A stretch of 32,000 nucleotides of DNA, from positions 616,923 through 648,922 of the forward strand of contig JRWQ01000001.1 in NCBI GenBank assembly GCA_000775715.1, read 5' to 3'. Positions 1 through 32,000 of the stretch are shown here, piece after piece. A program made the translations under genes and the position numbers. Below the pieces are notes generated by a model. That model saw nothing but the letters and a program-made list of their open reading frames with translations. It was not told the DNA's origin and ran no database searches. Position 1 is the stretch's first letter. Each line of letters starts with the position of its first letter. This stretch comes from Vibrio tubiashii (lineage in GTDB: Bacteria > Pseudomonadota > Gammaproteobacteria > Enterobacterales > Vibrionaceae).

Positions 1-615
1 CTGACTGTTTGTGGTCAAGAAGCGCAATCAGACATGCTGTTTGACACTCTGATGAAAGACAAGCCGTTCTACGACCAGAGCCAAGGTGGCGTAACCTTCT
101 CTGGCGGAGAACCATTGATGCAAGCGGATTTGGTGGCAGAGCTTGCGCAGAGACTGCACGACAACCAAGTTTCGACAGCGATTGAGTCTTGCATGCATGT
201 GCCGTGGAAGAATGTCGAAAAAGCGGCACCGCACATTGATTGTTGGCTCGCGGATCTCAAACACACTGATGAAGAAAAGTTCCTTAGCTGGGCCAAGGGC
301 TCCCTAAAGCGCATCAAAGACAATTTTCGCAAGCTGGCACCGATTGCAAAAAGGATTGTGATTCGTGTTCCCGTTGTACCGGGTTTTAACGACACCATCG
401 AAGAGTTGCAAGACATCATTGATTTTGCTGTTTCATTAGAAAGCTGCCAAGAACTTCACTTGTTGCCGTATCACACGCTCGGCATCAACAAATACCGTTT
501 GCTCGATATGCCTTACCTGTGTTCTGACAAGCCATTAAACAAACCAGAACTGCTAGAAAGCGCTATGCAATACGCAAGCGACAACACCCAACTTAACGTG
601 ATTGTTAGAGGTTAA
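1..615 (+). CDS. Glycyl-radical enzyme activating enzyme (radical SAM, PflC/YbiY-like), 5'-truncated by the window edge
   Basis: Frame 1 is open from base 1 (LTVCGQEAQSD precedes the first Met at 34), so the CxxxCxxC N-terminus lies upstream. The visible part carries the FSGGEPLMQ SAM-binding motif and a VPGFND...LLPYH tail typical of GRE activases. The stop at 613-615 sits 2 nt before the GRE start, with an AGAGG RBS. Confidence 0.85.
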   Translation: MTVCGQEAQSDMLFDTLMKDKPFYDQSQGGVTFSGGEPLMQADLVAELAQRLHDNQVSTAIESCMHVPWKNVEKAAPHIDCWLADLKHTDEEKFLSWAKGSLKRIKDNFRKLAPIAKRIVIRVPVVPGFNDTIEELQDIIDFAVSLESCQELHLLPYHTLGINKYRLLDMPYLCSDKPLNKPELLESAMQYASDNTQLNVIVRG

Positions 616-617
616 CT

Positions 618-3041
618 ATGAACCTGAACACCCTTCCAGAGCGCATCAAAGCGCACAAATTGGCACTGGTAAACATCGTGACACCGCCTGTCTGTACTGA
701 GCGTGCAGAGGCATACACTCGTGCCTATCAAGCGAACGAAGATAAACCTGTCATTGTTCAACGTGCGTTAGCGCTGCAAGAACACTTACGCACTCGTACT
801 ATTTGGATTAAACACGATGAGCTGATTGTCGGTAACCAAGCGAGCAAGGTGCGTGCTGCGCCTATTTTCCCAGAGTACACAGTGCGTTGGATTGAGGCCG
901 AGATTGATGATCTCGCTGACCGACCAGGAGCGGGTTTTGCGGTTACCGAAGAAGATAAACAGAGTATCCACGCCATCACCCCATACTGGCGCGGTAAAAC
1001 GGTTCAAGATCGCTGTTATGGTCTATTTACTGATGAGCAGCAAGAGATATTAGCCAGTACTATCATCAAAGCAGAAGGCAATATGACTTCGGGTGATGCG
1101 CACCTTGCCGTCGATAACGAAAAGATCCTCAAGCTAGGTATGAATGGCCTGCTGGAAGAGGTTCGCCAACACCGCGCAAGCAATGATGTTGCAACGTATG
1201 AAGGTTTGCAGAAAGAGCAGTTCTATAAGTCGGTTGAGATCGTTTTAGTTGCTGTTCAGGACCACATAATAAGTTACGCAGAATTGGCTGAAAACATGGC
1301 TGCTGAAGAGATTCGTCCTGAGCGAAAAGCAGAACTTGAAAGCATTGCGGCTAACTGTCGTCATGTTGCTAGCCACGCACCGGAGAACTTCTGGCAAGCG
1401 CTGCAATTGAGCTATTTTGTTCAGTTGATGCTTCAAATTGAATCTAACGGTCACTCGGTCTCTTTTGGTCGTATGGACCAGTTCCTCAACGAATTTTATG
1501 TTAGTGATATCGAAAACGGCACGATTGAAAAAGACTTTGCACTAGAGCTTTTACAAAGCTGTTGGTTGAAGCTACTTGAAGTTAACAAGATCCGCTCTGG
1601 CGCACACTCTAAAGCTTCTGCAGGTTCACCTCTGTATCAAAACGTGTGTATCGGTGGTCAAAAGCTCAATGACAAGGGAGAACCAGAAGATGCAGTAAAC
1701 CCACTCTCATGGGCTATTCTCGAGTCTTGTGGGCAACTGCGTTCAACTCAACCAAACTTGAGCGTGCGTTACCATGAAGGATTGAACCAAGAATTCTTGA
1801 TGGGTTGTATTGAAGTGATTAAATGTGGCTTTGGTATGCCAGCGTTTAACAATGATGAGATTGTGATCCCCGAGTTCATCAAGCTTGGCGTAGAGAAAGA
1901 AGATGCCTACAACTACGCATCGATTGGCTGTATTGAAACCGCTGTTCCGGGCAAATGGGGTTACCGTTGTACCGGTATGAGCTTCATTAATTTTGCTCGT
2001 ATTCTGCTTGCTGCACTAAACGAAGGAGTGGATGCGACAACGGGTAAAGCGTTCTTGCCACACGATAAATCCTTGGCAAAAGGCAACTTCGCTAACTTTG
2101 GGCAAGTGACGGCGACTTGGGCTGAGCAGATCCGCTACTACGCGCGTAAGTCGATTGAGATTGATACTGTGGTGGATACTGTTCTTGAGCAACAGGCGCA
2201 AGATATCTTCTGTTCAACACTGGTGGATGATTGTTTGGCGCGCGGTAAAACTGTGAAAGAAGGCGGTGCGAAATACGATTGGGTCTCAGGTTTACAAGTA
2301 GGGATCGCAAACTTGGGTAACAGCTTAGCGGCCATCAAACACCTGGTTTTTGATGACGCGCAGATCACTCAGCCGCAGCTAGCAAAAGCATTGGCTGAAG
2401 ATTTTGATGGAAGTGAGAACGAGCAGCTTCGTCAGCGTTTAATCAACTTCGCGCCAAAATACGGTAACGATGATGATGCGGTCGACCAACTATTGGCTGA
2501 TGCTTACCAAGTTTACATCGATGAGCTAGAGCAGTTCGTCAATACTCGTCATGGTCGTGGTCCAATTGGTGGCGGTTATTACGCAGGTACATCAAGTATT
2601 TCAGCAAACGTCCCATTTGGCGCGTCAACCATGGCAACACCAGACGGTCGTAAAGCGAAAACGCCGTTAGCAGAGGGGGCAAGCCCATCATCTGGCTCAG
2701 ATCGTTTAGGTCCAACAGCGGTTTACAATTCTGTTGGTAAAATCCAAGCGAATAAGATCCTCGGTGGTGTACTGCTTAACCAGAAGTTAAGCCCAGCAGC
2801 AGTGGCGTCAGAAGGAGATAAACTCAAGCTGTCTATGTTGATTCGTACCTTCTTTAATCACCACAAAGGTTGGCACGTACAGTACAACATTGTTTCGCGC
2901 GATACCCTATTAGCGGCAAAAGAGAACCCAGAGCAATATCGTGACCTTGTTGTACGTGTTGCAGGCTACTCTGCGTTTTTCACCGCGCTTTCGCCAGATG
3001 CTCAGGATGACATCATTGCTCGTACTGAACATGAGTTATAA
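618..3041 (+). CDS. ybiW: Glycyl radical enzyme, YbiW/PflD-type (putative dehydratase/1,2-eliminase class, not a true pyruvate formate-lyase)
   Basis: 807 aa. The C-terminal glycyl-radical motif is VVRVAGYSAFF (Gly at codon 783, nt 2964-2966). The Cys loop is SIGCIETAVPGK (Cys438-Ile-Glu440, nt 1929-1937). Near-colinear similarity along the whole length to E. coli YbiW as I remember it (IKAHK..L..IV.PPVCTERA, QIESNGHSVSFGRMDQ, GMPAFNNDEIVIPEFIKLG, ARTEH end). Confidence 0.9.
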   Translation: MNLNTLPERIKAHKLALVNIVTPPVCTERAEAYTRAYQANEDKPVIVQRALALQEHLRTRTIWIKHDELIVGNQASKVRAAPIFPEYTVRWIEAEIDDLADRPGAGFAVTEEDKQSIHAITPYWRGKTVQDRCYGLFTDEQQEILASTIIKAEGNMTSGDAHLAVDNEKILKLGMNGLLEEVRQHRASNDVATYEGLQKEQFYKSVEIVLVAVQDHIISYAELAENMAAEEIRPERKAELESIAANCRHVASHAPENFWQALQLSYFVQLMLQIESNGHSVSFGRMDQFLNEFYVSDIENGTIEKDFALELLQSCWLKLLEVNKIRSGAHSKASAGSPLYQNVCIGGQKLNDKGEPEDAVNPLSWAILESCGQLRSTQPNLSVRYHEGLNQEFLMGCIEVIKCGFGMPAFNNDEIVIPEFIKLGVEKEDAYNYASIGCIETAVPGKWGYRCTGMSFINFARILLAALNEGVDATTGKAFLPHDKSLAKGNFANFGQVTATWAEQIRYYARKSIEIDTVVDTVLEQQAQDIFCSTLVDDCLARGKTVKEGGAKYDWVSGLQVGIANLGNSLAAIKHLVFDDAQITQPQLAKALAEDFDGSENEQLRQRLINFAPKYGNDDDAVDQLLADAYQVYIDELEQFVNTRHGRGPIGGGYYAGTSSISANVPFGASTMATPDGRKAKTPLAEGASPSSGSDRLGPTAVYNSVGKIQANKILGGVLLNQKLSPAAVASEGDKLKLSMLIRTFFNHHKGWHVQYNIVSRDTLLAAKENPEQYRDLVVRVAGYSAFFTALSPDAQDDIIARTEHEL

Positions 3042-3058
3042 TTGAGCCTTCATTTAGG

Positions 3059-3087
3059 TTTCAAATGAAAGAAAGAGACACTATAAT
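3059..3087 (+). promoter_or_regulatory. Candidate sigma70 promoter for the DeoR gene (TTTCAA-17 bp-TATAAT)
   Basis: TTTCAA at 3059-3064 and a perfect TATAAT at 3082-3087 with a 17-bp spacer, 30 nt upstream of the ATG at 3117. The -10 lies in the loop of the upstream terminator hairpin. Confidence 0.3.
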
Positions 3088-3106
3088 GGTGTCTCTTTTC
3101 TATTTG
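3072..3106 (+). terminator. Rho-independent terminator after the GRE gene
   Basis: Perfect 10-bp stem AAAGAGACAC (3072-3081) / GTGTCTCTTT (3089-3098), 7-nt loop TATAATG, then a T-rich TCTATTT tail. It begins 31 nt after the GRE stop. Confidence 0.8.
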
Positions 3107-3116
3107 AGTCAAAGAC

Positions 3117-3857
3117 ATGAACCCAAGGCAAAACGAAATCCTCCAGCTCGTGAATGATCGTAAACGTATTCAAGTGACTGAGCTTGTCGATGTGATCGGC
3201 GTGTCTGGGGTGACCATTCGTCAAGATTTGAACCTCTTAGAGCAAGAAGGTTACCTTAAGCGGGTTCATGGTGCGGCGATGGCGCTGCAAAGTGATGATC
3301 TTGATAGTCGCTTAGAAGTTCGTTTTGACATCAAGCAGTCACTGGCTAACAAGGCTGCCGATCTGGTCGCGCCGAATGAAACAGTGTTGATTGAAGGGGG
3401 CAGTGCTAACGCCTTGCTCGCTCGAACGTTAGCTGAACGTGGTGACGTAACCATCATTACTCCTTCGGCCTATATCGCGCATCTGATTCGCAATACTTCG
3501 GCCAACATTATTTTGCTGGGAGGTGTGTATCAGCATCAGGGTGAAAGTCTGGTTGGCCCACTCACTAAGCTCTGTATTGAGAACATCCATTTTAGTACGG
3601 CGTTTTTGGGCATTGATGGTTTCCACCAAGATACCGGCTTTACCAGTCGCGACATGATGCGCGCCGAGATCGCCGATACTATTTTGGCTAAGCAGCGTCG
3701 TAATATCATCCTGACCGATTCGAGTAAGTTTGGTCAGATTTTCCCATCGACAATTGGCACGACGAGTAATATCTCCATCTTGCTGACCGATGATTCAGCG
3801 CCTGAAGAAGATTTAGCCTACCTGAAATCGTCAGGTGTTGAAGTTGTTGTCGCTTAG
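3117..3857 (+). CDS. DeoR-family transcriptional regulator (HTH plus sugar-phosphate-binding DeoR C domain)
   Basis: 246 aa. N-terminal R..ILQLV......V.EL......S..TIRQDL..LE..G.L.RVHGGA pattern, C-terminal ..TD.SKFG... typical of DeoR/GlpR/AgaR proteins. Confidence 0.85.
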   Translation: MNPRQNEILQLVNDRKRIQVTELVDVIGVSGVTIRQDLNLLEQEGYLKRVHGAAMALQSDDLDSRLEVRFDIKQSLANKAADLVAPNETVLIEGGSANALLARTLAERGDVTIITPSAYIAHLIRNTSANIILLGGVYQHQGESLVGPLTKLCIENIHFSTAFLGIDGFHQDTGFTSRDMMRAEIADTILAKQRRNIILTDSSKFGQIFPSTIGTTSNISILLTDDSAPEEDLAYLKSSGVEVVVA

Positions 3858-3885
3858 AACGGTTGTCTAAGGTGCTAGTAGGGAA

Positions 3886-4779
3886 CTATTGACCTAGTGC
3901 CACTCTCTCTGCTGCCCTCAATCCCATTTGATAGCCCGCCTCGAGTTTTGTCTTGTCTGTGGTTAAGCGTCCAACTTGAAAGCTGTCTTCTGGAGCAATA
4001 ACGTGAATCGTGCAATCCGTGGGTGGGCTATTAATAAACTCTAACGTTTGATTGTAGCGCTCAGCCCTGTTAATTATGGCCTCAGCGAGGTTGGGAGTGC
4101 CTTTCATCATACGACGAACAAGCCAATGGGCTTTGGTCGGTTTCTTCTGATAGCCAAGTCTTTGTGAAAGAACCACAGTGATCGTTTTTGCTCCGCGTTT
4201 GTATGCCTCAATCACTGGAATCGAGTCAGATACTCCGCCATCTATCATACGTTTGCCACCCAATTTGAGGTGGTTTCGATACGCAAATGGTAAGGAGCAC
4301 GAAGCCTTGGTTAGCTGTTCAAGGTTGCTCTCGTTACCTTGAATATAAATGGGCTTACCTGACTCAACATCAGTAGTCACAACGTGGAATGGCAGAGATT
4401 GCTGGTTGAAGGCTTGCATGTCATAAGGATTGTTTTTTGCGATGTGGTCCCAAAGCCAATCGAGATCGACCCAATGACCACCTTGGGTAAACTTTTTAAA
4501 ATTGATGAAATCTGGCTGGCAAGAGTAATCCAAGATAATGGTATGAGTGCGGCCCCGTTGCTTTGAAAGCCACGAAGCAATATTGGTTGAACCTGCCGAG
4601 ACACCAATACAAAAATCGAACGGGTTGTAGTTATGGTCAAGAAAGCCATCTAGTACCCCAGCAGCAAAGATACCTCGCATCGCTCCACCTTCAATGACTA
4701 AGGCGTGTTTATTGGCGTGAGTAGGCTTTGCTTGGTTTGGTTCACTTTGACTTGGATGGGCTTTATTTTCGAACGTCAT
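3886..4779 (-). CDS. Patatin-like phospholipase (YjjU/RssA-like)
   Basis: 297 aa. Oxyanion motif GGAMRG, nucleophile elbow GVSAGS (GxSxG) and a DGG Asp of the Ser-Asp dyad (IDGGVSD). AGGAAG RBS upstream of the ATG at 4779. Confidence 0.85.
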   Translation of the reverse strand: MTFENKAHPSQSEPNQAKPTHANKHALVIEGGAMRGIFAAGVLDGFLDHNYNPFDFCIGVSAGSTNIASWLSKQRGRTHTIILDYSCQPDFINFKKFTQGGHWVDLDWLWDHIAKNNPYDMQAFNQQSLPFHVVTTDVESGKPIYIQGNESNLEQLTKASCSLPFAYRNHLKLGGKRMIDGGVSDSIPVIEAYKRGAKTITVVLSQRLGYQKKPTKAHWLVRRMMKGTPNLAEAIINRAERYNQTLEFINSPPTDCTIHVIAPEDSFQVGRLTTDKTKLEAGYQMGLRAAERVALGQ

Positions 4780-4926
4780 AACTTCCTGTCACTCTCATGT
4801 TCGTGTTTTTGAGTATTAACACTAGTCTATAACTGTGACGCGAGCAATACAGTCGCTTTCTTGATATGACTAACTCTGTGTTATGTTACTGGGCGTGTGA
4901 GTAAAGCGTCATCACAAGGAAAAGAG

Positions 4927-6069
4927 ATGCAATTGAACACTCTGATTGCTCGTCAAATCGTTGAGCGAGCGACTAAAATCATCCAGTTCCCTGTTAATGT
5001 GATGGATGAAAATGGGCAAATAATTGGATCAAGTGACCCATCTCGTTTGCATCGGACTCACGAAGGGGCTTTGCTTGCCATTCATGATAACCGCATTGTA
5101 GAAATCAATAAGACGGTTGCCAGTACATTGGTTGGTGTTAAGGAGGGGATCAACTTACCTATTTTGCACCAAGAGAGCGTGATTGGTGTGGTTGGCATAT
5201 CTGGCCAGCCTGACGAGGTGAGAAGCTACGGTGAGCTGGTCAAAATGGCCGCTGAGCTGATTGTTGAACAAGAAGCACTAATGGCACAAATTCAGTGGAA
5301 TAAGCGCCATAGGGAAGAGTTACTGCTTCAGCTTATTCAAGGCTCTACGCTTAACGAAAATCAGTTACTCTCAATTGCTGAAAGATTGGACTTAAACTTG
5401 TCCCAGCCAAGAGTCGCGGCGACGGTTAAGGTGATTCCTAAGCACGGTCAACCACTCACACAAGATCATCTGCAAAAACTGGTTCATTTGCTTGAGTATC
5501 CAGAGCGAGACAACATCGTTGGGGTAGTCTCCGTGTCTATGAATGAGGTAGTGGTACTTAAACCTATTTCGCTTATGAAAGGCACTTGGAGCCAAGAGGA
5601 GGAGCGAACTCGAGTTAAGAGATTGCTTAAACGAGTGACTAAAGAGACCGACTTCTCTATTCAAATTGCGATAGGCCAGTACTTTCCGGGCGTTGATGGC
5701 TTGTCGCGTTCTTACGAGACAGCTAAGGCGACTATGTCGCAAGTGAAAGACAGCAAGCAATCCATTTTGTTTTATCAAGATCACAAACTCGCCGTATTGG
5801 TTGGCGGCCTAAAGCAAGATCATTGGCGACGAGCCCAGTTGACCGATCCCTTACATAAATTGATGTTAACGGACACTAAAGGCGCACTTTTAAAAACGTT
5901 AGAGGTATATTTTGAGCAGGACTGCGATCTAGCTCAAACTTGTGCGGTACTCCATATTCATCGAAACACTCTCCGTTATCGATTAGAAAAGATTGAGCAA
6001 TTTACCAGTTTAAAAATCAATGACTTAGATAGCAAGGTGCAGCTCTATCTGGCTATGAAATGCCTTTGA
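4927..6069 (+). CDS. cdaR: Carbohydrate diacid regulator CdaR (PucR/SdaR family)
   Basis: Colinear with E. coli CdaR as remembered (A..IV.R....I...INVMD..G.IIGS.D..R....HEGAL, GINLP, GVVGI.G.P..VR.YGELV, C-terminal HRNTL.YRL..IE..T.L HTH). I prefer the ATG at 4927 (AAGGA RBS at 4916-4920, 6-nt spacer) over the GTG at 4897 in the ORF track. Confidence 0.85.
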   Translation: MQLNTLIARQIVERATKIIQFPVNVMDENGQIIGSSDPSRLHRTHEGALLAIHDNRIVEINKTVASTLVGVKEGINLPILHQESVIGVVGISGQPDEVRSYGELVKMAAELIVEQEALMAQIQWNKRHREELLLQLIQGSTLNENQLLSIAERLDLNLSQPRVAATVKVIPKHGQPLTQDHLQKLVHLLEYPERDNIVGVVSVSMNEVVVLKPISLMKGTWSQEEERTRVKRLLKRVTKETDFSIQIAIGQYFPGVDGLSRSYETAKATMSQVKDSKQSILFYQDHKLAVLVGGLKQDHWRRAQLTDPLHKLMLTDTKGALLKTLEVYFEQDCDLAQTCAVLHIHRNTLRYRLEKIEQFTSLKINDLDSKVQLYLAMKCL

Positions 6070-6239
6070 TTAAGTGATGGTTATTGTGCAATGTGACAAT
6101 TTATCGTGATTATGTAGAACTAAATTTGTCAATCTGCATAAAGGAATCTCGCCGTAATCTCTGAATAATAGCTCAGTTCTCTACACGATCTGATGATTTA
6201 AATAGTCAGACGAAACACAAAATAATAAACGGAGTTATC

Positions 6240-7592
6240 ATGAGTCTAATCCTAATATTGCTGGGGGTAATAGCCTTTATCGTCCTCGCAACAACCAAGT
6301 TTAAATTACATCCCTTCCTCGCACTGATTGTCGCAGCTTTCCTCGCTGCGTTTGCTTATGGTCTGCCTGCTGGCAGTATCGCTAAGACCATTGCTTCTGG
6401 TTTTGGCGGCATTTTAGGTTATATCGGCCTAGTGATCGTGCTGGGTACTATTATCGGTGTCATTCTAGAAAAAAGTGGCGCCGCCATTACTATGGCAGAT
6501 ACGGTGATCAAGGTGCTAGGTGAGCGTTTCCCGACGCTAACCATGAGTATTATTGGCTACATTGTTTCTGTGCCAGTGTTTTGTGATTCAGGGTTTGTCA
6601 TTCTGAACTCATTGAAAGAGTCGCTAGCGAATCGATTGAAAACTTCGAGCGTCGCGATGAGTGTCGCTTTGGCTACAGGTTTGTACGCCACGCATACTTT
6701 TGTTCCGCCAACGCCTGGCCCGATCGCGGCAGCAGGTAATTTGGGCTTAGAGTCAAACCTTGGTTTGGTCATCGGAGTCGGTGTTTTTGTTGCAGCGACA
6801 GCGGCCGTGGCCGGGATGTTGTGGGCAAATCGGTTTAAAGATGTTGAGCCAGATGGTGGTGACCAGTTAGAGGAAGTGAAGCAAGACTGGAAAGAGTTGA
6901 AGGCTTCATATGGGGAACTACCGACAGCGAGCCAAGCATTTGCTCCTATTTTTGTGCCAATTTTGCTTATTTGTTTTGGTTCAATCGCTAAGTTCCCAAG
7001 TTTACCTGTTGGTGACGGTGCACTGTATGAAGTGCTTTCATTCTTAGGGCAGCCTCTTACAGCATTAGTCATTGGCCTATTCCTCTCTGTCCGTCTACTA
7101 AAAAGCGACAACAAAGTTGAAGAGTTTAGTGAACGCATCAGCCAAGGTATTACGGCGGCTGCCCCAATTCTATTAATTACTGGTGCGGGCGGTGCATTTG
7201 GCGCGGTATTGAAAGCAACACCTCTAGGTGAGTATTTGGGTACAACCTTGTCAGCACTTGGTGTCGGGATCTTTATGCCATTTATTGTTGCCGCCGCGCT
7301 TAAGTCTGCACAAGGTTCGTCAACGGTTGCGCTTGTTACAACATCCGCGCTTGTTGCGCCTATGCTCGCTCAGCTAGGTCTAGATTCAGAGATGGGCCGC
7401 GTATTGACGGTTATGGCGATTGGCGCAGGTGCGATGACCGTATCTCACGCAAACGACAGCTTCTTCTGGGTAGTATCTCAGTTTAGCCGAATGTCAGTAG
7501 GGTTAGCTTATCGAGCGCAAACCATGGCAACTCTAGTCCAAGGTGTCACAGCTATGACTCTGGTCTACATTCTAAGTCTTGTTCTTCTTTAA
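6240..7592 (+). CDS. GntP-family (gluconate:H+ symporter family) permease, probably a glycerate/sugar-acid transporter
   Basis: 450 aa polytopic membrane protein with a GntP-like N-terminus and a conserved central/C-terminal Gly-rich pattern (ITGAGGAFG, KSAQGSSTVA). GGAG RBS. Sits between cdaR and glycerate kinase. Confidence 0.8.
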   Translation: MSLILILLGVIAFIVLATTKFKLHPFLALIVAAFLAAFAYGLPAGSIAKTIASGFGGILGYIGLVIVLGTIIGVILEKSGAAITMADTVIKVLGERFPTLTMSIIGYIVSVPVFCDSGFVILNSLKESLANRLKTSSVAMSVALATGLYATHTFVPPTPGPIAAAGNLGLESNLGLVIGVGVFVAATAAVAGMLWANRFKDVEPDGGDQLEEVKQDWKELKASYGELPTASQAFAPIFVPILLICFGSIAKFPSLPVGDGALYEVLSFLGQPLTALVIGLFLSVRLLKSDNKVEEFSERISQGITAAAPILLITGAGGAFGAVLKATPLGEYLGTTLSALGVGIFMPFIVAAALKSAQGSSTVALVTTSALVAPMLAQLGLDSEMGRVLTVMAIGAGAMTVSHANDSFFWVVSQFSRMSVGLAYRAQTMATLVQGVTAMTLVYILSLVLL

Positions 7593-7614
7593 CGAGCTCA
7601 ACTAAGGAGCCACT

Positions 7615-8748
7615 ATGAAAGTCGTTATCGCCCCGGACTCTTACAAAGAGAGCTTAACTGCTATGGAAGTCGCTACCGCGATTGAAAATGGCTTTAAGCA
7701 GATTATGCCTGATGTTCAGTACGTCAAATTGCCGATGGCTGATGGTGGCGAAGGGACGGTTCAGTCGCTAGTTGATGCTACTGGAGGCAAGGTCGTTTCA
7801 GTTACGGTAACCGGACCTCTTGGGCAAGCTGTTGAGGGCTTTTGGGGTTTACTTGGTGACGGTTCAACCGCAGTGATCGAGATGGCGGCTGCATCAGGTT
7901 TGCACTTAGTTGAACCAAGTCAACGCAATCCAATGTTAACGACTTCATACGGCACTGGAGAGCTGGTCAAAGCGGCTCTGGATAAAGGGGTCAAACATAT
8001 CATCATAGGTATAGGTGGCAGTGCGACCAACGATGGTGGTGTGGGAATGGCGCAGGCGTTAGGAGCAAAATTGCTTGATGAATATGGTAAAGATTTGGCT
8101 TTTGGGGGAGGCGCATTGGCTAATCTCGCGGCTATCGATTTATCTGAGCTCGACCCTCGTTTATCTAATGTTCAGCTAGAAGTCGCATGCGATGTTGATA
8201 ATCCGCTATGTGGTTTAAAAGGAGCGTCGCATATCTTCGGTCCTCAGAAAGGCGCAACGCCTGAAATGGTTGAGCAGCTTGATAGCAATCTTGCCCACTA
8301 TGCTGAGGTGATCCGCCAAACCACTGGTAAACACGTGATCAATCAAGCGGGAGCAGGCGCAGCTGGTGGGCTTGGCGCAGCGTTGCTTGGCTTGTTTGAT
8401 GCCAGCTTGCGGCCAGGCATTAGCATAGTGATGGATGCAGTAAATCTATCAGAAGTGGTGAAAGACGCTGATTTAGTGATCACGGGTGAAGGGCGTATCG
8501 ATAGCCAAACGATTCACGGCAAAACTCCCATAGGAGTGGCGCGTGTGGCCAAACAATACGAACTACCTGTGATTGGTATTGCAGGCAGTATTGCCAAAGA
8601 TTGCGCGGTGGTACATGAGCAGGGTATTGATGCAGTTTACAGTGTTGTTTTGGGAGCTACTGACTTACCAACTGCTCTTAAAGAAGCGGCGTTTAATGTT
8701 GAAATGACGTCACGCAATGTTGCTGCCGCATTGGCACTCTCACTTTAA
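7615..8748 (+). CDS. glxK: Glycerate kinase (GlxK/GarK family)
   Basis: 377 aa. MKVVIAPDSYKESL N-terminus, PMADGGEGT, IGIGGSATNDGG and ITGEG.ID.Q...GK.P motifs characteristic of glycerate kinase. AAGGAG RBS. Confidence 0.9.
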   Translation: MKVVIAPDSYKESLTAMEVATAIENGFKQIMPDVQYVKLPMADGGEGTVQSLVDATGGKVVSVTVTGPLGQAVEGFWGLLGDGSTAVIEMAAASGLHLVEPSQRNPMLTTSYGTGELVKAALDKGVKHIIIGIGGSATNDGGVGMAQALGAKLLDEYGKDLAFGGGALANLAAIDLSELDPRLSNVQLEVACDVDNPLCGLKGASHIFGPQKGATPEMVEQLDSNLAHYAEVIRQTTGKHVINQAGAGAAGGLGAALLGLFDASLRPGISIVMDAVNLSEVVKDADLVITGEGRIDSQTIHGKTPIGVARVAKQYELPVIGIAGSIAKDCAVVHEQGIDAVYSVVLGATDLPTALKEAAFNVEMTSRNVAAALALSL

Positions 8749-8770
8749 TAACCAACCCCTTTACACTGTA

Positions 8771-8800
8771 AACGGCCGCTTATCAGCGGCCGTTTTTTTT
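8771..8800 (+). terminator. Rho-independent terminator after glycerate kinase
   Basis: AACGGCCGCT / AGCGGCCGTT GC-rich stem with a short TATC loop, followed by T8 (8793-8800). Confidence 0.9.
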
Positions 8801-8858
8801 GAACAAACAAACTTGCGTTATTTGTTGGAGAAATAAATCGTTCACTAAAGATAAATGC

Positions 8859-8940
8859 AAACGAAACAAAAATGTCACCTAATCGGTGAAAAATGGCTGC
8901 GAAACGAAACAAACGAACTCCGTAAGAAACTAAACGAAAC
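8859..8940 (+). promoter_or_regulatory. Array of AAACGAAAC direct repeats in the ugpB upstream region (candidate GlpR-like operator half-sites)
   Basis: AAACGAAAC at 8859-8867, 8902-8910 and 8932-8940, plus AAACGAAC at 8911-8918. A partial inverted copy (ATCGTTCA) lies near 8837-8844. All are within 100 nt of the ugpB start. Confidence 0.4.
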
Positions 8941-8959
8941 CTCAATACTAAGGAAAGGA

Positions 8960-10255
8960 ATGATGAAACACTTATGGATTACCGGAATGCTTTCAGCGGC
9001 TGTATCTGGTTCAGCACTCGCAGCAACGGAAGTAACATGGTGGCATGCAATGGGCGGTCAGCTTGGCGAAACCGTGAACAAAATTGCGACTGATTTCAAC
9101 GCATCTCAAGATGACTACAAATTAGTTCCTGTTTACAAGGGCTCTTACACAGAGACACTAACGGCAGGTATTGCGGCTTTCCGTGCGAACGAAGCGCCAA
9201 ACATTCTTCAGGTGTTTGATGCAGGTGCTGCAACCATCATGAATGCAAAAGGTGTGGCTAAGCCAGTGCAAGACATCATGGTAGATTCTGGTTACAGCTT
9301 TAACTCTAAAGATTACCTAGCAGGTGTGCGTAACTTCTATGCAGACAGCCAAGGTAAGATGGTTGGCATGCCATTCAACAGCTCAACGCCTGTACTTTAC
9401 TTCAACCGCGACATGCTTGCAGAAGCGGGTGTTGAAGCACCTAAGACTTATGAAGAGATGGAAGTTGTTGCGCAAAAGCTAAAAGCCAAAGGCCACGCGG
9501 CATTTTCTCAGTCTCACACTCCTTGGATCTTCTTTGAGAACTTCAAATCTCGCCATAACCAACAGCTCGCTGACAAAAACAATGGTTATGATGCGCCTGC
9601 AACCAAAGTTATGTACAGCACTAAGAACCTACAGATGCACTTCACTAAGATGAAAGAGTGGGCAGATAAGGGTTACTACAAGTACTACGGTAAAGACTGG
9701 GCAGCGAACCAAACGCCATTCGAACGCAAAGAAGTTGCAATGTGGATTGGCTCTTCGGGTTCATTTGGTGGCCTGCGTGACCGCGTTGACTTCAAGCTAG
9801 GCACAACATTCCTTCCTTACTGGGAATCGGTCGATAAGAACGCTGGCGTGACCTTTATTGGTGGTGCGGCGCTGTTTGCTCTGTCTGGTCATGACAAAGC
9901 GCAAGACAAAGGTGTTGCGGCATTCTTTAACTACCTAACTAGCCCTGAAGTTCAAATGCAGTGGCACAAAACAACGGGTTACGTTCCTGTCACTAACGCG
10001 GCTTATGAGCTAACTAAAAAATCTGGCTACTACAAAGAGAGCCCAGATGCGGAAGTGGGTGTTCAGCAATTGAGCCTACCTGGTGGTGAGTGGACTAAAG
10101 GTTACCGCCTTGGCTTCTACCCTCAGATTCGTGAAGTAATGTACCGTGAAACGGATAAGATCTTTGCAGGTGAGTCAAAAGTTCCGGCTAGCCTTGAGAA
10201 GATCGATATTGAAGCACAACAGCTTCTAAAGCGCTTCGCACGCACTGTTCAGTAA
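8960..10255 (+). CDS. ugpB: sn-glycerol-3-phosphate/glycerophosphodiester ABC transporter substrate-binding protein
   Basis: Colinear with E. coli UgpB (WH.M.G.LG, YK.VP.YKG.Y...L.AGIAAFR...AP.ILQV, PFNSSTPVLY.N.D). Signal peptide MMKHLWITGMLSAAVSGSALA. Start taken at ATG 8960/8963 behind an AAGGAAAGG RBS. The 8855 start in the ORF track adds an implausible 35-aa leader. Confidence 0.9.
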   Translation: MMKHLWITGMLSAAVSGSALAATEVTWWHAMGGQLGETVNKIATDFNASQDDYKLVPVYKGSYTETLTAGIAAFRANEAPNILQVFDAGAATIMNAKGVAKPVQDIMVDSGYSFNSKDYLAGVRNFYADSQGKMVGMPFNSSTPVLYFNRDMLAEAGVEAPKTYEEMEVVAQKLKAKGHAAFSQSHTPWIFFENFKSRHNQQLADKNNGYDAPATKVMYSTKNLQMHFTKMKEWADKGYYKYYGKDWAANQTPFERKEVAMWIGSSGSFGGLRDRVDFKLGTTFLPYWESVDKNAGVTFIGGAALFALSGHDKAQDKGVAAFFNYLTSPEVQMQWHKTTGYVPVTNAAYELTKKSGYYKESPDAEVGVQQLSLPGGEWTKGYRLGFYPQIREVMYRETDKIFAGESKVPASLEKIDIEAQQLLKRFARTVQ

Positions 10256-10266
10256 ATTACGACCTT

Positions 10267-10298
10267 AAGCCTCACCTTTAGGGGTGGGGCTTTCTTTT
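10267..10298 (+). terminator. Intercistronic hairpin / partial terminator between ugpB and ugpA
   Basis: 10-bp stem AAGCCTCACC (10267-10276) / GGTGGGGCTT (10283-10292) with one G-U pair, loop TTTAGG, then TTTCTTTT. Confidence 0.6.
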
Positions 10299-10327
10299 AT
10301 CTCATATTTCTACTTTTTGGAGTCCAC

Positions 10328-11209
10328 GTGGAACGTCGTCAACAATTCCGGCACTCTCCTTTGCCTTATGTGTTTCTGGCTCCGCAGATTTTAATTATTG
10401 CGATATTTTTTATCTACCCGGCAGCTCAAGCGGTTTACCTATCCTTTATGTTGGAAGACCCTTGGGGACTGTCATCCACCTTTGTCTGGTTTGAAAACTA
10501 CACAATCCTTTTTGAATCAGAGGAATATTTGAAGTCTGTCGGGTTTACCCTGTATTACTCGCTGTTGGTGTCTTTCTTTTCATTGGCATTGGCGTTATTG
10601 CTCGCAGTAAAAGCGAATAACGTCCTTCATGGCCAAAGCACCTATCGAGTCACACTCACTTGGGTATACGCGGTAGCCCCTGCGGTGGCAGGTATGATGG
10701 GCACTTTCTTGTTCAGCCCTCACCTAGGTGTGTTTGTCGATCTATTTAAAGCCCTAGAGATCAACTTTAGTTTTCAAACTGACTCGAATGACGCCATTAT
10801 CGCGCTTGTCGTTGTCTCGGTGTGGAAGCAGATCTCGGTAAACTTTGTCTACTTCTTGGCTGGGCTTCAGTCTATTCCAACTTCGGTTAAAGAAGCGTCG
10901 ATGCTCGACTGTATTAGCGATACCAGGCGTTTCTGGACTATCACCTTTCCGCTTCTTGCCCCAACCGGCTTTTTCTTGTTGGTGATTAACCTGACCTATG
11001 CCTTCTTCGATACTTTCGGTGTTATCGACATGATGACGGGCGGTGGACCGGGCGGCTCAACCACAACCTTAGTGTACAAGGTGTTTACTGACGGGTTTGT
11101 CGGCGCAGACCTTGGTGGTAGCTCAGCTCAATCGGTAGTGCTACTGATTATGGTGCTTGGTCTTACCTATCTTCAGTTCCGTTTTATTGAAAAACGTGTT
11201 CATTATTAA
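10328..11209 (+). CDS. ugpA: Ugp ABC transporter permease
   Basis: 293 aa, 6-TM MalF/UgpA-type permease containing an EAA-like loop (SVKEASMLDCISDTRRFWTITFPLL). GTG start. Second gene of the ugp operon. Confidence 0.85.
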   Translation: MERRQQFRHSPLPYVFLAPQILIIAIFFIYPAAQAVYLSFMLEDPWGLSSTFVWFENYTILFESEEYLKSVGFTLYYSLLVSFFSLALALLLAVKANNVLHGQSTYRVTLTWVYAVAPAVAGMMGTFLFSPHLGVFVDLFKALEINFSFQTDSNDAIIALVVVSVWKQISVNFVYFLAGLQSIPTSVKEASMLDCISDTRRFWTITFPLLAPTGFFLLVINLTYAFFDTFGVIDMMTGGGPGGSTTTLVYKVFTDGFVGADLGGSSAQSVVLLIMVLGLTYLQFRFIEKRVHY

Positions 11210-11222
11210 GGGAGCTAAGACA

Positions 11223-12065
11223 ATGAAAAACAATAGAATTAGCGATCATATTATTCTTATCTTGGGTGCGGCTTTTATGCTGTTCCCTATCTGGCTTATC
11301 TTCGCCAGCTCCACTCATGATTCAGCCACCATTCTTACGGAAGGCTTACAGTGGCTGCCAGGTGATCATTTTATTGAGGTCTATGATAAGGCGTGGAACA
11401 CCGACCAAGGCTTCACTACTGACGTTACGGCTAAGACAATGATCATCAACTCTTTGATCATGGGGTTAGGGTTCGCCATCGGTAAGATAATCATATCTCT
11501 TTGCGCAGCCTATGCTTTGGTCTACTTCAGGCTGCCCTATGCCAGTGCTTGGTTCTGGCTAATCTTCGTGACCCTGCTGCTTCCTCTTGAAGTGCGCATC
11601 ATGCCTTCTTATGAAGTGGTGTCTAAGCTGGGCATGCTGAACAGCTATTCCGGTCTTATCGTACCGCTAATTGCGTCGGCAACGGCGACCTTCTTCTTTC
11701 GTCAGTTCTTTAAAACCATACCTGATGAACTGCTTGAGGCGGCACAGCTAGACAATGCAGGGCCACTGCGTTTTATCGTCGATATCTTACTACCACTTTC
11801 ACGAACCATGATGGCGGCGATTTTCATCATCATGTTTGTGGTTGGTTGGAACCAGTACTTATGGCCGATCATGATGACCACAGTCGAAAGCTACAACACC
11901 ATAGTGATGGGTATTAAGCAGATACTGGCCAACATCAACGAGACGCCAGACCCAAGATACAACTATGCCTTTGCCATGGTGATCCTCGCCATGCTGCCGC
12001 CAGTGCTGGTGGTGATTATCTTCCAACGCTGGTTCGTTAAAGGACTGGTCGAGAGCGAAAAATAG
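11223..12065 (+). CDS. ugpE: Ugp ABC transporter permease
   Basis: MalG/UgpE-type permease with EAA loop (LLEAAQLDNAGPLRFIVDILLPL). The ATG at 11223 follows an AAGGGAG RBS. The 11157 start in the ORF track overlaps the ugpA end and is unlikely. Confidence 0.85.
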   Translation: MKNNRISDHIILILGAAFMLFPIWLIFASSTHDSATILTEGLQWLPGDHFIEVYDKAWNTDQGFTTDVTAKTMIINSLIMGLGFAIGKIIISLCAAYALVYFRLPYASAWFWLIFVTLLLPLEVRIMPSYEVVSKLGMLNSYSGLIVPLIASATATFFFRQFFKTIPDELLEAAQLDNAGPLRFIVDILLPLSRTMMAAIFIIMFVVGWNQYLWPIMMTTVESYNTIVMGIKQILANINETPDPRYNYAFAMVILAMLPPVLVVIIFQRWFVKGLVESEK

Positions 12066-12085
12066 AATCTAGAGCGAATAAAACA

Positions 12086-13150
12086 ATGTTAGAAATTAAG
12101 CAATTGGTAAAAACCTACGAAAATGGCCATCAGGCAGTCAAAGGCGTCAATCTGGATACCACCAACGGTGAATTTATCGTTCTTGTTGGCCCTTCAGGCT
12201 GTGGGAAGTCTTCTATTTTGCGTTCTATCGCTGGCTTAGAGTCGATCTCAGGTGGCGAAATCTACCTCAACAACCGACGTGTTGACACTGAAAAGCCTGC
12301 GTCACGCGATATCGCGATGGTATTCCAAAACTATGCGCTCTATCCACATATGACGGTATACAACAATCTTGCTTACGGCCTAAAAAATCGTGGCGTAGAT
12401 AAGGCCGTGATTGATGAGAAAATTCAAAACGTCGCCAAGACACTCAAGATTGAAGAGTACTTAGATCGCAAACCGGCGAAACTCTCTGGAGGCCAAAGAC
12501 AGCGTGTCGCGATGGGCAGGGCGATCGTTCGTGATCCGCAGCTATTCTTGTTTGATGAGCCGCTATCAAACCTCGATGCTTCACTGCGCGCCCACATGCG
12601 CCTCAAGATCAAGAAGTTGCAGCGTGAGTTAGGCGTGACGAGTGTGTACGTTACACATGATCAAGTTGAAGCTATGACCCTAGCTGATCGCATTGTTGTA
12701 CTCAATCAGGGTCAAATAGAGCAAGTCGGCACACCGTCTGAAGTTTACCACTGGCCGGCCAGCCGCTTTGTAGCGAGTTTTATGGGCAGCCCGGCGATGA
12801 ACTTTTTGCAAGCGACGCTCCAAGATGGCGTTCTCTCCGTCGCAGGTCATGATATTCCAGTGCCTGAATATAACGGTATTAATCAGGAAGTCACTCTGGG
12901 TATCCGCCCTGAACATGCCGAGACAAAGGCGCTAGACAACGCTCTGAACTTTGTACTGAACATCAGTGTGATTGAACCGTTGGGCCCGAATCAGCTGGTG
13001 CACGGTAAGGTGGATGGGCAAGCTTTTATCGCGGTGACACCTGAAACGGAATTTGACGTAGCAGTGCCGCTGAGCCTTTATGTTGATCGCGGTAACCTCC
13101 ACCTATTTGATGCGCAGGGAAAGCGCATTGAGCCAATTAAGTTGCAATAA
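12086..13150 (+). CDS. ugpC: Ugp ABC transporter ATP-binding protein
   Basis: Walker A GPSGCGKSS, signature LSGGQRQR, Walker B LFLFDEPLS, H-loop VTHD, MalK-type C-terminal regulatory domain. Confidence 0.9.
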   Translation: MLEIKQLVKTYENGHQAVKGVNLDTTNGEFIVLVGPSGCGKSSILRSIAGLESISGGEIYLNNRRVDTEKPASRDIAMVFQNYALYPHMTVYNNLAYGLKNRGVDKAVIDEKIQNVAKTLKIEEYLDRKPAKLSGGQRQRVAMGRAIVRDPQLFLFDEPLSNLDASLRAHMRLKIKKLQRELGVTSVYVTHDQVEAMTLADRIVVLNQGQIEQVGTPSEVYHWPASRFVASFMGSPAMNFLQATLQDGVLSVAGHDIPVPEYNGINQEVTLGIRPEHAETKALDNALNFVLNISVIEPLGPNQLVHGKVDGQAFIAVTPETEFDVAVPLSLYVDRGNLHLFDAQGKRIEPIKLQ

Positions 13151-13180
13151 CAGATACCAACCCCAGATAAGGACATTACG

Positions 13181-13942
13181 GTGACTCTATCTTTAAGACA
13201 AAAAGAGATTCTTAGCTATCTACAGCGCAGCAATGGTGTTCTATCCAGTGCTCTGCTGTCAGAGACATTCAACATATCGGTTCAGACCATTCGTAAGGAT
13301 ATGAATGATTTGAGCGATAAAGGGCTTGTTCGGCGCGTACATGGCGGGATTACTCTGCCAAGTGCTAATGATAACTTATCGTTTACCAATCGAGATTTGC
13401 TGAATGTCTCAGCTAAGCAGCGCATAGCGAAAAAAGTGGCTAGCGAAATCCCAGAGGGGTGCAGTATTTTCCTCGGTATAGGGACCACACCTAAGCATGT
13501 GGCGACGGCTCTGTTGGATCACCCAGGCTTAACCGTGGTCACTAACAATATAAATGCGGCTCTTACGCTAAGTCGAAATTCTAATATTTCTACTTATCTT
13601 GCGGGGGGAGCGGTCAGAATTTCAGATGAAGATACAGTTGGTGAGGCGACGACACGCTTTTATCGCCAATTTAATATCAAGATTGGTATCTTTGGTATTG
13701 GTGGTTTAGGAGACCAGGGGGAGCTTCTGGATTTTACTCCGGAAGAGGCTAATCTCACTAGAGCCATCATTGAGCAGAGCCGCCAGTGTTGGCTGATTGC
13801 TGATAAAACCAAACCGGGCAGATACGCGCCAGTTGTCAGCGCGCAGCTTTCCGAAATGGATCGTTTGTTTGTAGATGATGCAGTACCAGAGTTTCAATCA
13901 CTATGTAGAATCAATCAGGTAGAGCTGGTTGTCGCAGATTAA
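13181..13942 (+). CDS. DeoR-family regulator, GlpR-like, embedded in the ugp operon
   Basis: 253 aa, GTG start behind a TAAGGA RBS. Colinear with E. coli GlpR as remembered (S.QTIR.D.N.L...GL..R.HGG, IGTTP..VA.ALL.H..L.VVTNN.N.A, GGLG..G.LL.F). Confidence 0.8.
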   Translation: MTLSLRQKEILSYLQRSNGVLSSALLSETFNISVQTIRKDMNDLSDKGLVRRVHGGITLPSANDNLSFTNRDLLNVSAKQRIAKKVASEIPEGCSIFLGIGTTPKHVATALLDHPGLTVVTNNINAALTLSRNSNISTYLAGGAVRISDEDTVGEATTRFYRQFNIKIGIFGIGGLGDQGELLDFTPEEANLTRAIIEQSRQCWLIADKTKPGRYAPVVSAQLSEMDRLFVDDAVPEFQSLCRINQVELVVAD

Positions 13943-13951
13943 GGAATAATA

Positions 13952-14659
13952 ATGAGACCAATAATTGTCGGTCATAGAGGGGTGTCAGGCCACTATCCTG
14001 AGAACACAAAAGCCAGTATAGAGGCGGCGATTTCTATGGGTTTGGAATGGATAGAGGTCGATGTTCAGCCGACCAAAGATCGCCAGCTTGTGATCTGCCA
14101 TGATCATACGCTTGATAGATGCAGCAATGGTGAAGGGCGTGTCGACCAACACACGCTTGAAGAGTTAAAACAGCTTGATTTCGGTTCGTGGTTCTCTTCA
14201 GACTTTGCTAGCGAAGAGATCTTAACCCTAGGTGAGTTGTTTGCCATTGTTAAGGTAAGCAACATTAAGCTCAATCTAGAGATTAAGCTCGATACTGATT
14301 GTGCGGAAGAGGTGGTTACTAGCGTTGCGCAGTTGCTGAGTGAGCATCAGATAGATGATGAATCGATAATCCTTTCAAGCTTCAATCCGCAAGTGATGAG
14401 AGCCCTCGGAGAGCAGTGCAGTGAGTACAAGCTCGGAGTCATTTGCGACGAGCTAAGCAGTGATGTTCTCGCTCTGTTTAAAACCATCAATGCCTATAGC
14501 TGCCATTTGAACTATAAGCACATTACCGAAGCAGATCTCAACCAACTTGCAGAGATAGGCTGCGCTGTATGGTGCTTTACGGTTAATGAACCCGTGAGCT
14601 TCCCGTTGCTCGATAAAGTGGATGCGATCTTTAGTGATTATCCTGAGCGGTTTTTGTAG
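13952..14659 (+). CDS. ugpQ: Cytoplasmic glycerophosphodiester phosphodiesterase
   Basis: 235 aa. GDPD motifs HRG...PENT, E.DV, HD..LDR..NG, and the C-terminal VDAIFSDYP. AAGGA RBS. Confidence 0.85.
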   Translation: MRPIIVGHRGVSGHYPENTKASIEAAISMGLEWIEVDVQPTKDRQLVICHDHTLDRCSNGEGRVDQHTLEELKQLDFGSWFSSDFASEEILTLGELFAIVKVSNIKLNLEIKLDTDCAEEVVTSVAQLLSEHQIDDESIILSSFNPQVMRALGEQCSEYKLGVICDELSSDVLALFKTINAYSCHLNYKHITEADLNQLAEIGCAVWCFTVNEPVSFPLLDKVDAIFSDYPERFL

Positions 14660-14718
14660 AAGTAGTTCACAAAATAACCACAACAAGCTTTCTAACTAGT
14701 CTTCTTATTTGCTAATTT

Positions 14719-14738
14719 ATCTTCAAAATAATGAAGAT
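14719..14738. promoter_or_regulatory. Perfect 7-bp inverted repeat ATCTTCA-N6-TGAAGAT immediately upstream of yhfZ
   Basis: ATCTTCA 14719-14725 and TGAAGAT 14732-14738. It ends 8 nt before the ATG at 14747 and covers the only RBS-like GAAG. Confidence 0.35.
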
Positions 14739-14746
14739 TTAAATTT

Positions 14747-15643
14747 ATGTCAGTTCAATACATTAGCAAAGAAGGCGCAGCGATCATGAATATCGCTCAA
14801 TACCTAATGACCACAAACGAAGGTGATCGGTTAAGAACTATCGACTCGCTCTCAGAGGAGTTTGCGGTCTCGGTAGGCTTTATTCAAAAAGCGCTAACCA
14901 CCATAGAGCAGCGTGGTGCCGTAGTGTTATCAAAACAGGGACGCAACGGTACTTTTATCAGCCAGTTAAACTATCAAGAATTGGTTGCATGCGCTGGGAT
15001 CAGCAATGTCGTTTGTGCTATGCCACTTCCCTATACTCGTCATTATGAAGGGTTGGCAAGCGGTCTAAAAGCGCAACTTGGTGGTCTTCCGCTCTACTTT
15101 GCCCATATGCGCGGTGCAAGCGTACGTGCCGAATGTTTGAGAAATGGCACCTATGATGTGGCAATTATGTCGAAGTTGGCAGCGAAAGAGTTGGCATCTG
15201 GGTTGATTACGGCCATTGATTTGGGGCCAAGGACTTATTCTCACGAACACCGTTTAATCTTTCGTCAGGGAGAGTTTGAGCAAATCAAACGTGTCGGTGT
15301 CGATCCCGATTCTCCAGACCAAAAAATCCTCACTAGTCAGGCATTTGAAGACAAGGAAATCGAAATTGTCGAAATACACTACGGTGAAAGTTTAAATCAC
15401 CTGACCAATGGTGATATTGACGCAGTCGTTTGGCTTCCAGAAGCCATTGATATGGAGAAATATGGCTTAGCAGAGCAATCGCTTAGCCACCTACCAGCGT
15501 GCCAGCAAGCATCAGAAGCTGTTATGTTGGTCAATGGCAACGAGCAGCACATTACTACCTTGCTGCGTAAATTACTGAAACTTTCACCGCTACTGATCCA
15601 TCAACAAGCGGTGGTGAAAGGTGAACTCACACCAAGCTATTAA
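14747..15643 (+). CDS. yhfZ: YhfZ-family putative regulator (GntR-like winged HTH plus periplasmic-binding-protein-like C domain)
   Basis: 298 aa vs ~301 aa for E. coli YhfZ. Shared strings as remembered: I.KEG, TID.L......SVG..Q.AL.T.E..GA......GRNG, NVVCAMPLPYTR.YEGLASGLKAQ, HMRGA..R.ECL.NG.YD.A..S.LAA, HQQ.VV.GE..PSY end. Confidence 0.75.
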   Translation: MSVQYISKEGAAIMNIAQYLMTTNEGDRLRTIDSLSEEFAVSVGFIQKALTTIEQRGAVVLSKQGRNGTFISQLNYQELVACAGISNVVCAMPLPYTRHYEGLASGLKAQLGGLPLYFAHMRGASVRAECLRNGTYDVAIMSKLAAKELASGLITAIDLGPRTYSHEHRLIFRQGEFEQIKRVGVDPDSPDQKILTSQAFEDKEIEIVEIHYGESLNHLTNGDIDAVVWLPEAIDMEKYGLAEQSLSHLPACQQASEAVMLVNGNEQHITTLLRKLLKLSPLLIHQQAVVKGELTPSY

Positions 15644-15652
15644 AGGTGACAT

Positions 15653-16024
15653 ATGGAAGAGCGACTCGAGCTGCTGCTGCAAGCCAATGTGATTAGCTCA
15701 AAAGCGCAACAAGGCTGTTTACGAGCAATTGATATCATCGATAAGCAACTGCCTGTGCGGCACGACAATGAACAGTATCAAATGGCGATCACTCATTTGG
15801 CAAGAGCGGCGGATCGTATTTGGCAAAATGAAGCCGTAGTAGAGGGATTGGACCAAGACATTCTCGATGAGATTTCTGCTGATGAATGTTATTCCGACAC
15901 ACTCGCACTACATCAAGATGTATTGGGTGCGATGCAGCTTCACACTGTACCGAGTAGTGAGGAGGGGTTTATGCTAGCCAATATCTATTCATTGATTCAG
16001 ACCTCTCTTGAGGAGACAAAATGA
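15653..16024 (+). CDS. yhfY: YhfY-like small PRD-domain-like protein
   Basis: 123 aa, all-helical composition. MAITHLARAADRI resembles the His-containing helix of PRD domains. The position after yhfZ matches the E. coli cluster. The stop overlaps the php start (ATGA). Confidence 0.6.
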   Translation: MEERLELLLQANVISSKAQQGCLRAIDIIDKQLPVRHDNEQYQMAITHLARAADRIWQNEAVVEGLDQDILDEISADECYSDTLALHQDVLGAMQLHTVPSSEEGFMLANIYSLIQTSLEETK

Positions 16025-16899
16025 TGATTGATGCTACGGGTTATACCTACTGCCATGAGCACTTGCACATCGACTTATCACCACAAAAACACACTCTTGA
16101 TTGTCGATTGGATCAATACCAGCTGCTGTGTGAAGAGATGCGTGACGTTCAAAAACGTGGAGTACGTAACATCGTAGAAGTGACCAACTCTTTTATGGGA
16201 AGAAATCCTCAATTTATTGAAAATTTAATTAATGACACCGGTATCAACGTCTTGCTCTCTACTGGTTTCTATATTGAAGGATTCTTTCCCGCTGGTTTGT
16301 ACGACGCAAGTGTCGAGCAAATTGCCCAAGGAATGATCAATGAGATAGAAGTTGGTATTGATGGCTCTTGCTTAAAAGCAAGCGTGATTGGTGAAATTGG
16401 CAGTAGCGAAGATCAGTTTAGTCCAACCGAGCAAAAAGTCTTTCAAGCCGCAGCAATCGCCCATCTTGAAACGGGTCGTCCAATCTCAACTCACCAATCA
16501 ATGAGCACGATGGGCAGACAACAAATTGAACTACTAAAACAGTGCGGCGTTGAAATGGAAAACGTCACCATTGGGCACTGTGACCTGCGCGATAACTTTG
16601 AGCACATTGTTTGGATGCTCGATCAAGGCTGCTATGTGCAGTTCGACACCATTGGCAAAAACAGTTACTACCCAGACGAAAAACGTGCAGCCTCCCTCGC
16701 CGAGCTATGCCGACGTGGCTACGAAAAACAGATCATGCTCTCGATGGACATTACCCGTCGATCGCACTTGAAAGCCAACGGTGGCCTAGGTTTTAGCTAC
16801 CTAATTGACAAATTTGTGCCCTTGCTTAAACACCATGGGGTTAGTGATCACCAAATAAGCACCCTACTAAAAACCAACCCTGCTCGCTTATTTGGCTAG
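16021..16899 (+). CDS. php: Phosphotriesterase homology protein (amidohydrolase superfamily, binuclear metal centre)
   Basis: 292 aa, the same length as E. coli Php and colinear with it (TGYT..HEHLHIDLS, CRLDQY, RGVRN..E.TN..MGRN.QF, GRPISTH, GHCDL.DN, YVQFDTIGKNSYYPDEKR, MLSMDITRRSHLKANGG). All expected metal ligands appear present (HxH, E in GEIGSSE, H in STHQS, H in GHCD, D in SMDIT). Confidence 0.9.
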   Translation: MMIDATGYTYCHEHLHIDLSPQKHTLDCRLDQYQLLCEEMRDVQKRGVRNIVEVTNSFMGRNPQFIENLINDTGINVLLSTGFYIEGFFPAGLYDASVEQIAQGMINEIEVGIDGSCLKASVIGEIGSSEDQFSPTEQKVFQAAAIAHLETGRPISTHQSMSTMGRQQIELLKQCGVEMENVTIGHCDLRDNFEHIVWMLDQGCYVQFDTIGKNSYYPDEKRAASLAELCRRGYEKQIMLSMDITRRSHLKANGGLGFSYLIDKFVPLLKHHGVSDHQISTLLKTNPARLFG

Positions 16900-16933
16900 A
16901 GAGCGTCCGCGCTCAAAAATATAAGGATAGAAC

Positions 16934-17293
16934 ATGAAAAAAATCGCGATTGCTGGTTTGCAGCGTGAGCAAATCAAACAGCAAATTGAGACAACCATGC
17001 CTGACACCTTTGAGTGCCATATCCTCACCGATATGGATGCGGCGATGAAGGTTAAGTCAGGAGAAATTGACTACTTTATTGGCTGTTGCAATACCGGTGC
17101 TGGTGGCGCATTAGCTATGGCTATTGCCATTATTGGCTTTGGTCAAAGTTGCACTATTGCAAAGCCTTCAATTCAAGCAAAGCAAGATGAGGTTCAGCAG
17201 TTTATAGATAAAGGTTGTGTCGCGTTTGGTTTATCGATTGAACATGTCGAGCATGCCGTTCCGATGCTAACAAAACTACTCGCAGAGAAGTAA
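16934..17293 (+). CDS. yhfU: YhfU-like protein (DUF2620)
   Basis: 119 aa (E. coli YhfU ~117 aa). MKKIAIAG start and a conserved-looking GCCNTGAGGALAMA loop. Sits between php and yhfT as in E. coli. AAGGA RBS. Confidence 0.65.
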   Translation: MKKIAIAGLQREQIKQQIETTMPDTFECHILTDMDAAMKVKSGEIDYFIGCCNTGAGGALAMAIAIIGFGQSCTIAKPSIQAKQDEVQQFIDKGCVAFGLSIEHVEHAVPMLTKLLAEK

Positions 17294-17303
17294 GGAGTCC
17301 ATC

Positions 17304-18605
17304 ATGGATATTATGCACATTGGATTGGTTGCTGCACTCTGCGCCATGACCGCATTGATTGCCAACATGAGTGCCGCCGTCTTCCATGACGGCATCCGCC
17401 CTGTCTTGCCACAATTATTCGAAGGTAATATGACTCGCCGAGATGCGGGGTCTGTTGCGTTCGGTCTTTCTATTGGTTTCGTTGCTTCAGTGGGTATTTC
17501 ATTTACCTTATCGACTGGGCTACTTAACCCTTGGTTACTCTTTTTACCTACCGATATTCTTGGGGTTATGATTGGTAGCCGCATACTTGCGGCGCTCGCT
17601 GGTGGGTTATGGGGAGTGTTAGTTGTAACTTCTTTAGCCGGTGTGAATGCTGTTTTAACTGGCCTACCGATTGATGCTCTTGGCGCGCTTGGTGAACTCG
17701 GTACACCGGTAATGTCAGCCTTTGCACTCTTCCCTCTATTGGCCATTTTCTATCAGTTTGGCTGGAAAGCAGGGGCAATTGCAGCCGGTGTGATTTTGCT
17801 TTCTCGCTTAATGATCATCAAGTTCACAGGCATCTACCCAGAATCCATTCAAATCTTTGTCGGTATGCTAATGCTGGTTTTCTTTGCGGTTCGTAAAGAC
17901 TTAGCGGATCGTAAAGCAGGTATGCAGGCTCCAGATATGTCTGGCCTACACAGCATTTTCGAAGAACGAACCAAGCGTATTGTTAAACACTTACCTTTCT
18001 TGGCTGTGACAGGAGCACTGATTGCGGCGGTCTCCAACGGGGGTATTTTTGCCGGTTCCGAAGTTTCAATCTATTCACTTGCTGATGCACTAAAAATTGC
18101 TGATCCTGAAGCTCAAGATGCGGCCATGAAGCAAGTGGCGCTATCTGAGTTTATGCGTGGCTTAGGTTTTATTCCACTGATTGCTACTACAGCGCTCGCA
18201 ACCGGTGTTTATGGCGTGGTGGGCATGACCTTCGTGTTTGTCGTTGGCTATCTATCCCCCAATATGGCAGTCGCAGCAGCATTAGGTGCCGTCACTATTT
18301 GCCTAGAAGTTTATTTATTGCGTGGCATTGGCCGTTTCTTAGAACAGTTCCCTTCAATTCGGAACGCTTCAGACAATATTCGCAACTCAATGAACACGCT
18401 AATGGAGTTCGCACTTCTTATCGGTGGTGTTCTCGCTGTGATGAAAATGGGTTCCACCACAGGATTTACTATCTTTGCGATGTTGTTCTACCTCAACGAA
18501 GTTATGGGTCGCCCAGTATTGAAGATTGCAGCTCCAGCCGTAGCCGCCATTCTCACTGGTGTCATCTTAAACCTTCTTCACGTGGTTGGACTGTTCGCCA
18601 TCTAA
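17304..18605 (+). CDS. yhfT: YhfT-like polytopic inner-membrane protein (putative transporter)
   Basis: 433 aa (E. coli YhfT ~434 aa), highly hydrophobic and Gly/Ala-rich with roughly 10-12 predicted helices. AAGGAG RBS. Confidence 0.7.
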   Translation: MDIMHIGLVAALCAMTALIANMSAAVFHDGIRPVLPQLFEGNMTRRDAGSVAFGLSIGFVASVGISFTLSTGLLNPWLLFLPTDILGVMIGSRILAALAGGLWGVLVVTSLAGVNAVLTGLPIDALGALGELGTPVMSAFALFPLLAIFYQFGWKAGAIAAGVILLSRLMIIKFTGIYPESIQIFVGMLMLVFFAVRKDLADRKAGMQAPDMSGLHSIFEERTKRIVKHLPFLAVTGALIAAVSNGGIFAGSEVSIYSLADALKIADPEAQDAAMKQVALSEFMRGLGFIPLIATTALATGVYGVVGMTFVFVVGYLSPNMAVAAALGAVTICLEVYLLRGIGRFLEQFPSIRNASDNIRNSMNTLMEFALLIGGVLAVMKMGSTTGFTIFAMLFYLNEVMGRPVLKIAAPAVAAILTGVILNLLHVVGLFAI

Positions 18606-18726
18606 AAATAAATAGCCGAGCTGATCACTGGCTTAAATTACTCAATTAGATCAATTGGTATCGTTATTTAACCAGCGCTACAGAGATGTTAGTGCCGGAT
18701 CAGCTCATTCCTAAAAAGGGGAGAAA

Positions 18727-19908
18727 ATGTTTTTAAAAGCCTTAGAAAAGCAAAATCCCGACTTAGTACAAGCCGCGTTAAGCTTATTTAATCAAGGTTT
18801 ATTGATGCCGGATACAACCGTCATTGATGTAGACCAGTTTATTAACAACGCCCAAAATATACGCCAACAGGCAGATAGATATGGACTGAAATTATTTGCC
18901 ATGACCAAGCAAGTAGGTCGTAATCCTTTACTCGCTAAAATCCTAATCGAGCAATGTCAATTTGATGGAATTGTCTGTGTCGACTTTAAAGAGGCGCGAT
19001 TAATGGCAAAGTATGGGTTGCCAGTTGCGAATGTAGGTCATTTAGTCCAGCCTCCCACTAATATGATTGACAGCCTGATTAGAGAAATTCAGCCTCAGGT
19101 GATTACGGTTTACAGTCTCGATAAAGCCAAACAGATCTCAAATGCTGCACAGAAGTATCAGCGTCAACAAGGCCTGCTGCTGAAGTTCTATCACGAGCGC
19201 GATCAACTTTATACGAACCAAGAATCTGGTTTTCCAATCGAAGAGCTGGATGAGATTGTCGCAGAAATTGCAGCGATGCCAAACGTGCATATTGAGGGCG
19301 TCACCCATTTCCCTTGTTTTCTATATGATAAAAAAAGTCACAAAACCCAGCCTACGGCAAACTTAACTACCCTTATTGAGGCAAAGCAGAGGTTAGAGCA
19401 ACTGGGCGTGGAGTGCCGTCAAGTCAATGCGCCTTCAGCAACTTGTATTGAAACCTTACCGATACTAGCAGAGTTTGGTTGTACGCATGGTGAGCCTGGG
19501 CACGCATTGACTGGCACAGTGCCTGCCAATGCCACCACTATCCAAAGCGAAAAAATCGCGATGCTATACCTTAGTGAGGTGTCTCACCATTATGGTTCAG
19601 ACAGTTACTGCTTTGCTGGTGGTTACTATCGTAGGGGGAGTCTAGAGAACTGTTTGGTATTCGATAACGACAAGCGCTATCTCACCTGTATCTACAATGA
19701 TGATCGCGATAGCATCGATTATCATCTGCGTATATCTGGATTGTTTCCTATCGGCTCACCAGTAATCATGGCGTATCGCACTCAAGTCTTTGTCACCAGA
19801 AGTGATGTTGCTTTAGTCTCCGGAATTAGCAGTGGCAAGCCACATCTTATGGCCGTTTATGACGCATTGGGAAATCCACTTAACACCAGTGAGGTGCATC
19901 ATGGCTAG
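18727..19908 (+). CDS. yhfX: YhfX-like fold-type III PLP enzyme (alanine-racemase N-terminal domain family)
   Basis: 393 aa (E. coli YhfX ~387 aa). The N-terminal barrel segment has a candidate PLP lysine in LFAMTKQVGRNP. GGGGAG RBS. The 3' end overlaps the yhfW start by 8 nt. Confidence 0.7.
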   Translation: MFLKALEKQNPDLVQAALSLFNQGLLMPDTTVIDVDQFINNAQNIRQQADRYGLKLFAMTKQVGRNPLLAKILIEQCQFDGIVCVDFKEARLMAKYGLPVANVGHLVQPPTNMIDSLIREIQPQVITVYSLDKAKQISNAAQKYQRQQGLLLKFYHERDQLYTNQESGFPIEELDEIVAEIAAMPNVHIEGVTHFPCFLYDKKSHKTQPTANLTTLIEAKQRLEQLGVECRQVNAPSATCIETLPILAEFGCTHGEPGHALTGTVPANATTIQSEKIAMLYLSEVSHHYGSDSYCFAGGYYRRGSLENCLVFDNDKRYLTCIYNDDRDSIDYHLRISGLFPIGSPVIMAYRTQVFVTRSDVALVSGISSGKPHLMAVYDALGNPLNTSEVHHG

Positions 19909-21145
19909 ATTTATTGTCGTGGTTCTTGATGGCTTTGGCGTAGGTGAAATGCCGGATGTGCCTCAAGTGAGACCACAAGACTGTGGTGCAAACACTGCCA
20001 ACAAATTGCTGTCTCACTTTGCTCTCAAACGACTACCCACTCTGGAAAAATTGGGGCTACAGAATGTGGTCGGTAACTCTGAGTCACTGATGAAGCCCAA
20101 CCCAGATGCCAATACAGGTTCAGCTTGGCTTGCTCATGAAGGTGGAGACACGTTTATGGGACACCAAGAAATCATGGGCACAAAGCCAAAGCCACCATTA
20201 GTTCAACCCTTTCAACAAGCGCTGGCAAAGATTGAGTCAGCAGTGATCGAGACAGGTTATCACGTTGAAAGAATTACCCAGCAAGGGTTGTCATTGCTGC
20301 AAATTGAACACGGAGTCATTGTCGGCGATAACTTAGAGGCAGATTTAGGACAAGTCTATAACTTAACATGCAATTTCAATGTAGTGCCGTTTGAAAAACT
20401 GCTTGAGATTGCCAGTGTCGTGCGGGCCAATAACCCAGTAAGTCGCAATATCGCTTTTGGTGGCAATATTGAGTCAGAGAACGGCATACCTAGTATGCAA
20501 CGCGTCTATAACGCTATTGAAGTAAAAAACGACCACCAAGGGCAACCCACTTATATTGGTATCAACGCACCAGATAGCGGCGCGTATGAGTGTGGTTTTC
20601 AAGTGGCTCACTTAGGCTTCGGTGTGGATGCACTGACTCAGGCACCTTATCTGCTCCATCAACAAGGTATTAAAACCTGGTTATATGGCAAAGTCGCAGA
20701 CATCGTGCAAAATCCTAATGGTCAATCCTACTTGTCGGTTGTGGATACCGATGCAGTATTTCGCTTGCTAACCCAAGATTTAGCCACGCAAACGCAAGGG
20801 TTCTTCTGCGCCAATGTACAAGAAACGGACCTTTCTGGGCACCAGCAAGATCCCAAACAGTATTGGCGTGTTCTTGAACGAGCAGATAGAGGGTTGAGCC
20901 AAGTGATCGAAAAAATGGCCGAGCAAGACGTGCTCATCGTTATGGCTGATCATGGTAATGATCCGTTTATTGGCCACACCAAACATACAAGGGAGAAAGT
21001 ACCACTCCTGGCGATGAAAAAAGGTCGTCAAGCCCTCGCTCTCGGTGAGCGTGAAACATTGTCAGATGTAGGAGCGACGGTCTGCAACTTTTTTGCCGCA
21101 CAGGCACCAGAAAACGGATCACCTATTACCAGTTTGTTAAACTAG
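19901..21145 (+). CDS. yhfW: YhfW-like phosphomutase (phosphopentomutase/alkaline-phosphatase superfamily)
   Basis: Start taken at ATG 19901 (MARFIVVVLDGFGVGEMPD, GTGAGG RBS) rather than 19832. Metal and nucleophile motifs resemble DeoB: VLDGFG.G, GGDTFMGHQEIMG, ETDLSGHQQD, MADHGNDP..GHT.HTREKVPLL. Confidence 0.75.
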   Translation: MARFIVVVLDGFGVGEMPDVPQVRPQDCGANTANKLLSHFALKRLPTLEKLGLQNVVGNSESLMKPNPDANTGSAWLAHEGGDTFMGHQEIMGTKPKPPLVQPFQQALAKIESAVIETGYHVERITQQGLSLLQIEHGVIVGDNLEADLGQVYNLTCNFNVVPFEKLLEIASVVRANNPVSRNIAFGGNIESENGIPSMQRVYNAIEVKNDHQGQPTYIGINAPDSGAYECGFQVAHLGFGVDALTQAPYLLHQQGIKTWLYGKVADIVQNPNGQSYLSVVDTDAVFRLLTQDLATQTQGFFCANVQETDLSGHQQDPKQYWRVLERADRGLSQVIEKMAEQDVLIVMADHGNDPFIGHTKHTREKVPLLAMKKGRQALALGERETLSDVGATVCNFFAAQAPENGSPITSLLN

Positions 21146-21200
21146 TTTTAAGCCTAAACAGAGTTAATTCAAGATATTATGATTCTTGTTTAGTTGTTAT

Positions 21201-21240
21201 AGCCTCCTAGTCTCCCCCCTGCGCTAAGAGGCTTTTCTTT
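21201..21240 (+). terminator. Probable rho-independent terminator of the yhf cluster
   Basis: AGCCTCCTAG (21201-21210) pairs with CTAAGAGGCT (21224-21233) at 9 of 10 positions, 13-nt loop, followed by TTTCTTT. Confidence 0.5.
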
Positions 21241-21308
21241 ACGCTGCGCTATCGCGACTCGATAAAGTCGATGCAATCTTTAATGATTATCTATAACGGT
21301 TTGCATAA
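21241..21308 (+). pseudogene. Remnant of a glycerophosphodiester phosphodiesterase (ugpQ-like) 3' end
   Basis: 21258-21308 aligns without gaps to the ugpQ 3' end at 14609-14659 with 40/51 identities (31/34 over the first 34 nt). It translates in frame as LDKVDAIFNDYL* against LDKVDAIFSDYPERFL*. There is no upstream ORF, because a TAA lies in frame at 21225-21227. Confidence 0.7.
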
Positions 21309-21410
21309 GGTAAAAGCGATAGAGTTGCTCTTCTTAGCTATCAACCGAGTAACACTGAAAGCAAAAGTGTTATAAATCAGTCGGCAATTGAGGAGGAAGG
21401 GCTAAAGACA

Positions 21411-21935
21411 TTAGTCCTGATTTAAAGCTTGTAGCTGGCTATTGTTATTGTTCGATTGATACAAGCGATATATGGTCAGTAAGTTGGTGATGATAAAGGT
21501 ACTCTCGACCAATGAACCCCCGATCGACCCAAGCCAAATATTGTGGCTCACCCAACAAAAAGAATTGAACAGAATTAAGCTGCGAAGTGTGATACCTCGT
21601 TTGGAAAAGAGTGCCCAAGTGGCGACGGACGATCCTATCACCGTGAGGAGCTCAAAAAAGTGAGTGATGTTTGGTAGGGTCATTAGCCACATTAGCGCAA
21701 TGAAGAACCACATCACTTTGCGTGATTGGGTTTTGATTGAGGCGAAGCTGCGAATGCCATTAATGATCACGCCAATGGCAGCGACGGTTGCACCCATTAG
21801 GGTAAAGTGAATCCCCATGATGAAACAAAACGCCATCATCTGATAGCGAAAGCGCATATCATCTTTCTGCCAGAATGCCATCACGCCAACCATAAACGCG
21901 ATGCCACCAACGCCTTGTGCTAACCAGTTTTCCAT
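21411..21935 (-). CDS. ygjV: YgjV-like inner membrane protein
   Basis: 174 aa with about 5-6 TM segments. The N-terminus WLAQGVG.IAF..G...F...D.R.F..Q resembles E. coli YgjV, which also neighbours hexuronate genes (uxaCA). Confidence 0.55.
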   Translation of the reverse strand: MENWLAQGVGGIAFMVGVMAFWQKDDMRFRYQMMAFCFIMGIHFTLMGATVAAIGVIINGIRSFASIKTQSRKVMWFFIALMWLMTLPNITHFFELLTVIGSSVATWALFSKRGITLRSLILFNSFCWVSHNIWLGSIGGSLVESTFIITNLLTIYRLYQSNNNNSQLQALNQD

Positions 21936-21982
21936 TTTTCCCCTAGAGTGTTGTTTTTTGAGCCAAGCTTTGAACGAATCAA

Positions 21983-22000
21983 CCCTCCATATAGGGAGGG
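21983..22000 (-). terminator. Possible terminator of the kdgK-eda transcript
   Basis: On the minus strand, CCCTCC-CTATAT-GGAGGG followed by TTGATTCGTT, 63 nt after the eda stop. The stem is short and the U-tract imperfect. Confidence 0.35.
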
Positions 22001-22062
22001 CTGGGCACCATATCTAATTCGCTAAGGGATTACCCAAGAGCCTTGAGGCTACTTACGAATCA

Positions 22063-22692
22063 TTACTCATTTACAAGCGCTACTGCTTCGCGAGTTAGGC
22101 GTGCAAGCTCTTCCCAGTTGCCTGCTTCGATAAGTTTCTTGTCTACCATCCACGTACCACCACATGCCAATACACGCGGGATAGCTAGATAATCTTTGAT
22201 GTTCGCAGGGTTAATGCCACCAGTAGGCATTAGTTCGATGTTAGTGTATGGCGCGAGCAGAGATTTCACCATGTTGATGCCGCCAGAAGCTTCGGCGGGG
22301 AAGAACTTCAAGGTGGTTAATCCCATTTCCAGTGCGGCTTCAACTGTGCTTGGGTTGTTTACACCCGGTACGATATCAATTCCGATCGCTTGGCACGCTT
22401 TAACGGTATTTGGGTTAAAGCCAGGCGAAACGATAAAGGTTGCGCCTGCTTCTTTTGCTGCAAGTGCTTGCTCGCGGTTCAACACCGTTCCTGCGCCAAT
22501 CAGCATGTCTGGTTGGCTTTCACGCAGTAGACGAATCGCTTCTACAGCGGCTGCGGAACGGAAGGTGATCTCAGCCGCTGGGAGTCCGTTTTCTGCCAGT
22601 ACTTTACCCAGTGGGACAATGTCTTCTGCTTTATCTATGGCGATAACAGGGATGACTTTCAGAGCTTTCAATTGTTCTTTAATACTAGACAT
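22063..22692 (-). CDS. eda: 2-dehydro-3-deoxy-6-phosphogluconate (KDPG) / KHG aldolase
   Basis: 209 aa. PV....... E.....LV.GG......EIT.R, GAGTV, F.VSPG, and the Schiff-base region LKFFPAE..GG typical of Eda. AAGGAA RBS. Confidence 0.9.
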   Translation of the reverse strand: MSSIKEQLKALKVIPVIAIDKAEDIVPLGKVLAENGLPAAEITFRSAAAVEAIRLLRESQPDMLIGAGTVLNREQALAAKEAGATFIVSPGFNPNTVKACQAIGIDIVPGVNNPSTVEAALEMGLTTLKFFPAEASGGINMVKSLLAPYTNIELMPTGGINPANIKDYLAIPRVLACGGTWMVDKKLIEAGNWEELARLTREAVALVNE

Positions 22693-22701
22693 GAGTGTTC
22701 C

Positions 22702-23679
22702 TTAAACGACGTCAAGCGCCGGTTGTGTGAATGCTTTGGGAATGATGGCACCGCGATGTTGAATCACAGCACCTGCCAGTGCGTTACCTCTTTGACATGA
22801 GGTCGCGAGATCGGCGCCAGCAAGGTATGCCGATAAAAAGCCACCATTGAATGAGTCGCCCGCCGATGTGGTATCCACCACTTGAGCGACAGGTTGGGTT
22901 GGCACGGCTTGTGGAGCCAAAGCCGCGCTCGAATCCTGATTTGTTGAGTTTTGAACTAAGCAGCCATCTGAACCAAGTTTGACGATGCATTTGCCCACGC
23001 CAAGAGAGGTAAGGCGTTCAATGGTTTGCTCTGGAGTTTCGTCGCCCCAGATCAATTGCTCATCATCAAAAGTCACCAAGGCGACGTCCGTCAGTTGATA
23101 AATGGCTTGGTAAACGTTTTTGACGGTTTGATTATCGTCTTGAGGCCATAACGCTGGGCGGAAGTTACTATCAAATGCGATTTCAACGCCTTGGGCTTTA
23201 AGCTCGACCAATAGGTTGAGCAGTGAAATTCGGTCTTCTTCTGGCAAGATGGCTAGAGAGATACCGCTGAGAAACACCGCATCCACATGAGTTAATGCTT
23301 GCTTAACCAGACCAAAGTTAGGGTGTTGAAGTAAGTGACGTGCTGCTGATTGATTGCGCCAATATAGAAACGTACGCTCGCCTTGATCATCAAGCTGAAT
23401 CAAGTACAAGCCCGGCGTGCGAGTTTCATCGCGTAGCACCAAATCTGTTGAGACGCCTTCGTCTTCCCAGCGAGTTAGCATGCCCGAGCTGATTGGGTCA
23501 TTGCCAAGCGCCGTAACGTAAGAGACTTTAACTTCATCAGGTTTGCTATTGGCTTCGCAGCCGCGGCTCAAATAAACCGCAGCGTTGAGCGTATCCCCAC
23601 CAAATGTTTGATGCATTGAGCCGAACGGTTTTCCATTTAGCTCAATCATACATTCACCAATAATGGCGATGTGCTTCAT
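22702..23679 (-). CDS. kdgK: 2-dehydro-3-deoxygluconokinase (PfkB/ribokinase family)
   Basis: 325 aa. GGDTLN near the N-terminus and the C-terminal DTTSAGDSFNGGF PfkB signature. Located between uxaC and eda. Confidence 0.85.
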   Translation of the reverse strand: MKHIAIIGECMIELNGKPFGSMHQTFGGDTLNAAVYLSRGCEANSKPDEVKVSYVTALGNDPISSGMLTRWEDEGVSTDLVLRDETRTPGLYLIQLDDQGERTFLYWRNQSAARHLLQHPNFGLVKQALTHVDAVFLSGISLAILPEEDRISLLNLLVELKAQGVEIAFDSNFRPALWPQDDNQTVKNVYQAIYQLTDVALVTFDDEQLIWGDETPEQTIERLTSLGVGKCIVKLGSDGCLVQNSTNQDSSAALAPQAVPTQPVAQVVDTTSAGDSFNGGFLSAYLAGADLATSCQRGNALAGAVIQHRGAIIPKAFTQPALDVV

Positions 23680-23682
23680 TGG

Positions 23683-25095
23683 TTACGCCCTCTCTTCAAA
23701 GTAGCGTTTTGCGTTACCAAAACAGATGTCTTCAACCATAGGACCAAGCAACGATAGGTCATTTGGAATTTCGCCGTTCTCTGCCCAACGACCGACCATG
23801 TCACACAAGATGCGGCGGAAGTATTCGTGACGGGTGTAAGACAAGAAGCTGCGCGAGTCCGTTAGCATACCGACGAATTGGCTGAGCAAACCAAGTTGAG
23901 AAAGTTGCTCCATTTGGCGTTGCATGCCGTCTTTCTGGTCGTTGAACCACCAACCTGAACCAAACTGCACTTTGCCCGCGATACCGCCACCTTGGAAGTT
24001 TCCAATCATGGTCGCCATCATTTCGTTATCACGAGGGTTCAAACAGTAAAGAATGGTGCGAGGCAGTTCGTTGGTTTGGTCCATTTCATCCAACAGGTGT
24101 GCCAGTTCAAAGGCAAATGGGCGATCGCCAATCGAGTCAAAGCCAGCATCGGCACCTAACAGTTGGAACATGCGTGTGCTGTTGTTGCGCTGCGCGCCAA
24201 TATGAAGCTGCATGACCCAGCCCAATTTCGCGTAGCGTTTGCCGAGCCAAACTTGAACTGCGGTAGAGAACTGCGCACATTCAAGATCTGACAATACTTC
24301 GCCATTCAAACGACGGGTCAGCAACGCATCTAAATCAGCCTCGCTTGGGATCGGTGCGTAACGGACGATCTCAATGCCGTGGTCTGCTGCACGACATCCA
24401 TGTGCATCGAAGTGTGCCAAACGTTTATCAAGCGCACTCAATAAATCATCAAAGCGGCGAATTTCAATGTCTGCTATTTCACCCAATTTGTGGATGTAAT
24501 CCGCAAACACGTCCAATTCAATCTTGAACGCTTTATCCGGACGCCAGCTCGGCAGCACTTTAACGTTAAATGTGTCGTCTTCTGCGATCGCTTTGTGGTG
24601 CTCTAGTGAATCGATAGGATCATCGGTTGTGCCCGCCATGACGACGTTCATTTGCTGCATGATGCCACGAGCCGTAAATTCAGGTGTCGCCAGTAGCTCA
24701 TTACATTGATGCCAAATTTGGTCAGCGGTGTCTGGGCTAAACAGCGTATTGGTAAGGCCGAATGGGCGACGCAGTTCTAAGTGCGTCCAGTGGTAAAGCG
24801 GGTTGCCCAAGGTTTGAGGAACCGTCTTCGCCCACGCCATGTATTTGTCGTAATCGCTCGCGTCACCCGTAATCAAATTCTCTTCAATGCCTGCCGAGCG
24901 CATGCCACGCCATTTGTAGTGATCGCCTTCAAGCCAGATTTGACTCAAGTTATCGAACTGACGATTTTGCGCCACTTCCGCTGGGTTTAGATGGCAGTGG
25001 TAATCATAAATTGGCTGGTGGAACGCATGCTCATGGTACAAGCGACATGCAGTTTCGTTTGAGAGTAAAAAGTCTTCACACAAGAAATTCTTCAT
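23683..25095 (-). CDS. uxaC: Glucuronate (uronate) isomerase
   Basis: 470 aa, the same length as E. coli UxaC. F..EDFLL....A..LYH......PI.DYHCHL start and the WWFND region. AGGAG RBS. Confidence 0.92.
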
Positions 25096-25107
25096 CGTTA
25101 ACTCCTA

Positions 25108-26571
25108 TTACAGCGCAGCTACAGTGGCACGAGCGCCGTGATCAATCAGCGATTGGTAAGCGCTGCTCACCGCATCAATCACTTGTGGGTTTTGCCCAAG
25201 CTCTGCAGGGAAGATGGCTTCAACTGCGAGCAACGCAGGTACCACAGAAACGTTCAAGCCGTGTTGGTCGCAAATCTGACGCAGTGTCTCTGCCATTGGA
25301 TCGCGAACATCAATGTCGTTGCCTTGCTCGTCCACGCCAGATACGTAGCGCATCCAACCTGCAATTGCTGTTGCCAACCATGAGAAGTTAGAACCTTGAG
25401 CAAGATGGAATCGCAAGCTGCCATCCATACGTTGTGGGATCTTCTGGCTGCCATCCATCGCGATTTGCCAGGTTTTGTGTTTCAAGCTTGGGTTAGTGAA
25501 GCGCTCGATAAGCAGCTTAGCGTAGCCTTCTAAATCGGTGCCTTCTGGCATGGTCAGCGAAGGAGCTTGCGCTTGCATCATCATGTCGAATGCCGCTTTG
25601 CGGTAGCCTTCGTCTGTCATGGTGTCAGAGATGTGCGCGTAACCGCCAAGGTAGCCTAGGTAGGCTAGGAACGAGTGGCTACCATTTAGCATGCGCAGTT
25701 TCATTTCTTCGTAAGGCACAACGTCGGCAACAAACTCTGCGCCAGCCACGCTCCAATCCGGGCGACCTGCCACGAAGTTATCCTCGATAACCCATTGGCG
25801 GAAAGGTTCACAAGCGATACCACATGGATCTTCACAGCCAAGTAGCTCAGCGATTTCGGTCAGCGTCTCTTCGGTTGCTGCTGGCACAATGCGGTCAACC
25901 ATGGTGCAAGGGAAGGTAACATTGGTTTCAATCCAGTCGCGTAATTCTGGATCGAGTAGTTGAGCGAACTCAAGTACCGCTGCTTTTGCTACGTGACCGT
26001 TCTCTTGCACGTTGTCGCAAGACATCACGGTAAATGGCGTCAGACCGCGCTCACGGCGCATTTTTAGTGCTTGCACGATGTAACCCAATGCCGATTTTGG
26101 CTCCGTTGGGTTGGCAAGGTCAGCAATGACTAGCGGGTTGTTTTTATCAAGCGTGCCCGTTGCTGGGTCGGCGCAGTAGCCTTTCTCGGTAATCGTCATT
26201 GAAACGATCGCCACTTGTGGCTCTGTCATTTTTTCTAACACCGCTGGAATGCTGTCGAGGCTTGGGTGGAGTGATTCGGTCACTGAGCCAATCACTTTTA
26301 CCTCAGTCGATTCTGCGCCTTTCTCTGCCACTGTATAGAGGTGATCTTGTGCGCGCAGCGATTGAATTAAGTCTTCACCACCAAATAGGTTGATTTCGCA
26401 AATGCCCCAATTCGAGCCTGTTTTACTTAGCATTTCATTGGTGAATAGAGCTTGGTGCGCTCGGTGGAATGCACCGAAACCAAGGTGAACAATACGGCTT
26501 GTAAGTGTTGAACGGTCGTAGTCCGGTAGCAGAGCGTGGTCATTTAGAGTGGAATTCGAAATAGTCTTCAT
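25108..26571 (-). CDS. uxuB: Fructuronate reductase (D-mannonate oxidoreductase)
   Basis: 487 aa, colinear with E. coli UxuB as remembered (RIVHLG.GAFHRAHQA, LYTVAEKGAESTE.K.IGS, TEKGYCAD, FTVMSCDNV.ENGHVAK, NVTFPCTMVDRIVPAAT, MLNGSHSFLAYLGYLGGY, TWQIAMDGSQK.PQR). It is not UxaB-like. Confidence 0.9.
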   Translation of the reverse strand: MKTISNSTLNDHALLPDYDRSTLTSRIVHLGFGAFHRAHQALFTNEMLSKTGSNWGICEINLFGGEDLIQSLRAQDHLYTVAEKGAESTEVKVIGSVTESLHPSLDSIPAVLEKMTEPQVAIVSMTITEKGYCADPATGTLDKNNPLVIADLANPTEPKSALGYIVQALKMRRERGLTPFTVMSCDNVQENGHVAKAAVLEFAQLLDPELRDWIETNVTFPCTMVDRIVPAATEETLTEIAELLGCEDPCGIACEPFRQWVIEDNFVAGRPDWSVAGAEFVADVVPYEEMKLRMLNGSHSFLAYLGYLGGYAHISDTMTDEGYRKAAFDMMMQAQAPSLTMPEGTDLEGYAKLLIERFTNPSLKHKTWQIAMDGSQKIPQRMDGSLRFHLAQGSNFSWLATAIAGWMRYVSGVDEQGNDIDVRDPMAETLRQICDQHGLNVSVVPALLAVEAIFPAELGQNPQVIDAVSSAYQSLIDHGARATVAAL

Positions 26572-26652
26572 TTTGGTATCCCTTTTCCCGCAAGCGTACC
26601 TGCGGGATGGTCTGTTTTAATCATTCGTAATCTAGAGCTTATAACCTAGCGT

Positions 26653-27954
26653 TTAGTAGCCAAGTACAAGGTTAGGCAAGAAAAGGCTTAGCTGAGGAAT
26701 AAAGGTCACTGCCATTAGTGCTGCAATCAGTGCAACATAGAATGGCAGCAGAGGCTTAATCACTTTGTCGATGGCAACGTTTGCCACAGAACAACCAATG
26801 AACAACGCACTACCTACTGGTGGGGTACAGATACCGATAGCTAAGTTGAAGGTCATCATGATGCCAAAGTGTACCGGGTCGATACCCATATCCAGTGCGA
26901 TTGGCAGGAAGATAGGCGTGAAGATCAGTACCGCTGGCGTCATATCCATGAAGATGCCGACAATCAGCAGAATGATGTTGATGATGAGTAGAATCATCAG
27001 TGGGTTATCTGAGATTGCTAATAAGCCATCCGCGATCATGTAAGGAATATCGGCGTTCGCCATTGCCCAAGACATGCCCATGGAAGCGCCTACGAGCAGT
27101 AAGACGATAGAAGTGGTGACCGCAGACTCTAAGATGATTTTAGGTAGATCGCGCCATTTTACTTCTCGGTAAATCAGTACCGCGAGGGTGAAGGTGTACA
27201 CTACCGCGATAGCAGAGGCCTCTGTCGCCGTAAAAATACCGCCAATGATGCCACCCATGATGATCACAATCAGTGCCAGAGACGGCGCTGCTTTTATGAA
27301 GGTATCCCAGATCAAGGCGATTGAAGGGCGTGCTGCTACTGGGTAACCACGGCGTTTTGCAATGATACCTGCTACCACCATAATACTGAGCCCCATGAGT
27401 AAGCCAGGAATGTAACCGGCCAAGAACAGAGCCGCGATAGACGTGCCACCAGAGACCAACGAAAATACGATAAGCGTGTTGCTTGGTGGGATTAACAAGC
27501 CTGAAGGGCAGGATGTGATGTTCACAGCAGCAGAGAAATTATCATCGTAGCCATCTTTCTTTTGCAGAGGAGACATGGTGCCACCCACAGCCGCCGCAGA
27601 TGCTACTGCTGAGCCAGAAATTGATCCAAACATCATGTTAGCCATCACATTTACGTGAGCTAGCGACCCTGGGAGACGACCACCTAACACCTTCGCGAAG
27701 TTTATCAATCGTAGTGCGATACCACCTTGGTTCATAATATTACCCGCCAAGATAAAGAACGGGATTGCTAAAAGTGCGAAGTTGTCTAGGCCTGCAGCCA
27801 TGCGCTGAGCCACTACTGCGATTGCAGGCTCGAGCGGGAGCCCCATTAAAATAGTCGCCAGAGAAGACAGACCGATAGCAAATGAGACCGGAACACCAAT
27901 CGCAAGTAAGAGTGCGAAGCTACCGAATAATGTGAGAATTAGTTGCCATTCCAT
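26653..27954 (-). CDS. TRAP transporter large permease subunit (DctM family)
   Basis: 433 aa, about 12 TM segments, DctM-type pattern (AIPFFILAG, MFG.ISGSA.A). Immediately downstream of the small subunit. Confidence 0.9.
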   Translation of the reverse strand: MEWQLILTLFGSFALLLAIGVPVSFAIGLSSLATILMGLPLEPAIAVVAQRMAAGLDNFALLAIPFFILAGNIMNQGGIALRLINFAKVLGGRLPGSLAHVNVMANMMFGSISGSAVASAAAVGGTMSPLQKKDGYDDNFSAAVNITSCPSGLLIPPSNTLIVFSLVSGGTSIAALFLAGYIPGLLMGLSIMVVAGIIAKRRGYPVAARPSIALIWDTFIKAAPSLALIVIIMGGIIGGIFTATEASAIAVVYTFTLAVLIYREVKWRDLPKIILESAVTTSIVLLLVGASMGMSWAMANADIPYMIADGLLAISDNPLMILLIINIILLIVGIFMDMTPAVLIFTPIFLPIALDMGIDPVHFGIMMTFNLAIGICTPPVGSALFIGCSVANVAIDKVIKPLLPFYVALIAALMAVTFIPQLSLFLPNLVLGY

Positions 27955-27968
27955 TTTGGAACCCTCTA

Positions 27969-28481
27969 TTAATCAAGTTGTGTGTCGGTGAGTAGATCTT
28001 CACCAGACATCAATTGTTTTATGCGGTCAAAAGCGAAAACTGCAGAGTAGAAAATCATCAGTGCGCCACTAATTGGAAGGCAGAAATAGATGTAGCCCAT
28101 CTCTAACCCAAGTGCCGGCGTTAGTTGACCCATGGAGAGTGTTTTGAGCGCTAGCTGGGTACCGCCATGCACCAGAACCACATACGAAAACAGAGCAATA
28201 GAGAATTGAATTACAATTTCATTCACCAGCTTTTTCTTACCTGTGAGTTTCATCGTCAAAAGGTCAATCGCGAGGTGACGTTTAAGACCAGTGGTGTAAG
28301 CGGCACCGATAAGGGCTACCCACATAAAGAGATAGCGAGCCAATTCATCTGTGACGGTGCTTGGTTTACCCAGTACGTAGCGTGAAAGCACCTGCCAAAC
28401 CACGCAGAAGACAAGAAAGGTCGAAAGAGAGACAGTGAATGCTGCCAACCCCCTGTTGATATACGTGACCAATTTATTCAT
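27969..28481 (-). CDS. TRAP transporter small permease subunit (DctQ family)
   Basis: 4-TM protein. Start set at the second ATG (28481, MNKLVTYINRG), which has an AAGGAA RBS 6 nt upstream. ATG 28487 is also possible. The 28571 start in the ORF track adds a non-membrane leader that runs across operator sites. Confidence 0.8.
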   Translation of the reverse strand: MNKLVTYINRGLAAFTVSLSTFLVFCVVWQVLSRYVLGKPSTVTDELARYLFMWVALIGAAYTTGLKRHLAIDLLTMKLTGKKKLVNEIVIQFSIALFSYVVLVHGGTQLALKTLSMGQLTPALGLEMGYIYFCLPISGALMIFYSAVFAFDRIKQLMSGEDLLTDTQLD

Positions 28482-28520
28482 TTTCATTTCCTTAAAGTAA
28501 ATACGCTGACTGTATAACAA

Positions 28521-28532
28521 TTGGTTTACCAA
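28521..28532. promoter_or_regulatory. ExuR/UxuR-type operator candidate TTGGTTTACCAA
   Basis: Palindrome TTGGT-NN-ACCAA with AA/T flanks (AATTGGTTTACCAAT), about 40 nt upstream of the dctQ start. It matches the GntR/FadR-type hexuronate operator core as I remember it (AAATTGGTATACCAATTT). Confidence 0.6.
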
Positions 28533-28634
28533 TGTAGCGAGCGTATTTGAGTAGGGTCTCAAATCATGCATGTTGTTTTGATGGGATTATAATTTAGGTG
28601 AGTTGGTTGTCACGTGAGCAGGCTCACAAATGAA

Positions 28635-28646
28635 TTGGTTGACCAA
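28635..28646. promoter_or_regulatory. ExuR/UxuR-type operator candidate TTGGTTGACCAA
   Basis: Perfect half-sites with AA/T flanks (AATTGGTTGACCAAT), in the centre of the divergent dctQ/dctP intergenic region. Confidence 0.6.
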
Positions 28647-28668
28647 TATATGGGTTAATAGTGTGATT

Positions 28669-28680
28669 TTGGTCAATCAA
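28669..28680. promoter_or_regulatory. Degenerate ExuR/UxuR-type operator candidate TTGGTCAATCAA
   Basis: The left half is perfect and the right half is ATCAA instead of ACCAA. Its centre is 34 bp from the centre of the previous site. Confidence 0.4.
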
Positions 28681-28770
28681 TTTGGTTTTTTGTTTTGACG
28701 ATGGGTTTTTTGATCGCCAATAATGACCTCGAAACAAGAAATACTATGAAAACTTAAACTACCCTACATA

Positions 28771-28782
28771 TTGGACAACCAA
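28771..28782. promoter_or_regulatory. ExuR/UxuR-type operator candidate TTGGACAACCAA
   Basis: 11/12 match to the TTGGT-NN-ACCAA pattern with a T flank (TTGGACAACCAAT). It ends 19 nt upstream of the dctP ATG at 28801. Confidence 0.5.
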
Positions 28783-28800
28783 TCCATGGAGAATAAAACA

Positions 28801-29784
28801 ATGATGATGCGTAAGACTTTTTTAAGCGCTGTAGTTGGTGCTGCAATGACCTTCGGTGCGACGGCTTCTGCGTATGCTGCGACCACTTTGAAGCTGAGTC
28901 ACAACCACCCTCGAGACCATGCGGTGCATAAAGCTATGGACTTTATGGCAAAAGAAGTTCGAGAGATGACCGATGGCGAGGTTCGTATTCGAATTTACCC
29001 TGATGCACAGCTAGGCACTCAACGTGAATCCATGGAGTTAATGCAAAACGGTGCTCTAGATATGGTGAAGAGCAATGCGGCAGAATTGGAAGCTTTTTCT
29101 CCTGCTTATGCAGCATTTAACATGCCTTACTTGTTCCGCGATAAAGATCATTACTACAAAGTGACTGACGGTGAAGTTGGTCGTGAAATCCTAAATTCTT
29201 CAGCGGATAGCGGCTTTGTTGGGGTGACATATTACGATGCTGGTGCTCGTAGCTTCTACACCAACAAACCAATCAATACGCCTGAAGATCTAAAAGGTTT
29301 GAAAGTGCGAGTACAGCCAAGCCCATCAGCGATTGCGATGGTAAAAGCGCTAGGTGGTAACCCGACACCTTTGGCATATGGTGAGCTATACACAGCCTTA
29401 CAACAAGGCGTAGTCGATGCAGCCGAAAACAACATTCCGTCGTTTAGTTTGAGTCGCCATAGTGAAGTATCAAAGTACTTCAGCTTAGACGAGCACACCA
29501 TGGTGCCAGACGTATTGGTCATCTCGACTAAAATGTACGAAAAGCTAACCCCAGAACAGCAAAAAGCACTGATGAAAGCAGCAGCAGACTCTTCGGAATA
29601 TATGAAGAAGCTTTGGGCAGAGTCAGAAGCAAAAGAGCGTACAAAAGCTGAGAAGATGGGCGTAACTTTTGTTGAACCAAATAAAGCAGCATTCGTTGAA
29701 GCAGTTCAACCGATGTATGCGGACCTAGAGAAGACAAATACTGAATTAAATGAACTGGTTGAGAAGATCAAAGCGGTTAAGTAA
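28801..29784 (+). CDS. TRAP transporter substrate-binding protein (DctP family), probably hexuronate-specific
   Basis: Signal peptide MMMRKTFLSAVVGAAMTFGATASAYA followed by TTLKLSHNHP, the DctP-family start. ATG 28801 lies 9 nt after a GGAG. The TTG 28771 start in the ORF track lies inside an operator palindrome. Confidence 0.85.
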   Translation: MMMRKTFLSAVVGAAMTFGATASAYAATTLKLSHNHPRDHAVHKAMDFMAKEVREMTDGEVRIRIYPDAQLGTQRESMELMQNGALDMVKSNAAELEAFSPAYAAFNMPYLFRDKDHYYKVTDGEVGREILNSSADSGFVGVTYYDAGARSFYTNKPINTPEDLKGLKVRVQPSPSAIAMVKALGGNPTPLAYGELYTALQQGVVDAAENNIPSFSLSRHSEVSKYFSLDEHTMVPDVLVISTKMYEKLTPEQQKALMKAAADSSEYMKKLWAESEAKERTKAEKMGVTFVEPNKAAFVEAVQPMYADLEKTNTELNELVEKIKAVK

Positions 29785-29844
29785 TTCTTAAACTATTTAG
29801 TGAGAAATAGTCGAAAACAAGGTGTTACCACATTCTGGTACATA

Positions 29845-29856
29845 GAGGTTGACCAA
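29845..29856. promoter_or_regulatory. Operator-like site GAGGTTGACCAA upstream of the regulator gene, plus an adjacent ATTGGTC half-site
   Basis: 10/12 match to TTGGTTGACCAA, followed by TTTCT and ATTGGTCGT (29862-29870). GACCAAT (29851-29857) and ATTGGTC (29862-29868) form a 7-bp inverted repeat. The site ends 36 nt before the ATG at 29892. Confidence 0.45.
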
Positions 29857-29891
29857 TTTCTATTGGTCGTTATGATGGCGTGAGAAGTTAG

Positions 29892-30665
29892 ATGGAATAC
29901 AGTGATAATATCATCATGATGCCTTTTGAACCGAAAAGACCGTATCAAGAGATCGGTTTAGTCCTTAGACAAGAACTTATCAATGGCCGTTATGTGGTCG
30001 GAGATAGATTGCCGCCTGAGCGTGATATCGCAGAACGTCTCGACGTTAGTCGCACTGTTGTGCGTGAAGCGATCATCATGCTTGAGTTGGAAAACCTTGT
30101 CGAAGTGAAGAAAGGTTCTGGGGTGTATGTCATCAATATTCCATCTCAACCGAACTCTCGCGAGAACGTGATCAGCGATGATGCAGGTCCGTTTGAGATG
30201 CTCCAAGCTCGCCAGTTACTTGAAAGCAACATTGCTGAATTTGCAGCGATGCAAGTAACGCCAGGCGACATCGTGAAAATGCGTTCAGCCCTTGAGCTAG
30301 AGAGAGAAGAGCTCGCCAGTGGCACAGCAGATTGTAACGGTGATGAGAACTTCCATATGTGCATTGCAGAGGCAACTCAAAACTCTGTGCTGGTGGACAT
30401 GTTGAAGCAATCCTGGGAGCGACGTGAGAGCAGCCCAATGTGGAGTAAACTTCACTCTCATATTGCAGGTCAAGACTACCGTGAAGAGTGGTTAGACGAT
30501 CACGCCAAAATCCTCGCCGCATTGCAGCGTAAAGATCCTATCGCTGCAAAAAATGCCATGTGGCAACACCTAGAAAACGTTAAACAGCGCCTGTTGGAGC
30601 TGTCTGATGTCGATGACCCAAATTTTGATGGTTACTTATTCAGTTCAAACCCTGTCATTCTGTAG
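29892..30665 (+). CDS. exuR: GntR/FadR-family hexuronate regulator (ExuR/UxuR)
   Basis: 257 aa, colinear with E. coli ExuR/UxuR as remembered (LP.ER.IA....VSRTVVREAIIMLE.E..VEV.KGSG..V, GPFE.LQARQL.ESNIAEFAA.QVT, AMWQHLEN.K). I cannot tell exuR from uxuR. The start could be a downstream Met at 29916. Confidence 0.85.
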   Translation: MEYSDNIIMMPFEPKRPYQEIGLVLRQELINGRYVVGDRLPPERDIAERLDVSRTVVREAIIMLELENLVEVKKGSGVYVINIPSQPNSRENVISDDAGPFEMLQARQLLESNIAEFAAMQVTPGDIVKMRSALELEREELASGTADCNGDENFHMCIAEATQNSVLVDMLKQSWERRESSPMWSKLHSHIAGQDYREEWLDDHAKILAALQRKDPIAAKNAMWQHLENVKQRLLELSDVDDPNFDGYLFSSNPVIL

Positions 30666-30812
30666 GGTACTGAAAACGGTTAATCACATTGCCGGCTTCG
30701 GCCGGATCTAGTCAGTGTAGCTGCACTATCGTGGCTGCATATTATGAAGTCGTTGTGCACTTAGCTTGATAAATGCGAGCGGGTTAAGTGCGTCTTAAAG
30801 AAGGTGAGTGTC

Positions 30813-32000
30813 ATGGAACAAACTTGGCGTTGGTACGGTCCAAATGACCCTGTGTCGCTAGACGATATTCGTCAAGCAGGCGCAACAGGCATCGTGAATG
30901 CCTTACACCACATTCCAAATGGTGAAGTGTGGTCAAAAGAAGAGATTTTAAAACGCAAAGCCATCATCGAAGAGAAGGGCTTAACGTGGTCAGTGGTTGA
31001 AAGCGTACCAGTTCATGAAGAAATCAAAACTCAGACGGGTAACTTCCAACAATGGATCGACAACTACAAACAAACGTTGCGTAACCTTGCAGAGTGCGGC
31101 GTAGATACGGTCTGCTATAACTTCATGCCAGTACTTGACTGGACACGTACAGACCTAGAATTTGAAATGCCGGATGGATCTAAAGCGCTACGTTTTGACC
31201 AAATCGCCTTTGCGGCATTTGAATTACATATTCTTAAGCGCCCTGGCGCCGAAGCAGATTATACCGAAGAAGAACAAGCACAGGCTTTGGAATACTTCAA
31301 TAACATGACAGCGGAGCAAATCCAGCAACTGACAAGTAACATCATTGCAGGACTACCGGGGGCTGAAGAAGGTTACACGCTGGAAGAGTTCCAAGCACAA
31401 TTAGACCGCTACTTGGGTATCAGCAAAGACAAGCTTCGTGAGCACATGGCGCACTTTTTGACTGAGCTCATGCCAGTGTGTGAAGCGTATGGTTTGAAGC
31501 TAGCGGTACACCCAGACGATCCCCCGCGTCCAATTCTTGGCTTGCCGCGCATTGTTTCAACCATCGACGACATTGATTGGTTGACCGATAGAGTCCCAAG
31601 CAAAATGAACGGTTTAACCATGTGTACAGGTTCTTACGGTGTACGTGGTGATAACGACCTAGTGAATATGATCAAAAAGCATGGTGACCGAATTTACTTC
31701 ACTCACTTGCGTTCAACCAAGCGTGAAGAAAGCAATCCGATGACGTTCCACGAAGCAGCGCATCTTGATGGTGATGTGGATATGTACAACGTGGTGATGG
31801 CGATTTTGGATGAAGAACAACGCCGCGCAGAAGTGGGCGATCACCGTTTAATTCCAATGCGTCCTGACCACGGTCACCAAATGTTGGACGACTTGAAGAA
31901 GAAGACCAACCCTGGCTACTCTGCGATTGGCCGTTTGAAAGGTTTAGCTGAAGTGCGTGGTATGGAAATGGCTCTGAAGCGAGCTTTTTATACCAAATAG
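30813..32000 (+). CDS. uxuA: Mannonate dehydratase
   Basis: Begins [16 protein letters not shown], identical to the E. coli UxuA N-terminus as remembered, and is colinear throughout ([69 protein letters not shown]). AAGGTGAG RBS. The TAG stop is at 31998-32000, so the gene is complete. Confidence 0.92.

Follow-up and report, generated by a model that had tools for sequence, protein, structure and literature searches.

The amidohydrolase OngB and the fold-type III PLP enzyme OngC convert GlcNAc1A to GlcN1A and then to KDG (PMC9537276), and PTER, the animal homologue of Php, is an N-acetyl hydrolase acting on an anionic substrate (PMC11374699). A regulatory function is known for PRDs (PMC4987338). 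For the yhf cluster of E. coli, neither a published function (among 8 million full texts) nor a phenotype in the literature searched was found, and yhfW and yhfZ were termed uncharacterised or putative even in papers from 2025-2026. The preliminary description, which had stated that no function was established, was correct in this respect.

As judged from its sequence, the region 14747-21145 of the window (the whole 32,000-nt stretch of DNA that was analysed) was confirmed to be an intact seven-gene operon, the Vibrio counterpart of this cluster (Table 1). Its seven ORFs had the same direction, and each was a full-length orthologue of the corresponding E. coli protein. The one-to-one orthology proposed earlier was supported by BLASTP against the E. 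coli locus (L001), with end-to-end identities of 47.5% for YhfZ, 36% for YhfY, 57% for Php, 65% for YhfU, 61% for YhfT, 52% for YhfX and 49% for YhfW. Likewise, the gene order was rearranged, being Z-Y-php-U-T-X-W here and Z-Y-X-W-php-U-T-S in E. coli, and no yhfS was found by tblastn within the 32-kb window. The order of the window was common to about 30 Vibrionaceae species and Aeromonas. The profile searches proposed in the preliminary description matched HTH_41 and YhfZ_C, PTE, DUF2620, YhfT, Ala_racemase_N and YhfX-like_C, and Metalloenzyme, while PRD stayed under its cut-off.

Table 1. Features of the yhf region in the window
Feature	Coordinates	Strand	Description
Candidate YhfZ operator	14719..14738	.	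perfect 7+7 palindrome ATCTTCAAAATAATGAAGAT, sequence read directly
yhfZ	14747..15643	+	HTH_41 (GntR-like) DNA-binding domain and YhfZ_C periplasmic-binding-protein-like sensor domain
yhfY	15653..16024	+	123-aa single-PRD protein; one invariant His, H48 in T-H-L-A-x-A-x-x-R
php	16021..16899	+	phosphotriesterase-family (amidohydrolase) binuclear-metal hydrolase, Glu-bridged type
yhfU	16934..17293	+	DUF2620; RpiB/LacAB-fold protein (predicted), signature G-x-C52-x-T54-G-x-G
yhfT	17304..18605	+	433-aa polytopic membrane protein (Pfam YhfT 1.8e-154), presumed permease
yhfT-yhfX spacer	18606..18726	.	121 nt, recognisable signal absent
yhfX	18727..19908	+	fold-type III PLP enzyme (Ala_racemase_N and YhfX-like_C); Schiff-base Lys K61
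yhfW	19901..21145	+	DeoB-like phosphomutase, alkaline-phosphatase superfamily; 8-nt overlap with yhfX

It is very improbable that the cluster has become cryptic or is decaying and no longer has a role in this Vibrio. Such decay would agree with the lack of a reported E. coli phenotype and with the partial copies and gene losses that were common elsewhere (YhfW in Yersinia; split or truncated genes in Enterovibrio and Photobacterium sp. JCM 19050). However, all seven ORFs of the window were intact and of full length, and catalytic residues and the operator were kept across families and phyla. In addition, YhfT and YhfU shared 95-96% identity with their counterparts in related Vibrio species, more than was seen for neighbouring genes.

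The palindrome upstream of yhfZ had the layout ATCTTCA-N6-TGAAGAT and was separated from the yhfZ ATG by 8 nt (14739-14746); no second zero-mismatch match occurred in the window. When the core (C/A)TTCA-N6-TGAAG was counted with at most one mismatch in the region from -200 to +90 around yhfZ, it was found near 59 of 80 yhfZ genes, compared with 0.04 expected per region. Its position was about -24 in Vibrionaceae; in Enterobacteriaceae it was -47, often with a further copy at -23. The core likewise preceded yhfU in Enterovibrio loci without yhfZ (L011, L015), and the distant cluster L082/L083 had it too. YhfZ itself matched Pfam HTH_41 (3.4e-19) and YhfZ_C (2e-76), scored 359 bits against NCBIfam YhfZ_full (cut-off 260), and its C-domain matched PDB 2OZZ (6e-64). 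The palindrome is likely the operator to which YhfZ binds.

The survey of gene content took in the window, a set of 81 loci and another 17. YhfU and YhfT were a near-universal pair, and Php, YhfW and YhfS were each missing from some clusters. Of the earlier interpretation, the orthology, the motifs and the PRD assignment stood, but the minimal core of seven genes did not. The yhfT gene adjoined yhfU in 82 of 82 gamma- and fusobacterial sources and in most distant lineages. Php was missing from several distant clusters (L082, L084, L087, L095), most Yersinia had no YhfW, and Z-(Y)-php-U-T, php-U-T and U-T-X-W were seen as stand-alone modules. The yhfT-yhfX spacer separates the php-U-T module from the X-W module, and Enterobacteriaceae have a different arrangement of the two. 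It contained no operator copy, nothing that matched a promoter or terminator beyond chance level, and no Rfam family at E<=1. The model of YhfT obtained with AF2 (pLDDT 86) had 16 DSSP helical segments, and neither sequence nor fold searches gave a structural relative in PDB (best Foldseek E 0.11, TM <= 0.2). YhfT showed no profile similarity to Lac/Cel-type EIIC.

The catalytic motifs described earlier as intact were conserved in all three enzymes. Php matched Pfam PTE (4e-95) and PDB 4LEF and 1BF6 (1e-112) and scored 451 bits with NCBIfam PRK09875, slightly under the cut-off of 486; its metal-ligand residues H12, H14, E125, H158, H186 and D243 were kept at a level of at least 97% in 80 orthologues. 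YhfX matched Ala_racemase_N (4e-22), YhfX-like_C (2e-33) and the YhfX structure 4KBX (1.7e-128). Its K61, within MTKQ, was kept in at least 97% of 76 orthologues, in which the His/Cys-rich set H194, C197, H254, H259 and H287 was invariant. YhfW matched Pfam Metalloenzyme and NCBIfam PRK12383 (557 bits, cut-off 254) and scored under the cut-offs of the canonical DeoB models. With B. cereus phosphopentomutase 3M8W, only its core was aligned (metal ligands and GDT nucleophile), and the cap region (approximately 110-260) was without alignment. D83, H88, D310, H314, D350, H351, H359 and H362 were invariant in 69 YhfW orthologues; D10 was present in 68 of them, the remaining one having a gap, and position 84 was Thr in 66 and Ser in 3.

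The most likely substrate class appears to be a 2-amino-2-deoxy-aldonate, its lactone or its N-acyl form, i.e., an oxidised amino sugar. This is suggested by the terminal Eda-type aldolase in L087, by the combination of an amidohydrolase with a fold-type III PLP deaminase, as in OngB/OngC, together with the activity of PTER, and by the genes for a CBM5/12 protein (10 loci) and a Lac/Cel-type EIIC (13 loci) beside the cluster. The phosphorylated or amino-sugar-acid substrate guessed at earlier would fit these findings. E. coli K-12, which carries yhf, reportedly does not grow on D-glucosaminate; D-glucosaminate is therefore unlikely to be the substrate.

These observations also bear on the idea that the cluster, as a second route beside that of the ong genes, handles oxidised chitin products or N-acyl amino-aldonates related to them. 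In this case, Php would deacetylate or delactonise GlcNAc1A-type compounds, YhfX would form KDG or KDPG by deaminating the D-amino-acid-like sugar acid that arises, and kdgK and eda would finish the pathway. Besides the OngB/OngC and PTER precedents (PMC9537276, PMC11374699), this is consistent with the secreted, chitin-binding CBM5/12 protein, a porin-like gene, a chitobiose-type (Lac/Cel) PTS and DUF7916 found beside the cluster in Photobacterium, Thaumasiovibrio, Aeromonas, Vibrio ezurae/halioticoli and one Enterobacter; at least three arrangements were seen among them. The Lac/Cel PTS genes themselves occurred in several different arrangements, with EIIB-EIIC-EIIA complete in 7 or 8 of the 13 loci. 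An eda gene is also present within L087, and in the window eda (approximately 1 kb) and kdgK lie 1-2.5 kb downstream of the cluster. However, the latter two are part of a hexuronate cluster encoded by the opposite strand, and the window contained no chitin-binding protein, no Lac/Cel PTS genes and no chitin-related gene beside the cluster. No catalytic domain was identified in the 731-aa CBM protein, Php was no nearer to deacetylases than to lactonases, and gut Enterobacteriaceae and Fusobacteria, for which a chitin niche is not obvious, carry the cluster. The ong scheme also leaves YhfW and YhfU without a function. This route is considered unlikely.

YhfU (Pfam DUF2620, 2e-46) has a predicted fold of the RpiB/LacAB type, and a Cys-x-Thr/Ser motif is retained in it. 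RpiB or LacAB proteins were 19 of the 20 best matches of its AF2 model (pLDDT 96.5) in a Foldseek search against PDB (TM 0.61-0.75). In both YhfU and RpiB, the Cys comes after strand 3, and hhalign placed C52-N-T54 onto C66-G-T68, the catalytic pair of RpiB. Among diverse representatives, the Cys was present in 79 of 82 and the Thr/Ser in 80 of 82. These data underlie the main rival to the phosphorelay reading given below, in which YhfU would be an isomerase of the ordinary kind and YhfY would have a regulatory function only. YhfT would then be a secondary transporter, a housekeeping kinase would act first, YhfW would supply a sugar phosphate by a 1->5/6 shift, and YhfU would isomerise it in the cytosol (aldose-ketose), by analogy with the action of DeoB and RpiB on pentoses; YhfY would signal the state of HPr to the operon (catabolite control). 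This design is a serious possibility, although we doubt it. All DeoB catalytic residues are kept in YhfW, W followed by U would mirror the DeoB->Rpi route, and the absence of yhfW from most Yersinia would be expected if housekeeping DeoB substituted for it. Regulatory PRDs have precedent (PMC4987338), and YhfY adjoined YhfZ in 77 loci. On the other hand, Asp9/His10 of RpiB are replaced in YhfU, which is also 30 residues shorter at the C-terminal end, the part of RpiB that carries the phosphate-binding arginines. Pfam LacAB_rpiB gave only a weak match over the Cys motif (13 bits, cut-off 24.7). Moreover, this design leaves unexplained the inseparability of U and T when all other genes are mobile, the php-U-T modules without W, the association or fusion of Y with U upon YhfZ replacement and the dedicated HPr and EI genes inside two clusters.

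In the window, YhfY had no Pfam match at default thresholds (PRD E=0.014, under the cut-off). Nevertheless, the earlier PRD-like assignment was upheld by orthologues reaching 2.5e-11 and 1.7e-7 with Pfam PRD; the E. coli protein was similar to it over the full length. YhfY was found in 77 of 82 loci, with H48, A52, R55 and N110 invariant. Where a GntR/UTRA regulator replaces YhfZ (L087, L092/L093), YhfY adjoined YhfU, which suggests that its partner is YhfU, not YhfZ. In high-GC distant clusters, YhfU was fused to or adjoined a PRD protein; in the DUF2620-PRD fusion P0425 (L087), the PRD domain scored 28 bits (cut-off 23). In the operon around P0425, the fusion gene is followed in order by those for YhfW, YhfX, HPr, Enzyme I and a KDPG/KHG aldolase, with YhfT upstream, and a second high-GC lineage (L095/L096) has the order X-W-HPr-U-T with 4-nt overlaps. 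Both in-cluster HPr copies retain the His15 motif. The position of YhfY beside YhfZ in the window fits a purely regulatory role equally well.

The single invariant His of YhfY, the DUF2620-PRD fusion, the in-cluster HPr and Enzyme I genes, the YhfU-YhfT adjacency and the near-universal Cys-x-Thr/Ser-Gly-x-Gly signature point to a link with the PTS. We therefore tentatively favour, at somewhat less than even confidence, one catabolic operon with the PTS phosphorelay, and not a kinase, coupled to uptake. Php, YhfW and YhfX would afterwards carry the product, perhaps an amino-aldonate or a lactone, to a KDPG-like intermediate. YhfZ would leave the palindrome once its C-domain binds an (anionic) inducer, and YhfT would be the entry route of the substrate. 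Phosphate would pass from HPr~P to YhfY (single PRD, His48) and then to YhfU (Cys52, glycine-rich loop), and substrate phosphorylation by YhfU would take place at YhfT or shortly thereafter. A point against this proposed phosphotransfer is that HPr is encoded in-cluster in just two metagenomic lineages, followed by Enzyme I and a KDPG-type aldolase in one (L087). Php may open a lactone or remove an acyl group from the anionic intermediate. For YhfW we can only guess that it shifts the phosphate to the position required by the next enzyme. YhfX would eliminate or deaminate at the amino carbon, giving a 2-keto-3-deoxy-phospho-acid to be cleaved by a KDPG-type aldolase encoded elsewhere; in the window, eda is found 1 kb downstream of the cluster. 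The "self-contained" device proposed earlier is doubtful, since the cluster includes no kinase and no terminal aldolase; a kinase was likewise missing from all of the roughly 100 clusters surveyed. The operator, the RpiB fold of DUF2620 and the PTS phosphorelay link are new relative to the preliminary description. The related clusters suggest that the operon takes up a nutrient resembling a sugar, perhaps an amino-sugar acid, with phosphate supplied by the sugar-transport relay.

In favour of this substrate class, the pairing of Php with YhfX follows exactly the logic of OngB/OngC (PMC9537276). Against the phosphorelay reading, we know of no precedent for a PRD serving as a phosphocarrier, and YhfU resembles the isomerase RpiB and not any known EIIB (no profile similarity to Lac/Cel EIIB was detected).

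The seven co-directional ORFs of the preliminary description and their spacing (gaps of 9, -4, 34, 10, 121 and -8 nt, in order) were recovered exactly from the window sequence. Profile searches against Pfam and NCBIfam placed six of the seven in the expected families, and the second ORF, yhfY, gave no match at default thresholds. By BLASTP, all seven products were found to be one-to-one orthologues of the E. coli yhf proteins, end-to-end co-linear at 36-65% identity; YhfT was also 96% identical to proteins of Vibrio rhodolitus, V. ponticus and V. scophthalmi. The yhfW start was assigned to ATG 19901, which gives an 8-nt overlap with yhfX; a longer ORF from GTG 19832 was rejected, as it had no E. 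coli counterpart. The feature is real and was correctly identified on first reading.

The annotated E. coli K-12 locus reads yhfZ-yhfY-yhfX-yhfW-php-yhfU-yhfT-yhfS. The altered order that had been noticed in the window, Z-Y-php-U-T-X-W (letters denote yhf genes), was seen again and proved to be the standard Vibrionaceae/Aeromonas form, in which the X-W module follows php-U-T, whereas in E. coli it precedes it. The window also differs from E. coli in having no yhfS, as had been claimed: none was found by tblastn anywhere in the 32 kb, and the gene was present in only 25 of 82 loci. In a distant DNA search, the E. coli php-yhfU-yhfT region was detected in 5076 of 5426 complete genomes. The window cluster is one more example, arranged as is standard for Vibrionaceae, of a known but functionally orphan cluster, and the window therefore contributes little novelty of its own. 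The genes on either side are unrelated, ordinary operons. Were KDG or KDPG the yhf product, the window eda and kdgK would provide the final steps; both clearly belong to the hexuronate cluster.

Positions and composition of the features discussed; identity is to the E. coli counterpart (BLASTP, full length)
Feature	Position (strand)	Family or composition	Remark	Identity
PFL-like glycyl-radical enzyme	window 618-3041			
CdaR-type regulator, GntP permease, glycerate kinase	window 4897-8748			
ugp-like ABC transporter, DeoR regulator, glycerophosphodiesterase	window 8855-14659		upstream of yhf	
Putative YhfZ box	window 14719-14738	ATCTTCAAAATAATGAAGAT	perfect palindrome	
yhf cluster	window 14747-21145 (+)			
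yhfZ		HTH_41 + YhfZ_C	NCBIfam YhfZ_full above cut-off	47.5%
yhfY				36%
php		PTE family	Pfam PTE 319 bits	57%
yhfU		DUF2620	Pfam family match	65%
yhfT		YhfT family	Pfam family match	61%
yhfX		Ala_racemase_N + YhfX-like_C	Pfam Ala_racemase_N 79 bits, cut-off 24	52%
yhfW		Metalloenzyme	YhfW-type PRK12383 557 bits, cut-off 254	49%
Two-mismatch operator copy	window 16205-16224	ATCCTCAATTTATTGAAAAT	inside php	
Antisense ORF	window 17276-17746 (-)	156 aa	overlaps yhfU/yhfT junction	
ygjV, eda, kdgK, uxaC, mannitol-dehydrogenase-family gene, TRAP transporter, GntR/FCD regulator	window 21411-30665 (opposite strand for ygjV to the TRAP transporter)		downstream of yhf	
~731-aa protein	L022:13941-16136 (+)		also L016, L019-L021, L023, L028, L031	
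~731-aa protein	L009:3106-5298 (-)			
~731-aa protein	L067:2830-4647 (-)			
Lac/Cel block	L026:3127-7217 (+)			
Lac/Cel block	L033:4258-7153 (-)			
Lac/Cel block	L009:66-2994 (-)			
Lac/Cel block	L020:16442-19343 (+)			
Lac/Cel block	L086:6504-8502 (-)			
Lone EIIC gene	L035:8993-9985		Fusobacteriaceae MAG	
317-322-aa protein	L087:2058-3011			
317-322-aa protein	L092:2751-3719			
Lone php-U-T module	L044:6335-12210		Serratia proteamaculans; also L049	
343-aa gene	L052:11347-12378		Sebaldella MAG, between yhfT and yhfS	

The earlier statement that no pathway had been assigned stands: no functional study of the yhf genes or of DUF2620 was present in the full-text literature searched. In a paper of January 2026, yhfW is still one of the 'uncharacterized' genes and is labelled a 'putative mutase'; a 2023 paper names it just 'mutase', YhfZ appears in a 2025 paper as a 'putative transcription factor', and in a 'riboswitch' paper that lists the operon it is a map label and nothing more. 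Full-text searching likewise returned no functional study of Lmo2620/cog1735, DUF4310/4311/SFCGS/DUF7916 or the 'YhfT family'. The yhf genes form one of the larger E. coli 'y-ome' blocks without a function, though three of the proteins have crystal structures (Php, 1BF6 and 4LEF; YhfX, 4KBX; YhfZ C-domain, 2OZZ); no PDB structure was found for YhfY, YhfU or YhfT. The window demonstrates that marine Vibrionaceae have conserved the block in intact form.

Gene neighbourhoods were compared to define the core of the system. Serratia, Rouxiella and Ewingella had the E. coli-type order without S, and most Yersinia had it without W; Fusobacteriaceae had the Vibrio order, and in Sebaldella S was inserted into that order before X-W. 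In Enterovibrio, Z-Y-php-U-T and U-T-X-W modules each stood alone on a contig of their own. Serratia carried a lone php-U-T module with an IclR regulator upstream and a PAP2 phosphatase downstream, and Photobacterium carried a second Z-php-U-T copy. Distant clusters, reached via weak DUF2620 matches, had no Php (Z-Y-X-W-U-T in L082/L083 and Z-Y-U-T-X-W in L084). The proposed seven-gene minimal core was not supported, because modules occur alone and the distant clusters are without Php. An invariant php-U-T trio was true of the first 82 loci and was ruled out by distant clusters without Php. What stays constant is YhfU together with YhfT, in most cases accompanied by YhfX, YhfW and YhfY.

The two U-T pairs of Enterovibrio coralii (L011/L054) and E. 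qingdaonensis (L015/L034) were divergent: YhfT was 87% identical to that of the window in the U-T-X-W half and 60-64% identical in the Z-Y-php-U-T half. The second lone php-U-T module (L049) lies on a contig labelled Pseudomonas lundensis, which may be mislabelled or contaminated, its layout being near-identical to that of Serratia. The additional gene of the Sebaldella MAG gave a weak Amidase match (E 9e-6, below cut-off). Three apparent fusions, P0344 (Php-YhfU), P0373 (YhfU-YhfT) and P0431 (YhfU-Php), were set aside as probable artefacts because their junctions look like stop-codon read-through, frameshift or misassembly.

Alignment of the Vibrionaceae DNA upstream of yhfZ exposed a palindrome that ends 8 nt (14739-14746) before the yhfZ start codon and has no other exact match in the window. 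Its core, (C/A)TTCA-N6-TGAAG, adjoined 59 of 80 yhfZ genes with at most one mismatch, against an expectation of 0.04 per region. In Enterobacteriaceae the core usually lay at -47, frequently followed 24 bp downstream by another copy, and the distant cluster L082/L083 carried the same tandem pair. The core also precedes yhfZ of E. coli K-12; the window has one copy, at about -24, whereas the E. coli type has one at -47 and often a second at -23. The HTH_41 and YhfZ_C domains, together with a conserved palindrome at the gene's own promoter, would make YhfZ a GntR-type repressor with its operator. The palindrome is a well-supported putative YhfZ box, to which YhfZ would bind.

In the Enterovibrio U-T-X-W half, which has no yhfZ, the operator motif was kept about 200 nt upstream of yhfU. 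With up to three mismatches allowed, the window held 8 matches, including the two-mismatch copy inside php, against 1.9 expected; all but the exact site lay within coding regions, and the non-exact ones look like chance. A conserved TCACA about 60 nt upstream of yhfZ was rejected as a canonical CRP site because the left half-site matched at 2/5 positions at N6 spacing. No Rfam match was found in 14000-22000 by E-value scan. For the cluster, promoter consensus counts were below shuffled expectation, and terminator counts were within one sd of it.

Active sites that had been described as intact in the three enzymes proved to be conserved among orthologues from 81 loci. In Php, H12, H14, E125, H158, H186 and D243 were conserved at 97% or more in 80 orthologues, and they constitute the binuclear metal ligands of the PTE/amidohydrolase type (HxH, bridging residue, H, H, D). 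In YhfX, the Schiff-base K61 was conserved at 97% or more, along with a His/Cys-rich set; considering also its Ala_racemase_N barrel, YhfX, which matched PDB 4KBX at 1.7e-128, belongs to the fold-type III PLP enzymes and may act as a racemase, an aldolase or a deaminase. In YhfW, D83, H88, D310, H314, D350, H351 and H362 were kept in 69 orthologues, D10 was found in 68 of these (the remaining one has a gap), and position 84 was Thr in 66 and Ser in 3. Alignment to Bacillus cereus phosphopentomutase 3M8W indicated the Thr nucleophile and two-metal site of DeoB. YhfW is predicted to be a phosphomutase or phosphotransferase with a substrate different from that of DeoB, because it aligned with 3M8W in the catalytic core only, the substrate-holding cap not aligning, and fell below the canonical DeoB equivalogs (TIGR01696, 132 vs 341 bits; PRK05362, 158 vs 256).

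Php resembles Lmo2620 and animal PTER as a TIM-barrel binuclear-metal hydrolase with Glu, not carboxylated Lys, at the metal-bridging position, a role that we take E169 to have in PTER. The substrates of both relatives bear phosphate or sulfonate. Judging by phmmer (SsoPox, 1e-36; Lmo2620, 3PNZ, 1.7e-32; PTER, 9EFA, 8e-26), Php is about equally distant from lactonases and from PTER, and against NCBIfam phospho-furanose lactonase NF045706, the Lmo2620 type, it scored 102 bits (cut-off 630). PTER hydrolyses N-acetyltaurine, with E169 as one of the metal-contact residues (PMC11374699). Because of this activity and the near-equal distances, 'lactonase' is not the sole option for Php.

YhfY was present in 77 of 82 loci. 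Against Pfam PRD (cut-off 23) the window protein scored 16.1 bits, and E. coli YhfY was also below threshold; orthologues from Sebaldella (44.2 bits) and Fusobacteriaceae (31.9 bits) passed, as did the fusion protein P0425 (28.2 bits). Canonical PRDs have two phosphorylatable histidines; among the 77 YhfY orthologues, H48 was the single invariant His.

For YhfU, the AF2 model (pLDDT 96.5) matched RpiB/LacAB structures in 19 of the top 20 Foldseek hits against the PDB (TM 0.61-0.75, probability 1.0), the next fold class being receiver domains (TM <0.52). An RpiB/LacAB fold is therefore predicted. The YhfU motif G-x-C52-N-T54-G-A-G aligned with the RpiB signature C66-G-T68-G-x-G; in RpiB, C66 and T68 are catalytic, Asp9/His10 follow strand 1 and C-terminal Arg residues bind phosphate. 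Among 86 diverse DUF2620 representatives, the Cys was found in 79/82 and Thr or Ser in 80/82; the family is small, with 160 clusters at E<=1e-3 among 1.84 billion representatives. YhfU shares with RpiB/LacAB the predicted fold and the signature GE-x-D-x-x-I-x-x-C-x-T-G-x-G, including the positions of the RpiB catalytic Cys/Thr, but it lacks the C-terminal 30 residues, reads L-Q-R at the Asp9/His10 positions and scored 13.0 bits against Pfam LacAB_rpiB (cut-off 24.7), over residues 35-61 only. Unlike RpiB/LacAB, it was accompanied in every case by a YhfT-type membrane protein, and in one lineage it is fused to a PRD. The YhfT model (pLDDT 86) had 16 DSSP helical segments and no structural match in the PDB (best Foldseek E 0.11, TM <=0.2), with no EIIC among the matches. 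Identification of YhfU as a Lac/Cel EIIB and of YhfT as a Lac/Cel EIIC was rejected at hhalign probabilities of 0.4% and 0.6%, respectively. A role of YhfU as a subunit of YhfT only was weakened by L094, where U-php stands before an ABC transporter; a YhfT gene is still adjacent there. The antisense ORF at the yhfU/yhfT junction is most likely not a gene; its counterpart appears 'conserved' in 34 loci because it shadows the highly conserved 5' region of yhfT.

The fold and the Cys-Thr dyad would suit a YhfU that works as an RpiB-like isomerase on the product of the DeoB-like YhfW, as in the DeoB/Rpi handling of pentoses, with YhfY as a regulatory PRD. The loss of yhfW in Yersinia agrees with this, since the housekeeping DeoB could replace YhfW there; php-U-T modules without W and the fact that U and T are never separated do not. 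Further evidence against an isomerase came from three distant lineages in which, with YhfZ absent, Y is joined to U by fusion or adjacency, or in which HPr or EI genes lie inside the cluster. P0425 consists of two domains, DUF2620 (E 5e-27) followed by a PRD above the Pfam cut-off. Its contig, L087 (10 kb, 64% G+C), encodes, in order, YhfT, a short-chain dehydrogenase, a 317-aa shikimate-dehydrogenase-like protein, a divergent GntR/UTRA regulator, DUF2620-PRD, YhfW, YhfX, HPr, Enzyme I and a KDPG/KHG aldolase. A second high-GC lineage (L095/L096, 76% G+C) had the order X-W-HPr-U-T with 4-nt overlaps, and the His15 motif was kept in both cluster HPr copies. In the third lineage (L092/L093), U was followed directly by a PRD protein, W and X, with a UTRA regulator in YhfZ's place and YhfT and a PTE gene nearby. 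The isomerase reading is the main rival of the relay model below and is rated slightly less likely.

From the U-PRD fusion and adjacency in the first and third of these lineages, it follows that YhfU, not YhfZ, is the companion of the PRD protein. General PTS proteins have been taken into the cluster in hosts that presumably have no suitable ones of their own. The aldolase of L087 implies that an Eda-type aldolase closes the pathway in at least one of its versions, and no kinase was found in any cluster type examined. The 317-322-aa protein is conserved beside the divergent GntR/UTRA regulator at 46% identity between two high-GC lineages and gave weak shikimate/saccharopine-dehydrogenase-type Rossmann matches only; it may carry out the oxidation that yields a lactone.

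In the relay model, the simplest account of these findings, phosphate would pass from PEP to HPr, to YhfY (H48), to YhfU (C52) and then to the substrate, in step with uptake by YhfT. The logic, His to His to Cys to sugar, would be that of the PTS with other protein folds, and Php, YhfW and YhfX would then act on the phosphorylated intermediate. The extra dehydrogenases of the high-GC clusters would make a lactone from the free amino sugar, which would account both for a lactonase role of Php and for its being dispensable elsewhere. Judged from gene context and folds, relay, uptake and oxidised-amino-sugar route taken as a whole are proposed tentatively, at somewhat less than even confidence. 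That YhfY-YhfU-YhfT constitutes an unrecognised PTS-like phosphorelay type of uptake, with the PRD as EIIA, the RpiB-fold protein as EIIB and YhfT as EIIC, feeding a phosphomutase/PLP-enzyme route for oxidised amino sugars, is rather unlikely as a specific claim. If the relay is right, the system would be of a new kind and would stand outside the known PTS families, because both hhalign probabilities were below 1%.

A secreted protein of about 731 aa adjoined the yhf cluster in 10 loci, in four genera (Photobacterium, Thaumasiovibrio, Aeromonas sobria and one Enterobacter) and three arrangements. It has a C-terminal CBM5/12, RTX-like repeats and a conserved N-terminal domain (F-E-S-G ... G-Y-Q-x-G-E-A motifs); searches of Pfam, NCBIfam and PDB with the single sequence and a profile recognised only the CBM5/12 module and the RTX-like stretch. 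A Lac/Cel-type PTS EIIC adjoined the cluster in 13 loci, a Fusobacteriaceae MAG included, with EIIB and EIIA in 8 and a DUF7916 protein in 7. The recurrent Vibrionaceae block beside the cluster consists of EIIB-EIIC-EIIA and a 296-aa DUF7916 protein, joined in V. ezurae and V. halioticoli by a porin-like gene; in several Photobacterium and the MAG, a lone EIIC follows yhfW. The CBM5/12 protein and Lac/Cel neighbours fit a chitin- or other polysaccharide-derived substrate. The window itself has no CBM5/12 protein, Lac/Cel PTS, DUF7916 or porin-like gene of this kind.

The comparison contributed a candidate operator, a revised core, a permease of no known class with an RpiB-fold partner, and a PTS link that lends itself to testing. 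It narrows the orphan cluster to the operator, YhfY H48, YhfU C52 and a short list of substrates, namely amino-aldonates, their lactones and N-acetyl forms, and oxidised chitin products. If the relay model is true, a new PTS family is present in E. coli K-12, and the PRD and RpiB fold have a new use; if it is false, the RpiB superfamily still gains a new branch with YhfU, and YhfT still represents a new transporter fold.

Among known systems, the Enterococcus/Aeromonas cluster of the EF_0829-EF_0839 type, likened here by its TIGRFAMs descriptions, has the same kinds of parts and is an orphan too. We take it to comprise a stand-alone PRD, a glycine-rich 'SFCGS' Cys protein of about 120 aa, DUF4310/4311/4312 membrane proteins, an amidohydrolase, a PLP enzyme and an aldolase. 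No sequence link was found, YhfU and YhfT matching only their own Pfam families at E<=10, and the literature searched held no relevant paper on that cluster.

The Pseudoalteromonas ong pathway for GlcNAc1A/oxidised chitin employs OngB, a D-aminoacylase-type amidohydrolase, OngC, a fold-type III PLP deaminase, and KdgK (PMC9537276). It shares with yhf an amidohydrolase-superfamily hydrolase and a fold-type III PLP enzyme, and the Eda gene of L087 suggests a KDG/KDPG end point. The Eda gene, the PLP enzyme and the amidohydrolase bring to mind two known ways of handling oxidised amino sugars, OngB/OngC/KdgK and dga. The enzyme families differ (PTE vs D-aminoacylase; YhfX-like_C vs D-Ser-dehydratase C-domain), as do the transporters (YhfT vs SSS); YhfW, YhfU and YhfY are additions of yhf, which lacks a kinase.

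The Salmonella dga operon for D-glucosaminate is PTS-based and PRD-controlled (PMC4987338). Like dgaABCDEF and the canonical PTS, yhf has a PRD-like protein and a small Cys-bearing alpha/beta protein encoded beside a permease; it has no kinase, its downstream enzymes suit phosphorylated substrates, and HPr occurs in two related clusters (EI in one). In contrast to the canonical PTS, yhf has no EIIA, EIIB or EIIC family domain, YhfU is predicted to have an RpiB fold with its Cys after strand 3, and YhfT has no solved relative. The yhf PRD-like domain is a stand-alone protein of 123 aa, whereas in canonical PTS operons the PRD is part of an antiterminator or activator.

Follow-up and report, generated by a model that had tools for sequence, protein, structure and literature searches.

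The window, by which we mean the whole stretch of 32,000 nucleotides of Vibrio tubiashii DNA that was analysed, carries in its left 14 kb genes for a glycyl-radical enzyme with its activase, for DeoR, patatin, CdaR and GntP proteins and for glycerate kinase, followed by a ugp-like ABC transporter operon of which ugpQ is the last gene. The UgpQ protein is identical to V. tubiashii KGY14412. A cassette of yhf genes lies immediately 3' of ugpQ, and its last product, YhfW, is identical to KGY14418. To the right of the cassette a second, degenerate copy of the ugpQ end is met, and beyond it a block of hexuronate-utilisation genes, in which ygjV and eda are read from the opposite strand. The features are as follows.

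13952-14659, plus strand: ugpQ, glycerophosphodiester phosphodiesterase, 235 aa, intact (NCBIfam and Pfam GDPD matches)
14604-14653, plus strand: left, functional copy of the ugpQ tail (alignment; the clear repeat is 14609-14653)
14648-14653, plus strand: left junction, 6-nt microhomology CG(G/A)TTT (BLAST homology to V. panuliri begins at 14648)
14654-21243, plus strand: yhf cassette, very probably imported (92.3% nucleotide identity to V. panuliri; family assignments)
14660-14746, plus strand: leader of 87 nt between ugpQ and yhfZ
14747-15643, plus strand: yhfZ (YhfZ_full equivalog, 359 bits)
15653-16024, plus strand: yhfY (family assignment)
16021-16899, plus strand: php (PRK09875, score 451.4, under the cut-off of 486)
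16934-17293, plus strand: yhfU (DUF2620)
17304-18605, plus strand: yhfT (YhfT Pfam family)
18727-19908, plus strand: yhfX (YhfX-like Pfam family)
19901-21145, plus strand: yhfW (PRK12383, phosphopentomutase-like)
21201-21240, plus strand: terminator-like hairpin of yhfW, AGCCTCCTAG...CTAAGAGGCT and then TTTTCTTT (fold; conserved in V. panuliri and V. scophthalmi)
21244-21252, no strand: filler of about 9 nt and uncertain origin, GCTGCGCTA (a variant in contig L030; no convincing homology to ugpQ or V. panuliri)
21253-21302, plus strand: right copy, the decayed remains of some 50 nt from the ugpQ end (reads LDKVDAIFNDYL*; no ORF upstream)
21303-21329, plus strand: continuation of the relic, homologous to the sequence that follows ugpQ in L001 and L002 (blastn and gapped alignment)
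21330-21396, no strand: spacer of 67 nt that matches no fetched locus
21397-31720, minus strand with genes on both strands: hexuronate-utilisation block with ygjV, eda, a PfkB kinase, uxaC, a mannitol-dehydrogenase family gene, TRAP DctMQP, GntR and uxuA (89-92% nucleotide identity to L022-L027)

The yhf cassette and its donor-type context

An earlier reading of the sequence alone (the sequence-only reading) had placed an 87-nt leader, seven yhf genes and a terminator, about 6.6 kb in all, between the two copies of the ugpQ end, and this content is confirmed. The cassette resembles the yhf cluster of Escherichia coli in its gene families (YhfZ, Php, YhfW, YhfT, DUF2620 and YhfX-like). It is unlike that cluster, the order of which in E. 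coli K-12 is yhfZ-yhfY-yhfX-yhfW-php-yhfU-yhfT-yhfS, in having php-yhfU-yhfT before yhfX-yhfW and in the absence of yhfS. A literature search on yhfW, yhfX and yhfZ found no functional study. With regard to the last gene, the mechanically called ORF of yhfW has a GTG start, 437 aa and an overlap with yhfX (19832-19908); to judge from homologues in the databases and from the NCBIfam alignment, translation really begins at the ATG at 19901, which gives 414 aa and an overlap of 8 nt with the yhfX stop.

The hairpin downstream of yhfW folds at -12.8 kcal/mol, which with a z-score of -0.74 is unexceptional; it is called a terminator because of its position, its T-run and its conservation. Simple promoter and terminator scans of both junctions gave nothing that exceeded shuffled sequence, the hairpin having been missed by the terminator scan because its loop is long, and an Rfam scan of 14000-22000 returned zero matches. 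Base composition does not distinguish the cassette, the GC content being 0.43-0.47 as against 0.46-0.49 in the ugp operon.

What does set the cassette apart is its occurrence elsewhere. Window 14648-21159 corresponds to V. panuliri L018 4749-11259 at 92.3% nucleotide identity (the same is seen in L020 and L021), and the terminator region can be aligned with V. panuliri as far as about 21243 when indels are allowed. The V. panuliri cassette has GDSL lipase and LysR genes on its left and glyoxalase, MerR, MOSC and NqrM genes on its right, and there is no ugpQ. V. scophthalmi is colinear with V. panuliri through the cassette and on either side of it, with about 72% nucleotide identity. This shared synteny marks the site between LysR and MerR/MOSC as the native one and the site at ugpQ as derived. 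The inserted DNA is thus found in a different, native context in two other species. The claim of the sequence-only reading that the interval between the copies is imported cargo is supported by this comparison, since the same block, 92% identical, stands in an unrelated context in V. panuliri.

The four-fold-site divergence between the cassette of the window and that of V. panuliri is 0.25. At the 5' end of yhfZ the window has 95% identity to V. panuliri and 79% to V. scophthalmi, and by this comparison the donor would have been far closer to V. panuliri than V. scophthalmi is. No flanking direct repeat was found around the V. panuliri cassette, the best local match being 8-13 nt, and the cassette copies of V. 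panuliri and V. scophthalmi carry nothing ugpQ-like beyond CGATTT. A megablast search of 13900-22000 against plasmids gave no match. It is worth adding that some V. panuliri strains have a segment of 734 nt with an AraC-family gene about 25 nt past the yhfW terminator (L020 11368-12096 as compared with L018 11363-11367), which makes the right edge of the cassette a point of insertion or deletion in the native context too.

The end of ugpQ and its displaced copy

Among genomes taken at one per species, UgpQ proteins of 88-91% identity accompanied by a ugp operon occur only in Vibrio sp. M260118 (L001) and in a MAG (L002); more distant ugp and UgpQ copies are present in V. hannami and Vibrio sp. 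TH_r3. Protein look-ups supplied four further loci: L016, a Logan contig without yhf genes; L017, a metagenome contig that runs from ugpQ to yhfZ; and L028 and L030, metagenome contigs with the yhf cassette and its right side, which come from independent samples. The cassette is missing 3' of ugpQ in L001, L002 and L016.

The close UgpQ proteins have the C-terminal sequence ...LDKVDAIFSDYPERF (...DAIFSDYPERF) in common and diverge after it. The window protein ends in ERFL*, that of L017 in ERFM*, that of L001 in ERFAQG*, that of L002 in ERFADVESSA*, and those of L016 and V. hannami in ERF*. The nucleotide alignments are alike in all lineages up to ...CG(G/A)TT(T/C) and different beyond. In the window the last residue of UgpQ, L, and the TAG stop at 14657-14659 (TTG TAG) come from cassette-derived sequence. 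Over 13952-14653 the window ugpQ has 90-93% amino-acid identity to those of L016, L001 and L017, with 97-100% for the adjacent ugp genes; its divergence climbs toward the 3' end, and the alleles are mosaic, the 5' half of the L017 gene being 98-99% identical to L016. In V. hannami (L005 10695-10754) the last ugpQ codons and the stop stand in tandem, as a 10-nt unit, AGCGATTCTA, repeated six times with 100% matches. This array sits exactly at CGATT(C/T), the spot of the cassette junction in the window.

The sequence-only reading had aligned 21258-21308 with the last 51 nt of ugpQ (14609-14659). Its counts (40 of 51 identities without gaps, and 31 of the first 34 nt), its reading frames and the in-frame TAA at 21225-21227 upstream of the right copy were all reproduced. 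The left copy translates as LDKVDAIFSDYPERFL* and the right copy as LDKVDAIFNDYL*RFA*, and no ORF precedes the latter. A repeat search over 10 kb returned the pair as a direct repeat of 45 nt, 14609-14653 and 21258-21302, with 84% identity (38/45) and a spacing of 6649, both the top-ranking and the longest repeat in the searched region. The next-best match to the 45-mer elsewhere in the 32-kb window has 24 identities out of 45. Since 200 shuffles of the 32 kb reached a maximum of 28/45 and a mean of 24.9, as against the 38/45 observed, the match to the ugpQ tail is not due to chance.

The right copy is, moreover, closer to the ugpQ of L016 and L017 than to that of the window. Over 21253-21302 it shares 44 of 50 positions with the L016 gene (88% nucleotide identity), 43 with L017 and 40 with the tail of the window's ugpQ. 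Its left edge lies at about 21253, that is, 5 nt beyond the repeat, where it reads CGCGA and L016 and L017 read CGCTA; a further leftward extension to about -66 of ugpQ, with some 10 matches in 16 and a gap, is unconvincing. To the right of the repeat the homology goes on. After CGGTTT the relic reads GCATAAGGTAAAAGC..AGTTGCT, for which the counterpart in L001 is GCTCAAGGTTAAAGC..AGTTGCT, and some 27 nt past the repeat match what follows ugpQ in L001 and L002, two loci without yhf. By blastn, window 21257-21317 is 82% identical over 61 nt to L001 2253-2313 and L002 5994-6054, and a gapped alignment with L001 (to 2327) carries the homology to window 21329. Positions 21303-21329 correspond to the extension after ERF, AQG* in L001 and ADVESSA* in L002, and to the next few bases.

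The best nucleotide match of the fragment is therefore to ugpQ orthologues, in frame and with a colinear run into the downstream sequence of L001 and L002. Together these two properties identify it as the old end of ugpQ and not of another GDPD paralogue, and they bear out the proposal that the second copy is a ugpQ tail, displaced and no longer coding, as opposed to a paralogue such as glpQ, which had been named as the alternative. As far as sequence comparison can tell, 21253-21329 is a non-functional former 3' end of ugpQ with the bases that once followed it. The relic has about 5-6 private changes in 50 nt (about 10-12%), namely AGT to AAT, CCWGAG to CTATAA, CGCTA to CGCGA and possibly GCG to GCA. 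At the protein level the decay is seen as a change of Ser to Asn and as the stop created by CCTGAG to CTATAA. For annotation purposes, the relic should not be called a gene.

The sequence to the right of the relic has a history of its own. The hexuronate block is colinear with loci of Harveyi-clade vibrios (L022-L027), and the homology stops 14 nt past the ygjV stop; in the Harveyi-clade loci a GH3 gene follows ygjV. The block is separately bounded and does not belong to the yhf insertion, and from 21397-31720, and on to the window end, it looks like a second block, separately acquired or exchanged, that adjoins the yhf cassette. For 21330-21396 and for the 9-nt filler, a search of all loci and the window gave chance-level matches only, and a 22-mer of the right flank had no match in a metagenome scan. 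In L028 and L030, which are 98% identical to the window, only the first 10 nt of the relic remain after the cassette, and a 9.6-kb deletion of hexuronate genes follows: window position 21267 is fused to 30885 (L028 6690-6960, L030 1715-1975), leaving a 248-nt internal piece of uxuA (30885-31132). After this piece both contigs are 98% identical to the region following ugpQ in L001. L001 itself retains about 11-17 nt of that uxuA end, and then the same right flank follows. Judging by the uxuA remnants in L028, L030 and L001, the common ancestor of these genomes apparently possessed the hexuronate block, which was deleted in some descendants.

It had been predicted that ugpQ of relatives without yhf genes would run into the sequence from 21258 onward and then into ygjV-eda. 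The first part holds for 21258-21329 in L001 and L002; the second does not, as ygjV-eda follows in no relative. The stretch 3' of ugpQ is a mosaic hotspot. A separate indel is found further to the left, where L016, otherwise 87-95% identical, lacks the GntP-family permease gene (6240-7592, in 6065-7600) that the window has between the genes for the CdaR-type regulator and the glycerate kinase.

Junctions and the origin of the arrangement

At the left junction, homology to V. panuliri and V. scophthalmi starts at 14648 and ugpQ-type sequence ends at 14653, so the two overlap by 6 nt. This shared stretch, CG(G/A)TTT, is common to the last two conserved ugpQ codons (R-F) and to the intergenic sequence upstream of yhfZ in the donor type; it reads CGATTT in L001 (an empty-site ugpQ), in the cassette-bearing L028 and in V. 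panuliri, and CGTTTT in V. scophthalmi. The pattern after the junction, CG-TTTTT-T-GAA---G-TCACA, is kept in the intergenic sequence of V. panuliri and V. scophthalmi, and its conservation at the native LysR-yhfZ intergenic region indicates that the bases after the left junction are donor sequence. The first 12 nt of the cassette (14654-14665, TTGTAGAAGTAG), which supply the new final residue and the stop codon of ugpQ, differ at 5 of 12 positions from V. panuliri, TTATCGAAACGG, in a cassette that is otherwise 92% identical. The right junction consists of the end of the T-run at about 21243, the filler of about 9 nt and the relic, with a possible microhomology of at most 3-4 nt. The left junction is shared by L017 and L028, and the right one by L028 and L030; as these are independent samples, the structure is real and shared by a population.

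We consider it very likely that the fragment is an insertion scar which, with the intact ugpQ end, brackets imported cargo. The full account, which combines the relic, a V. panuliri-like donor and an illegitimate, microhomology-guided insertion with target duplication, is in our judgement probable, with less assurance than the scar itself. The duplication, the identity of the relic, the boundaries of the cargo, its donor-type context and the junction overlap are direct observations on which the account builds. Under the account, a promoter-to-terminator piece of about 6.6 kb with yhfZ-yhfY-php-yhfU-yhfT-yhfX-yhfW would have left a V. panuliri-like donor. Its left end would have joined the last conserved ugpQ codons via the 6-nt CGATTT, and its right end would have joined ugpQ 45-50 nt further upstream, with the consequence that 45-50 nt of ugpQ, now a target duplication, came to flank the insert left and right. 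Such a duplication could result from two staggered illegitimate joins or from a switch of template during replication. The left copy, being the end of a functional ugpQ, would have remained under selection, with its new residue and stop taken from the cassette, and the right copy would have decayed neutrally; neither an integrase nor a transposase would be needed at any step. We infer both the enzymology (illegitimate recombination or a template switch) and the origin in a single event.

Several observations speak against this account. The exact empty site with the present right flank is seen in no relative, and L001, L002 and L016 each have different DNA a few tens of bases past ugpQ. Illegitimate integration is not usually described as producing a target duplication of 45-50 nt. 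The right junction has little microhomology and the unexplained filler, and the first bases of the cassette are unusually different from V. panuliri. In addition, some features of the ugpQ alleles would agree with homologous recombination having brought in the 3' half of ugpQ, and the arrangement may not have arisen in one step.

These allele features are the strength of the main alternative, the route put forward by the sequence-only reading, in which a donor already carrying ugpQ-yhf would have recombined with the recipient in ugp or ugpQ, its right end joining illegitimately 45-50 nt before the end of the recipient ugpQ; the resident tail would have been left stranded and the two copies would be different alleles. 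The window is 96-100% identical to L016 over the ugp operon, and the identity goes from 94% down to 81% across the 3' half of ugpQ; the four-fold-site divergence from L016 is 0.22 in ugpQ, two to four times the 0.05-0.13 of the upstream ugp genes. The relic, furthermore, has the L016 state at all four sites that separate the L016 tail from the left tail of the window. L017 has the same junction on an L016-like ugpQ allele, from which it follows that ugpQ alleles and the cassette have been reassorted among cassette-bearing genomes. Joins of 3-10 bp in homology-facilitated illegitimate recombination (HFIR) are also documented in transformable bacteria (PMC6382021, citing de Vries & Wackernagel 2002 and Prudhomme et al. 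2002). However, this alternative still needs a prior illegitimate event to make the ugpQ-cassette junction, which joins donor-native intergenic sequence through a 6-nt overlap. The allele argument is weakened by L028, the closest cassette-bearing relative, the left tail of which already has the relic's, supposedly resident, state at three of the four sites, and neutral decay by itself explains the number of differences: the private changes of the relic amount to about half of the 0.25 measured between the cassettes, which is what neutral decay should give per lineage, so the copies need not have differed as alleles at the origin. The view of the sequence-only reading that the copies are diverged orthologues, as opposed to a fresh duplication, is accordingly not required. 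Its suggestion of homologous recombination through ugp fares better in part; it does not account for the first event, with its illegitimate 6-nt left junction, and it may explain a later spread, given that the divergence of ugpQ rises toward the junction. As the origin of the arrangement we hold the homology-anchored course to be rather unlikely, and as a later step, by which the cassette spread among ugpQ alleles, it is possible, as L017 also suggests.

A site-specific integration would account for some of the same features in another way. The 45-nt tail would be an attachment site, a circle with a ugpQ-like attP would have been inserted by an integrase that has been lost or whose gene lies elsewhere, and the copies would be attL and attR. 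Direct repeats derived from the target (14604-14653 and 21253-21302) do flank the insert at a gene 3' end, and the gene is restored; three downstream arrangements, those of L016, of L001/L002 and of the yhf type, diverge right after the same ugpQ codon, the spot at which V. hannami has its sixfold repeat. The cassette copies at other sites tell a different story, those of V. panuliri and V. scophthalmi being without flanking repeats and without ugpQ-like sequence beyond the hexanucleotide, and the cassette, an operon of ordinary type, shows colinearity with its flanks in these two species. The repeat stops where the coding constraint stops, which is enough to explain the common point of divergence. 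No integrase or excisionase is present within 14 kb on the left and 10 kb on the right, and no recombinase or transposase was found among the ORFs of 34-21145 or in the right-hand block, all of which are metabolic, transport or regulatory. ARAGORN detected neither a tRNA nor a tmRNA anywhere in the window. The gene assignments and the tRNA scan thus uphold the earlier statement that integrase, transposase and tRNA are absent. An inverted repeat pairing the cassette ends was not found either, and the duplication, at 45-50 nt, compares with 2-14 bp for transposons. We regard site-specific integration as very improbable. The last candidate, that the fragment is a remnant of a deleted GDPD paralogue such as glpQ, or a chance match, unrelated to the yhf insertion, can draw on nothing except the shortness of the match. 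It is ruled out by the shuffles, by the 88% identity to the L016 ugpQ, by the colinear continuation into the post-ugpQ sequence of L001 and L002, and by the inner edges of the repeat, which coincide with the boundaries of the V. panuliri homology; its likelihood is practically nil.

The preferred reading, an illegitimate insertion with target duplication, can be compared with three known processes. In HFIR, foreign DNA joins at 3-10 bp (de Vries & Wackernagel 2002; Prudhomme et al. 2002; Meier & Wackernagel 2003; all via PMC6382021). The present case is like it in the integration without mobility genes, in a stretch shared by donor and recipient that at the left junction has 6 nt and falls within this range, and in a possible anchor in the adjacent ugp genes. 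It is unlike it in having a target duplication of 45-50 nt instead of a deletion and little or no microhomology at the right junction, and in that the event is here read back from sequence only.

With the islands that tyrosine integrases insert at gene 3' ends (tRNA, tmRNA and protein-coding) the cassette shares an imperfect repeat of the 3' end that brackets the insert and a target that is left intact. It differs from them in the lack of an integrase, in a donor copy without att-like sequence, and in a cargo made up of one native operon complete with promoter region and terminator; the two copies of the repeat, too, differ here by decay and not by a core and arm structure. Template switching of the MMBIR/FoSTeS kind has mostly been described in eukaryotic and E. 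coli rearrangements within one genome. The likeness to it lies in a microhomology-bounded insertion together with a short duplication of the local sequence where copying leaves and comes back, and the difference is that the copied template would here be foreign DNA.

Meaning for operon transfer among vibrios

The locus offers a resolved example of a complete catabolic operon moving between Vibrio lineages without the machinery of a mobile element. The donor context, the empty site of the recipient, both junctions and the decayed target duplication can be seen together, and the case is of use to work on illegitimate recombination in vibrios with natural competence. A bolder idea is that the last codons of ugpQ (...CGN TTY) are a recurrent, sequence-directed hotspot at which promoter-to-terminator operons are swapped without mobility functions of their own. 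It is hinted at by the three unrelated arrangements that begin from the same nucleotide, by the tandem repeats of V. hannami and by the 45-50 nt duplication, and it would, if true, imply a trans-acting or host-encoded mechanism; we give it little credence. As scars of horizontal operon transfer go, the arrangement is ordinary: a fresh case of a known process that leaves the general picture unchanged.
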